Source: Corallochytrium limacisporum Hawaii (taxonomy: Eukaryota; Protista; Pluriformea). From it: 64,000 nt of DNA. The DNA is taken from positions 1 to 64,000 of the forward strand of contig PDIP01000056.1 of NCBI GenBank assembly GCA_002811645.1, in the 5' to 3' direction. This document shows positions 1 to 64,000 of this stretch, in pieces (position 1 is the stretch's first letter; the number at the start of each line of letters is the position of its first letter). The notes under the pieces are model-generated. The model made no database searches. It saw only the letters and a list, made by a program, of their open reading frames with translations, and was not told where the DNA came from. The position numbers and the translations under genes were made by a program.

Positions 1-78
1 AACCCGAACCCGAACCCGAACCCGAACCCGAACCCTAACCCGAACCCGAACCCGAACCCGAACCCGAACCTGAACCTG
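1..78 (-). repeat. Telomeric repeat array, (TTCGGG)n on the G-rich strand
   Basis: Thirteen tandem hexamers at the very start of the window: ten AACCCG, one AACCCT (31-36) and two proximal degenerate AACCTG (67-78). The C-rich strand at the 5' end is the orientation expected at a chromosome end. Confidence 0.93.
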
Positions 79-855
79 GAATGCAGAAACCTAGAAATTG
101 GGTCGCAGGTTAGGAGTGTGTTAATCAATTGCTTTTGACTGGCGTTGATTATCGCGAGGGTCGGCGCCGCCACCAGTGAAACGGATCGCAAACCACAGGT
201 TTTCGCAGTCATCCGAACACACTACTTGTGTCTTTATGATAGGTCTTACTCATGACTTGTGGAACGGAAATTCATTTCTGCATTTTGGCCAGACTAAGTT
301 AGCATTGAGCGTATCCTAACGGGATAACAATGTCGTAAGTACCATAAAAGTGTCCGGGGATGCCACGAGACGGCTTTCCCCCTCTGAGCACAGACCTCCC
401 CGCCGTTTCCCTTTTTCGCTATTGTCCTACGAACGATACTGCAATGATCATAGGAATCATCTCTTTGGATTTCCACAATTTCATTGCATAAGCCCCGTAC
501 GAACTTGACGAAGGAGTTGTATCAATCGAATTCAATCAAGTTAGCAACAGCAAATACTGGAGTCCCCAGAGCAAGTCGTGACATTTGGGGTTGCTCACCC
601 CTTGCCACTCTGAGTTCTTCCCACGAAGTGTTTAGTCGGACCACATCAAACAAATATGCAGGGACTAGTTTCGACCTTTCTTATGTTCGGTCTTCTAGCA
701 AACCAAGTCTTTTGCCATGATGCCTAGAGAACCATCTTCATGTGAGCTCATATGAAAGAATGACTTGGAAAAGTCAAAATTCTCTTTGGCTTCTATGCGC
801 GATCCAAAAACCTAAACCTCTAGAATAAACTTCAATTGCAGGGTTTGCACCGTGG

Positions 856-862
856 TATATAA
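856..862 (+). promoter_or_regulatory. Putative TATA box of metE
   Basis: TATATAA about 100 bp upstream of the ATG at 964. No Shine-Dalgarno-like sequence precedes the ATG, and there is an A at -3. Confidence 0.45.
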
Positions 863-963
863 GAGCAAAGCAGAACTCTTTCTTGGCAGAAAGGAAACGT
901 GTGGAGTCATGCACATTTGCATAGGAGTTGAATCATTCACTTCGCTTAAAGTCATAATTTATT

Positions 964-3306
964 ATGTCACTGACTCATAATCTTGGATATCCCCGCATTG
1001 GGGAGCAACGCCAATTGAAGCGTGCAACGGAAGCTTTCTGGAAAGGTAAGTGCTCTGAAGCAGAACTGCAACAAGTTGCAAAAGATCTGCGCCGAACTAA
1101 CTGGCTGAAGCAAAAGGACGCTGGAATTGATCTTATCCCCGTCAATGACTTCTCTTTCTATGATCAGACCCTTGATATGTCGTGCCTGCTCGGTAATATT
1201 CCTGCCCGTTTCCGATGGGATGGGGGTATAACTGATGTCAACACCGTTTTCACCATTGCACGTGGTACGCAGGGCGGTGTTTCCTTGATAGGTGACGATA
1301 AGAAAAATGAGAAAAGCGGTGAAACCGACAAAGTCTCCACTCATGCCAGTGAAATGACCAAGTGGTTTGATACCAACTATCATTATATTGTTCCTGAGTT
1401 CTGTGCTGACACCCAATTTAAGCTCTCGAGTAGCAAGGTATTTGACGAATTTGCGGAGGCTAAGGCCCTTGGGTTGAATGCAAAACCAGTGCTCATTGGC
1501 CCGGTAACGTATCTAAGTTTGGGTAAGGTACAGGATCTCGAAAATCCCGACTTCGACCCGTTCTCGCTGCTCGACAACCTTGTTCATGTTTACGAGGAAG
1601 TTATCAGCAAACTTGCTACTCATGGCGCACAGTGGATTCAGTTCGATGAGCCTGTGTTTTCCCTTGATCTGAATGACAAACAACGTGCAGCCTTGAAAAG
1701 TGCTTACGACCGACTTGCTAAAGCGAAGGGCTCTACCAAGCTTTTGCTCACCACCTATTTTGGTGGTGTACGCGATAACCTCGATACTTACTTTGCTCTG
1801 CCCGTGGAAGCTCTGCACTTTGATTTTGTGCGTGGTGCAGAGGATTTGGACTCAGTGCTAGCAAAGTTTCCGCAAGACAAGATCCTTTCCGTTGGTATTG
1901 TAGAAGGCCGAAATATTTGGAGGAACGATTACGATGCATCCTTGGCGCTTTTGAAGAAGGCCAAAGCCACTGTGGGTGATCGTTTGTGGCTTGCGCCGAG
2001 CTGCTCGTTAATGCACTCCCCAATCACTCTGAAAAATGAATGCAAGCTCGACGACGAGCTGAAGAATTGGCTTTCATTTGCGGATGAGAAGCTAGCGGAA
2101 GTTGTTGACCTAACTCATTTGCTCCACGGCAAGGGTGGTTTGGAGGCGCTAGCGTCCAATCAAGCCGCCATTACGTCGCGCAAGACCAGTAGTCGTATCC
2201 ATAACCAGGAAGTCCAGTCACGCCTTGCGGGTGTGACAGAAAAGGATTTTGAGCGCACTTCGAAGTTTCTGACGCGTCAGCGACTTCAAGCCCAAAAGCT
2301 CGGTCTTCCCGAATTTCCGACCACCACAATCGGCTCCTTCCCCCAGACGTCTGAAGTTCGTCGGGCACGCGCGAAATGGAAAAAGGGTGAGCTAAGCAAT
2401 GCTGAATATGACAAATTTCTCAAAGAAGAGACCTCCAAATGCGTGGCATTCCAGGATGAGATTGGCATCGATATGCTTGTCCATGGCGAGTACGAGCGCA
2501 ATGATATGGTGGAATATTTCGGTGAAAACCTTGAAGGGTTCGCCTTCACCTGCAACGGTTGGGTACAAAGTTTCGGCTCCCGTTACGTTAAACCACCAGT
2601 CATCTTCGGTGACGTAAACCGGCCGAAGGCCATGACCGTTTATTGGTCGAAATATGCGCAGTCCCTAACCAAACGACCGATGAAAGGCATGCTCACTGGA
2701 CCCGTTACAATTTTGCAATGGAGCTTCGTTCGCGATGACCAGCCACGTTCCGCAACAACCCACCAGATTGCACTGGCCATTCGTGACGAAGTAGTTGATT
2801 TGGAAGCTGCTGGCATCCCTGCGGTGCAAATTGACGAGCCTGCTTTGCGCGAAGGCTTGCCCTTACGGCGCAGCAATTGGACCGAATACTTGGAGTGGGC
2901 CGTGAAAGCTTTTCGTTTGAGTGCGAGTGGTGTGCGGGACGAGACGCAGATCCACACACACATGTGTTATTCAGAGTTCAATGACATTATCAAGGCAATC
3001 GCCGATATGGATGCGGATGTCATTACTATAGAGACAAGCCGTTCGAATATGGAATTACTTGATGCCTTTGTTGATTTCAAATATCCCAACGAAATCGGCC
3101 CTGGCGTATATGATATTCACTCACCACGCGTGCCTGCACAAACGGAGATGATTGACCTAATGAAGAAAGCGATAGCTGTGCTGCCGCGTCTAAATCTATG
3201 GGTAAATCCAGACTGTGGTTTGAAAACGCGAGCTTGGGCAGAAGTGAAGCCTTCCCTCGTTGACATGGTCAATGCAGCCGAGTCCTTACGTGCCGGATAC
3301 AAGTGA
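964..3306 (+). CDS. metE: Cobalamin-independent methionine synthase (bacterial-type MetE), 780 aa
   Basis: Family motifs THNLGYPRIG, EMTKWFDTNYHY, GRNIW, PTTTIGSFPQT, HGEYERNDMVEYF, zinc ligands in THMCYSEF and WVNPDCGLKTR. Intact and intronless. Confidence 0.98.
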   Translation: MSLTHNLGYPRIGEQRQLKRATEAFWKGKCSEAELQQVAKDLRRTNWLKQKDAGIDLIPVNDFSFYDQTLDMSCLLGNIPARFRWDGGITDVNTVFTIARGTQGGVSLIGDDKKNEKSGETDKVSTHASEMTKWFDTNYHYIVPEFCADTQFKLSSSKVFDEFAEAKALGLNAKPVLIGPVTYLSLGKVQDLENPDFDPFSLLDNLVHVYEEVISKLATHGAQWIQFDEPVFSLDLNDKQRAALKSAYDRLAKAKGSTKLLLTTYFGGVRDNLDTYFALPVEALHFDFVRGAEDLDSVLAKFPQDKILSVGIVEGRNIWRNDYDASLALLKKAKATVGDRLWLAPSCSLMHSPITLKNECKLDDELKNWLSFADEKLAEVVDLTHLLHGKGGLEALASNQAAITSRKTSSRIHNQEVQSRLAGVTEKDFERTSKFLTRQRLQAQKLGLPEFPTTTIGSFPQTSEVRRARAKWKKGELSNAEYDKFLKEETSKCVAFQDEIGIDMLVHGEYERNDMVEYFGENLEGFAFTCNGWVQSFGSRYVKPPVIFGDVNRPKAMTVYWSKYAQSLTKRPMKGMLTGPVTILQWSFVRDDQPRSATTHQIALAIRDEVVDLEAAGIPAVQIDEPALREGLPLRRSNWTEYLEWAVKAFRLSASGVRDETQIHTHMCYSEFNDIIKAIADMDADVITIETSRSNMELLDAFVDFKYPNEIGPGVYDIHSPRVPAQTEMIDLMKKAIAVLPRLNLWVNPDCGLKTRAWAEVKPSLVDMVNAAESLRAGYK

Positions 3307-4040
3307 GTAATCTTTCACTACAAACGCTCTGCGAGCCGCCCGGCAGGGTTATCCGACGCGAAACCCTATCATCTAATTGCGGGAATACCTTAAAACACTG
3401 GTTTGCTTGGTCAGTGGTTTGTGATTAAACCGCTGTGTCCGGAATTGCGCCACACGTTGTTAATAGCTGACTATGGGGACCGTGGGATCGCAGATTTCAA
3501 CCAGTCTTCGTCTGATACAGTTGAAATGGCTAAGGAGCATGTTATAAGGCTGCACCATCATTTGCTTTAAGTTCCCTTGTCCATGGGCAATCTCCTCTAT
3601 TTCGCTGCCTCAGAGGTGCCCAAACCGATTCTATTGCACGTAGTATGCGCACAAGAAATGGAATGAAGCCGCTGTACAAATTTGAGAGCATATTCTGAGA
3701 GCACTATTTGCATGCACGGACGCTCAATGCTACTGTGTATTTATAAGTGCCGACCGCAAATGCGTCAGGGCAGTCCTTTCGGGTGGTGATGCCCATGCAC
3801 AAATGGATCGAATGGTGCTGGACCATGACCCCTTGCGACTGGAGCCAATGCATAACTGTTGTGTAGATCGCATGGAATGAGGTGGAGTTTATCGTGTCGG
3901 GGGCACGCAGCACAAATGATCGCCAAGCGCAGTCCGGGGACAGGTCAATATAGTCTGCATTGATATTAAGTTGGTACAAATTTTTAATGAAACAAGATTT
4001 GTTTGAAAGAGTGCACGTTTTCCTGCAGAGAGGTGAGTGG

Positions 4041-6212
4041 TTAATATCTGCAGAAAGAACCATTTTCCGAAAATTCGTCGTATACACACCTCATCCCAGA
4101 GCAACACTTCTTGGTACTTGAGCATGCGCTATTCATAGGCTGGCATGGTTCAGTGTAGACACATATGTTAAGGTTCGTGTTACACTTGTTCATCTTGTTA
4201 CACATCCAATCCCCTGTGCAATACATATGTTTCGAGTCAAGTCCAGCCTCGAATCGGCAATATCCGTCAGTTCCATTGCTGTTTTCGATGCAATAGCGTT
4301 CTTTTTCCAGATCGTTCTCCACCCATATTTGTTCCCAAACACTTTTGCTCATGGTCACACCGGGCAACGTTACCAGCGACTGGCCAGAGCTCTTGATATC
4401 AATGTGCAAATCACCGTCGTCATGATAATAAACAAGGTCATGAGTATGGTAGTCAGGGTCAAGTTGGTGCATGGTGTAGAATGCGCGGTCAATGTGAAGG
4501 TAGTCATTTTCACTAGGCGCAAAATCGGTAATCATAATGCTGCCACCCGTTAAATGGAAAGTATCAGTGCCAGCATTCCCTGTAGCCTCATCATTTCCTC
4601 CATTGGTCCAGAAAACATTGTCTTTTGCATCACCAACAAAAACGTCGTTGTTCATGCTTCCCATGATCTTATCGAAGTCGAAGAGCCAGTGGTAATTCGG
4701 ATCTTCTCGGGTTTGTAGAGGATCAATACTATCCATGTGCTCACTGATGGGTACTTGGCCGTTCGATACCAGCGTAAACTTCTCGTTCATCCATTCTCCA
4801 GCGTTCGGGAATGTTTTGATACCGTATTGCTGAAATGTGTAGTCTATGATGACATCTTTTGGCTCTCCGCATTTGTAGTATTCGCGGAAGCCTGGGTGTG
4901 CCACCAAAATTTGGTTGTCATCTGTGGCATATTCAAAGATCGCAGGAATGTACACAAGCAGAATATCTCCAACGTCTGTGCCCATTGAGAGTTTGATCAT
5001 TTCGCATTCTACATTCACAGTTGGGTTGTATACTGGCATGCCTGAATATCCACCAGCGCTGCTTCCATCAAGGTCCAGGTCGATGTCAAACACATGCTCA
5101 GTGGGTGTGATGACAAGCCTGTTGACGTCTAATTGGTATGATAGATTGTTGGAGTAGAAAACCACTCTTCCAAATCTTGTGTATCCGAACTGATCCGTGT
5201 AACCAGAAAAAGTGATGGGGTACGAGCTTGAGAACCCATTGAAAAAGTCCGAGAGATCGCCATCTACCCTGAATAAAGTGCTTGGTGCATCCAAAAACTT
5301 TGCATGGACCGTTGTCGCTGTTAGCCAAGGATCCGCTGAGTTCATAGTAACCGTAACGATCCTGTCAGCCGCACTGCCATCGCCCCAGCTAGAGAATTGG
5401 CCAGAGGCATGTGGGGAAGCGAGGGCCACCCAGCCCTTTTGTGAAGTCTTCGAAGGGTCACTAGTAAGAAGGATATTCTCTCCCTTTTCCATGACCCACG
5501 GTTGTGGTTTGTTTTGATCTTTCCCGTCTTGATACATTGCCATGTCACCGGGGCCGTCCGTGATGACGTCGACGGTTGCCTTTGCCGGCGGTTTCGGGAC
5601 GTTATCCTCATTGAAAAACTCCGTAAGCTCCCAGTAAGACCAAGTTATATAGGGCCAAGTGTCCGTTCGCCAGGCTCCAAACCCGTACAACGTAGTCTGG
5701 AACGGCTTGTATGACCATCTCGGGTCTGCTATAACTTTAAATTTCAGGACCGATCTAATGACCACATTTCCGGTACCTTTCCAGTCTTCACCAATTAGAA
5801 AATCGCCTTCCTCGAACCAGCCGTCTGGAATAGTTTGTATTTCAGTGTGCCCGTGGTGATACTCAAAATAAGTATCTGTCTCCAATATCTTGACGGTGCC
5901 ATCCACGCAAAAATGGGTTCTCTGGCACGATTTACTATTGAGAGACGTATGCGAACCAGTTATGATGTAGCAACCGTATCCAGGCTCATTGTAGTCGTCC
6001 GGCGCATCCGTCTTTTCAATGGTGGTGGTGAAAAGAGACTCACTTCCGTCAGGGTTGACGAATGTCTCTGTCCATGTCCCTTCCTGGATCGCGCCCGAGA
6101 ATGATATGCTATCATTCTCATCGATCTCACTGGGATCATTACTGGGCCTGGCCTGTGCATTGCCTAAAACACAAAATATACCAGCCAAGGCAAAGGGTTT
6201 GCTGCCCCACAT
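4041..6212 (-). CDS. Secreted chimeric protein (723 aa): signal peptide, InlB B-repeat-like module, RTX/hemolysin-type Ca-binding module, Cys-rich knottin-like C-terminus
   Basis: Start moved to the ATG at 6212 (A at -3; signal-like MWGSKPFALAGIFCVLGNAQA). Contains ASPHASGQFSSWGDGSAADRIVTVTMNS..TVHAKF, KIMGSMNNDVFVGDAKDNVFWTNGGNDEATGNAGTDTF..ITDF..D.L, and terminal CQPMNSACSSTKKCCSGMRC..C. Confidence 0.85.
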   Translation of the reverse strand: MWGSKPFALAGIFCVLGNAQARPSNDPSEIDENDSISFSGAIQEGTWTETFVNPDGSESLFTTTIEKTDAPDDYNEPGYGCYIITGSHTSLNSKSCQRTHFCVDGTVKILETDTYFEYHHGHTEIQTIPDGWFEEGDFLIGEDWKGTGNVVIRSVLKFKVIADPRWSYKPFQTTLYGFGAWRTDTWPYITWSYWELTEFFNEDNVPKPPAKATVDVITDGPGDMAMYQDGKDQNKPQPWVMEKGENILLTSDPSKTSQKGWVALASPHASGQFSSWGDGSAADRIVTVTMNSADPWLTATTVHAKFLDAPSTLFRVDGDLSDFFNGFSSSYPITFSGYTDQFGYTRFGRVVFYSNNLSYQLDVNRLVITPTEHVFDIDLDLDGSSAGGYSGMPVYNPTVNVECEMIKLSMGTDVGDILLVYIPAIFEYATDDNQILVAHPGFREYYKCGEPKDVIIDYTFQQYGIKTFPNAGEWMNEKFTLVSNGQVPISEHMDSIDPLQTREDPNYHWLFDFDKIMGSMNNDVFVGDAKDNVFWTNGGNDEATGNAGTDTFHLTGGSIMITDFAPSENDYLHIDRAFYTMHQLDPDYHTHDLVYYHDDGDLHIDIKSSGQSLVTLPGVTMSKSVWEQIWVENDLEKERYCIENSNGTDGYCRFEAGLDSKHMYCTGDWMCNKMNKCNTNLNICVYTEPCQPMNSACSSTKKCCSGMRCVYDEFSENGSFCRY

Positions 6213-6303
6213 TGTAACTCTTTGGTTGTAACGAAATATTCGACTAATTGTTTCTACTTCTCTTGTTCCTTGTTTGCACTTCTGGTCACCACACAAACCT
6301 CCA

Positions 6304-6309
6304 TTTATA
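6304..6309 (-). promoter_or_regulatory. Putative TATA box of the 6212 gene
   Basis: TATAAA on the minus strand about 92 bp upstream of the ATG, a spacing similar to metE. Confidence 0.35.
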
Positions 6310-7410
6310 CCTTTGTAGCTCTCTCAATCTTGGTGCTTACGAGCGGCTTGTGTATGACGTTAAAGGCAAGCACGACGATATGAGTGGAACATAATTCAGA
6401 TCTCGTTGTACTGTCTTGCTTAAAGCATGCACACAACTTGGCAAGACCATTTCAAGCCCATTCAGAGTGGAGCGTGTGTCTTATGCATTGACCTGAGCTG
6501 ATTGAAACACACTAAAAATCTCGGATCATTGTGAGAAACCTCGGTTCCGGTATCCCTAACGGATCCAATCACTCAGGAAACCTTCCGCGGGTCGAGTAAC
6601 AATTGGGGCGGTACCTTAGGGTACCTACCACCAGGAAAGTCCCGATCTCGTATAGGGAGGAAGCAGACCTAAAATAAGGTGGTCCAACCAAGATAATATC
6701 CTTGTGCCGGTGTGAGTCTTTCCAAGATAGGGAAATGTCTGGTATGAAAGGAAACGGGTCACAGACTGAATGTCAGACATAAATTTCTGCAAATATCCCC
6801 GCGGGTCTCCACCAGAATAAGTACTACTTTGGGATGGTACTCATTTGGGTTCCATGGTGGTGTCTTAAGCGCAGGGGCCAGATCTTCAGTCCGCTGAGTC
6901 ATCAAACACGCGACAGACTCAGGCTCATCAAATCGGTAGATGTTGGATATAAATTGATGCAAACTGCAATCAAACATCAAGAGAGCAAGAGCGTTCCTGC
7001 GCTTTTGATTACCGTGCATGGCTTGAAAGTCACTCCGAGCTATCACCCGGGGTGATAAGAGACATGGACGTTACACCCGGAAGTTCACAGGGTCTCCATC
7101 CATGAGAATGATTCGCTGTCTCTGTCAACTTCTATATCGAAATAAAACTTCCTCCACGTCATTGACAATAATGTGTTTCTCAGGCGGAGCAAAAAGTTGT
7201 GGCGGTGGTACCGGTAAAGGTATCATAGATGTATTGAATCATTTTCAAAGGGAAGATAATTTTGGGTTAAATATGGTTCATTCTCCTTTGGTTGCCATCC
7301 TTTGTAGTAGGTGAATTGCGAGTGGCACAGGGAAATGGAAAGATCAAATCGAAGACAAGGATTGTCGATCATGGTATCTTTAGATGAGACAACAGTGGTG
7401 ATGATTGGAT

Positions 7411-9033
7411 TCAGTGTGTGTGGTATGATTCCAATAGAGTTGTTTGAACCAGGGCTTTGCATTCTTCCGACAGCATTTTAAAATACCAGGTGTTCGGCTG
7501 GTTCTCAACCGGCAACACATCATAGCAGTCGTCTGGGACATTGTTCAGCGTGGGTTTAGATGGGTTGGTGTGCAACTCATTGTTGAGATCATCGGGGGCC
7601 GGAACATTCGAAGAATCATCGGTTGTGCGCCTACTCATTATAGAGCATGAAAGGTCCGCAGGTGGATATTTGTGAGAATCACTTGGTGAACATGTGTTAT
7701 AGTCAACCTTATCGGTTTGACATTCGTGTATCTCCACATGTACATTGTCACCCGCAACTGACTTTGCTTTGCCTTCAACCGAAACAGTTGTTAAAGTCTC
7801 GATAAACACAGGGCTCCACTTCGCACCAATCACATCCATGGCGAGTTTTACGACCTCGCGAATGTGTTCCGGAGTTTGGAGATCACCCTTATCAATTAGG
7901 GGAATGATGGGAGACTCGTCATTGCCAACAGGCCACCTACGGTGGCCATCGATGTGAATCTGAACGCCCGACAAGGTATCATGATATTTTCCATCGGCAG
8001 GGAAGATGACATCAGCCTCATATTGTTCGGTGAACATGGTGATATTAGTGGTAGAGTGCTTGTGCAACGTATGTGATGTTGAGTAGTTGGTTGCAATTGT
8101 TTTGGACCTAGACTCTGAGTGACCTTCAGTGGCGGACTTACCGGAGGTGTAGCCCACGCTTGTCGTGATTGTCGTGCTTGCGCTGCCTCCAATGCCCAGG
8201 AAACTACCCTCAGCGCTTGCACTGACTTCTAAGGACACCGACGCTTCTACGGACGATTCAATCGTATGTTCAGAGCTTGATTCGGTTGTTTCAGAAATTT
8301 CTTCACTGTAGTCGAAATCGTGGGTAGAACAATTTGCAACATCGTGGACAATAATCTCAGATTTTGGGGCGGTTTGCAGCTGACTGGTGTATGCCAACCA
8401 TGCTACGGGATCAATGAAGCGAAGCGGGGACCTCGGTACGTAGGCCTCATTCATCAGGAAGTCATCATAAGACATGTAACCCGGAAAGGTCAATTTGGTT
8501 GGCTTCCAATCCTTTGAGGTTGCATACGGGTTGCAATATCCACGGTAGTTGTCGTGGGATGTCGGGTATAACCCTTGCAGGGCATCCCACCATTGGTCCC
8601 ACTTTTCTGCATTAGCATCTGTGCGCTTGACTGCAAAGGGAGACAGAAGGACGGGAGCAGTAACTGCATTAAGCTTGCTTATGTAGGACAGTCCTACATC
8701 CAAGATATTGCTGCTATCCGTGCGATCGAAGGAGCCTAGATTTTTCGAAATGTGATCTTCAAATGCAGTGCCCATCTCCGCCACCTTTTCGTAAAGCTCG
8801 GTAATATCAAGCCAACCTCTATTCAAAAGATCATACTCTGAGTCAGGGAGGTAGTTCATCCAAAAAGTCTCGTTGGCTCTATGTAAGGTCGGAGGGCAAT
8901 CTCTTTCATGATCTTGAAGTCCACGTCGTTGAGTCCAGTGGGGCTCATCGGGACCGAGCTCCCCATGTAGTTCAGTCGGCGCGGCGCTCACAAATGTGAC
9001 GGCCACTATTGCTAAGGCGTGTTTCAGAAACAT
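7411..9033 (-). CDS. Secreted aerolysin/ETX-MTX2-like beta-pore-forming protein, 540 aa
   Basis: Signal peptide MFLKHALAIVAVTFVSA. A Ser/Thr-rich beta region with an alternating amphipathic hairpin (FDYSEEISETTESSSEHTIESSVEASVSLEVSASAEGSFLGIGGSASTTITTSVGYTSGKSATEGHSESRSKT) matches the ETX/MTX2 membrane-insertion pattern. Confidence 0.75.
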   Translation of the reverse strand: MFLKHALAIVAVTFVSAAPTELHGELGPDEPHWTQRRGLQDHERDCPPTLHRANETFWMNYLPDSEYDLLNRGWLDITELYEKVAEMGTAFEDHISKNLGSFDRTDSSNILDVGLSYISKLNAVTAPVLLSPFAVKRTDANAEKWDQWWDALQGLYPTSHDNYRGYCNPYATSKDWKPTKLTFPGYMSYDDFLMNEAYVPRSPLRFIDPVAWLAYTSQLQTAPKSEIIVHDVANCSTHDFDYSEEISETTESSSEHTIESSVEASVSLEVSASAEGSFLGIGGSASTTITTSVGYTSGKSATEGHSESRSKTIATNYSTSHTLHKHSTTNITMFTEQYEADVIFPADGKYHDTLSGVQIHIDGHRRWPVGNDESPIIPLIDKGDLQTPEHIREVVKLAMDVIGAKWSPVFIETLTTVSVEGKAKSVAGDNVHVEIHECQTDKVDYNTCSPSDSHKYPPADLSCSIMSRRTTDDSSNVPAPDDLNNELHTNPSKPTLNNVPDDCYDVLPVENQPNTWYFKMLSEECKALVQTTLLESYHTH

Positions 9034-10340
9034 CTTTCTGAATCAGTTTCAAGTGAATGAATAATGGCATGTCTAGTAAGTGTTTAAGAGGCTTGATGCA
9101 TGCAATAAATACTTGTCCTGCATGATGGCGTAGTGCAGTATTCAGTCAGGGGGGGGGAACCAACACTGCGCAGCATCAATCCCTTTCACCGTTTTTGGTA
9201 TAAACGAGCGGAGGGATCAAACTTGCAATCGCCAAGGAGTCTCCCCCCGTGACGCAAGGAATTCGTAGGTATCTTTGTGGCTTTGGCTGACTGAAAGCCT
9301 GTGCCCTGTGCAACACATGTGAGCCCACGCACAGCAACGAAGGGAGAGGAACTTTTGAATTCTCTTCCCCACATTAACTATGGAAATTCCAAAAAAAAAA
9401 CCTAAGGAAGAAAATGACGAAAATTCGAGACACCATGATGGATATGATATCAGGCGGGACCCCATGCAGCTGCCTGTACTACTCTCCAATAAACATTCGG
9501 TAATAAGGGCTTTTGATGTGCCTGCCAACGCACGGAGCATACGCAAATGGGGACTCTGCTGTCGACGCGGAAATCACATCGGCATATTTTGTATAGGTTG
9601 TATTCGCCAAATTATGTGTTGATACATCTCGGACTAGGGAACGTTGGCACGCTTTTGGTCATCATAGAGACAGATTGTAGGCGGAGCGAAATCCAGTGGC
9701 AACGAGTGCAGGCCATCAGCAGACAGGAATTTGTACATTGTGAACAAGACAAAAGACTTCGTTTAATCCCTACGTGTTCAACTATATTCCTGGTAACAGA
9801 CGATGGCACAGGTGCCGCCTAGACGACACCATTGAATGTCACACAATTTTTTCCTGCAGACAGAGAGAAAACAAACTCCTCACGCAATACCTGATAAGGG
9901 AAAGAGGTGAAGAGGAGAAGGGAGGGGATGGGAGGGGGGCATGGAGCACCGCCTACACACTGGCTAGCGCCGGGGGAAACTCTCCCTAGGCATCACTTCG
10001 AAATTCAACCTTCTGGATATCATGCTTAGTAGTGCACGGAAGAATACGCAATGCTGCTAGCTTAGACTCACATGGGTCACATCACATATACACATGTGCT
10101 GACAGCACATCATAGCCCTCAGACAGATCTGCATCGAAGAATCGACACCTACAAGGGCCAGGAAAGCATGTCTGTAGGCGAGTGTGTCGAGGTGATTCTT
10201 GATGACTCTTGATGAGTAAGTGCAGCAGTTCTGATCTAATCATTACCATCATGTAGGTACTTCAATGATTTGGCAACAGTGACAACAAATCGTACAGAAG
10301 ATGATACCTTTGCTCCCTTAGATCAGAAGATATTTTAAGT

Positions 10341-10889
10341 ATGCACAAGAAGATTTATTTGATACTGATCTTGCTTAATTGTCTCTTAGTGAGTACAAAA
10401 GCGTTTTTGGAAAGCGACTGTGATCCAGAAGAGAATCCCTATTGCTCTAACCGGATCGAGTCTAGATCAAGGCGAGATTACAATGGCTGGCAGTGGGGTA
10501 TCCCCAACTGCACTGACGAATACGACTGTTTTTTGCTACCTGGCATCGATGACAACAACCATAGGGCCTACACCATCTCTAAGGATTACTTTGCCAATGA
10601 ATGTGACTTTCCTCTCTGGGGTGTTCCAGCGTCGTGTTCAGCAAATGTAGTAACACATGACGGTATGCAGGTTACTGGTCCTTGTCTACTGTCGAGGTCT
10701 GACGATTACTCCAATACCTATTGCTGTGACGTTGTCAGCTATTACTGTCCTGGAAAGTCACCCAGGCTGGTGGAATTACTCTCATCAAACCTCAGCGGTA
10801 ATGGGCCTCCCTGTAAAGGCATAGACCAGAACAGTCCACCAAACATCAATAAGATCAATTGCGATTGCGCGTATGCCAACTTATGTTGA
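10341..10889 (+). CDS. Secreted cysteine-rich prepro-protein, 182 aa (possibly 3'-truncated)
   Basis: Signal peptide MHKKIYLILILLNCLLVSTKA, furin-type RSRR site, many Cys including a YCC motif, and A at -3. Confidence 0.75.
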   Translation: MHKKIYLILILLNCLLVSTKAFLESDCDPEENPYCSNRIESRSRRDYNGWQWGIPNCTDEYDCFLLPGIDDNNHRAYTISKDYFANECDFPLWGVPASCSANVVTHDGMQVTGPCLLSRSDDYSNTYCCDVVSYYCPGKSPRLVELLSSNLSGNGPPCKGIDQNSPPNINKINCDCAYANLC

Positions 10890-11363
10890 AGAAAGACTTG
10901 AAACCTATTCTTCCAGGTCTCTCACCGTACCATTCGATTGATGCCCATGAGCCCAATCTGTACCCCTATTTTCTGAAACGAGAGTCCTAACGAAAGACTC
11001 TATTGCTGTGCAAAATAAAACTTGTTTGCTAGTTTCAAAAACTATGACGAGGAAACCACAAGCGGATCTCGGAATTTCAAACCAGAATAAATAGGAATAT
11101 GAAGATCACAGGAAGAATTCTTTATCTGAATTGGATTGACGCGTCCTTGCATTACAAGTTGGATACCACCGTGAAAATTACAACGGTGGCACGAGGAATC
11201 GTCAGAGATTAAACTGACTGGCGCGGTTGGAGGATCTTGCTACGGGTGATTATGTGACGCTTTTATACGCTGCTTACGATATGATGTTTTTGGCAGGCCA
11301 TATGGATGGGGTATTGTTTTATTTCTCTCTCTCTCGAAGGTTTCATTTTTACGGTGGTCTGTT

Positions 11364-14300
11364 TCAGGCAAATCCAAGGTCATACACCCTGATGGGAGTT
11401 GCCATATCAGTCTTAGTTACCTCCTTTGCACTATTGGTTAAAGAATTTGAAAGCGCTGGAGCAGCACATGTAAAGACACCGATGGACTCCCCGCGGTGGA
11501 GTTCCTGTACGGTCTTCAGGACACCAGCCCAATCAGGGCGTCCAAAGGTTACCGAACAATGAAGGTCCGCAATTGCAGCCTTTGCGACTGTATCTGGATC
11601 ATCACGGTTCTGGTTCTTGGCGATGTCCATGGCCGTCGCTCCCGCATCCAGGTCTGTGCGTCTGGTAATGAAGATACTCACATCGATGAAGCCGGGAGGG
11701 GCCTTGGCCTGCGCTTCACGGAGTTTCTCAAGGAACCAAGAGTTGCCACGCAAAGATCGGGCGACCAGTATGAAGTGGACCTTCCGTACTTGCATACGTG
11801 GACTAGTAGTGGCCCGATGTCCGATTTCGGAAAGCACAGATGCCCAAGGGGTGACACCGATTCCGGAACCCACGAAAACAACTGTGCGTTGACGGTCCCA
11901 GATCTCGGCAGCGTCGCCGTACGGTCCCTTGAGGACGACCGGAGGCCAGGCTGTGGGGTCATTGCTGGAGTACGCACGGTGCAAACGATGGGTCCAGGGC
12001 CCAAGAGCCTTGACATGGATGGACACATGCGGTTCGTGGGGTGCACTGGAAATGGTGAAGGGATGAAATTCCTCACCGAGCTCAGTTGGGACCGCAATGC
12101 GCAGGTACTGACCCGCAGAGTATTCAAAGTTATCAGCACGCTTGATTTTCAGTTCAATAACTTCACCACTGAAGAATCGTACACTGGCTACGCCCCTAAT
12201 GTCACTTTTGGTGGAAATGTCAATAAAGCGATCTAGAATAAAGATCAGAGCCGGTCCGATGAAGAAGAACCCAAAGATAGGACCAATGACCATGCGGGCA
12301 CTTCCGTGCAGCACCAACAGGAAGAAAAACAACGGGTAGGTCATGTGCACCGCCCAGAAGAAGGGATAGGCATAATTGCGTATGACCTTATAGCTGAAAG
12401 CAGCAAAGGCCAGGCATTGCATGGTCAAGATTACCCCGGAGAGACCAGTGACAGTATCCATTACCCACCACTTGTAGCTTGTCAACATGTTTGACGGCCA
12501 GTAGTAGTTCCGGAAGTAGCAGGCAAGAGCACCACGGGGTTGAGTATTTAGGTTATAGGCATTGAACAAGTGACCACCGACATGCAAGCACACAGTGAGC
12601 AGACCTGTCGTAGCAAACAACTTATGGAAGAAAATGTAGTCACCGAGAGGAAGGATCTGTTGAGCCAGATGACTCTTGCTCATGTAGGTGATCAAGTTGC
12701 GACACATGGGCAGTAGCAGTAGGGAGAATGCCCACATCATGGCACTGGCAGCACCGCGTGTTATGGAAACACCGTAGCCGAGAATGTAGCGAAGCCCGCC
12801 TTCCACGTCACGTTCATCTTTAAAGAACCAGAAACGTTCCCAGAAGATGAGGACAGTCGAGATAAGGAAGGCATAGGTCCAGAAAATGCGTAGGCGATAT
12901 TTGTGCGCCAGATTGCGCACTCTCAAGGTAAACTTGTTGCGCTCTACCATATCCCCTTCCAATACATCCTTATCTTCATACTCCCAGTCAAATTCTACTT
13001 CGTTTCCCGCAACTCGTTCAATGTTTCCGCGAACAGACTTCCACTGACCCAGTGTGGTTGAGTCATGGAGACGAGGTTCCTCATCTCCACCCTGGGGTTT
13101 GGGACGAATGGACAGGCGCTTGAAGAAACTTGCCTTGTGTGGCTGCTCTGTAATGTTATCGTCTTCCGCAATCACATCAAGTCCCGGTTTTGCAGCTCCA
13201 CGGGGCTTGCGCGCAGGCTTATGAACTGAATTGCGCGCAATCAATGACGCAGAACGGTCGTCAAAGACAGCACGCCTCATGGAACCAGAAGGATTCTTGA
13301 CGTAAGCACGACAGTGTGCTAGAGTGTCGGAGATTTCACTCACAGAGTTCCAAGTAGTCTTCTTGGCATCAATCCCAGCAAACTGAAGCATTTTAGCGCC
13401 GTCAGCCTCAAAGTGTGCAGGGAAGAGCACAGCTAGCAAAGACAGCATCTCTTTGATGCCGATTCCTTCGCCGGCGGACTGGCCGTAAATTGTCCAGAAT
13501 GCATTCTCGCTCTCTTCTTTGTAGATACCCTCACTGGCCAGCAAGGATATCATAACCATCGAACGTCCATCCATCGCACGACGATTGGTGGGCACAGAAT
13601 GATACGATCCGGTTCGGTAATCTCGCCCAAAAGCATTCAAGAAGCGCTTCATGAGCACATCGTCAAAATCAGAGCCCTGCAGGGCACACCAGTCAGGCGC
13701 TGTGAGGGTCAAGTGGGCAAACAAGTCTGCGTTTTCTGGGTCCAACTCGTTGGCAATGGTGTTGCAAGCAGTGTTACCCTGGAGCTCGTGACTCTTTGCA
13801 ACAATCTCTTGGATAGATTTGTATAGCTTGCCAGCCCTGCGAAAGCAGTTGTTTAGTGTGGTACCGTTGCTAACCATCTCAGCAAGCTCCCCACCGCGCA
13901 CTGTCCGCATTGTCAGAGAGCCATACTGCAAGGCCACATCCCGGAATCGCATCAGATCTGAAGCTTGTATCTCATTCGTATCCTTGCGATCGGCAAGGTA
14001 GTTCATGAAGGCTTGAGGAGACATGACACGGTATTCGTGTTTATAGGTCCGAAGACAGAAGAGCATGTCACCATGCATATGTGGGTGGTGGCAGATGACT
14101 CGTAGGTACTGACCAACCCCAGGAGTGTCTACAATTTCCATACTGGCTATCATACTCCACGGACGAAAAGCGACAAGGTTGCTCTGTGCTGCATTGTACC
14201 CTTCGTACATCCAAATACCTTCCTTGTCCAGACCCAGCACAATTGGAGCCCACTGAACATCGTACATTGGGTCCTTGGCAGTGGCAAAGCCAGGGGCGCC

Positions 14301-16547
14301 AACCATCTGAACTTTGAATGTTTCACGTTCCTTGGAAGCGGTGTAAACAATGCCAGTCGGGCGCTGGATGTGGTCCTTCTTGTGTTGGTGGTAGGAACGT
14401 CCAAGGACAGCGAGAGCAATCATCAGAAGAGTCCAGCCCACCAGAAAGGCAACCAAATACCAGACAAAGTAGTCAGACGTGGAGTAGTAGTCGAAAGTAG
14501 CATCCTCAATACTGAACGGACAGGACATGTTCATGGAGTTTAGATTATCCTGGGAAAGAAGATCTCCGTTGATGTCTTCAGGCTCGGGACAGGGATTATT
14601 GGTAATCAAGAACGGGTTCGGGGCAAGATCGGCGTCACTGATGCGTGGAAAGACCTCAAGAATAATGCGACGGATGTCCCATTCTTCAATGAACGCACGA
14701 TCCTCGTCAGTGTACAACCCATTTGGATTTTCGTAGTAGAAGCGGTCACCATCACGACTACGAATAAATTGGTTGAGAATAATTTCACGGAATGTCTCAC
14801 CCATAGATCCGTCGGCTTCCAGAAGGCCGCCGGTCCACAGATCCATGCGATTGATGTCTCCACCGTGGACATCAGTTAGATTCTGCAAGAGCTGTTCCCG
14901 ATTGGGCACAGTGTCCGGCAGGATTTCTTCAAAAGTTCGAGGAGCCAAGCCCAGACTCTGCCGGACAACATTGTAGGATGGCAGACCATGGTCACGGCCG
15001 CGATTGATATTCAACACCATCAGATCTCGGCGGGCGGATTCCAAGGGTCCAACCACAAAGCCACGCAAGTCCTCAGTCACAATATTGTCTTCCCTCTCGG
15101 CCCGCTGGGAGGCCATGCCGAGAACCAACGAGTCTGCTCCGTACTCCTCCACAAACTGTTCCACATTGAAGTACGTACGGCATGTACGGATAGGGTCAAC
15201 AAAAAAGGATGTTGAGCCTGGACACTGCAGCTGCTCTGCAGTGTATCTCTCAGAAAGCTGGATGCTCTTGTTGGCATTTCCGGTCAGAGCCTGTTGTAAC
15301 AGTTCGGGGTTGCTGGCGCCGAGTGCCGCGGGTACACGACGCCAGACACCAGGAGTGACCAAAGAGTGACCGAAACGCATTGCTGCGGATTGGAACTCCA
15401 AAGATATGCCAGGGTTGATATCTGGATCAAAACCTTCGTAAGGGTAGCGTTCCTCAATTTCTTCCACAGTCTGACCTACCAACAACGGAAGCCATTCCCT
15501 GTAAGCAACTTTTTGGTAAATGCCAATGGTCAGAGCACGGGCATGGTTGTAGATGATGTCATCTCGGAGACGCCGGAATGACTCTTCACCACGTGAGGTT
15601 CGGACTTCGGCGAGTTCAGCAGCCAGTGCATCATTGCTGTCGATCAGAGGTGCGACGTATGTCGTGGCTATGCGATTGTGCAGGCGATGCAACATAATTC
15701 CAAGGCCTGTTACCATTGGTACCTCATTGCCACGGGGATTACCCATCATGAAGTAACGACTTACAGACATGAATCCTTTGTCCGGATTCTCCAGGCCAGA
15801 CACCGGAGGAGGCGGGTTTGCAAAGGGTAGACCCTTGAAGTTCTTGGGAGGGTAACCAAGCTGGTCTGGATTTCCGTCTTGTACGTCATTGCCTATTGCA
15901 TTGCCTTCAAGCTCTCCGTTTAGCATGGTACCTCCTTCTAAGGTACGCAGTTCATCCGCCCATGCTTTGAATGGTCCGTAGATCAAAGTACCATCAAAGT
16001 AGGCAGAGATTTCATTTATCTGGGTCCGTGGAGTTTGGGGGCCGAATCCCGTGCCAAAGTCATAGCGACTGCGGGCGGCGGCAATGACATATCCAACAGG
16101 AAGGTTTCCTTCCAGGTCAAAGGTTTCTTGAGTGATAGGCTGGAAAAGGTACTCTGGAGCACAGAGAGGCCGTTGCATGTCCAGCATTTCTTCCGCAAGC
16201 TGCTGGCCAAAGTGAGTGAACAAGACAGTAAGCTGTTGGTCCGACTTCAGACCACTTGGACCTCCCATGGTTGTGCTGGAGATGGCACGAGGGTTGGGTC
16301 GGGTGTTGGGTACGCTGGCATCATCGCTGGTTTCGACGATGCGGTAAGTGCCATCTGAATACGTGGGGGGTGAGAGGCGTACTGTAGTGGTTTCGGCACC
16401 ACCATATCCCGGGTGGTAGGGATTGATGTACCATCCATCGAAGGGCGCGTACTCAACAGCAGTCTCATGAACAGTTGGCACAGCGGTTAAGTTTTGGGAC
16501 AACGCGCCCGCAACCAGCACTATTAAAAAAAGCCTGATTGCGTGCAT
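11364..16547 (-). CDS. DUOX: Dual oxidase (DUOX)-like NADPH oxidase with N-terminal heme-peroxidase domain, 1727 aa
   Basis: Start at ATG 16547 (AACAACATG; signal MHAIRLFLIVLVAGALSQ). Peroxidase motifs FDGWYIN, FGQQ, QINEISAYFDGTLIYG, GNPRGNE, RFGHS, NINRGRDHGLPSYN, RDGDRFYYEN. Then a TM helix, a ferric-reductase domain with heme His residues (FFHKL..LHVGGH; WAVH..VLHGS), FAD motif HPFTISSAP, GPYG, and NADPH motif GSGIGVTP. Confidence 0.93.
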   Translation of the reverse strand: MHAIRLFLIVLVAGALSQNLTAVPTVHETAVEYAPFDGWYINPYHPGYGGAETTTVRLSPPTYSDGTYRIVETSDDASVPNTRPNPRAISSTTMGGPSGLKSDQQLTVLFTHFGQQLAEEMLDMQRPLCAPEYLFQPITQETFDLEGNLPVGYVIAAARSRYDFGTGFGPQTPRTQINEISAYFDGTLIYGPFKAWADELRTLEGGTMLNGELEGNAIGNDVQDGNPDQLGYPPKNFKGLPFANPPPPVSGLENPDKGFMSVSRYFMMGNPRGNEVPMVTGLGIMLHRLHNRIATTYVAPLIDSNDALAAELAEVRTSRGEESFRRLRDDIIYNHARALTIGIYQKVAYREWLPLLVGQTVEEIEERYPYEGFDPDINPGISLEFQSAAMRFGHSLVTPGVWRRVPAALGASNPELLQQALTGNANKSIQLSERYTAEQLQCPGSTSFFVDPIRTCRTYFNVEQFVEEYGADSLVLGMASQRAEREDNIVTEDLRGFVVGPLESARRDLMVLNINRGRDHGLPSYNVVRQSLGLAPRTFEEILPDTVPNREQLLQNLTDVHGGDINRMDLWTGGLLEADGSMGETFREIILNQFIRSRDGDRFYYENPNGLYTDEDRAFIEEWDIRRIILEVFPRISDADLAPNPFLITNNPCPEPEDINGDLLSQDNLNSMNMSCPFSIEDATFDYYSTSDYFVWYLVAFLVGWTLLMIALAVLGRSYHQHKKDHIQRPTGIVYTASKERETFKVQMVGAPGFATAKDPMYDVQWAPIVLGLDKEGIWMYEGYNAAQSNLVAFRPWSMIASMEIVDTPGVGQYLRVICHHPHMHGDMLFCLRTYKHEYRVMSPQAFMNYLADRKDTNEIQASDLMRFRDVALQYGSLTMRTVRGGELAEMVSNGTTLNNCFRRAGKLYKSIQEIVAKSHELQGNTACNTIANELDPENADLFAHLTLTAPDWCALQGSDFDDVLMKRFLNAFGRDYRTGSYHSVPTNRRAMDGRSMVMISLLASEGIYKEESENAFWTIYGQSAGEGIGIKEMLSLLAVLFPAHFEADGAKMLQFAGIDAKKTTWNSVSEISDTLAHCRAYVKNPSGSMRRAVFDDRSASLIARNSVHKPARKPRGAAKPGLDVIAEDDNITEQPHKASFFKRLSIRPKPQGGDEEPRLHDSTTLGQWKSVRGNIERVAGNEVEFDWEYEDKDVLEGDMVERNKFTLRVRNLAHKYRLRIFWTYAFLISTVLIFWERFWFFKDERDVEGGLRYILGYGVSITRGAASAMMWAFSLLLLPMCRNLITYMSKSHLAQQILPLGDYIFFHKLFATTGLLTVCLHVGGHLFNAYNLNTQPRGALACYFRNYYWPSNMLTSYKWWVMDTVTGLSGVILTMQCLAFAAFSYKVIRNYAYPFFWAVHMTYPLFFFLLVLHGSARMVIGPIFGFFFIGPALIFILDRFIDISTKSDIRGVASVRFFSGEVIELKIKRADNFEYSAGQYLRIAVPTELGEEFHPFTISSAPHEPHVSIHVKALGPWTHRLHRAYSSNDPTAWPPVVLKGPYGDAAEIWDRQRTVVFVGSGIGVTPWASVLSEIGHRATTSPRMQVRKVHFILVARSLRGNSWFLEKLREAQAKAPPGFIDVSIFITRRTDLDAGATAMDIAKNQNRDDPDTVAKAAIADLHCSVTFGRPDWAGVLKTVQELHRGESIGVFTCAAPALSNSLTNSAKEVTKTDMATPIRVYDLGFA

Positions 16548-17784
16548 GTTGTTCGACTTCACCATCAAGAATAACGTTGGTGGACTAATGCAGGACCAAA
16601 GGAGTCGTTGAGGTTCCTTCAGCTTAACAATCTCTTCCTGCCGACCATCCCCTATTGATTTAAATAGGATTACTGCCGTGACAGTGGTTTCGTATTCCCT
16701 ATCCCTTGCCCCATTTGTCTGGTGTGAAAAGATTTTGTCAAGCATTGATACAATGTTCTCCTCCATAGCGCAGTGGAATGTGATGTTCAGCTCCGGCAAC
16801 CTAGCAAACTCCATTGCAAACACGGAGATCTGGGTCCCCCCCCCCCGGGGAGAGGGCCGGAACAGAACAGACCTCAGATTTCGAGCGAGTGAGATGGGAG
16901 GGGCCTTGTAACCACCACTTTCGTCACGGAGCATCACTGTATACTAGATGAGGGGCGCCCATTTCCGTTTTGGATATCGGCGCTTTAATTTGGGAACTGC
17001 CGCCTTTCTCTCCCTCCCTCTGCCTTCTCTCACTGCTCCTCCCTGGCCGTTCCCCTTTCCCCTGTGCCCACCCTTTCCCCCTCCCTCTCCGGCTTCCTAG
17101 TTCTCATCCTGCAAGACACCAGTACTTCTTGTCTCGGGATAGTCAGCCTGAGCACGAGTAATCAGAAGCAGACAAATTTCAATACTAAACTTATGAGGTT
17201 CCAATGACCAACCAAGGACCAACGAATTTGTTTGCGTTCCGAGTAAAAGGAATTGTAGGTGAGAATGGCTCAAAGCTCAGGAAGTTTCCACCGCTCGAGG
17301 CAACTAAAGCAGTGTTTTATCAACACGACCATCCTTTACCTATCTAACTCTGCAATAACGTAGCCGTGTGCGCATATGTCAAACCATCAGATGTCTAGAT
17401 CAAGTCGAAGTGGCATCCAATTCAGCGGACGTGAAGTCGTCTGGTTTGAAATTCATGCTGTTCGCAGCACGCAGAACTGCGCTTAAACTTCTTCCATTCA
17501 CTCGGCTCTCCTTTGGGCGTTGATCAAATCATCAATTGGTATTCCATCCCCCACGCATCCTTGGATCTAAAACACTCTGTCTCCATACCACCAAGACCAC
17601 CACCAGCGCCCCTAAACTCAAGTTTTCCAGGTGTCCCGCTTGGTTGGCCTAGTATCGGCACAACCGGGAGAAATTAGGTACGAAAGCAATGACTACGTAC
17701 CGACAGAATGAGAAACCCGAGACAAAGGATGCTATGACATAATACGCAACCCCTAACACCATAGCACCAGCAAGACCTCCCGGC

Positions 17785-19765
17785 AGATGCCATCTCTACG
17801 CACAGGACCTCGCGGAAGAACACACCGGTGGAAGAATAATGGACGAAACAGAAGAAGGTTGGTTTAAATCACAGGTCCCTGCAGCGCCCGCCCTTCCCCC
17901 CCCCCTTTTTTTCTCTCCTGCAAACATAAACTAACCCTCGCTCACCAAGAGGAAGATCTGCGAAATTAGTACCGTGATTCCAAACCCCCCCCCCTCTCAC
18001 AAGTGTAAGGAGGAAGTCATCACAATTCTCACAACACAGGGACTTCGTTGCTCCAAATACCTCGAGGCGCTCACGCACGCCTCAGAGCGTCTTAGTGTTG
18101 GACAACCTATATAGTCAATACGTCGCTTTGGCGCCCATGATTTATCAGTTCGCATATCAGTACGCTATTTTCATGTAGATACATAGGTCATCTTATGGCA
18201 ACCGCAAATGGGTAGAGTGAGGAGGATAGAAAGTACCAACAATTTTGTATCACATTATGTGCAAATTAAATGCCGCTGCATCAACCCCCCCTTTCCAACT
18301 TCTTCTGACCTCTCTTGAACTTGCATCTCGACTATTCAAGGTTGTAGCCTCGCAATTGTCCACGGGTTGTGTTGTATGCCGCTGGATGTGTGATGCGGTA
18401 CACTGGATATGAATGACTGCTTTCTACGCACATACACGAGTTTGTGGCATTTTCTGAGTGACTTTTTCTCTGCGCTGACGACGTGTTCTTGACTTCACTG
18501 CTTGACCGAGATTTCCGATTTTGAAATCATGCGCATAGCGCTAACAGGAGATCAAACATACATCAGGACGAGGTGCGGTATCTTTTCAGTGCTGAACTGT
18601 GTTTAGCATGTTCAGCAGGGGTGTAGAATTCTGAAGTTTGCTGGTGTTTTGTGGTTCGGCTGGATGGCATGTGCCACACTGATCACGACGATGATAGTCC
18701 CTCATCATCGCTTTTCTTTGTATTATTTCTAAGCAGGATTTGAATCTTGGTCGTTACCTGAGTGCACACCAGTGGCTTTAACGACTTGTGCGTCACCATT
18801 CCTTCGTTTACCAACCTCAAGTCTGTGAGATGGCTATGATCCAGTAGTGGATGTACCCGGATACAAACCTTCCAAATTTGGAAGTTTTTTGAAGCGCCAG
18901 AGTGAGATCCAGTGCCCCCCGCCCGGGCCAGACATTGACTTCGCTGAGATGCATTCTGTCCATACTGAATATATTGCCCATGTCCTCAGTTCCGGTTCGA
19001 ATTCGAGTATTCGAAAGAAAAGAATTTTGCCAAGGCCTCTCACTAACTTGACTTGCCTGTCAAATTCGGTAGGTCATAGTAAATGTATAGGAGCGAAACA
19101 AACGGCGACCCGCTGAAGAGATTTTCTGCAGAGGTCACTTTCTCACAGTGAGAGTTCATGGTGCCAATTTTCTTGCATTTCCTTGTCATCAGTTTTGAGG
19201 GTGAGTATATTTACAGTAAGAAACTCTGTAAGGAGTCTACATTACATATCCACCACACGGCCAATTTTTGATTAACGAATTGTTTGAAAGACTTGCCGAC
19301 TTTGCCAGGTTTCTAATCATGAATTTCCCCATGTTGCGCATGAAATTCCTTCGCTGTGGGAAACCTCAGGGTTTCGCTCCCACAAATCGAATGAACGCAC
19401 TTTGCAGATGCCGGACCATATGGTCCACGTCGAATTCAGCAAGTGAGGTTGGAAGGCTTCTGCTGCATCAGAACCTTCTGCAAAGTCCTCCACCATATCA
19501 AACTGGATCACTTGGGCCCTTCCGATCAGGTAGGTATATGTGTTTGCGTGATGTGTTGTTTACTGTGCGGCGATGTGCATAGAAACAATAGGCTCTGTGG
19601 GTCTGTGCTTTCCGTGTTGACTGCTGCGTATCTAGACAACCGGCCATAAGCAGCAGAGGATGATTTGATCTATGCCGTCTACACAATCTCTAGCTTCACA
19701 GTGGCTGTGGTGAGGCCATAATGGTTCAGTGTTTGTTCTCTGCCCAGAGATGCCATCTCTACGCA
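17785..19765 (+). repeat. Pair of short direct repeats (18 bp exact, about 28 bp similar) 1963 bp apart
   Basis: AGATGCCATCTCTACGCA at 17785-17802 and 19748-19765, each followed by a similar GGACYTCRC. Confidence 0.6.
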
Positions 19766-21425
19766 TGGACTTCACATAGTTTTTCTCATCACAATGCCTG
19801 TAGTCCCCATAGTGGGTTGCCTACGTCTGAACATGTCCTTTGAGTAGTGGATCATTGTCCTGGCTGCCATGTGAGGCTCCATGCGAACCTCCATCGGATT
19901 CGCGCGTATGCGTCGAACATGTTGCCCATTTACAATCTGTTCGACTCTGAAAGTGTTGCTCACAAGCTAGATACAAGCGTCTGCTTGTGTTCTTTTCATT
20001 ATCCCCGTAAGTGTCACCGACAGTTATGATGCGTACACTATATGAAGGAAGAACGAAACAGAAGCGTCGGTCTCAACGCAGTCTTCCTGCTGTCATATCC
20101 GCCTGCACAAGTTGCCGATAACAGTGAGCCCCTGTATTCTGACAAAGTGTACAGTGCTGAGCATAATTTATCTGATCGTTTCAATTCATTCATCGATATC
20201 CTCTCTCAGGCCGTGCTCACTTAATGACGTTGGTACGGGATGTCACAACAGCATACATACATGTGGACTCTCAAAGTATCGCTACCAACCCATGACGCCC
20301 GTTTGACTGATGTGAAGTCTGCCTCAGCCTCCGGTAACTCCGTCTGAATGGATGGTCGTTGCTGAACCCGCGACAGCTTCAATCACTTTATCACCAGTGC
20401 GCCTCATGTGTTCGAGCAAGAGGTTCTGTTCGGGGTCATGGTCATGGAATTCAAGGATACTATGGTCATGCCCGCAACCGTTCTGGAGATGACGCTGAAC
20501 ATGCTCAGGCCCCCATTGAATCCCTCACCTAGTGTAGATCCAGTTATTGGCGATGCCATTGACTCCCTCACAACAACGCTCGAAATATGTGGCGGCAACC
20601 GCCCTTCCCGGGGAAGATAAGGGGGTGGGGTTGGGGGGGGGGGGGTAAGGGTGTATAGAAAGGGGCCTTGGGCACGGCGGGCGGGGGAGAGGGGCCTTGT
20701 GATTTTGGTTATGTGGTTGCGGGGGCTGGCTGTGTTGGACATGTGTGGTGGGGGGGAGGGATCAGGGAGGAGAACAGAATTGTTTCTCATTCTCTCACCA
20801 CTCTGTTTCAGTCAGTCCTTGGTACGCACCCGTTGTATACTAAAAGTACTGTCAAAACAAGAATGAAATTCGGCCCGAAAAAATCATATCCAAGTTTGAG
20901 GTGTCTCGAAATTCCTTTTTCGTTTCTGATTTGGATGACGATTCCGTTTTGTTTTCGTTCACTTTCGATTTCAGGGCCCCACTGAATCTTCGTTTCTGCG
21001 TAAGTTTTCCCATAGTTTTTAGCCTAAAATCTTAAACTATCTTGCTCCGGAGTACATGTCCTGGATCGGTAGCCCGGCAAAAACGCCGCAAGGCCGCCGG
21101 GCGCGAACCACAAAATGAAAACGAAACGAAAAAAAAATAGAAGAAAAACCGAAACACACACGAGGGCCGGAACCAAAAAAAGAAACGAACCGAACAAAGA
21201 AAGGAAAACAGAGAGAGAGAAGAAAAAATAAAGAAAAAGGGCGAAGTCTTAAATTCAATAAGGGTGCGCCCGGCCCCTCTTCTCGTCTCTCTCACTGTCT
21301 CGCTCTCACTCTCTCTCTTCTCCCCCGGTAGGGCCTTTTGAGGGGGGGATTGGGCGGTAGAAGGCCCCGTGGGCACCCGGGGAAACGACAAACGTTGGGC
21401 CAAGTGACGAGGCCATGACTTTGAG

Positions 21426-21824
21426 GTGCTTCCGTTCCTCAAAGCACGGTACTTTTCCAAAGGTGGCAAGCAAGTGTTGCTCTCCGGGGCTACCGTCTCA
21501 CGTATCCTTTCGGGTTTTGGATTTGACATGCACGAGCTCGGATTGTTGCAGTCCAACGGCCAAGTGTTCTACATCCCCGCGGCGCTCCTGGTCAAAAAGG
21601 ATGCTCATGTATTTGGGTTCGCGGCTATGCGTATTTTGGTTTGGGTTTTGGTCCTGATGGTCGATGTATACAACATGGTGCTCGGACATGCCGCTAGCTC
21701 ATTGACAGACTACCAGATCAAGTCACTCGTCCGTGCATTAAGCATGCTAAAGCCGATGGACCCAACAAATAACAGACCACAGATAGGATGCGCTTGCGGT
21801 GACCGTCTGGACCCAACAGGTTAG
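21426..21824 (+). pseudogene. Possible gene fragment (open frame without a proper upstream ATG)
   Basis: An open frame of about 135 codons with coding-like C/G-ending codons and a hydrophobic segment. It has an in-frame TGA at 21405, its first ATG is internal, and I do not recognise a family. Confidence 0.25.
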
Positions 21825-23533
21825 CGAAGTGGCTTTTTTGGGATACACGTACACGCAACAAACCCACCCAGCAAGGGGGTGCGGGACCAGGGAAGACCTA
21901 GAATTTCATTCTGAATGTACCATAGGAAATTCCATCGTCACTCAATTCCTTAGATTGAGTTCCGACAACGTAACTCCCAGATTGAGGGGGCCCCCGTGCG
22001 TCCGTGCAAGTTCAAAGGCGTAGCTTCCACAAAGCAATCCAAACAAATAACCCAAAACAAAACACGCGCACTGGCGGAGCAGCTGCATGTTCATACCATG
22101 CTAGGAGAGCAGGATAAGCAGCGTCTTGTAACGGTGGCTGACACCAGGATGAGAATTTGCGAATCTTTCGCTGTAGCCAGCCGGAGACCCTCTGAGGCAA
22201 AGAAGCAGGGCCAGGCGCTGATTCTCCGGCCCCACAAGACGATCACTTTCATCATATTCATAGTGCTCCGCGCCAGCAAAATAGGGATCACCAAAAAACC
22301 TCCACGGGCCCCATATTTGCCTCGTTTACGCGAACCTTTGGTTTCCGGTTGCCACTCAACAAACGCACGAACGCGTGTCAAACGTACCACAGAGCACCGC
22401 AGCTCTGGCCTGGTCCCGACTGGTGATCTGTTCACTGGCAGCCCAATCGTCATAATGTCGGCGGAAAAACAGGGATGAAGCCAAGGGAGCAGGACACAAG
22501 GTGGACTGCTTTGGCAACGCTGTCCCTCAGGTTATTGTTGTTATTTGCATCCCGTTGCTCCTTGTTTGCATTCAGTGGCATGCGGTGCGTTCTTCTGACA
22601 TACATTCCACCATGGCGATAACACTGATGCACGGTCGTCCCGGATAAGAGGCGTCCAACAGCTGTGGTGCGGGTCAGCCAGATCTCGAACATACATAATG
22701 GTACAGTGACAGTGCACCAGAAGTACAGACAAGGAATTATGCAGCATAAATGCAATAAGGAAAGAGATGTTCGTACCAGGAGGTGGTGGATGGCTACGCA
22801 GGAACAGAATAGTAACCGTGTCAGTCAAGGATCTCCCTGTGCCGATCATTGACTGAACCAAGCTGTGCAGACCAGCACATCTCTCATTGCACTTAAGGCC
22901 TTGCCACATAAGCATGCTCTTGACATCCGGAGACACACCCTCAGCCACAAAGGCGAGAAAGACATGCGCGAGTCTTTGGTTTGACTCGATGATCGAACAC
23001 AGTCCGTCGATGATGCGATAGCCCTGGAATTTGATGACTATTTAATCATACGTCCTTTTTTTTCAGGTTCGTTCAAGTCTGGAAAGCAAGTCGGCGCTGG
23101 CAAACGCCTCGATTGCTCAGAAACCTCGGAAAACACCTGCGGAGAAAACAAAAGATAAGAAAGAGACAATAAGCAAAGCCACGGAACAGACAGACGCCAT
23201 GAGGAAAAAGAAGGAGAGAAAAAAAAATTGGGAAAAGGTTCCGGTAACACACAAATCGCAAGTCATTCCGCTTTCACAAAACCGCTGTCGACGTCCCCCG
23301 ACTTTCGGGGTTGTCTACTCCGCAGCGCTTCGGGTGAAGGGGCCGGAAGGAGGGGGGAGATCCCTTTCGTTGCCCTTCAAAACGATGGCACTTCCCGGCG
23401 AGACCGCGCTCCTCTCCGGGCGGAAATCACAGCCAGCTTCTCCCCAAAGCTTTGCCTCCGGCCCACAAACTGAAGCCCTCGTTAAATCTAAAATTCTACC
23501 AATACTATATATACTTATTTTTCGCCAAAGTGC

Positions 23534-23617
23534 CTTTGGTTGACCGAGTGGCCTAAGGTGGGAGACTTAAGATCTCTTGTGCAACAGCACGCGCGGGTTC
23601 GAATCCTCATGAGGAGA
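23534..23617 (+). tRNA. tRNA-Leu(UAA)-like gene with a defective T-stem/acceptor 3' strand (probable pseudo-tRNA)
   Basis: A-box TGACCGAGTGG, D-stem ACC/GGT, anticodon arm GGAGA-CT-TAA-GA-TCTCT, Leu-type variable arm GTGC-AACA-GCAC, B-box GGTTCGAATCC, A73, upstream TATATATA (23506-23513) and a T6 terminator (23640-23645). Five contiguous 3' positions (CATGA, 23608-23612) do not pair. Confidence 0.75.
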
Positions 23618-25321
23618 GAATTGCCAGTATCCGCGAGTCTTTTTTCCTTCTAGGCGAAATCCCCGCACCCACCAACTTTTACCGTGGTTTTCTTTGTTCA
23701 CGCAAAGAACTCTCACGTTTTGGTTTTTCAACAACCAAAGCCTGAGACTTTTTCTCTCTTTGAAATCCTTCTTTTCTCTCTCCTGAATGTCTGTTTGAAT
23801 TTTCAATTCTTCTTCTGTTGAATGTTTTCTTTGGGAACCTTCGGTTTTGCCCCGCCTTGTCTTTGTCCAGCACGAAGAAGGAACGGCAGAGGGGAGGCCT
23901 TTACCCGAACAAAGCGACAAAGAACAAAAACAATTTAAGGAGAATTAGACAATTGGGAAATTATGAAACAGAGGCAAGAACAAGGCGGTTGGACAGCAAG
24001 TTTAGCATTTTTAATTTCTTTTTTAGTCAGCGGTGGAATACCCAGAATTTGTGCCAGTTTCTCTTCGACGTCTCTCACAGGTTTTTCACACTTCCGTTAA
24101 GGAAACCCCTGACTTTTTCCCTGGACCTTTACCCAGTATTTCCCTTTCCTTTGCTTCTCTCTATATTCTTTAGAGCGGGGGTCAACCACTTTGGAAGGGG
24201 GGATGTATTGGGGAGGAAAAGGGAGGGAGCCAGGTTAGTGAGGAACTCGGGAGAGAAAGAGAAGAGAGAGACACTGTCTCTTGGCCCAAAGTCTTCTTCC
24301 CCTTGACTATAGGGAATGTACTGCAGTTGCTTGCTTGCGTTCTTGTCTTTGTCACCTTGCTTGCCTTTGTTTCGTTTTCCGTTTGTCTTCTCGCCCGCCC
24401 AGGGTTGTTTTGGCTCTTGTGCTGTTTTGGTGGGGTCTGCCTCTGTATGCGTACGTTCTTTCTCTCTTTTCATCGGCTGACGAATAAAGGCGAGTAAGAC
24501 TTTGCTGGTTCCCCGTCGTGAAAATATTGCAGGGGAAGGGAGGAAACTTTCAGAAATTCGGAGAAAGGGAGAAAGATTTTGGGGAGGGAAGAGTCCCGGG
24601 TATTTTTTTTTTTGCACTTTGATCGCCACCACCGTGTGCATCATGGACGGCATCATGTCCCTCATCACCACTGCTATATACTTTTCAAAGGTTGTATTCA
24701 TGCTCAGTGCCGCCAAGAAAGGCGTATTCTTCTTTATGGGTGCTACGTCGGCCTTCTGGCCGTAGGAATAGTACTGGCCACGTAGTCGGTGTCTGTTGCC
24801 CACCGATCATCGGGTCTTCGGGGAATCGTGATATCCGTGGTACCAAGGACAACCCGCACGAAAGCCAGCTGGCAGCTGTGTATATGAAAACTGCTGGATC
24901 TTGATGTCCATCAATCTGAGGACTATCAGTGTGCTTCATGGACCGCAGCCACGTACACAAACTGTACATCGGGCTGTCGCACATGCTTAAGCTGCCCATC
25001 GGTTGTCCATCTCGACACTCTCGTTGCTTTCCAAGCGCATCTCGAACAGATCGTGCAACTACAACAGGGACTACGTGTTCCTACTGTAGTAGTTTTACAG
25101 GTGCAAGATACCGATGTTGGATAGCGTATACAGCAACTTAGACACGGCACTGATCAGTTTTGTGAGGGCAGCCTGTGCACCGCTCTCCAAGGGACTCGAA
25201 GATCAGGGCCCATGATCCCAGGCTTTCCGTATCCGAAACTCATCTTTGTTTCATCACGCTCCGTCACATGACGATATGCTTATGCATGCTCCCGATGGTT
25301 GCATCTTTTGTCTCGTCAAAT

Positions 25322-25723
25322 TTACGTGGCCTTGTTTATGCGATCGATGAGGTCCTGAGTTGCGTGAGCAATCTTGTCATAGTCCGTGTTCTGCTGCCAG
25401 GCCTGCTTTGTGCCATCGTACAGGGCATATTTGCCTTTGATATCTCCAGACTCAAATGTGAGGAAGTGAGACTTGACTTCATTGTCAAAGTACGTTCGAA
25501 TCTCTCCCTTGCCGTCTAGGTTATACAAGAAAGTCCCGTCCTTCGCCATTTCAACCTTTGCCTCGTCGAACCAGTCAGGTTTGTCTGCTTTCAGTGTGTC
25601 CAGTACGATGGCACTGTATGGATGGACATAGGGCGTGCTGTACCAGCGGTGCCCCATGTTCCAGCCCATGCTTTTCTTTAAAAGCTGGGTGTGCAATGGT
25701 CTGAGAGCTCGGAACCGATTCAT
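25322..25723 (-). CDS. Hypothetical protein, 133 aa, probable mitochondrial presequence
   Basis: A at -3. The N-terminus is Arg/Lys/Leu-rich and acid-free, ending in RWYS, and is followed by a globular-looking region with coding-like codon use. Confidence 0.72.
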   Translation of the reverse strand: MNRFRALRPLHTQLLKKSMGWNMGHRWYSTPYVHPYSAIVLDTLKADKPDWFDEAKVEMAKDGTFLYNLDGKGEIRTYFDNEVKSHFLTFESGDIKGKYALYDGTKQAWQQNTDYDKIAHATQDLIDRINKAT

Positions 25724-28700
25724 TCTTCTTCATGTGGCACACGGAGCCGAGTGCTCCACCCCAAGCCTTGGATCTCTGATACAGACACGTGTTTGTGCTA
25801 AGATGCCCAAGTTTATAAGCCACACAGCCAGAGACAGAAAAACAACTCCCAAGTACCACGTTCGGACGTGTTGCATGACGTCTCCCGTAGTGCGCGACCC
25901 AGACCACATCGAGACTCCTCTCCACCCATCTGCACACCACCACCACCCCCCCTGGGGAGACTGTCAACAGCTTTTAGGCCCTCCGTATATCTATCCGCCG
26001 TATATCAAATTTGCCCTCCCCCTCCCGGATTTGCACAAAGCGCGCCGAAACTTTAGGATTCGGGAGCAGCAGCAGGTGCTGCCGCACACACGGCGAGGAG
26101 GGGGGAAAGAGGATGTAGAAGGGGGGAAAGGAGAGGGGAGGGGAGAGACACGAAGGAGGCGGGGGGGGAAAGGGAGGGAAAGGGGAGAGACCAGGGGAAA
26201 GCGATGCGGAAGGAGGGGGGGGAGGGGGGAGAAGGATTTGGAAGCCGCGGAAGCGAACGAGGCACTGGGTCAGCTTTGGGGAGGCGTTGAGCTGTGGATG
26301 GTGCACCATGGCGATGGCGAATGCTCTAAGAATGGATACCATCGTTTGTCTTAGGCTCATGACATTAAATAGTCGCATGATAACGACACGATAACCATCG
26401 ACATAGCTGGACAGACGAGGATGATGAGGGGAAATCCTAGACTCGGCGATTGGACCACAGATGTTGTATGCACAACGGAACAAACGAACGTGAAGACAGG
26501 AAATAATGTTATGCCGACCACATGGCGGTGCGCAGGATTAGTCCGCCGACCTCAGACCCTGATTAGGAATGAAAGGGCTATCGTTAGGTGAAGAATTGCC
26601 GGTATCCATTTCCTGCCTATTCCGGTAAGGTTCCGTGGTAACGGGCGATGAACATGGATCCGGATGCGGTAGCGGGGAATTCGGGTGAATGTAGGCGTCT
26701 GATTGGTAATGAGTGTTTTGTAGGACTGTCATGGATGTTCACATAGTGCCCTGGGACGCCGTAGTAACTGTCCGTGAACGAACTTCCCGAGGTCAATGTA
26801 GACCCTTGGGTCCGCGACGTAGGCAGAATGAAACAGACAGATATTTTCGCCTGTCTCTAATACGTACCGTGCGCACATCCGCTGCGCACTCCACCCTTAT
26901 TCATAGCCGGGCCTTCTAATACACCTCTACAGTGCGAAGCGTCCATACTTTCACGACAATCATCATCTGACATGGCACTTCATGCCCTACCTGTACTGTT
27001 TTGTCCCGTTCCTGATGAAGGTTTGGAAGAGTTTACTCTGTGCGAGATATTGTTCAACCGTCTTACTGACTAAGCCTACATATTGAGTGGAATGGTCGCT
27101 TTCCCCCCCCCCCCTTTTCCCTCCTCTGTGGGGGAAAGGGAGTGCAGAAGGGGGGAAAGCAAATCAATAGAAACGCCCGGTCTGCGCTTCTCAGGCGTGG
27201 ACAACTGGATGGTGAATGCCCCATTGTGCATGACCTTGAGCCTTTCATTTTCTCTTCCTGTGGCATGTTTCTTCTGGGATACCAATCATGATCCATGTCA
27301 GAAGGCAAGCAGTCGTCGCACTTCAACACGATTGCCGTTTGGGGCATGCGTCAGGAACCATACATGCGTCGGGAAAGGTGCCTATGATGAGTGTTTGTTG
27401 ACTACTAGAGGAAGTAAATTGCTGTGCGCATCTTAGGCATTAAGACATCCTCGCAACAACTTTGCAGGATGTCTACTGCTTGAAGGAACGTGCCCTTGGA
27501 AAGTTGTCAGTTCAAAGGATGGTCTCTCCCATATGCCTGGGTAGATTATCGTCGCCATCTTCACATCTATGGTTGTATTTCTTTGCCAGCACCCCTGAGC
27601 GCAACACCATAGTAGCTGCCATGAGGTCCACCATGTGTATTCAACAGAGCAGCGGTTTTCTCTATCAGCACCCGGTAACAACTGTGCTACTACTTGTGCC
27701 CAACTTGAGCTGGGCAGATGCAGACACCCCCCTCCTCCGCCCAAGCCCTGGGGCACCGGGGCCGTCGTCGTCCGTACGCGCATACCAGCCGCAGGCGCGC
27801 TCTTCCACGCTGAGGCCCCTTCCCCCGGCCCGAGGGGGGGGCCTCCCGTGCATTTTCTTTGCTGAGGCTCTCCCTTTGTGTGGCCCCAACTCCTTTTTTT
27901 GTTTTGGTTTGCGGAAGTAGGTAGTGAAAGTACTGGATCTGAAGGACTGGAAGGGGGCATACTCCGGGGAAATGATGACGGAAGCCAGGCCAGTGTGGCT
28001 TACGCTGTCATTCCTGGCAGAAGTCGGAACATATGCGACATAACCTCAGTATATTTAATATACAAAATAAGTTTGTTGTTGTTTTTCTTCCGTTCGTTTT
28101 TCTAGGTGACTGTAACCTGAGTGGCTCTGCTGCTCTCTCCCACTCGGGCTCTACCCGATGTCTTTTTGTAACTCTTTTGCAGCCGCTGGCGCGTGTTTTG
28201 CGGTACATTTGTATAGCGAACCCAGGTGCTGACGAATCAACCACGACAGAGCAAGAACCCCATTTTTTTGACGTGGCGGAAGCCCGGTTCGGAATGGACC
28301 TATACAGTACATACATACTAAGAATTACCCCGCAACGTCGACCAGGTTTTCCTTAAACCTCCTGTTTGCTTCCTCATTGTTGATCTTTGATCGGATCTGA
28401 TATGTCAGTACATTCACTATGTCAAAGTTTTTCACTACCGGGCCCAATCAAGAAAAAGCAGTCCCTCGCCTATCACCACCATCATTCCCTATTTGCCAAA
28501 TATACCCATACAATCGACGTCCACTACCGCAACCCACACCCGTTTCGACATTTTGCTTTTGAGATCCTTCAAAACCTACGAGCCCCTAGGTATCTCGTTC
28601 CAGTATTCATTCCGTAAGCATCTGACCGGCTTGGTACAGGAAACGTACGCAACTTACCCGACAGCACCCCACTCCCAACATTGCACAATCGGGATCCAGA

Positions 28701-30158
28701 TCGGCCAACCCTTCGCTGAACTCCAAGTGTTTATTACTCCGCCGCCTCCCTTCCCTCACACACATATCCGTAATATTCCAGTACTTTCAGTATTCAGATC
28801 CGCAAAAAGCACACCCAAAGCGCAGGAACAAGCCTCACGAACCCGTGTTTGCGTCATTCCGTCCATTCTCGCAAGCTCTTGCCGTCGTAAGAGATCCGGA
28901 CCGACAGTTCAATACTGAATGTACTCATATTTCAGTGTTCCAGCAGGCCTTCTTCCGAGGCAGAGTAGGACACGAAGGACTGAAGGAGGAAGGAAGAAAA
29001 TGAAAAGGGAGGTCCCCCCCCCCTCCCCCTTTTCTTGCTGAATCGCCTGCTGCCCCACCACCCCCGTTTCTGCGTTGGACCAGGGCAGCAGTGCGTGGCG
29101 GTTTGCTAACTTTTTCTCTGCGGCCAAAACCTCGATCGCCCCTTTTCTCAATAGTGAGTGTATGGCAGGCAGGTTTCTAGTTTTTACTTTGCCTCTTTTT
29201 TTTTCTTTTTCTTTCTTTCTTTGCCGGTGTTTGCGGTTGGAGTCTTAGCTCCGCTCCTGCGGTGTGGCGGCGCACCGTCTCGCGCAGTATTAGAGCCACC
29301 GTTCGTGTCCCCTCTGGCGTAGGGCTTCTAGTCCTGGCCTCAGGCAGACGGCAGCAACCGCCAATTTACCAGAGTCCAGTCCCCCGACCGAGGTCAGCTT
29401 CCCTTTGGAACAAATTCAGAGATCTCTCTATCTGTCCCCTGCCATTTATTACTGCACGCTTCTACTTATTTTCGAATCCCTAGGGCATTACTTTTTTTTT
29501 GGTCTGCACCGAACCGAGCTTGCTTCCCCGCCGGACCATTCTTTCAAGCGCGAAAAATGGAGGTCACCCAGGCGGCAAAAAAAAAAAGGAAGAAAAAAAA
29601 TAGAGGGAAAGAGAGTGTATGGTTCAGAATGGGTACCACCCTGCTTCCCGCTCTTTTTCTTTTGGATTTTTCTTTCTGGTTCTCCCGTCTGGTTCCCTTT
29701 TGGGCTCCCCTCCGCCTTGTGTGTTTATTTAAGAACTGTGCCTGTGGTGTGTTCGACAGACGATCTCTACCCGTTTGTTTCTCCCTGGTTATTATATTGA
29801 ATAATAGGACTGGTCCCTGAAACTGCTCTTTCGGTGTTAGTATCGTTCGAACTCTTTGGTCACGGTGATGCAGGTGCTGTGCTTCCTCCCCGGGTTCCTA
29901 ATACTGTGTGTAGGGGTTAGGTCAGTCCCCCCCCCTTTTTTTTCTCTCTGTTCAGTATTTCTCTTTGGGGCTCCCCCCAATGATCAGATACGCACAAATA
30001 ACAGAACGAATGAAAAACCGCCTGCACACAACATCGTCCCGGGAAAAACAAAAACATATACACTCGCACACACCTGCCTCCCCTCCCCTCCCTCCCCTCT
30101 CAGTTCTAACTCTCCGTGTGTGCACTCTGTGTCCCATAATTTTCCCACCTTCCCCCCC

Positions 30159-30479
30159 NNNNNNNNNNNNNNNNNNNNNNNNNNNNNNNNNNNNNNNNNN
30201 NNNNNNNNNNNNNNNNNNNNNNNNNNNNNNNNNNNNNNNNNNNNNNNNNNNNNNNNNNNNNNNNNNNNNNNNNNNNNNNNNNNNNNNNNNNNNNNNNNNN
30301 NNNNNNNNNNNNNNNNNNNNNNNNNNNNNNNNNNNNNNNNNNNNNNNNNNNNNNNNNNNNNNNNNNNNNNNNNNNNNNNNNNNNNNNNNNNNNNNNNNNN
30401 NNNNNNNNNNNNNNNNNNNNNNNNNNNNNNNNNNNNNNNNNNNNNNNNNNNNNNNNNNNNNNNNNNNNNNNNNNNNNNN
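30159..30479. other. Assembly gap (N run)
   Basis: Run of N that begins right after a poly-C tract. Confidence 1.
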
Positions 30480-31505
30480 AGTATGGCGGGACGGTAATGA
30501 AATGGCAGGAGACCTGGAGAGCGAGGGGCGGTGAACCCCCCGGGGGGGGGGATGGAAGGGGGGAGGGAATCGCCAGCAGAGACCGAGTGGCAACACACGG
30601 GCAAGGGTGTTGGAGTCAGCCCCCAACCTAAGTTTTTAAACAAAGCCCCCATCGTAAAGAATTCGGGAACTTTCAGATCTATACTGAACGTACCGCACCT
30701 GTTGTGCAGAGCCTCGTACTGTGCATGGATGTGCGTGCGGAATTTCTACGTTCTTGTCCATGCGTGTGTGTTCTCTGTCGCTCTCTTTCTCTCTGCTCTC
30801 TGCTCTCTCTCTCTCTCGCTCGCTCGCTTCGTCTGTCTCTGGCCCAGAGTTTTTTTTTTTTGAAAGTCATTCAGGAGCGGGAGGGGGGGGGGCGTCCCGC
30901 CTGCGCTTGTTGCTGGTGCCCCTCTTCCCCCGTCTGGTCCCCCCTCCCCCTCCGTAGGACGCAAAAAGGGGAGAGAAAAGTCAGTGTTTTTTCTTCTGTT
31001 TGGTGAAATGGGCAACACCATACGTACGTAGCACACGGAAGCTCTGGTCTCTTCAGTCTGCGCTGCAGAGTGGTTTGGGATGCACATTTTTGGTCTGTCT
31101 GTTTTTATTTAGAATACGAAGTACCGCATACTTTTGTTCCAGAGTTTTATTGTCTGAAGTTTTTCGCAATCTGTTTGCAGGTTGCACGTATCTTCGGACT
31201 TGGTTGGTACTTTCGAACTGGAAACAGATTGGATAGCAGGGGATAAGAGATATATTTAAGCACTCAGTATTTACACAGAGGCAAAGACAAAGGTTTTTGG
31301 ACTTTGTGTGCTTGTAAATCGCTGAACTTTACAACAGGCTTAGATACATATCTGCTTGTTTTGTTTGGCAAGCATGGAATAGGTTTAGAGAACACATTTT
31401 CATCGGTAACACTCTGCAAATGGATAATTCTAATTAATTATTATTCCAAGACATATCAAATCGGGATATATCTTAGACCACATACACTTGTAGCAAACAC
31501 CAACC

Positions 31506-34500
31506 ATGGGTGTCGGTCGAGGTGATGAGGCAGTCGACGGAGACTTGCTAGAGGACTTCTTTACGGTGGTCCAAGAATATAGGTATAATGACTCTGGTGA
31601 TGAACTGTCCCATTGGTTCATGAAGCTGCAGGTCGACCCCGCTGCATTTGAGGAAGGCAGCGGTGTGTCGAATCCCTTGGCTCTAGGAGACGTTCGTCAG
31701 AACATGGAAGACGCCAAGTACACCACTGTGAAGGCTTTGGCTGACGACATGCACAAGGCCTTGCTCGGCTTCAAGAACTATCACGGCAAGAACAGCGAAA
31801 AGGGCCGTGCTGCCCAGCGGCTGATTCGCATTACGGAGTCTATGAGGCGCATTATAGACCCTCACACTGACGCCTTTGCTGATCTTCTGGGGTTGGAAGA
31901 CCAGCAGAAGTGTGAGTATACTCTTCGCAAGGTGGCCTACGCCAAGGACGAGAATGAGGGCCGTTACATTTCTGATGCTTTCTGGTCCCTGCCGGACAAG
32001 AAAGAGTTGCCTGATTACTATGCAACTCTAAAGCATCCCATTGACTTCTACACCATCCAGACGCGTGTGGCGAGCGACTACTACTTTGACCCTGAACAGG
32101 ACGGTGGAGGCGTGACAGTATTTTTGCAGGACATGTATCGGCTGCTGGATAATGCACGGGTTTACAATGCTGAGGGCTCTCCCATCTACACTGACGCCGG
32201 TCGGATGGAGACCATCATGCACAAGGCCATGGGTCCTCTGGGCCTTAAGAAACGTGGCAAGATCCCGGATATTGCTGACCTTATCACGGAAGCTGCACAG
32301 AAGAAAATGGGTCTGAATGGATCAAATAACAAGAAACGGAAGCTGAACCCGCAGCAACAGGCCATGATGGACGTCGTGAGCTCGGTGTCAAACTACAAGA
32401 ACGCGAAGGGAAAGAAGCTGGCGGACCCCTTGCAGCGGTTACCATCGCGTGCGGAACTTCCGGATTACTACAAGGTCATTCCGGATCCAATGGATCTGGA
32501 GACTCTGAAGCGCAACGTCCAGGAAGGTGTTTATGAGACAGCTGCAGAGTTTGACAAGGATATGATGAAGATCTTCCTCAACGCGCGCATCTACAACAAC
32601 GAGGGAAGCGTCATTTTCGAGAACGCACAGATCCTGGAGAAGGTCTACCAGCAGAAGCGCAAGGAATTGCTGAACGCGGAAGATGACGAAGATGACGAAG
32701 ATGACGAAGACGAGGAAGAGGAAGAAGAGGAGGAGGAGGAGGAAGCTCCTCCAAAGAAGAAGAAGAAGAAGCTCTCCACAAAGAAGGACGGCGACAAGAA
32801 GAAGAAGAAGAAGAAGAAGGTCAAGAATGTCAAGAAGGCTGCCTCGGAGAAGGCCAAAAAGAAGAAGAAGAAGAAGAAGAAGGTCAAGAATGTCAAGAAG
32901 GCTGCCTCGGAGAAGGCCAAAAAGAAGAAGAAGAAGGGAAAGAAGGGCAGTGGTGTCTCCAGCAACGGTGGCTCCAAAAAGAACCTTATTCCGGATGAGA
33001 TGGTTGCTCATGTGGTTAAACAGAAACCAAAACCCCTTGTTAAGCAGGACCAGAGCAGCAGCAGTGTGGATGTTACCGGATGGACGCCACAGAAGCTACG
33101 GGACGAGTACCTTACAGTGATGAGGAAGATGCGAAACATCGAGGACAACGGGCGTAAGGCCTGCGAAAAGTTCTTCAAGTTGCCGAGCCGCAAGGAACAG
33201 CCTGCCTACTATCAGACCATTGACCAGCCGATTGACTTCGTTATAATTGAGGAGAGGATCAAGGCCCACAAGTACCCGCACCCGGACGAGTTCTACGAGG
33301 ACATGAAGCTACTTATCAACAATGTGAAGCACGTATACACATCGGGAACACAGAGTCATCGGGATGCCACCCGTCTGCAAAAGGCCTTTTGGAAGGCCTT
33401 TACGCGCCACTTTGTGCTCCAGAAGCCGTTCAAACAGGCAGCCAAGGAGGCGCAGGGTGCCCATCTGCCCACGGCCCGTGGTGTGATCCGTGCGGCTCCA
33501 GGTACGCGCAAGAAAGAGGGCAAGAAAAAGAAGAAGGGAGACAAGCTCAAACAACCTAAGGGTGTTGCCCCGAAGTCCAAGGCGTCTTCCAGTGGCGCTG
33601 CTGGGGCGTTGGACCCGGAAAAGATGCGGACTCTGGTGGAAAAGACATTCAAGGCGTTACAAGCCCACAAGGACTACAGCCAATTTGGTCCGTTGCTCAT
33701 GTCAGCGCCTCCGCGCACCCAGCAACAGTATTACTTGGTGGTGAAGCGCCCCATGGACTTAAAATTGATCCAGACGCATCTGAAGGCCGGTGGTTATCAG
33801 GTCATCGAACAGTTGGACGCCGACATTGTGCAGATCTACGCCAACACGACGATTTACTACCCGGAGGACTCGAAACATTACGAGGCAGCTGAGCTGATCA
33901 AGAAGACGTACGAGAAGGTCCGCAAGCAGACCTTCGGCAATAAGGTCAAGCCCATGGACGAGAGCTGCGAGATTGATGATCGCGGCCAGGTTGTGTACCG
34001 CCGGGATCTGGGCTCTGGTATTACCGATCCTCTGCCCATTCCAGAATCGCCACTGGAGAATATCCTGTTTGCAATTTGGACGGAGTTCCTTAATCTGCAG
34101 GCCGATGCGGGCTATGCCATGCACGAACCGTTCGATGTGCTACCAAAGCCGAAGGACCTGCCGGATTACTACGTCATGATCAAGAATCCGATTGATCTGC
34201 AGCAGATTCGCATGCGTCTGGTCAACCGTTACTACCGGTCTCTGAGTATGTTCCAGCATGATCTCTTCCGCATGTTCCGGAACTGCCGTGTCTTCAATGA
34301 CAGTGCCTCTGACCTGTACGCTGACTGTATCACACTGCAGAAGCACTACATTACCCTGCGCGATGAGATTTGCCAGAAGATGTTGGGCAGCCGCCTTGAC
34401 TCGAGCGCCCTGCGCTACGACCACTCTGAACTGGAGAACGAGTTGGCCGACTTCGAGGTGCTCGCACGCGCTGAGGAAGGTGCCAACCAAAAGCCCCCCG

Positions 34501-37500
34501 CTGAGGACAACCCGACGGTATCCTTTATGAAGTCCATCACGGTGGACAATAAGGAGTTTGCCGTCGGCAACTACGTCTACTGGAAGGCGGTGGAAGCGGA
34601 AGAGCCACACGTCGGTCAGATCATCAAGCTCTGGCGAGACAAGTCCGGTGTTAAGCGCGCCGGCAGCACGGCTTACTGCCTGGTCACCTGGTTCATGCGT
34701 CCCGAAGACACAGTGCACCCTCCGAACCGCCAGTTCTACCGCAATGAAGTCTTTAAGGCTAGCCTGGACCGCATCATCCCGTGCACGGCACTGATCCGCA
34801 AGTGTTACATCATGTGGTTCGACGAGTACCGCCAGCGGATCCCGCGTGACATTCCTCCCAAGGATGTCTACGTCGCGGAGTCTCGTTACAATGAGCAAAG
34901 CCGTGCCTTCCAGAAGATCAAGAAATGGAACAAGATTGGTGATAATGCCACGATCAAGATTGCCCGCCACAATGCCCACTGGCAACCGGACAAGGTGCCC
35001 TCTCCTTTGTCAATGCCCAAGAAGACAGTCTCGCACCCGATGGGCTTGCTCAAGGATGTGCCCCTGGACCGCGACAGTGCTCGCATGCTCCAGATGCAAA
35101 AGCAAGGACAAATGAAACAGATGGGCATGGGTGGTGACGGTGCAACCGAAGACGAGGAGGAAGAGGAGATGATTCTCGAGGAGGACGTCGATCCGATTCA
35201 ACTCGCGTCGGGCAACTACAAGAAACCTATTTGTTACGAACTACTCCACGACTCGCGTGGCCGTGCGCGTGTGCTGGGCGAGTTTGTTGTTGTGCGCCTG
35301 GAAGAGAGCGGTGTGCCCGGCATTGGACGCGTCGAGCGACTCACACTGGTCGGCTCGAAGCGCTCCACCGCCACACTGCATGTACGCATGTTCAAGTTCC
35401 CAGGCATGCTTAAAGGCAAAGCGCAGAAGGTGGTCACGACCATGCACCAGTTCTGCCTTGGTGAGGTGATTCAGACCGATGAAGTGCTGACCATGGCTGC
35501 AACGGCAGTAATCCGTGGTTGCCATGTCCTGCACATCAATCACTACGTTGGACACAATATCATTGCCTATGGTGAGCACGACGTCTACTTCTGTCAGACA
35601 GCTTTCACCACTCAGCAAGGTCTCGCATCGATTCCGTCCATCTTCCCGAAGGTCCAGCTCAAGTCGGCGACACGCCTGGAATTTATCGAGCGCTCGTCCC
35701 GCGCGGAGATGACTCCTCTGGACAGCCTGGGCGGCACGGGCAAGAAGACCCTCGCCTCCAAGGCTGGTCGCGCCAAGAAGGAGGCGCAAGACGACGTCAT
35801 GGGGGATGAAGATGCTAGCGACGCCAAACCGAGCCGCTTCAGTGGTGCCGGTGCTAGCAGTGCGAGCAAGGCTGCCCTCGAGCAGGCAGCTGCTGCTGCC
35901 GCCATCCAAGCCACAGCTGGCGCCGCTGCTGCGGCCAAGTCCGCTGCCGATCCGGCCGCTGCGGCCGCGGCTGCAGCCCTTGGCTTTGACCCGGCGTCTG
36001 CCGCTGCGGCTGCGGCGGCTGCCACGGCAGCGACTGCGGCCACAGGCGCGGCCGGCGGGGCCACGGGCGTTGGCGGTACCGGCGCTGCGGTTCGTGGTTC
36101 GGCCGGAGCCACTGGCGGCATGGGTCAACAGACCGGTGTTGCAGCCAGCCAACAGCGCGGCTCTTACGGGTCAGGCGTCGGCAGCTATGGACAGAGCGCC
36201 ACAAAGACACCGAGTGCCGCTGCTTCTGCAGCGGCGGCGGCGGGCATGCAACAGCGTGGCAGTGGTCGTGCTGGCACCGCTGGGTACGGCGCGGCTTCAA
36301 CTGTCCCTTCGTCGATGGCAACCGGCACTTACGGTGCATCGGCTGGTGGTGTGCCGGGTATGGCGCCGGTTTCCAGCACTGCGGCGGGTGCTGTCGGTCG
36401 TGCCGGGACTACTGGTCGGACCGGTGCCAGTGGCGTCGGGGGCAGCACTGGCCTGGACTTCTTGTCCACGTTCAACACCTCGGCCGCGACCACGGGAGCT
36501 GGTAGTGCGGGTTCCACTGGCCATCGCACGAGTGCGGGCGCGCAACAGTCGGCGATGGGTGCTGGTGGCTATGGCCAGAGCGGCGCTGCGACGGCCGCGT
36601 ACGGTCGCGCTGCCGCTGCGGCGGGTCAACAGAGCACCTACGGACGCTACAACGATCCGCTCTCTGGCTTCAGTTCGACGGCCGGGGCTGGCCTGGGCGC
36701 CCCGACATCACAGTACGGCACTTCAGCGACGGCCGCCAAGAGCCAGGCCACGGCCGGGGCCTCTCAGGCCCAGGCAGGTGGTCGGGGTGGTCCAACTGCC
36801 GGCATTCCGGCCTCCGTCTACGCTGCCTACCAGCAGCAACAGCAGTCCTCCGCGGCTGGACGCTACGGCAGCGCTGTGGCCAGCGCCGCACAGTTGGGCG
36901 CTACCGGCCAGAAGCAACCCGGAAGTGTCGGTGCTGGCGCCGGTGGCCCCAGTGACGCCGGTTCCATGCCCGTGACCTACGGCTTCAGTGCTTTCCTGAA
37001 GCAGTACCGCCAGGCACCTGACCAGGCCTCGCTGCCCTTCTCAATGATTTCCAAGAACGCCCAGCGTGAATGGCAGTCTCTTACGCCGAATCAGCGCAAG
37101 CAATGGGAGGCGCGGGGTCAAGCCCTGGCTGCGGCTGCAGGTGGTGCCGCCAGTGGTTACAGTGCGGCCTCGGCCACCTCGGCCGCTGCCGCCGCGCGTG
37201 GTCCGAACCCGTACGCCGCGTCTGCCACCGCTACGCAACGCCAGCTACAGTTGGAGCAGCAGCAGAAGGCCGCTGCGTCAATGGGAGGAATGTTTGACTA
37301 CTATGCAAAGACCGGTGCTGCCGGTGCAGGAGCCGGAGCTGCTGGCCAGTCCGTGACCGGTGCGACTACGGCCTCCACTACTGGACCCCAGCGCACAGGC
37401 TCCGCTGTCTCAGATGGTCTCGATCGTCTGCTCAACGATCCATTCGGCCAGCAATCCACCACTGCCGGAAATCCGTCGCCAGCCGTCAGTGCCTCCAAGA

Positions 37501-38729
37501 GCGCCGGAGTCAGTGGCGGCTACGGCCGTGCCGCGACTGCCGCGGATATGTTTGGCGCCCCTACGGGTGGCCGAACTGGAGCGGCGGGATCGGCGCAAAC
37601 ATCGGCGGCCACCGGTGCGGGCTCGGCGCAGCCCCAGGCCGTGCGTGGTGGTTACGGCAGCGCGGGAAGCGCCGCGAGTGCCAAAGCCGGGGCTGGGGTG
37701 GCGGGTCAGACTGCGACCGCAGGCCGCGGGGCAGCTGCGACCACCGCAAGTGGCATGCAGGGCTTTGGCGGTTTTGGTGACCTCGGCGTGAAGAGCAGTG
37801 CGTCGTCAATGGGCAAAGCGGGTGCCGGTGCGTCAATGTACTCGGCCTATGGTGCTGCGACCACAGGCGCGGCCACGTCTGATCTGTTTGGCTCAACCGC
37901 AGGCCGCGGTACGGCGGGTACCACAGCCGCTTCGGCTGGCTACGGCGGCTACGCCTCTCAGTACGGTGCCACTGCCACTGGTGCCGGTGGTTATGGTTCC
38001 ATGTTCTCCGGTACCGATTTCAGTGGTACGACCGGCAAGGCCACGGCCGGCTCCGCTGGATCGCGCGGTCCGACTGCCGGCTCCCAGTCCGCTGCTGGTG
38101 TGGCTGGACAGCAAAAGGCCACTGGTGCCGCCGGTGCCACAGCGGCGGGTGCGCAGCACTCGTACTATGGTGCCACGACAGCGGGCACGGGCCGCGCGAG
38201 TGATGTCAAGGGCCTCTTCGACTCAAGCTCGGACCCGTATGCCGCGGCCTTGGGCACGGCGGGCGGTGCGTACGGTCGAACCGGAACCACTGCCGCGACA
38301 GGAACTGGTCAAAAGACGGCGACCTCAGCGCATGACTCCCTCTATGGCCAGTACGGCGCTGCCATGGGCGGCTTTGCGACTTCTGGCGCCGGCAGCCAAT
38401 TCAGCACCGCCGCGGGCCGAGCAGGCCAGGCATCAGCCATGCAGCAGCGAGCTGGTGCTGGTGCCACCGGTCGCACGGGCACAGACCCGCTCGCTGGCCT
38501 GGGCGGCTATGGCACCGCTTCGAATGGTGCCGGTGCCACGGGCGGCATGGCTGACTATTACTCGAGCCTCGGTGGCTACGGAAACTTTGGCTCTACCGCT
38601 GGAGCGGCGGGACAGATGGGTCGAGCTGGCCAGGCCGGGCAAATGGGTCAGTACGGCAGTCAACAGGCGCGCAGCAAGCAGCAGCAGCAGCAGGGTGGCT
38701 ACGGGTCCAACCCGCAGCAGCGCCGTTGA
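31506..38729 (+). CDS. PBRM1: Polybromo-1/BAF180-like PBAF subunit: 6 bromodomains, 2 BAH domains, HMG-like box, long Gly/Ala/Ser/Thr/Tyr/Gln low-complexity tail, 2407 aa
   Basis: Six bromodomain-like repeats (e.g. LPDKKELPDYY..PIDF, LPSRAELPDYY..PMDL, LPKPKDLPDYY..PIDL). BAH1 is FAVGNYVYW..WFMRPEDTVH..FYRNEVFK..YVAESRY and BAH2 includes GRVERL..GEVIQTD..DVYFCQ. The HMG-like box is YGFSAFLKQYR..FSMISK..WQSLTPNQRKQWE. Kozak context ACCATGG. Confidence 0.92.
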   Translation: MGVGRGDEAVDGDLLEDFFTVVQEYRYNDSGDELSHWFMKLQVDPAAFEEGSGVSNPLALGDVRQNMEDAKYTTVKALADDMHKALLGFKNYHGKNSEKGRAAQRLIRITESMRRIIDPHTDAFADLLGLEDQQKCEYTLRKVAYAKDENEGRYISDAFWSLPDKKELPDYYATLKHPIDFYTIQTRVASDYYFDPEQDGGGVTVFLQDMYRLLDNARVYNAEGSPIYTDAGRMETIMHKAMGPLGLKKRGKIPDIADLITEAAQKKMGLNGSNNKKRKLNPQQQAMMDVVSSVSNYKNAKGKKLADPLQRLPSRAELPDYYKVIPDPMDLETLKRNVQEGVYETAAEFDKDMMKIFLNARIYNNEGSVIFENAQILEKVYQQKRKELLNAEDDEDDEDDEDEEEEEEEEEEEAPPKKKKKKLSTKKDGDKKKKKKKKVKNVKKAASEKAKKKKKKKKKVKNVKKAASEKAKKKKKKGKKGSGVSSNGGSKKNLIPDEMVAHVVKQKPKPLVKQDQSSSSVDVTGWTPQKLRDEYLTVMRKMRNIEDNGRKACEKFFKLPSRKEQPAYYQTIDQPIDFVIIEERIKAHKYPHPDEFYEDMKLLINNVKHVYTSGTQSHRDATRLQKAFWKAFTRHFVLQKPFKQAAKEAQGAHLPTARGVIRAAPGTRKKEGKKKKKGDKLKQPKGVAPKSKASSSGAAGALDPEKMRTLVEKTFKALQAHKDYSQFGPLLMSAPPRTQQQYYLVVKRPMDLKLIQTHLKAGGYQVIEQLDADIVQIYANTTIYYPEDSKHYEAAELIKKTYEKVRKQTFGNKVKPMDESCEIDDRGQVVYRRDLGSGITDPLPIPESPLENILFAIWTEFLNLQADAGYAMHEPFDVLPKPKDLPDYYVMIKNPIDLQQIRMRLVNRYYRSLSMFQHDLFRMFRNCRVFNDSASDLYADCITLQKHYITLRDEICQKMLGSRLDSSALRYDHSELENELADFEVLARAEEGANQKPPAEDNPTVSFMKSITVDNKEFAVGNYVYWKAVEAEEPHVGQIIKLWRDKSGVKRAGSTAYCLVTWFMRPEDTVHPPNRQFYRNEVFKASLDRIIPCTALIRKCYIMWFDEYRQRIPRDIPPKDVYVAESRYNEQSRAFQKIKKWNKIGDNATIKIARHNAHWQPDKVPSPLSMPKKTVSHPMGLLKDVPLDRDSARMLQMQKQGQMKQMGMGGDGATEDEEEEEMILEEDVDPIQLASGNYKKPICYELLHDSRGRARVLGEFVVVRLEESGVPGIGRVERLTLVGSKRSTATLHVRMFKFPGMLKGKAQKVVTTMHQFCLGEVIQTDEVLTMAATAVIRGCHVLHINHYVGHNIIAYGEHDVYFCQTAFTTQQGLASIPSIFPKVQLKSATRLEFIERSSRAEMTPLDSLGGTGKKTLASKAGRAKKEAQDDVMGDEDASDAKPSRFSGAGASSASKAALEQAAAAAAIQATAGAAAAAKSAADPAAAAAAAALGFDPASAAAAAAAATAATAATGAAGGATGVGGTGAAVRGSAGATGGMGQQTGVAASQQRGSYGSGVGSYGQSATKTPSAAASAAAAAGMQQRGSGRAGTAGYGAASTVPSSMATGTYGASAGGVPGMAPVSSTAAGAVGRAGTTGRTGASGVGGSTGLDFLSTFNTSAATTGAGSAGSTGHRTSAGAQQSAMGAGGYGQSGAATAAYGRAAAAAGQQSTYGRYNDPLSGFSSTAGAGLGAPTSQYGTSATAAKSQATAGASQAQAGGRGGPTAGIPASVYAAYQQQQQSSAAGRYGSAVASAAQLGATGQKQPGSVGAGAGGPSDAGSMPVTYGFSAFLKQYRQAPDQASLPFSMISKNAQREWQSLTPNQRKQWEARGQALAAAAGGAASGYSAASATSAAAAARGPNPYAASATATQRQLQLEQQQKAAASMGGMFDYYAKTGAAGAGAGAAGQSVTGATTASTTGPQRTGSAVSDGLDRLLNDPFGQQSTTAGNPSPAVSASKSAGVSGGYGRAATAADMFGAPTGGRTGAAGSAQTSAATGAGSAQPQAVRGGYGSAGSAASAKAGAGVAGQTATAGRGAAATTASGMQGFGGFGDLGVKSSASSMGKAGAGASMYSAYGAATTGAATSDLFGSTAGRGTAGTTAASAGYGGYASQYGATATGAGGYGSMFSGTDFSGTTGKATAGSAGSRGPTAGSQSAAGVAGQQKATGAAGATAAGAQHSYYGATTAGTGRASDVKGLFDSSSDPYAAALGTAGGAYGRTGTTAATGTGQKTATSAHDSLYGQYGAAMGGFATSGAGSQFSTAAGRAGQASAMQQRAGAGATGRTGTDPLAGLGGYGTASNGAGATGGMADYYSSLGGYGNFGSTAGAAGQMGRAGQAGQMGQYGSQQARSKQQQQQGGYGSNPQQRR
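32796..32921 (+). repeat. Exact 63-bp tandem duplication inside the PBRM1 Lys-rich linker
   Basis: (AAG)8 GTCAAGAATGTCAAGAAGGCTGCCTCGGAGAAGGCCAAA occurs at 32796-32858 and 32859-32921. Confidence 0.9.
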
Positions 38730-39472
38730 GGACGCAGAACAACCAGAATTGGGGACAGCTGAGGATTTTGATTTGGGGTATGTTCCGAATCGTGTCCCCA
38801 ATCTCTGCGTTGCTTAAGTGTGGTCTTCTTGCGCTGCACAACATCACCGTTTTGACAGACCCCCTTGAACATTCCTCTAAGAAACATAACAGGCCCCGGA
38901 CACAACGACATCGTGTTAGGCGCTGGTGACGGGTGGTAGGGATAAGACACCACAGCGGTGTGAAGAGTGCACCAACCCCAAACAGCAACTTGATCAATTA
39001 TCATCGTTCACCATCCCAACCGATCTGTCTTGTCCATGTCGGCCTATGGTTTTCCTTAGAAACCCTTTATTTAGCACGATACAATACTTCCTCAAAAAAC
39101 ATTGCACAAGATCACAACTCCACACACTTTACAAACACTCAAAGCCTGTATGAAGAACAAGAATACACGGAGAGCATACTATTCAAAACTCTAGGAATGC
39201 CATTTGATCTGACTTTTTGCTGTTGCTCCATGCATGTCTGCGAAGACTTTGGAACAGTGTCCACCCGAATCTCATATTGCCTCCTTTCGCTGTTGGAGCC
39301 ATAATAGAAAATACCGTATATTATATATAACTATTTAAAGATAAATGCAACCAATATTTAACAAATTCAGTATATTATTTCCTTCCCCAAAGGCAGGCCG
39401 GCCCCGGAGCCGGGCGACCGGTGTCCCTCCCCCCCCCCTCCCTCCAACTCGGCTTTCTGTGTCTCGCAACCG

Positions 39473-39474
<2 letters not shown>

Positions 39475-39507
<33 letters not shown>
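39475..39507 (+). repeat. (CT)n microsatellite
   Basis: Uninterrupted CT dinucleotide run. Confidence 0.9.
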
Positions 39508-39509
<2 letters not shown>

Positions 39510-40674
39510 CTCCCCCCCCCCACCAACCGCTGCGGCAAGAAAAAAAAAGGATCAAAAACGAAACTAAAATTAAAAATAGAAAAAAAAAAAGAAAAGCTTA
39601 AGTACTCAAAGCCCCGCGTTTCTGCCCCGGGAGGGCGTAGTGATTGGGCAGTCTCCCGACTCTCCCCCTTTCTTCCGCGGGGAAAGGCCTCCCCCCCCGC
39701 GCCGGGGGCCCGACGTGCCAAACCAACCAACGAGGGACCGGCACGGAGACACAAGAAACCTAAAAATCACATTGGTTACTGTCCATAGAGCGAGTATAGA
39801 AACCGCCATCCGTCCGGACGGCCAAGGATTGGAGAGAAGGAAGCGGAAGGGGGGGGAAGGTGGCCAAGCACCGTGTCTCTGTACGCCCCCTCCCTCCCAA
39901 CGAACAGAAAAATTCGCCGCAAGAGCCCGGACAGCTCCCTAGGCCCAGTGCCTTTAGTACCAGACAGCCGCCCGCCCAAAAAAAAAAGGGAAGATAGAGA
40001 GGGACCCCTGCTCCCACTGCGACGGGATTAAATCACGGCCCGACCAAAAAAAAACTTTTGACGGGTCTCTCCTTCATTTCTCACTCCTGCCCTCCCTGTC
40101 CTCGGCGGACGAGGGAGGGAGACTCGCCTTTTTTTTTTTCTGGCTTTCGGGCAACTTTTCTTTATTTTTTGCGGGGTGGTGGTTTGGTGACGTTTCCCTC
40201 CCCACCCCAACCCCCCTCCCAGCGCGCTCTCTCCCCGAACACCCCTCCCCCCCCCCGCGGCGAAGGGCCCCGCTCCAATGAGAACGTTGCCCCTGCATTC
40301 TGGGGCCGCGCTTGAGATGGAGAGCGGCCCAAGAAGGCCAGCAGGCAGGCTGGGAGCTCCGTCGTTTCCTTGCATCCGCATCCTGTCCATCCCTTTCTTT
40401 TACGGTATCAAGACGTACCCTGAGACAGTGATATCACTTTGATTTCAAATGTATCGTCAGTTTCCCGGTAAAAGGTACTTGATGCCACCCCAAGAAGAAC
40501 AGCCGGCGGATCTGTAATGCCCGAGTAACCAGGATCCAAGTGGCTTTTCAAGACAAATCACCACGAACTGCTCCAGATCAAACGAGGTATCTGTAGACAA
40601 GCTCCATTTAGTAATTTTGACATTAGTCTTCCTTCCTCGACGAAAGTCTTCCACTACCCGACAACGATACAACT

Positions 40675-41148
40675 ATGGGTTGCGGAGGGTCGAAAGCGGC
40701 GCCTGTCGCACAGCAGCCTGTTAACAAGCAGGCTGCTGCTGCTGCTGTGACCACCCCTGCCAAGGGCACTGACTCTGGCAAGGGCACGGAGACTGCCACC
40801 CCCAAGCCGGTTGCCTTTGACGTAGATGTTGATGACGTCAAGGTCGCGGCTGGCACCCCGAAGTCACTCGAGAAGACCGATGCGCCGACGATGACAAAGG
40901 AGGAACTCGAAGAAAAGCAGAAGGCTGCCGAGGTTCGCCGCCTGGAGCTCGAAGCGGAACGTAAGGAGAAGCTGGAGGAGCACGAGAAGAAGGTCAAAGA
41001 GGCCCAGGAACGTGCTGAACAGATCAAGGCCAACGGCGACGAGCCTACCCAGAGCAGCGAAGACACTGCCAAGGCTGCCGAGGAGGCCAAGAAGCTCGAG
41101 GAAGAGGCCCGGAAGGCTGACGCTGCCGATATTGAGGACAGTGCATGA
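40675..41148 (+). CDS. Small N-myristoylated/palmitoylated charged protein, 157 aa
   Basis: Starts MGCGGSK (Gly2, Cys3, Ser6, Lys7 acylation consensus). An A/K/P/T-rich linker is followed by an E/K/A coiled coil. Strong C/G-ending codon bias and A at -3. Confidence 0.88.
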   Translation: MGCGGSKAAPVAQQPVNKQAAAAAVTTPAKGTDSGKGTETATPKPVAFDVDVDDVKVAAGTPKSLEKTDAPTMTKEELEEKQKAAEVRRLELEAERKEKLEEHEKKVKEAQERAEQIKANGDEPTQSSEDTAKAAEEAKKLEEEARKADAADIEDSA

Positions 41149-41970
41149 ATCTCTGGCGGCCCACGATACTTGCTTCTGTAACCAGGACGCCGACCAGGAA
41201 AGAGGACGGCCCTGTTCTACCATCAAAGGTAGAAAACGACGACGAGGAGCTTCGGATAAGAAGACAATGAAAAGGAACGCAACAGGTAAGCAAACAAGCC
41301 TGAACCCGAGAGACAAGAACAAACAAAAGAAAATCAAAACCAAATCAACGAACCCAAAGATATCTTCATCACCATCAGTACCTTTTTTGTGTTCACATCA
41401 TGGTGTACCTGCTGGCCCGAGCCTCCTCCTCATGTTAGATCTGTACTCTTTCTCACCATCCGACCTCACCTGTCAACAGAGCTCCGCCATCGCCTGGTTG
41501 TGACTTCATGAACTCAAATCTGACTGACAGCATGGTTATCCAGGAACGCGTTGCGAGCAACACTCCGATCTTGCACCAATGACTCGTGCCCGTACCTCCC
41601 CTACCTTCCCTCCGGGAGGGTCCCGTCACCGCCACCGGGGCCCATTTATTTTCGGCGGGAAGGTTTTGGGTTTCACAGATAAAGGGGATTTATAGGGTTT
41701 TGACACGATGAGGGCCCCCCTCCGACTTGTGACGAGGCACCATACGCGCAAAACAAAAGCCACCCGTTTGTGTGCGGGTATTTTCAGCAGGATCACTGGC
41801 ACATAGACTATCCAATAAATAGGACCGTAAATTTGAAGATCGTTCTACTGACCATGTCCTTCCTCTGATGGTAACGAAAGTAGGACGCAGGCAATGGTAG
41901 CAGGCTCCAAACATTAGACTTGGGAAGAAAGCGGTTCGAAAGATTGCGGACGCTAAAAACACCAACAAAA

Positions 41971-43686
41971 ATGCACGTGGTAATTCTTCACAATGAAATG
42001 CTCCTGGGTGGAGCAGAGAGGTTGGTTGTAGATGCTGCGCGAGCACTGCAGAGAAGCAGAATACCCCGTGCATATGATCCCGATGTGACCTTTGTGGAAC
42101 AGTCGGAGGCACTGCGCAAAGAGGAGATCACAGTAAACATCTTCACCACGCGCCATGACCCTGATCGGGCGTTTACAGAGACTGTGGATGGCACAGTCCC
42201 CGTCAAAGTTCTGGGTGCATGGATTCCCCGTGGAATATTTGGTATGTTCACCGCTCTGTTCGCCTACCTGCGGATGCTGTACATGTGCTTTATGCTCTGG
42301 ATTCATGTGTATCTGCACCACAACTACGTTGACGGTAGGTCCTATGCAACTCCAGACTTGATCTTTATCGATCAGGTCAGCATTGGGATCCCTTTGCTCC
42401 GGGCTCTGTTTCCAAATGCACCAGTGATCTTTTATCTGCATTTTCCGGACAAACTGCAGACCACAACTTCGCGATCGACGGCCCTCGGACGATTCTATCG
42501 GGTCTTTGTCGACGCAATCGAGGCTTGGTCGACACTGCAAGCTGACGCACTGGTCGCGAACTCTCAGTTCGCTGCTAGGAATGCATTGGAACAGTTCCCA
42601 ACTTTGCGCGACGAAGAAATTGTGGTGATTTACCCAACGGTGACTAGCGGCGGCGGCGTCGACGACGAGCGGCCGGCGGGTAGCAATGTGGATGACGCTG
42701 CTGGAGAAGCAGCTGCCTTCGCGCGAGGACTGATCAATCGACAGACGAAGGGAAAAGAGAGCAGCAACTCCTCACGAACAACAGTTCCGAAATCGCCTCA
42801 GACACCGAAGGGTAAGGCCACAAAAGCCAGCCGTACTGAAGGTACCAGCAAACCCACAGCTGCCCACCTTCCCGTTAGCCCCAATAGGAGCATTCTGCAG
42901 GCTCTCGTCGACGGACCGTTGGCTGACATTCCCCTATTTGTCTCGATCAACCGCTATGAAACCAAGAAACGCATTGATCGTGCCATCCGTGCTCTCCATG
43001 CGCTCCGTTCCCAGTCAAAAGGTGTCGATGGCGCCCGCAGCGCCCGTCTCGTCATTGCCGGTGGCTACGATCCAGACAATCGAGACAACCGTCGCTGCAG
43101 TGAGGAACTGGTCATGCTGGCCAAAGACCTGGGCCTCTCCGTCAGCTACTCCGCATCGTCGACAAAGGTCAATGCACAGCACGCGACAGTGATCTTTCTG
43201 AGGAACGTGAGCGAGGAGGAAAAGGAGGTGCTCCTGCAGCGCGCCACAGCGATTGTATACACGCCCGAAGATGAGCATTTCGGTATTGTCCCGCTGGAAG
43301 CCATGCGGGTGGGCTGTCCTGCCCTTGCTGTGGCGTCGGGCGGTCCGCTAGAGACAATTTTAGATGGGCAGACGGGTAAACTGTGCAGGGGACAGACCGA
43401 GGCAGAACTGGTTCAATCTTTCGCCTCGGGCATGCAATGGGCGGTAACGGTGTACGACAATCTGAGCCTGCGCATCGACACCCACATTCTTTGCAAGGAG
43501 CACGTCGAAGAACATTTTGGATTCCACCGCTTCCAGAGGGAACTCGTCAATTTGATGAGAGTCCTGTTACATCCGCAGATTAGACGGGAACGGTACCGAC
43601 TTGCGTCCATGGGCACGGTGTGGTTGATCATCCTCTTGGTGGCTGCCCTACCTGTGGTGTACTACCTCACCGCTGGTAATGCGTAG
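41971..43686 (+). CDS. ALG2: Alpha-1,3/1,6-mannosyltransferase ALG2 (GT4), 571 aa
   Basis: Start at ATG 41971. Motifs GGAERLVVDAA, HDPDRAFTET.DG, FYLHFPDKL, SINRYETKK, AGGYD, YTPEDEHFGIVPLEAM (EX7E), SGGPLETI, and a C-terminal TM segment. Confidence 0.93.
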   Translation: MHVVILHNEMLLGGAERLVVDAARALQRSRIPRAYDPDVTFVEQSEALRKEEITVNIFTTRHDPDRAFTETVDGTVPVKVLGAWIPRGIFGMFTALFAYLRMLYMCFMLWIHVYLHHNYVDGRSYATPDLIFIDQVSIGIPLLRALFPNAPVIFYLHFPDKLQTTTSRSTALGRFYRVFVDAIEAWSTLQADALVANSQFAARNALEQFPTLRDEEIVVIYPTVTSGGGVDDERPAGSNVDDAAGEAAAFARGLINRQTKGKESSNSSRTTVPKSPQTPKGKATKASRTEGTSKPTAAHLPVSPNRSILQALVDGPLADIPLFVSINRYETKKRIDRAIRALHALRSQSKGVDGARSARLVIAGGYDPDNRDNRRCSEELVMLAKDLGLSVSYSASSTKVNAQHATVIFLRNVSEEEKEVLLQRATAIVYTPEDEHFGIVPLEAMRVGCPALAVASGGPLETILDGQTGKLCRGQTEAELVQSFASGMQWAVTVYDNLSLRIDTHILCKEHVEEHFGFHRFQRELVNLMRVLLHPQIRRERYRLASMGTVWLIILLVAALPVVYYLTAGNA

Positions 43687-43825
43687 ACGTACGTTCAATA
43701 GAAAAGCAAGTTGCATTCAGACTTCACGATAAGAAAGACATCCCTCGTTTCATCTCAACAGATCTCAACAGTGTTTATATTCTCGGTTAATTCGTTGAAA
43801 TTTTTATTGGGTGCTGCTTCCTTTT

Positions 43826-45844
43826 TCAAATCCCGGGCTTCGACTTCCATTCCATTGGACTGGACCCCGAGCCCAGAGACGTCGGTGGGGAGGTGTCCGC
43901 CACTGATCCCGTGTCCGGGGTATGCCCTTGCAGACCATATTTCTTCATGAACTTGAAGCCGCGGTGGATGACTGCCTTCTGAATCAGTGGTAGAATCTTC
44001 GGGTCGACCATGACAAAGCCGGACTGGCGATAAATCCAGTACCGTGGCACACTCCTCTTGTGCTTCTCCCAGTCGAACGCCTGTACGTTTGAGTTGCCTT
44101 CTTCAAATGCAGCTGGCATCAGGGCCAGGAAGAACGCGTAGTAGTCACCGGTCGAACTGCGCCACAGGTGGACACCGTAGTATGTCTTTTGGTACTTCAT
44201 ACAGTACTCGAAATGGGCCGCGGCCCGTTCTAACGATCCGTCCGTGTCATTGTTGGCCTTGATCAGTGTGGCCCATGGATGGGAGCACAGCTGTTCCATG
44301 GATCGTCCCGTAATCATACAAACCCATTGGCTCACGAAAGTGAAACGCAGCTTCATCAAATCGTATTGCTCAACACCAACTGGAGTTTCGTCCTTCAGAA
44401 TCATTAGACCCAAAGGCATCTGTTTGAGGAAGCTAATGTTCGACATATGGGCCACCAACTCCTGTACGGGTTGATCCTCGATTTCATGGTCGTCCAACGC
44501 TTGTTCCACAAACTCTTCGAGCTGGAACGGTTCGTGAATTGCATTACCAGGCGGACTGGCCAATTCAGCGTCGGCAAATTGGCCTTTTTCACCTTTCTGT
44601 TGAGCCTTAGCGTGCCACTCCTTGGCGGCCTCGATGGCCTTCTTCTTCTGTTTTTCGCTCTCTTCCAACGCTGCCTTGAGCGTGGCAATGTAGCCAACTG
44701 CAGTCCGCACAATTTGTGCTTTGGTCGGCTGCGGGTGACCACTGAGAGCAGGCAAGGACATGTGCAAGTCATGGAATGCATCCTTCAGGCGCTGTCGACT
44801 GCGGGCCTCTGCAAGTTTGTGTGACTGAATCCGCGTGGACATTCCCTTGGTGGTTCCCCCGGCTCCGCCACCCTGTTGTGCTCCTGCCGCGCCCTGTGCG
44901 CCACCGTTCATGCCACCACCGGGCATACCTGGCATTCCGCTGAGTCCTCCCATGGCGGCAGCACTGTTGAAGCCGCCTGGCATGCCACGGCCTCCCTGGC
45001 CAGACAGGCCCATCACGTCGGATGTGGATGCGAGCCCACCACCCAGGCGTGCTTGTTGCTGTTGCTGCGCCTGTACCAAGGGATGGTTCGCTCTCAGTGC
45101 GTCTTCGCTCTTAAGACCTCCAGTGGACGGGTTGAACGGGTTATATGACGGACTGATCCTTCCTCTCATTGCTCCCTGTGCCGCTGCTGCTCCTTGTCCC
45201 ATGTTTTGCAGGATGCCACCGCCAACTTCGGACTTGCCCCCGAGCGTTTCCGCGTCCACGTAGGGCATGGTGAATTGTTTAAAGTATTCCATCAGTGCCG
45301 CATCGCCAGTGTCACGCAGTGGGGCTGCGCCTCTGTTTTCGCCACTGTGACCGCTCTGCACCGATGTAGCGCTTGGTGACCGTCCGCCTTGGCTTGCCAA
45401 ATCCGCCTCGCTATTGGCCGCAGAGTTCGGATCTTTGCTGCCAATAAGGTCAAGAATTTGGTCCATGACATTAATAGTATTACCAGCCGTGTCCAAATTG
45501 TTGTCTCTTTCCACCTTTTCCATCATTCTTGTGTGGCTACCCAGTGCTGTCTGCATAGCCTCCGGGTAGACAAAGGCTTCGTCGTTTCTCGCCACGTACA
45601 CCGCTCCCGCGGCCAAAAGATCCGGCATGGACGCAATGTGGTTGCCGAATTCTGTGTAGAGGACGACCCGGGCCGGGATTTGATACCCAGGTCCAATAGT
45701 CTGGGCCCATGCCTTCTGGTGGAGGATTTTGACAATCTCCGCAGGGGTCTGTTTGGAGTCCAAGCTCAGGACCACGCCGCTATGGCTATAATCTCCGTTC
45801 CTGCGGACGAGGATGGAGAACATTTGTCCACCGACACCATTCAT
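43826..45844 (-). CDS. Transcription factor, DCX/ubiquitin-like + bHLH-ZIP + PAS-like (paralog A), 672 aa
   Basis: bHLH SHKLAEARSRQRLKDAFHDLHMSLP..KAQIVRTAVGYIATL followed by a coiled coil. The N-terminal VRRNGD..G..YTEFGNHIASMPDL..VYVA..EAF is DCX-like, and the C-terminal MPLGLMIL..FTFVSQWVCMITGRSMEQLCSHPWATL..WRSSTGDY is PAS-like. Confidence 0.88.
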   Translation of the reverse strand: MNGVGGQMFSILVRRNGDYSHSGVVLSLDSKQTPAEIVKILHQKAWAQTIGPGYQIPARVVLYTEFGNHIASMPDLLAAGAVYVARNDEAFVYPEAMQTALGSHTRMMEKVERDNNLDTAGNTINVMDQILDLIGSKDPNSAANSEADLASQGGRSPSATSVQSGHSGENRGAAPLRDTGDAALMEYFKQFTMPYVDAETLGGKSEVGGGILQNMGQGAAAAQGAMRGRISPSYNPFNPSTGGLKSEDALRANHPLVQAQQQQQARLGGGLASTSDVMGLSGQGGRGMPGGFNSAAAMGGLSGMPGMPGGGMNGGAQGAAGAQQGGGAGGTTKGMSTRIQSHKLAEARSRQRLKDAFHDLHMSLPALSGHPQPTKAQIVRTAVGYIATLKAALEESEKQKKKAIEAAKEWHAKAQQKGEKGQFADAELASPPGNAIHEPFQLEEFVEQALDDHEIEDQPVQELVAHMSNISFLKQMPLGLMILKDETPVGVEQYDLMKLRFTFVSQWVCMITGRSMEQLCSHPWATLIKANNDTDGSLERAAAHFEYCMKYQKTYYGVHLWRSSTGDYYAFFLALMPAAFEEGNSNVQAFDWEKHKRSVPRYWIYRQSGFVMVDPKILPLIQKAVIHRGFKFMKKYGLQGHTPDTGSVADTSPPTSLGSGSSPMEWKSKPGI

Positions 45845-47719
45845 TGTGCTGTGTTTTGGAATGCCAGAGGCTAGTCACTGTTCATCACCTCTGTCGAAAG
45901 TATCCAGAATATGCAAATTAATTCCTGATCCAAGTGTTTGTTTCTGCAAGATTACCGCAGGGTCACGTTCCCTTTGACATGTATGAGCTCACTTGCTCCC
46001 TTTCTTCGTTAACGTCTTCTTTAGGTCCTTTTAATCCAGCAATTTCTCCACCGCAGCCATTCCCCGTTCCCTTCTTCCTCACATACCTGCACCTATGACA
46101 CCAGTTTACGCAACCTTGTCCTTTGGTCCTGTGTTTCTGTTTCAAAAACTGTCCATTAAGACCATAGGGTACGTAACGAAGCTGAAACGCGAACACCACA
46201 AAGAACTGTCCCGCAATTGAACACAAAACTTGCACAGTCAGTCTCCAAAATTAACACCCAGGGAAAAAAAGAGACTCCAAAAACTAAAAATGGAACGTAC
46301 AGGAACAAAGGGCCCGCTCATTGACATGTCTCGCTCGATCGTTTTCTGTTGTCCCCAGCCTCCGGCCGTTCCCTCCCTCCCCAGAGGCTCCTCCGCTCCG
46401 CAAAAGGATTTTTTCCCTTTTTTTCAAGCGCAGCCCCCCCACCCCGGCTACTTCACCACCGCCTGCCCCTTCTTCCACAATACACAAGCAAGGGGACTTA
46501 GCGGTAGTTCTGTTTGAATATGCTTTCGCAACTCCTGACGCACCGAAGAGACCATGGACAGAGGAGAGTTGATGAAGCAAACACGAAACACGGACAGCTT
46601 GCAGAATAGAAACAAGGTTCAATGGAGGAGGGAATGGGGGGCGGAAAAAAGGGGAGCGGTCACATCAACCGGGGGCGCAGACGTGAAGAAGACTTAGAAG
46701 GGAAAAAAAGCCAAACTTTTAGCTAGCTTGGGGCGGAGAAAAAAATGCAGACTCGCGAGAGAGCGCCACACACACACGCGCAGAGAACTGCCGCCCGCTC
46801 GCATGGGGAGAGCAGGGGGAGGGGGAGAGGGAGAGAGAGAGAGACGGAAAGCGAAAGACGGGGGGGGGGGGGTTGGGAGGGGAGTGGAGAAAGGCCCGGA
46901 GCAGTAGTGCCGGAAAAGGAGAGGGAGAGGGGGGGAGACGGGGATGAACGCGGGTCCTGCCCCCCCCCTTTGAGAACAAATCGAAACTGTAACAGCTTTG
47001 CCTTCTTTTCGGTAAGTTATTTTTTTCTTTTTTTCCACGGGGACATCCGCTTGTTGGTGGGCTGTTTATAGTAAATATATGGATTTTAACAAAGCGGAAA
47101 TGATCAGGGCCCGGGAAAAGATAAAGGGGGAAGCCGTATCTTTCAGAGAAGCCAGCCAAGCCAGGACGTGCGAGGGAAGGGAAGGGGACGGTGGTTCACC
47201 CCCTGGAGCCCGGGGACGTGAAGGGTCGGGCAACGATGGTCGATGGTACCATTTGGCGGCACTCTTTCCGTTCCCCTTCTCTCCTTGTCCTCTCCCCCTC
47301 CCCTCCAACAAATTCGAACGGTGGGCGGGTACGCCTGTGAGCAGTGTATTTTGATAGATACCGGATCAGCTGGGCTTCGTCCTTTGGTCTTTTACTTTTA
47401 GCTGCAGACGTGCTCGCGTAGTCAAAATTTCAGTTGCTGTGTATAATAAAGCACCCCCAACAACCCCCCGAGGGGGCGAAGATTCGCTCCGTAACACAAA
47501 AGGAAGAAATTTGGTGCCAGGTTTTATCTTAAACGGGGTGTGTGAGTGTGGGTGTGAGAGCGATACGGACACGGACACAGAGAGAGAGAGAGAGAGAGTA
47601 AGACCGAAAGTGTTCACATAGATAGCTGGCTGTGTGTGTGTGTGTGAGAGTTGTGTTTGGCGCCTGCGTGTCACTTGCCAGCAGTTCTCTGGATTTCTTT
47701 TCTCGCGCCGGCCATCTCC

Positions 47720-47726
47720 TTATATA
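47720..47726 (-). promoter_or_regulatory. Putative TATA box for paralog A (implies a long 5' leader)
   Basis: GCTATATAAGG on the minus strand in GC-rich context, about 1.9 kb upstream of ATG 45844. Confidence 0.3.
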
Positions 47727-49810
47727 GCACAGAGATCCCCCTGGTCGCTTTGTGTTGACGTGCGTGTGTAGTCCACCCCCCCCTCCCCTGGTCGTCGTCG
47801 TCGCGTTTGAACGCTTTCGATCATCAGTGTCTGAATCTTGCAAAGTTGGACCCTGTGTGTTCATTCCTCTCCCGGTCTGTCTCCGCAACCATTTGTTGGT
47901 AATTGCGTATGTTAAATTAATGGAGACCAGTACCACGGGACTGACGAACGTTCGAGTGCTTAATTTGGACCGCACCTGAAATACGAATTTACTACCTGAG
48001 GACCCAATCGATACAACAATATCCCTAGACCACTATAGCACGACACCGGATTTACCACCGCGGTCAGGAACTGACACCCATCATCGATCTTGACGCATTG
48101 CGAGAGCTCGGAGACTTGCCCCCAAGACCCACACTGGTCATCGCCGGTGGATGGTCCCATTGTTTTATTTCTAAAAACCGTCCAACCGGCTTGGTGTTAT
48201 CGGTCTCGAGCCCCTGTCTATGATTCATAGGTCGGGAAAGGGGTTCGCCAGGACACGCTCATCGAGAAGGGCATCACATACAAAATGTACTGAGTTTAAG
48301 AATGACTTGTTGGAGAGATGGGTCACTGGGGTCTTGACCACGGTCGCGTGTGTAGGTTGAAAATTCTGAAGAATGTTCGCGTTCTACTTGACACAGGTTT
48401 TCCGCATACTGAACCCAATCTTCGACAGGTCCAATACTCCCAACATAGCCCATTTTCACCCTGGCTGGGTGGGGCTGCCATTGGCTGTCAAGTAGGCACA
48501 CAGATCGGGCGCGCCAAACTGCCAAACCCGCAGAGACTAAGACTGGACAGAAGAGAGAGAGAAAGGGGAGCGAATACTCGGCGACGACAACCAACCAGAG
48601 AAACGATACACATCTCTCTGGAATTCTTCATTCATTTTGAATATTAGGTATAAGCTCTGCCTAGGAATACAGCAAACTTGCGCAAGAAAAAATGCAGCGG
48701 GTCTTTACCCTTCCCCCGGTCCCCCCAATTCAGGTCATGGTCCCGCAAAATACGAAGATAAAAAAAACCAACCGAGATATAGGAACCCCCAAAACAACAA
48801 AAAAAAAAGACACCAAAAAAACAAAATGCTTCAAATCTAAGTTGCTGATAGGGGCGGAAGGGAAGGGCCCGGGGGAAGGTGGACCCAATTCCGGTACAAA
48901 TCTCTATCCGAAACTTGACAAGCAAAATGGCGATTGTTTAGTTCGGGAATATCGTGATGAGAGTGAGAGGAGGTAAGGGCCGGCTTTCTCAATTGGAACG
49001 GAAGAGAATATGGTTTTACGCAAGAACTGTGACGGCTTGAGTTGGTATTGGGTATAGAGTGGTCATCAATCGGAGAGAGCTCGACCTACGCGAATGGCCC
49101 CAATAAGACGGCGCAGAAAAATTGAAAGCAGCCGATGAAGGAATTTTGCGCGGAATTTCATGACGGACACAACTAGCGGTGACATCTCCGACTTCTTCGG
49201 TGACTCCTCCTGCGGATGGGCTTGTCGTATACTTGGTATCGCGCTTGTGGACAAGTTTACCATGGCACTCACAATAGGGACGCCTTGACGCCTTGGGGAT
49301 GGTTGGTGATGATCATTTGCATCCTGATTCATGGGGAAAAGTAAAATGGCCGTAGGGCGCAGAGCGTAGGCACCAGTCCATACACTGGAAACCGGACTTA
49401 GGGAGGGGGGTGAAGGAGAAAGTAGCCGGACGCATCAGAAAAAAACCCAAAGTGCGTGGAAATCATATCAAAGGGTTGGCCAACAAGTCCACTTTAGCTA
49501 AGATAAGAGGCATAAACAGACATGTGTCACTACTCAATTGAGATTTCGGACAGAATTGCGTACGGGTTTCCCCCTTCTATTTTTTTTTGTATTTGTTTTC
49601 GTTTGGGTCGTATTTTTGTACGGCTTTTTTTTTACTTTTTTATGGTGGCTTGGGTGATGACTGTTCAGCCCCATTTATCTATCACAAGCGAGCGGGGCAG
49701 ACGAGGCGAATTATCGCGCGCGCAAATGCAGAATCGCGGCGGGAAAAGGGGCGACGGAGGGAGTGGGTATCTCCACTCGCAAAGCGCCAGAAGCATATTA
49801 AACGAATAAA

Positions 49811-49833
49811 CACACACACACACACACACACAC
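49811..49833 (+). repeat. (CA)n microsatellite
   Basis: CA dinucleotide run. Confidence 0.9.
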
Positions 49834-52800
49834 AATTTTCGCCATTTTACCTGTCATAGTAAACGCATTTTCAGAATCAGCAAATCGTGTTACCTCAAGT
49901 AGTACCACGGAGGTGTATAACACTTACAAGTCCGGCCGCCCGCTTCGTTATTTTGAAAAACTTTTTCAAGAAAACGGAAAAAAAATAGAAAGGAAAGGAG
50001 GAACCTAAAAAGAATCGGTGGAGAAAATCATTATCCGCACCGCCCGCACTCTTTGGTGCACTGTCTTATCTCCCAGTTGGCCTTCCCCTCCCCCTTCTCC
50101 CCTCCCCCTCCCCTCCCTCCCCTTGTTCTCTCCCGTTCGTATCCCAATGCCTCCATCAATTCCGCCGTTTCATTGAAACAAAAACAAAACCTGGGTAGAA
50201 GCCATTCTTACGCAGCAGGCTGTCTGCAAGGAATCCCAGTATTTCTGAGTAAGATCATCTTCAGCTATTCCCTTGGTACGTAAGCAACTTCTGCTACGGT
50301 CGTGCGCAAATTCTCCTTCACCAGTCTCTAGCTTCCGTTGGGTTTGCTTGTTTTTCTGTACGATCGCGATCATGCTTTCACACACATACGCTCCCAAGAA
50401 AAGCAGATTTACAACAGACACAACCAGACAGGTGCGCCCACAGTGACTATAACATTGGAAGCGTACTGATGACTTACAGGCGAATGGTGCATGTGCACTT
50501 GACATGCACATGTACATCCGTGCCAGGTCGATGCGACGATGATGAGGATGATGGTACTCCGACCATGATACAGCAGAGACCGAGCTCCGAACCACGGCCA
50601 TGCTCCCACCCGAAATTACCATCAACAACGGGGCGTCCAGTCTGGACGGGGGCCCTGTGGGCTCGTCGGTTGTTTTGTTTCAACCTGTGTGTTTTCCACA
50701 CACTATATGATGATTGTGAAGGGACAGAAACCGAGCCCATTGAAACGAGTACGAGGTGATTAAAGTGTATGCAACAGTAACGGAGAATCCTCTTTGTAAC
50801 CACTAAGCATCCAATTTCCCAGAGTTTAAGTTATGGTCATCGGAGCTGCACAAACGTTTAGGGAAGTGTACGATGATGAGAAGATGACAAACGATGACAA
50901 GGATCAAGACGTACGCATGCCTGTGGTGCGGCGTGTCTTTGGTAACTGTCGATATCATTGCCGCGTATGTGTACTGCGGATGTGCACTTGCTTCCACAAT
51001 TTTGTCGCAGCCTCGTATCTGCGTTGAACTCGTTTGTGGCCTGTGAGTGATGACAGTCACCCTGCTGCCGCTAGATGGAGTGCCTCGGCGCGCGCTCTAA
51101 ATCTAGCATCCCCGTCCCATATGCCTTCATCAATCCCCTTTGGCGGACCCGTTTTGGGTACGTCCAGGTCGTCCAAACCCCAACCTCGACATACAATAGC
51201 CCTTGATTAGCATTGCGATTTAAGCTCTTGTAGTCTACGCTCTAAAACTACGGCTCTTCCCGTCATTCCTCTGAAACCGCTTTTTGCATGTGCACGCCCT
51301 CCTAATCTTACTCGTCACACACACGCGCACATCCTCCCAAAATCCATCTCTGCGTACTGTGCATTCCAAACCCCGCTTGTGTTCAATGTTCTACTCCCTT
51401 CGTATACCTCCTTTGGAATGCTGCCCTCGTCAATCACTCAATATGTCCCTTTATCACTTGGATGCTGCATGTGAATGTAGCTAGAGGACGCTGTGTTGTG
51501 ATCGGCATTTGTAGGAATGTGGGGGGGCAAATGCTTTGGATGCACGCTAAATGACTTTGTTCACTTCCACATTCATCGTTCATTAATGTCTCTCCACGAA
51601 TTTGGGTTCGATTCTCTTACACTCTTCCCATCATCACTCCCTCCATTTCGGGGAAATGATCTGGGATTGCGGGAGTCTGTGCAGGGGTACGCTTTGGGTG
51701 TTTTGACGCCGCTTGCAAGTACCGGGGGCAGGCCTGGACCACGAGCCGGGAGATGGAAGGGGGAGGGACTCCCCCTCTCAAATTGGGGGGGGGGACCCGA
51801 ACGGGATCGCCCCCTCGCCCCCCTTCTCCCGCGCGGAGGGACCGAGGGGGGGGGGGGTGCCAGAGCCAGAACGATTTCGGGGGAGCGTACCACAAGCACT
51901 ACCTCGACATCTGTCCGTTGCCTACTCTTGGGGGTTTTGGGAGGAGACGTGAAGAAGATAAAGGAGTGCGAGAAGGGAAGAGATCTCTGACTGTGTGCGC
52001 CTACTCTCTAGGTCTCCATGATTCAGTCCCTCTTACGGAGAATACGGTCCCCCAAAGCATACTTCTTGGATGTGTATAGATCGGCAGTTGTAAATGGCAA
52101 CTGCAATGATGATCTCGAGAACACTGACAGCGAAAGGTCTGAAGTCATGGTGAGCGGATAGTTAGTATAGGCACCAGTCCCTCAATAACACCAACGAACA
52201 CGTGGACCGGACACCAGCAATAATTCTATGGATGGATGCAATTGTGAAAATGGTAGTACAATGGATACTTTAGTCCAAGTTTTTTGACCGATATCCGTTT
52301 GCGGTCTTCGGTTTTTGTGGCATCTGCTTGTGAAACATCTCCGGGACTATGATGATCAACGGTGACACACGATCACACGAAGCGACCCCAGTCCCTATGT
52401 CCGCCCGGTATCTGAAACACTCACTCCATGCTCATCTACGGAGGCACCGCGCATCAAGAGTTGGAGTCCGAACTCTGGAAGTATGTGAACGTCCTCTCAG
52501 GTTCCCTTTTCCAGAAACCCGCACATGTATACGCCCGCGGATTATCAGCCTGAAAGCATGCTAGACTGCTTGTTTGCTTAATGTCTTGGCAATTGCTGGA
52601 GGCACTTTGAATCCCCTTATGATGACGACTAATACAGGTAGCTACCCGCCCACCCACCCGGCACAACGAGCGAAACACCCTCTAACAAGGAGCGGACGCG
52701 GGGAAGGTAGGAAGGGCTGGTGACACCGGAAAAATTGTATGAGGCCGCACCCTTGGCATTTCAAAGATTAACGATATACTTATCAAATGTATATTATCAT

Positions 52801-55800
52801 CTTACTATATAGATTCTTCACTGTGTGGTATATTTATAAATAGTCCGTATGATTAAATATTGTTCTTGGGACCCGCCTTTCCTTTCGCTCGCGGAAATGC
52901 TTCGTAAGACTTCGGGAAAACGCAAGAGTCCCCCCTGTCTCTTTCTGTGCGCGAGTTTCTCTGAGGTTCCCGGGTCACAATGCCATCGTGCTGCTCTAAA
53001 TTGGTTGCTGTTGCTACCGCGCGCACGACCTGAGGTACACTGCAGCTGCTCTGTGACGCACATTCTTGAAAGGGGATTCTGGCGCTCGTCAGGGACCACT
53101 TTGACGACCAGATTCAGGAACCTCATTACTCAGGATCTCACACGGACCTCCATACCGACATTGGGAATCACAATGGTCCCCGGTTGCTGATGATCCACGG
53201 AAGGTGATTGGGTCTTCTCGATAAAACCGACCATATGTCGGCAACCACTACCACCACAACTGCTAGCATCGTTGTCATCGTCATCGTCATCCTCTACATG
53301 TGCTTCCCTTCCCTTCTCTGCTGGCTCTCCGAAGCTTCCTTTGGAGGAACACGCGCAGTATGTGCAAACATAACCGGTTGCCCATCTGCAAAGCACCCCC
53401 TCTCCCTGCACTTCCCTCCCAGTAACCCCTTCGCCCAAGGCCTTTCCTGGGACGCAAACACAAAAGTGGAAAAAAACAAGTGATAGTTTCATGCCCGTTT
53501 TGGCACACGATTGCTATCTAGCTCATGGCAAAAAGACAGACACACATGCACACAGAAGGAGGTGCTTCACAGATCTCACCCTACCACATTCCAAGACTCC
53601 CTCGTTTGGAAAGTGAACGGAGAGAAGTCTACCTGCCAGTCACCGTCAAAACGGAACAGTCCGCGGAACCGCGCGCCACACACAGACGACACCGGCAATC
53701 TCCTAACCGTGTGAGTTCCACTAACGATCGTCCACCCACGCACATATCACGGACCCAAAAATTTCAAGAGTCGGCAAGTATAGGAAGAGACGGGGCAGCC
53801 GAAACGGCCACTCGGCAGTAGCGTATCGATGGAGTGCCATGGCGGAAAAGGCCGAAGCGAGGACAAGGCTGAGCAAACGAACAGTCATGCAAAGCATCAG
53901 CAGATCGTTGAATCTCTCGGGCTGGAACCCATTTTATGATTAGTCAGTATGCTATTAACACCTGATTTTAACTATTTTATATACACAAATCTTAAAATTT
54001 TATGGAAGTCGGTATATAATTAGGGCCACTTTACCACAGGTGGTACTGTCGCACTTACGCGGCAAGAGTTGCCCTTCACATTTTCTGTGCTCCCCTCCAC
54101 CACCATCTTCCCTTTTTTGTCTCCGTGGCCTTTTCGTTTTCTTGCTGGTAGGGACGCAAGCGTACACATTTTCTATACGTTTACATAGTATATGAATATC
54201 TGAATTCTCTTCGGTTGCTTCTTTAACTTTGTTGGCCTCCGAAGACCATGACGCGAGATCTATGATAAACAGTCTTCCTAATTTCTTCGGTTGGCTATAA
54301 CGCTACCATAAACACCTTCACTCCCGAGGCAACGAAAGGGATGAAATCGCACTTCCCATTTTTCGTTGCTCACCCGTGTAGCCGAACAAACAAAGTTTTC
54401 TAACCACAAAATTCCAGGATTCATAGTGAATAAACTGCCCGATTTTTTTTCGCCGCCTCCGATTGGAGCCATACGCATATGTGCCCGTTCGATCGGTACT
54501 TACACGTTGGCGATGGGTTCGTTTCTGGTTGTAACGATTACACCCCAGAAACCAGAGATGATGAATTACACGAAACTAGCACGGCTGCGGCTGAGATTTT
54601 CCATAAAATAGTATGCCCAAAGTCATACTCAGATCTGAATACACTTCCTAGACCAGTGCTTTGTTATGAGTCGCTGCTGCCGGTGTCAAACACCGGCTAG
54701 TAATACAGAGATGCAGTGGCGGGACCAGTGGTGCGGTGGTGCAGGTCTTTTCCGTTTCAACTCTGAATCTATAAAATTTGCCAGTCCTTTCTGATAGCGT
54801 TTTTCACAGACGGAGAGATTTCTTTACGTACATTGAGTATTGAAATTCCCGGGAAAGGGTGTGCTTCTCCATATCTCGGAGTTCTGCAGCTAGCTTCATG
54901 CTGACAATAGCGGCGTGTCCGTTCAAGTGAGCTCCCTAAATTTTATGGGGTCATCAAATCCAGTGTGTCACTAAGGTATTGTTTGTGTACATCCGCCGTG
55001 AATTGACTGGGTATTTTGTTTTGCCCCTCTCGCTCTCTCTCTCTTTCTCCCTCTTGCGGTCGTGCCTTCGTATCTTTTCCCTCTTCCCATGTAATGAAAC
55101 GTAAGTTTTCCTTTCCTTGCTTGGCTCGTTCGGTTGCATCTTGCCCGGCTCCTCGGTTTCGGAGAAAAAGGGGGAGCAGGGAAGAGGGAGGGGTGTGGGG
55201 GGGGGAGGGACAGAGAGATTGACGTATGTCGAATCTCGATGCAGTGGTTCCATCAGTACTGTACCAAGACTATGGGATATAAAGGCATCGCCCTTGCTCG
55301 GACCGTGCTGGTCCAGTACCTGTCCTGACCCGTAACCCCCCTGCTTCCCCCCCTCACTCCCCCCCATCCCTTCTTCCCCAGCTCTCGACTCCGTGTAGGT
55401 GGCAAAGGGATCAGTTCCATGGTACAAAATTTGGTATATTCATTATGAACTTTGCAATCAAGGTACGCGTCAACGGTTTCTGTGCTCGCAACTGCAAGAG
55501 AACGTAACGGCAACAACAATTCACGGGTTGACCGATCCTTTCAATATTTGTCCCGTCACGCATCCCATATACTCCTCTCTATTTGGAAGGATTGGCCCGT
55601 TTAATACTGAATGCATTGACAGGACTGCAATGTACTTGTTAAATTGCAACAGAAAAAGGACATGAAATGAGAACTTCGCCACGTAGAGATAACGGATTCG
55701 GTGGTCTGAGAGTCCGCTGACTCCCTCCCTCCGCCCCTGTTCTGGCAGCGGCCCGTGTCAGATTTGAGTGGGGCAATATGTGACTTCGTCAGTCACACAC

Positions 55801-56826
55801 AGTCACCAGTTGGTCGCGAGAGAGGCCACTGCCGGGTGCAAGTGGGTGATGGCTTGAGTACGAAATCAGTGCCACATTAAGAAAGGTGTTCGATGGACTA
55901 GTAAGCAGGAAGTTAAAACTACGGTGAAGACAAAAAAGGTGAAACTGTGATTTAGGAGCACCGACGTTGTCGGTCCGGGCTCGCAACACTTTTTCTCACA
56001 ACTTCCAACACTGGTAGGCTATACAATAGGACAATTGACGATAATCTGTATGGCGTCATGTACAAATTTATACGGTCGGTCCGTACTACACGTTCCCATT
56101 TGTTCCTCGTTCCCAGTAAACACTCGGGAAGATTGTGAATGGTACATTAAGTACTAGTTTTTGCGTCTCTGTGTCCCGGCAAACAGTGCGCAGCAGTACG
56201 CATCGCTACCACACACCTCGCACAGCCGCGCCCGTTTCTGTGCGGCTTGTGGGCTGCCGCTTTCTTCCTCCTTTCGTCTACGAATGACCCGCACTGTGGG
56301 CGTAACTGACTGGCACGGAAAATCTGCACGGCCGCGGTAGACACATAACCCCGACTTTTTCACCCCACACACAGATACTCCCCTCAACCACAAAACCAGC
56401 GCAAATCACTGACCGCGACACCCACCGTGAGCCAGTGCTAATGTTCCTTTTAGTCTTGTCCCTTTTTGGCGCATAGGAGGAGTCTCAGGGGACAGAGACT
56501 TTCGGCATTTCGGAAGGCGGGGGAGGGAAGGAGGAGAGTGAGGGACGGGGAGGGGAGAGAGGAGGGGAGGACGGGTGGTAAAAAGAGGGGGGGGGGAGGG
56601 GAGGAGACGATGTGGGGACGGGAGGAGAGGGGGAAAGAAGGAAGAGAGGACCAGAAATCTGCACCGCGAAAGGTCGGACGTTCCGCTAGATGAACACCGT
56701 TGTTTCGGGAAGAGAGAAGAAAAGGGAAGGAAAAAAAAAGGTGGGGAAGGGGCCTGCGCAGTAGGTCCCTTCCCCACTCCCCACCTTCCACCCCTCTTGC
56801 GATTGTGTGCCGTAATCTACGACACA

Positions 56827-56862
56827 GAGAGAGAGAGAGAGAGTGTGTGTGTGTGTGTGTGT
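56827..56862 (+). repeat. Compound (GA)n(GT)n microsatellite
   Basis: A GA run directly followed by a GT run, about 1.1 kb upstream of paralog B. Confidence 0.9.
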
Positions 56863-57937
56863 AAAGAGCGCGGAGGAGGAGGTGGACCACACGGGCCAAA
56901 AAGGCGGGCAGCGGGGAGGAGATGTGATCCCGAAGAAACCAGTGTTTCATCCTTGGCCGAACCGTGACTACTACTTCCCCCCGGAGAAAAGAAGGTGGGA
57001 GGGGGCTTGCGCGGGGACACAGGGGAGCAACAGCAAGGTCTCAATTCTTGAGTTGAAGGAGAGTGCAGCCCCTCCGCAGAAAAAAAAAATCTGCACACTT
57101 TCTATATGCTTTGGACAACAGGGGATAAGTTGTGGAGAAGTTCGTTATTTGATTCCTGGAGCCGATAGTGGAACAATAAGATGATAAAGAAACCGTAATT
57201 GATTCAAATACCCAGAACGGAATTGGAAGAACGAGCCATTAGGTACCAGCGCAGATTGTTCGGAAAGAAAAAAGAGAGGGGCAGCCCCCCCCCCCTTCGT
57301 TCTCCCTTTTGTCTTGCCCCATTTTTCCCCTTGGCAAAATGAATGACGAAGACAGTTGAGGCTCCAAAAAAAAAGTACCCAGTTTGCAGCGGCGTGGCTG
57401 GCTGCGGCACAGTGAACTAATATGTCTCGAGACCTAATCGAGGCCTTAGGGAGGAGGGCGATATGTGGTGTCGCGGAGCGTTTACTTGGTAGGGCACTTG
57501 GTGTATTCGATTGTGTTGGCTACCGCTGAAGTCTTTTTTATTCCTCCGATTCTCTTGTAGTCTGGGTTATCCGTGTGGATGGTTGTGCTGACGGCCGTTA
57601 TTCGCATTGAATTGGAGCGTAACGAACAGAGTCTTGAGGCGCTGGAGTTTACTAAGTAATCGCAAGTACTTTGTTGCTATTTCAGGAACACATATCAGCC
57701 CATGAGTAATCCTGGTCTACTGCCAATAAAAAACTCTCTGTCACTCTATTCGCGAGTTAACTGCAGAATTGTCCTATAAATGAAGTGACACCATCATTTA
57801 GTATCGAGAACTATACTTCTATTCGTGTACTGGGTGTAAATATCCGAAGGATTTCTTTGTTGAGTATTTCACCGTCAGACAACGAGGGATAGAATAGAAA
57901 CGAACTCAAAATACCGGGCGTAAATCTCATTGACGAA

Positions 57938-59884
57938 ATGAACGGCGGCAACGGACAGAACTACCATGTCATGGTCCGCCGGAATGGTAACCAAACCTCA
58001 CCCGGCGAGTTCTTCGTGGTTGATCCCCTGAAGACTCCTCAGGACATTGTACGCGCCATCCATCAGAAGGCCTGGAGTGCGGAGATTGGCGCCTCCTATG
58101 AGACACCGAAGTTGGTGATGCTGTACAGTGAATTTGGTAATGTTATTAACTCCATGCAGGACCTGTTAAATGCGGGTGCAGTGTTTGTTGCTCGGGATAA
58201 GGAAGCCTTTGTCTTCCCAGAGGCAATGCAGAAAGCCCTTGGAGGCAATTCTAACCTGATAGAGAAATTGGAAAAGGACCAGTTCACCGCAGTCATGGCA
58301 AACTCGTCCAATGTTACTGATGAAATCTTGGCATTACTCGGAGAGGCACCAACTTCAGGTTCTGAAGCAGGATCACAGATGGGCAGTCCCGGCGAGAACA
58401 CGACCTCAACATCTGTCAACAGCACCCGCAACACTGGCGGCAGTTCCGGCCCCGGTGGTATGCAAACAGAACCGAGCTTCATGGATGTTTTCAACCGCTT
58501 CAACCTACCCTACATGGATGACACACTCGGGGGTCGCACAGTTAATGTGGGTGAAGCCGCAGCCTTACGAAAAGAGAAGAGGTCGCTGCAGCAGCAGGCG
58601 GCCCTGGTTGCCAACGGACGACAAGCGAACCAGGGATCATCTGATGCGAACTTGGCCATGCCCGGGTTCGGTGGTGCCCCCGGTAGTGCTGGTAGTATGC
58701 AGGGTGAGAGTCCATCGGATTTCTCGGCTTCCCGCGATACCGGCGACTCTGGCTCACCATCACCTCGTGTGGCAGCGAACGGCGCTGGGCCTTCGATTGA
58801 ACTCCGGCCCCCGACATCGAGTACGTCAGTTAAGAAAGAGGGTGGCAGCTCAGATTCCAAGGCATCCAGCCGCATCGCATCACATAAACTGGCAGAAGCC
58901 CGCAGTCGACAGCGTCTAAAGGACGCTTTCCATGATTTGCACATGTCTCTGCCCGCTCTGAGCGGCCATCCGCAGCCGACCAAGGCCCAGATTGTGCGCG
59001 CAGCAGTGAGCTACATTGGCAATCTGCGCGGGGTCGTACACGAACTCGAGCGCCAGCGTGACCGTGCAGTATCCGCGGCCATGCAGATGCAAAAAGAATT
59101 GCACGATGCCAACCAGTTGCGCCGTACCAACAGCATGTCACGCAGCAACCCACTTTTAAAGAACGAGGAGCATAATCCGGAACTTATGCAGACTATTGTG
59201 CAGGAGGCACTGAGCGAGCACAAGATTGAGGACCAGTCTGTCCAGGAACTGCTTACCAAAATGTCACACATTTCTATCAATGACGAAGTGCCCGCGGGCA
59301 TGTTGATTGTCGAGGACACCACACCACCGGGTATGCCCACAGATCTGAACAAGATGACTTGGACCTGGCTGAGCCAGTGGTGCTGTTTGCTTGCCGGTGA
59401 AAAGATGGAACAGTTGACTGGTATTCCGTGGCCTACGTTAATGCAGAACCACAATGACTTCGATCGAAAGGGCGGCCAGAGACGTATGGAGGCATCATTT
59501 GACTACTGTATGAAGTACCGTCGCACGTACTGCGGTCTGCACATGTACAAACCACCTGGTGGTGAATATCTTGCTTTCTTCATGTCCTGTATGCCTGCCT
59601 CATTTACTGGAAACGAGAATGTAGATGAAATTGATTGGGAGAAGCACGCAAATAGCTGTCCTCGGTATTGGATTTGCCGACAGTCTGGCTTTGTGATGGT
59701 CGACCGGAACGTCCGGCCTCGTTTGCAGCGGGCCATCATCGCCCGCGGTAATCGCTTCATGGCCAAGTACGGGCTTAAAGGCTACGGAAACCAGCCACAT
59801 GACACTCCAATGGCGACGGACGCTGGCGTCCTTGAGCCAAATCATCTACCTACGCAACCAAGCTCTGATCCGCTGCAACTCTAA
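57938..59884 (+). CDS. Transcription factor, DCX/ubiquitin-like + bHLH-ZIP + PAS-like (paralog B), 648 aa
   Basis: Aligns end to end with 43826-45844: MNG.., VRRNG, HQKAW, EFGN, FPEAMQ.ALG, an identical 40-aa bHLH core, IEDQ.VQEL, YCMKY, PRYWI.RQSGFVMVD, RG..FM.KYGL.G. Confidence 0.88.
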   Translation: MNGGNGQNYHVMVRRNGNQTSPGEFFVVDPLKTPQDIVRAIHQKAWSAEIGASYETPKLVMLYSEFGNVINSMQDLLNAGAVFVARDKEAFVFPEAMQKALGGNSNLIEKLEKDQFTAVMANSSNVTDEILALLGEAPTSGSEAGSQMGSPGENTTSTSVNSTRNTGGSSGPGGMQTEPSFMDVFNRFNLPYMDDTLGGRTVNVGEAAALRKEKRSLQQQAALVANGRQANQGSSDANLAMPGFGGAPGSAGSMQGESPSDFSASRDTGDSGSPSPRVAANGAGPSIELRPPTSSTSVKKEGGSSDSKASSRIASHKLAEARSRQRLKDAFHDLHMSLPALSGHPQPTKAQIVRAAVSYIGNLRGVVHELERQRDRAVSAAMQMQKELHDANQLRRTNSMSRSNPLLKNEEHNPELMQTIVQEALSEHKIEDQSVQELLTKMSHISINDEVPAGMLIVEDTTPPGMPTDLNKMTWTWLSQWCCLLAGEKMEQLTGIPWPTLMQNHNDFDRKGGQRRMEASFDYCMKYRRTYCGLHMYKPPGGEYLAFFMSCMPASFTGNENVDEIDWEKHANSCPRYWICRQSGFVMVDRNVRPRLQRAIIARGNRFMAKYGLKGYGNQPHDTPMATDAGVLEPNHLPTQPSSDPLQL

Positions 59885-62033
59885 TGGAGATCAGGCAGAT
59901 CGGATCACCAGTGTTCGTTCGAATCCCCGTGCTTCCTTTGCTTGAAATCAAAACAAACCGTATCATTATCAAATCTTAAATCGACGTTTTATATCCAGAA
60001 CAAGAATAAAAAGGAAAGAAACGTATAACCAAAACAAAGATGAATGTAGACGTCTTCAGTTGGCCGTGCGAACAAAAGCTTAGTACCGAAAGACGCTGTG
60101 CCCTCCTCCGGTCCCGTTCCCCGGGCAGAGGCGATCTCAAATTGTACCGGTCCCCCTCTCGCTGCCGCCGCTCTCCCCCTGAGTAACACGACAGAGTGCA
60201 CTTGCATCCGGAGAAACGGGCTTCACTGCTGATTCACTTAACAATCAAAATTTTATAAATTTTAAAAATTACAATCAAAAGGGTACTTGATCACAACAGT
60301 CTGTGGAGTATCAATAACCATATTTGTTAGGTTTTTGGGATAGCGGTACATTGAGTACGTAACACTCGCGTGGTCCTTAAATCAATTGTTTTGCACTAAT
60401 TTTCTTGAAAACAGCTGTAAAATATTGAGCCAAACAATGAAGCAGGCCCGGAGCGGTACGAGTTATTGATACATTGGAATGCAACATATCAATGCTGGAG
60501 ACCCTCAAACCAATACTGACTCAATACATGCCGTTAAATAACCCCTCCCCCCCCCACCAGGGCAACCTTGCATTTTTCGGCTGCCGCAAGCGTCGTGAAT
60601 CGTTGCGCCGTGCGCGCCTGCAAACTGGGGATGCAAAATTTTCTGAGCGGCTGGTACTGTGAAATCGCGAGTGTGAGGGAGGACTGGGCCCGTCTCTTTT
60701 TTTTTTTGGGCCGTGGTGCAATTTGCGAGGGATCTTCTCAATCTCTCAGTTCCCTACAATCATTCACAGAAGTCCATATCTTCACTATGGCAGCGTTAGC
60801 CGAACCGTGAACAAAGGAGAAGACAGGGGAGCCAGTAGCGGAGGGGAACATCGCTGGACACAACACTGTCCATGTCCGGGAGTTGCAGATTTATGCAGCA
60901 AACATCGCGCATCGGCAAACCAAACCCCCCAATATCCTATCTTTTGTCACATACCTTGTGTGCAGAGAGCGGGCAGAGAGACTTTCGACGCAAGGACAGA
61001 GGCGGCCACAAAGACGTTTCAAACGGAGAACGCGAAGAAACCTGACCGACACCGTCAACTCACCCTTGCTTTGGACAGAACATCACTACCACTGGGCCTG
61101 TACTCATCCCACGCGCGAAATTGCACACAGCGCGGGTGGGTTATTGCATCGTACGCAGCCGCCGCTGGTGCACCACGTACCCAATACTCTCGGCCTCTCC
61201 TTCCCTCCCCCTCCCCCGCCCCGCGGAAGCGCGAGGGTAAAAAAAAAAAACGAGAGCGGGGAGGGGAGGTTCTCTCGGTGTCTCTCACCAATGCCACCCC
61301 GTACCACCCTGACCCCCCCCAACACGCATACACCCGCACACCCTCACACACACGCACACACACACACAGCACACACAAGCACACACAACCCTTCTGGCAC
61401 TTCTACCCTGCCCTTCCCGGCGGACTTGGTGTGATACTGATGGATACCATCGCAGACAAGACCGACAGACTCGACCCACCCGAGCAAGTCACCCCACCAC
61501 CACTCGAAATCGATTATGTGGGTAGGCACCGCCGCCACTCTCCAAGGCCTACTGCACGCTCGAGGTAGAGATACAGATAGACAACGAAGATTCATAGATG
61601 CGGGCAATAGACAAGAACCTATTTCCTTTACAGTCTACGTCTGCATTTTGCGCGCGTGTGTGTTGTTGGGATGTGTGTGTGGGATGAATGAGGTGCGTCT
61701 GCGTCGCATTGACTTTGAGCTAGATGGTGCAGTTACGTTGCGTGTTGATTGACCAGGACATTGAGAGAGCATCCAATCGACTCGCCGCAGTATACCCCCC
61801 AGCGGCACCCAACATCTTTTCTGTCCATGGCGATGATCTTGCGCAAGGAGGCGTATACATTTGTCTCATGAAATATCGAGCAAACGTTCCCCAAACTCAA
61901 TAGTCAAAGTTTGACAACAATTCTCTTAAGAGGAAATGATATATGGATTAAATGATTATTATGCCTTATATAGGGAGCAGCGGGGAAGGGGGGGGGAGGG
62001 GGACTTGTGATAAAAACGAGAAAAATAGACGGG

Positions 62034-62384
62034 NNNNNNNNNNNNNNNNNNNNNNNNNNNNNNNNNNNNNNNNNNNNNNNNNNNNNNNNNNNNNNNNNNN
62101 NNNNNNNNNNNNNNNNNNNNNNNNNNNNNNNNNNNNNNNNNNNNNNNNNNNNNNNNNNNNNNNNNNNNNNNNNNNNNNNNNNNNNNNNNNNNNNNNNNNN
62201 NNNNNNNNNNNNNNNNNNNNNNNNNNNNNNNNNNNNNNNNNNNNNNNNNNNNNNNNNNNNNNNNNNNNNNNNNNNNNNNNNNNNNNNNNNNNNNNNNNNN
62301 NNNNNNNNNNNNNNNNNNNNNNNNNNNNNNNNNNNNNNNNNNNNNNNNNNNNNNNNNNNNNNNNNNNNNNNNNNNNNNNNNNNN
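62034..62384. other. Assembly gap (N run)
   Basis: Run of N next to purine/G-rich sequence. Confidence 1.
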
Positions 62385-62406
62385 AAGGCACACACTGGCT
62401 TGTTAT

Positions 62407-62437
<31 letters not shown>

Positions 62438-62893
62438 GTCTCTTTCTCTCTCTCTTTCTCCCTCTCGTTCGCCCTCTCTCTCGCTCTATCTTCCCATGTG
62501 CATTGGCTACCAACCCTTCGATTCCCGTCTCTCTACGTCGTCTCTCCTCCAACGGTAAAACTCTTTCCAAAAGTCCGGGGATGCATTGAGTGACTTATTA
62601 TTTGGTAAGGGGGCTGTTCACGTTCGCAAAATCGCTATGAGTTTGTGTTGTGACTTGTGTTATGGACAATGCCTGAAATGTGTGTTTGTGTTGTGACAGT
62701 TTGCCAACGATCGTGTAACCGATGCAAACCCCATTGGGTAAAGCCGGGGTTCAAATGGCATGTGTGTAGTCTGATGTTGATGGTGAAGGCGGCCTTTAGA
62801 CTTCAAGGCTCGGGCGTGCTATGGGCATCAAGCGGTGTTGATGTTGTAACACCAAACGATGCACGTTTGGTTAGATTAGGAAGAACACAATAT

Positions 62894-63960
62894 TCACTTA
62901 TCCTGCTGCGGCTGCTGCGGCTGTTGGTGGTGGGCTTGCTGCTGTTGCTGGGCCTGTTGCTGCTCAGCGAGGATCTGTGCAGGGGTACGGTAACGTTCAC
63001 ATGCCTTCTTCCAGCGGCACTTAGAGCACCATAGGCTCTTGTTAGCTGTACCGTACCGTTTGCGGCACTTCTGAACCTCGCGAACCAGACCACCAAGACG
63101 AGCATCAGGCTCGCGCCCAGGGGAAGTGACTCCGTGGGAGCTTGCCAAACTGCCGGACCGGCTACGATGATGAGCCATGGAGTTACGGCTTGGAGATGAA
63201 TTTTGAGAGTATGTCACGGGTGTGCTCACAGCAGAGCCAGGGCTCGGTTGCTCCATGGCGCGCGGAGGCATCTGTGTGAGAATTGGGGGACGACCATTAC
63301 GGGGATGCATGGGACGTCCGTAGGCATCGACGTACGGCATCTCTCCATGTTGTGGATGGGGAGGCATGTGATGTTGTGCCGGGGGATGCTGAGGGTAACC
63401 ATGAGCAGGAGCAGGGTGGTACTGCGGAGGAGCCTGATGCTGGTAAGAGCCGGGATGGCCGTAGTACGCGTGTTGCGGAGGCATCGGAGGATGCTGTTGC
63501 CGCTGCTGCTGCTGTGGGTACGCCTCTGGCTGCTGCTGGGGATAAGCTTCCTGCTGCTGCACAGGGTAGGCATCTTGTTGCGGTGCCTGGTAGGCTTCTT
63601 GCTGCTGTTGCGGTGGCGGCGGAGGCATGTGGTGGTGATGATGGTGAACCTGCTGTGGCGGTTGTCGCGACTGCTGGGGAGCAGGCATCATCTCGGGATA
63701 GGTGGCCTCCGGCTGGCGGTAAGGAGCAGCGTATTGCGGAGGAGCCCGCGTCTGCTGCTGCTGCTGCTGTTGTTGTTGCTGTTGAGGCTGCTGCGGCGGC
63801 GGTGGCGGAGCCTGCTGATGCATCTGTTGCTGTGGCTGTTGTTGTGGCTGTTGATGCTGCTGCGGTTGCGGCGGCGGTTGCTGCTGCTGCTGCTGCGGTA
63901 GCTGTTGTGGCTGCTGCTGCTGCTGCGGTGGCTGTTGTGGCTGCTGCTGCTGCTGCGGTG

Positions 63961-63998
<38 letters not shown>

Positions 63999-64000
63999 GG
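62894..64000 (-). CDS. PolyQ/Pro/His-rich C-clamp DNA-binding protein (5' end beyond the window)
   Basis: The frame stays open from the stop at 62894 to the window end. It contains KCRKRYGTANKSLWCSKCRWKKACERY (62990-63070), matching the C-clamp pattern of ZNF395/ZNF704/SLC2A4RG and TCF. The rest is Q/P/H-rich. Confidence 0.88.

What the first reader, a model, noticed from the sequence alone, without database searches (positions are those of the whole stretch)
43826..59884. Divergent pair of transcription factors with an unrecognised DCX-like + bHLH-ZIP + PAS architecture
Seen: two head-to-head paralogues that each combine three parts. The first is an N-terminal domain matching the doublecortin/beta-grasp pattern (RNG..G....Y..G..I.S..DL....YVA..E.F). 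The second is a Myc/Max-class bHLH with a zipper-like helix, and the third is a single C-terminal PAS-like domain with conserved Cys/His/Trp/Met. The 40-aa bHLH core is identical in both proteins while many codons differ synonymously, which indicates strong purifying selection rather than recent conversion. Known: animal bHLH-PAS proteins have an N-terminal class C bHLH, two PAS domains and no zipper or DCX domain. Inference: an independently assembled one-component sensor-TF family, possibly a heterodimer with shared DNA specificity but diverged ligand pockets, and possibly tethered to microtubules or a partner via the DCX-like domain. This is the best candidate for an undescribed system in the window.
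Basis: partly seen in the sequence, partly recalled or inferred. Interest (0 to 1): 0.8.

Follow-up and report, generated by a model that had tools for sequence, protein, structure and literature searches.

The report
Diverged doublecortin-like bHLH-PAS factor pair
Two back-to-back genes in Corallochytrium, a single-celled relative of animals, are fast-evolving members of an apparently unpublished family of transcription factors that joins a doublecortin-like fold, a Max-like DNA-binding domain and one sensor-type PAS domain.

Summary
Two intronless, divergently oriented ORFs (43826-45844 minus, 672 aa; 57938-59884 plus, 648 aa) are 43% identical. They share a 40-residue identical bHLH core despite saturated synonymous change.

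They are not an isolated invention. They are the most diverged members of a family with at least eight copies in this genome (Corallochytrium limacisporum). Relatives occur in Syssomonas and five ichthyosporeans, plus a filasterean fragment. The shared layout is an N-terminal beta-grasp domain, a short linker motif, a bHLH, a coiled coil and one PAS domain.

- **N-domain:** clearly homologous to the family's (hhalign 94.7%, E 6e-8). Its only Pfam-level similarities are weak ones to DCX-type families.
- **C-domain:** its link to the family's flavin-type PAS domain is only suggestive (P about 0.01), backed by position and weak concordant leads. The pair has lost the family's CxxC motif.
- **Expression:** gene B appears to be transcribed unspliced.

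Best reading: dimeric, probably CACGTG-type E-box factors with a derived PAS module and a protein-docking beta-grasp domain.

I found no paper on this architecture. This scan had already reported the same family from two paralogues elsewhere in this genome (s1-573247, s1-559840). Microtubule tethering, heterodimerisation and ligand sensing remain untested.

The parts
43826..45844 (-). Gene A: intronless ORF, 672 aa (P0002)
45560..45823 (-). A, N-terminal beta-grasp (DCX-like) domain, residues 8-95
   Evidence: hhalign of the A/B N-domain against the family N-domain: 94.7%, E 6e-8; column shuffles reach the real score in 0 of 120
45251..45295 (-). A, conserved linker motif (F..F..MPYVD), residues 184-198
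   Evidence: aligned across the family
44672..44839 (-). A, bHLH, residues 336-391
   Evidence: Pfam HLH 25.3 bits; inverted DNA repeat I1, 80%
44537..44671 (-). A, helix continuing from helix 2 (coiled-coil-like linker), residues 392-436
   Evidence: heptad view; 20% identity to B
43919..44536 (-). A, C-terminal PAS-like domain with N-terminal helices and an insertion before the last strand, residues 437-642
45845..57937 (.). 12.1-kb gene-free divergent interval with GA/CT microsatellites
   Evidence: only low-complexity ORFs; no Rfam family; no upstream similarity between the two genes
57938..59884 (+). Gene B: intronless ORF, 648 aa (P0001)
57728..59990 (+). Extent of transcript-like contigs for gene B (about 210 nt 5' and 100 nt 3' of the ORF, no joints)
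   Evidence: the runs are only guessed to be RNA
57959..58222 (+). B, N-terminal beta-grasp (DCX-like) domain, residues 8-95
58478..58519 (+). B, conserved linker motif (F..F..LPYMD), residues 181-194
58865..59032 (+). B, bHLH, residues 310-365; the 40-aa run identical to A is residues 315-354
59033..59170 (+). B, helix continuing from helix 2, residues 366-411
59171..59788 (+). B, C-terminal PAS-like domain, residues 412-617

Best explanation
A and B are an old, fast-evolving duplicate pair within a holozoan family of transcription factors. The family layout is an N-terminal DCX-like beta-grasp domain, a short conserved linker motif, a Max-like group B bHLH, a coiled-coil helix and a single C-terminal PAS domain.

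Shown: family membership through the N-domain, the bHLH and the overall layout; strong purifying selection on the DNA-binding core; likely transcription of B.

Inferred:
- Each protein binds DNA as a dimer at a class B E-box (CACGTG-like), through the His-Glu-Arg basic-region residues.
- Because the 40-aa core is identical, A and B share DNA specificity and can pair through the HLH either with themselves or with each other. Partner choice would be set by the diverged coiled coil and C-domain.
- The C-domain is a remodelled PAS. It has extra N-terminal helices, an insertion before the last strand, and has lost the family's CxxC. It acts as a dimerisation or signal-input module coupled to the bHLH through the helix.
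- The beta-grasp domain docks a partner protein.
For: **Family and layout.** Six further paralogues in the same genome carry the same domain order. Several have Pfam PAS_9/PAS over or near cut-off, and one has Pfam DCX at 19.9-23.6 bits. Members from other species have the same layout.

**N-domain.** The A/B N-domain against the family N-domain gives hhalign 94.7%, E 6e-8. None of 120 column shuffles reaches that score.

**Tree.** The family is separated from fungal bHLH outgroups (SH-aLRT 95-98). A and B are sisters (97-100).

**bHLH.** Pfam HLH is over cut-off. The closest solved relative is Max (E 1.9e-5), with aligned His, Glu and Arg.

**Selection.** dN = 0 against pS 0.66 in the core.

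**C-domain.**
- hhalign against the family PAS: E 0.0086 over 109 columns in register.
- hhalign against paralogue C212: E 0.0035.
- Shuffle control: 1 of 120 reach the real score.
- Language-model neighbours are PAS clusters, score 0.92-0.94.
- More than 45 of the top 50 Foldseek rows are LOV/PAS, though none is significant.
- The strand and helix order of the model fits PAS.

**Family PAS.** It matches MmoS and NifL FAD-PAS and LOV domains at E 3e-15 to 1e-8.

**Transcription.** Transcript-like contigs cover exactly gene B.
Against: - HMMER profiles of the family N-domain and PAS barely detect A or B (E 0.013-0.03 in a 60-sequence set).
- No Pfam PAS or DCX model hits A or B. The best is Ubiquitin_DCDC1 at E 0.1.
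- Both AlphaFold models came from two-sequence alignments and are poor (pLDDT 34 and 50), so no fold is established.
- The N-domain profile's best PDB sequence match is a TRPM5 segment (E 0.001), ahead of TgDCX (E 0.32).
- The helix after the bHLH has few leucines and is only 20% conserved between A and B.
- DNA binding, dimerisation and any signal input are untested.
Confidence: 0.7

Rival explanations
1. The C-terminal domain of A/B is not a PAS domain. It is an unrelated, lineage-specific fold that replaced or overwrote the ancestral PAS after the duplication.
For: An exhaustive HMMER search of 1.84 billion representatives found no relative of this domain. No Pfam hit appears even at E 10. 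The family PAS HMM scores it at only 6.9 bits. The AlphaFold model has pLDDT 34.
Against: The domain sits in the same position behind the bHLH and helix as in all paralogues. hhalign gives P about 0.01 in register over 109 columns. Matching landmarks are Y/W-x-G, the Gly of 'RRDG' and the final GF. PAS-only neighbours appear in both the language-model and the Foldseek lists.
Confidence: 0.25
2. A and B no longer sense anything. The PAS-derived domain serves only as a second dimerisation surface, and the pair acts as constitutive, developmentally regulated E-box factors.
For: The family's conserved CxxC and third Cys are lost in A/B. The domain evolves quickly (dN 0.43). PAS domains are described as an additional dimerisation motif in animal bHLH-PAS proteins (PMC5064789). 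The 12-kb gene-free flank suggests complex transcriptional control.
Against: Half of the C-domain residues stay identical between A and B despite saturated synonymous change. These include several Cys, His and Trp that could line a pocket. Nothing here tests ligand binding either way.
Confidence: 0.35
3. The N-terminal domain is a generic ubiquitin-like, RA or PB1-type beta-grasp used for oligomerisation or partner binding. It has no doublecortin-type tubulin binding.
For: In an unbiased structural search the RA, plexin UBL, DCX and Par3-NTD domains tie at Z 4.4-5.3. DCX Pfam hits are sub-threshold. There is a single domain rather than the tandem DCX pair.
Against: The only Pfam families hit by family members are DCX-type: Ubiquitin_DCDC1 in 5 of 11, best E 4e-4, and DCX in one at E 4.9e-5. 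TgDCX is the top Foldseek row and the only beta-grasp protein in the PDB sequence search.
Confidence: 0.5
4. The identical bHLH core reflects recent gene conversion between the inverted copies rather than selection.
For: The two copies lie 12 kb apart in inverted orientation, an arrangement that allows conversion. The bHLH DNA is the most similar stretch (157 nt at 80%).
Against: There are 19 synonymous differences in the 40 identical codons (pS 0.66, dS about 1.6). That is close to the saturated values elsewhere in the genes.
Confidence: 0.03

Closest known systems
Unnamed DCX-like-bHLH-PAS proteins of Corallochytrium, Syssomonas and Ichthyosporea (for example Sphaeroforma arctica SARC_01821 and SARC_00488, annotated only as 'BHLH domain-containing protein')
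   Same: Same domain order, homologous N-domain, the same linker motif, the same HK.(A/S)E.RSR basic region and a helix leading into a C-terminal domain.
   Different: A and B sit on a long branch. They lack the CxxC and third-Cys signature of the family PAS. They carry about 45 extra residues before the C-domain and an insertion before its last strand. They have no orthologue in any other sampled species.
Animal group C bHLH-PAS factors (ARNT, HIF, AHR, CLOCK, SIM); one member is reported in Capsaspora (PMC5064789, PMC5800844)
   Same: A bHLH DNA-binding and dimerisation domain combined with a PAS module in one polypeptide; dimeric sensor-type factors.
   Different: In the animal proteins the bHLH is N-terminal and is followed directly by two PAS repeats. 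Here the bHLH is central, is Max-like (group B), is separated from a single PAS by a coiled coil and is preceded by a beta-grasp domain. The family's PAS resembles flavin/LOV-type PAS by sequence.
Max/Myc/Mlx group B bHLH-Zip factors
   Same: The closest solved sequence relative is Max. The His-Glu-Arg E-box contact residues are present, and helix 2 is extended.
   Different: There is no canonical leucine zipper, and there are large extra N- and C-terminal domains.
Single-PAS bHLH proteins of diatoms and other algae (RITMO1/bHLH1a; bioRxiv 10.1101/271445)
   Same: A protist factor that combines bHLH and PAS.
   Different: No relationship was tested here. A DCX-like domain is not mentioned in that paper's text as searched.
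Doublecortin (DCX) domains of microtubule-associated proteins, including Toxoplasma TgDCX
   Same: Beta-grasp topology and weak sequence matches to Pfam DCX and Ubiquitin_DCDC1. TgDCX is the best Foldseek row.
   Different: The matches are below Pfam thresholds for A and B. The domain is single rather than tandem, it sits in a transcription factor, and tubulin binding is untested.
Aureochromes (bZIP-LOV) and fungal White Collar-1 (recalled from general knowledge, not tested here)
   Same: One polypeptide joins a dimeric DNA-binding domain to a flavin-type PAS sensor through a helix.
   Different: They use a different DNA-binding domain. The LOV photoactive cysteine motif is absent from this family (alignment A8).

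Membership tests
Holozoan DCX-like-bHLH-PAS family (unnamed) | N-terminal domain homologous to the family's 'VTLF.NDG ... RLFT..G.EI ... VVS.GE.F' domain | tested here: met
   hhalign 94.7%, E 6.3e-8 over 84 columns; 0 of 120 column shuffles reach the score
Holozoan DCX-like-bHLH-PAS family (unnamed) | bHLH that groups with the family's rather than with other bHLH proteins | tested here: met
   The family including A/B is separated from fungal outgroups at SH-aLRT 95-98 (quick trees with long branches)
Holozoan DCX-like-bHLH-PAS family (unnamed) | Conserved linker motif F..(N).LP..D between the N-domain and the bHLH | tested here: met
   Aligned in A, B and most members
Holozoan DCX-like-bHLH-PAS family (unnamed) | Single C-terminal PAS domain homologous to the family's | tested here: inconclusive
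   hhalign E 0.0086 and E 0.0035 against C212; 1 of 120 shuffles; the HMMER profile gives only E 0.013 in a small set
Holozoan DCX-like-bHLH-PAS family (unnamed) | CxxC motif plus a third Cys inside the PAS | tested here: not met
   A/B have MQNHNDFD / IKANNDTD at that position
Animal group C bHLH-PAS | N-terminal bHLH followed directly by two PAS repeats (PAS-A and PAS-B) | tested here: not met
   The bHLH is at residues 310-365 of 648. There is one C-terminal domain, and no second PAS by Pfam or alignment
Group B bHLH (Max/Myc/USF type) | Pfam HLH over threshold, with His5-Glu9-Arg13 in the basic region | tested here: met
   25.3 and 28.1 bits against 20.7; alignment to Max places H, E and R at the contact positions
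Group B bHLH-Zip | Leucine heptads continuing from helix 2 | tested here: inconclusive
   About five amphipathic heptads, but Leu at only two 'a' positions in B and one in A. No coiled-coil predictor was run
Doublecortin (DCX, PF03607) domain | Match to the Pfam DCX model over its gathering score | tested here: not met
   No DCX hit for A or B. The best is Ubiquitin_DCDC1 at E 0.1 for B. Paralogue C267 reaches 19.9-23.6 bits against 22. Among family N-domains, 5 of 11 hit Ubiquitin_DCDC1 and 1 of 11 hits DCX, mostly below the cut-offs
Doublecortin (DCX) domain | Beta-grasp fold closest to DCX structures | tested here: inconclusive
   The model has pLDDT 50. TgDCX is the top Foldseek row at E 0.15. 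In VIA-align, RA, DCX and UBL domains tie at Z 5.0-5.3
Doublecortin (DCX) domain | Binds tubulin or microtubules | not testable with these tools
   Needs co-sedimentation or imaging
PAS fold (Pfam clan) | Match to a Pfam PAS model, or a confident PAS-fold structure | tested here: not met
   No Pfam PAS hit at E 10 for the A/B C-domains. The model has pLDDT 34. The weak leads all point to PAS
LOV / flavin-binding PAS | Flavin-binding signature (GxNCRFLQ-type motif with the photoactive Cys) | tested here: not met
   The motif is not present in the family alignment or in A/B. The family PAS is nevertheless closest by sequence to the MmoS and NifL FAD-PAS domains and to LOV domains

The most novel reading that the evidence does not exclude
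The pair forms an obligate A/B heterodimer with a single DNA specificity, in which a remodelled PAS has acquired a new ligand or metal pocket built from A/B-specific Cys, His and Trp residues. The DCX-like domain holds the factor on microtubules until a signal releases it. This would be a cytoskeleton-gated sensor transcription factor of a kind not described in any lineage, descended from a family that predates animals and was not detected in them.
Probability: 0.12. Interest if true: 0.85.

Novelty: new variant of a known kind. Interest (0 to 1): 0.55.

Why it matters
bHLH-PAS factors such as HIF, AHR and CLOCK are central environmental sensors of animals, and their origin is debated. This family shows that unicellular relatives of animals built and expanded a different bHLH-plus-PAS design. 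It has a Max-like bHLH, one flavin-type PAS and a doublecortin-like fold, which I found described nowhere in a transcription factor. Corallochytrium alone has eight copies.

The A/B pair gives a natural contrast inside that family. The DNA-reading surface is frozen at 40 of 40 residues, while the putative sensor and pairing surfaces are remodelled. That makes it a useful case for asking how new signalling inputs are wired to an old DNA specificity.

Corallochytrium can be grown in culture, so localisation, DAP-seq and cofactor tests are practical.

Tried and rejected
1. **Word-index protein searches.** The whole protein B returned only A and B. The family alignment search was limited to 8000 low-complexity candidates. 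The Syssomonas N-domain region gave only 67 candidates and itself. None of these says anything about distribution.

2. **Exhaustive HMMER search with the A/B profile**. All 35 hits other than A and B match the bHLH region only, so neither flanking domain of A/B has a detectable sequence relative at E 0.001.

3. **AlphaFold on two-sequence alignments**. I ran both jobs before I found the family.

4. **HMMER family profiles against A/B**. Scores are marginal; only profile-profile comparison links the N-domains.

5. **TRPM5 as a relative of the N-domain** (E 0.001-0.008). I judge it spurious. It rests on an 'RLF..GV.I'-like stretch, each domain-level E-value is about 0.2, and it disagrees with the predicted strand order. 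I did not disprove it.

6. **Recent gene conversion of the bHLH.** Rejected.

7. **Autoregulatory E-boxes.** CACGTG is depleted in the window (5 against 16 expected), with only one in the 12-kb interval.

8. **Shared promoter elements.** There is no inverted similarity outside the coding regions.

9. **Rfam.** Nothing in 43000-60500.

10. **Exact look-up of protein A on other contigs.** Not on record.

11. **Pfam PF25510 in the whole genome.** Nothing was found, but the control genomes were also silent, so the result is uninformative.


Full report
**Observation**

The coordinates bound two complete, intronless ORFs:
- A: 43826-45844 on the minus strand, 672 aa.
- B: 57938-59884 on the plus strand, 648 aa.

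They are transcribed away from each other across 12,093 bp. That interval holds only low-complexity ORFs and GA/CT microsatellites and no Rfam family.

The proteins are 43% identical (E 1e-168). Conservation is modular:

| Region | Identity |
|---|---|
| N-terminal 135 aa | 51% |
| Linker | 28% |
| bHLH | 86% |
| Helix after the bHLH | 20% |
| C-terminal 200 aa | 51% |
| Tail | 13% |

Both pass Pfam HLH. The longest identical run is exactly 40 residues (B 315-354). It contains 19 synonymous and no non-synonymous differences (pS 0.66). Synonymous sites are saturated over the rest of the genes. The duplication is therefore old. The identical core reflects purifying selection and not recent conversion.

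**Organism**

Earlier notes of this scan name the genome as Corallochytrium limacisporum. One paralogue from this genome is 100% identical to a EukProt protein named Clim_evm56s156, which fits. Neighbouring genes are ordinary eukaryotic ones:
- MetE;
- a peroxidase-NADPH-oxidase fusion;
- a polybromo-like protein;
- a GT4 glycosyltransferase.

**Not a lone pair but a family**

A six-frame search of the whole genome with B found other bHLH loci. A search with Pfam DCX hit a single place in the genome. That place lies in the same ORF as one of those bHLH loci, on contig C267. The 508-548 aa protein there carries, in order, DCX (19.9-23.6 bits against a cut-off of 22), a weak HLH and PAS_9 (E 3.8e-5).

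Five more ORFs have the same layout, on contigs C185, C212, C232, C45 and C111. PAS_9/PAS is over its cut-off in C232 and C111, and there is a weak Ubiquitin_DCDC1 hit at the N-terminus of C212. In the full alignments all share four elements:
- an N-terminal 'V.L..N.G ... LFT..G.EI ... VVS.GE.F' domain;
- a short 'F..N.LP..D' motif;
- a basic region 'HK.(A/S)E.RSR';
- a helix leading into the C-terminal domain.

The exhaustive HMMER search with the A/B profile against 1.84 billion representatives returned, besides A and B, only proteins matching the bHLH region. Many of these have the same architecture. They come from Syssomonas multiformis, Chromosphaera perkinsii, Creolimax fragrantissima, Sphaeroforma arctica, Ichthyophonus hoferi and Amoebidium parasiticum. 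There is also a C-terminally truncated fragment from the filasterean Pigoraptor chileana, one metagenome protein and one Logan contig. Where they are named at all, the names are 'hypothetical' or 'BHLH domain-containing protein'.

Within this genome, the family's N-domain and PAS profiles find only these paralogues.

**Are A and B really members?**

- **N-domain: yes.** Profile-profile comparison gives 94.7% probability and E 6.3e-8 over 84 columns. The real score is 45.8, against a maximum of 23.3 in 120 column shuffles.
- **bHLH: yes.** In two quick maximum-likelihood trees the family including A/B separates from fungal bHLH outgroups (SH-aLRT 95-98). A and B are sisters (97-100) on a long stem of about 1.8 changes per site. 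They sit inside a weakly supported, Corallochytrium-only group with C212, C111 and C45 (80-88). These are quick trees with long branches, so only the A+B pairing and family membership should be relied on.
- **C-domain: suggestive only.** hhalign against the family PAS gives E 0.0086 over 109 columns in register. Against the C212 C-domain it gives E 0.0035. One of 120 shuffles reaches the real score. HMMER profiles give only 6.9 bits.

The weak leads on the C-domain all point to PAS:
- It sits at the same position in the architecture as the family PAS.
- Language-model neighbours are PAS clusters at 0.92-0.94.
- The strand and helix order in the low-confidence model is two strands, three helices, then strands.
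- The Foldseek list from that poor model consists almost entirely of LOV/PAS chains, none of them significant.

I put the PAS reading at about 75%.

Compared with the canonical members, A and B differ in three ways:
- They have about 45 extra residues, predicted helical, before the domain.
- They have an insertion of about 14 residues before the last strand.
- They have lost the CxxC and third Cys that are conserved in the canonical members.

**What the domains are**

The bHLH is closest to Max among solved structures (E 1.9e-5). The alignment puts His, Glu and Arg at the positions that contact the CACGTG E-box in Max. That those residues are the contacts is established knowledge of group B bHLH proteins. 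Binding by A and B is an inference.

The canonical family PAS is unambiguous. It matches the FAD-binding PAS domains of MmoS (E 2.9e-15) and NifL, and LOV domains of ZTL, phototropins and aureochromes. It lacks the LOV cysteine motif.

For the N-domain:
- The only Pfam families touched are of the doublecortin type: Ubiquitin_DCDC1 in 5 of 11 members (best E 4e-4) and DCX in one (E 4.9e-5).
- The model (pLDDT 50) has beta-grasp topology.
- TgDCX is the top Foldseek row, at E 0.15.
- In an unbiased structural search, RA, DCX and ubiquitin-like domains tie at Z 4.4-5.3.
- The N-domain profile against PDB sequences gives TRPM5 at E 0.001 and TgDCX at E 0.32. I regard the TRPM5 match as spurious but have not disproved it.

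'DCX-like beta-grasp' is therefore a fair label for the fold. It is not evidence of tubulin binding.

**Expression**

Two small public runs from 2015, from two studies, each hold one contig that covers 57728-59990 or 57733-59960. That is gene B plus short flanks, without joints, and nothing from the neighbouring DNA is present. The runs are only guessed to be RNA, but this pattern is what a transcript would give. The second run differs at 10 listed positions (11 by the contig table), six synonymous and four not, and none lies in the bHLH. Gene A could not be checked because the read-laying cap was one call.

**Mechanism (inferred)**

- A and B are dimeric E-box factors with one shared DNA specificity.
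- The identical HLH permits both homo- and heterodimers. Selectivity would have to come from the diverged helix and C-domain.
- The PAS-derived domain is coupled to the bHLH through the helix, as in other PAS-effector proteins. It either takes an input or only strengthens pairing.
- The beta-grasp domain docks a partner.

The canonical paralogues, with CxxC in a flavin-type PAS, look more like redox or oxygen sensors. A and B have left that state.

**Comparison with known systems and novelty**

Animal group C bHLH-PAS proteins have an N-terminal bHLH and two PAS repeats. One such gene is reported from Capsaspora (PMC5064789; PMC5800844). bHLH-PAS proteins are known from diatoms and other marine algae (bioRxiv 10.1101/271445).

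I found no paper that combines doublecortin or DCX with bHLH and PAS, or that describes these ichthyosporean and Corallochytrium proteins. The main text of the Corallochytrium genome paper does not mention bHLH, PAS or doublecortin. The held library is incomplete; the 2011 Capsaspora transcription-factor paper could not be read.

This scan had already reported the same family from paralogues C212 and C267 (s1-573247 and s1-559840). My tests were run independently and agree. What this window adds is the most diverged pair, their frozen bHLH and their head-to-head arrangement.

**Limits**

Absence from animals, choanoflagellates and fungi is therefore not established.

Noticed in passing
window 46680-47762: Five same-strand GACGTG hexamers lie within 1.1 kb upstream of gene A, out of 20 in the whole 64-kb window. 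The palindromic E-box CACGTG is depleted window-wide (5 against 16 expected), with only one copy (52199) in the 12-kb interval.
   Followed up: partly
G000:C267 (L011:328-1854:-), C232, C185, C45 and relatives P0005, P0006, P0015, P0026, P0031, P0038: Canonical family members conserve a CxxC motif, plus a third Cys on the following strand, inside a PAS that is closest by sequence to FAD-binding PAS and LOV domains. This hints at a redox or metal site. A and B lack it.
   Followed up: partly
whole genome G000: Pfam DCX (PF03607) found only one place in the 24-Mb genome, inside the C267 bHLH-PAS paralogue. No conventional doublecortin-domain protein was detected at this sensitivity.
   Followed up: no
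L017 (Logan contig of run SRR33270664) and P0007 (Pigoraptor chileana): A 544-aa protein with the N-domain, the bHLH and the start of the PAS groups with the Pigoraptor fragment (SH-aLRT 96 in one of the two quick trees). The family may therefore reach Filasterea. The organism behind the Logan contig is unknown.
   Followed up: partly
window 45845-57937: A 12.1-kb gene-free interval lies between the two factor genes in a compact 24-Mb genome. It is rich in GA/CT and CA/TG microsatellites.
   Followed up: partly
window 41920-43686 (+): A GT4-family glycosyltransferase gene (Glycos_transf_1 plus Glyco_transf_4) ends 140 bp from the stop codon of gene A, tail to tail.
   Followed up: no
window 11364-16937 (-): A 1857-aa ORF fuses an animal haem peroxidase domain with a ferric-reductase/NADPH-oxidase module (dual-oxidase-like architecture).
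   Followed up: no
window 31506-38729 (+): A 2407-aa polybromo-like protein with six bromodomain matches and two BAH domains sits in a very GC-rich stretch (up to 68% GC at 36-38 kb).
   Followed up: no
window 57976-59864: The second public run differs from the window at 10 listed positions in gene B (11 by the contig table): six synonymous and four non-synonymous (L31Q, S105P, A251V, S643A). It probably comes from another strain.
   Followed up: partly
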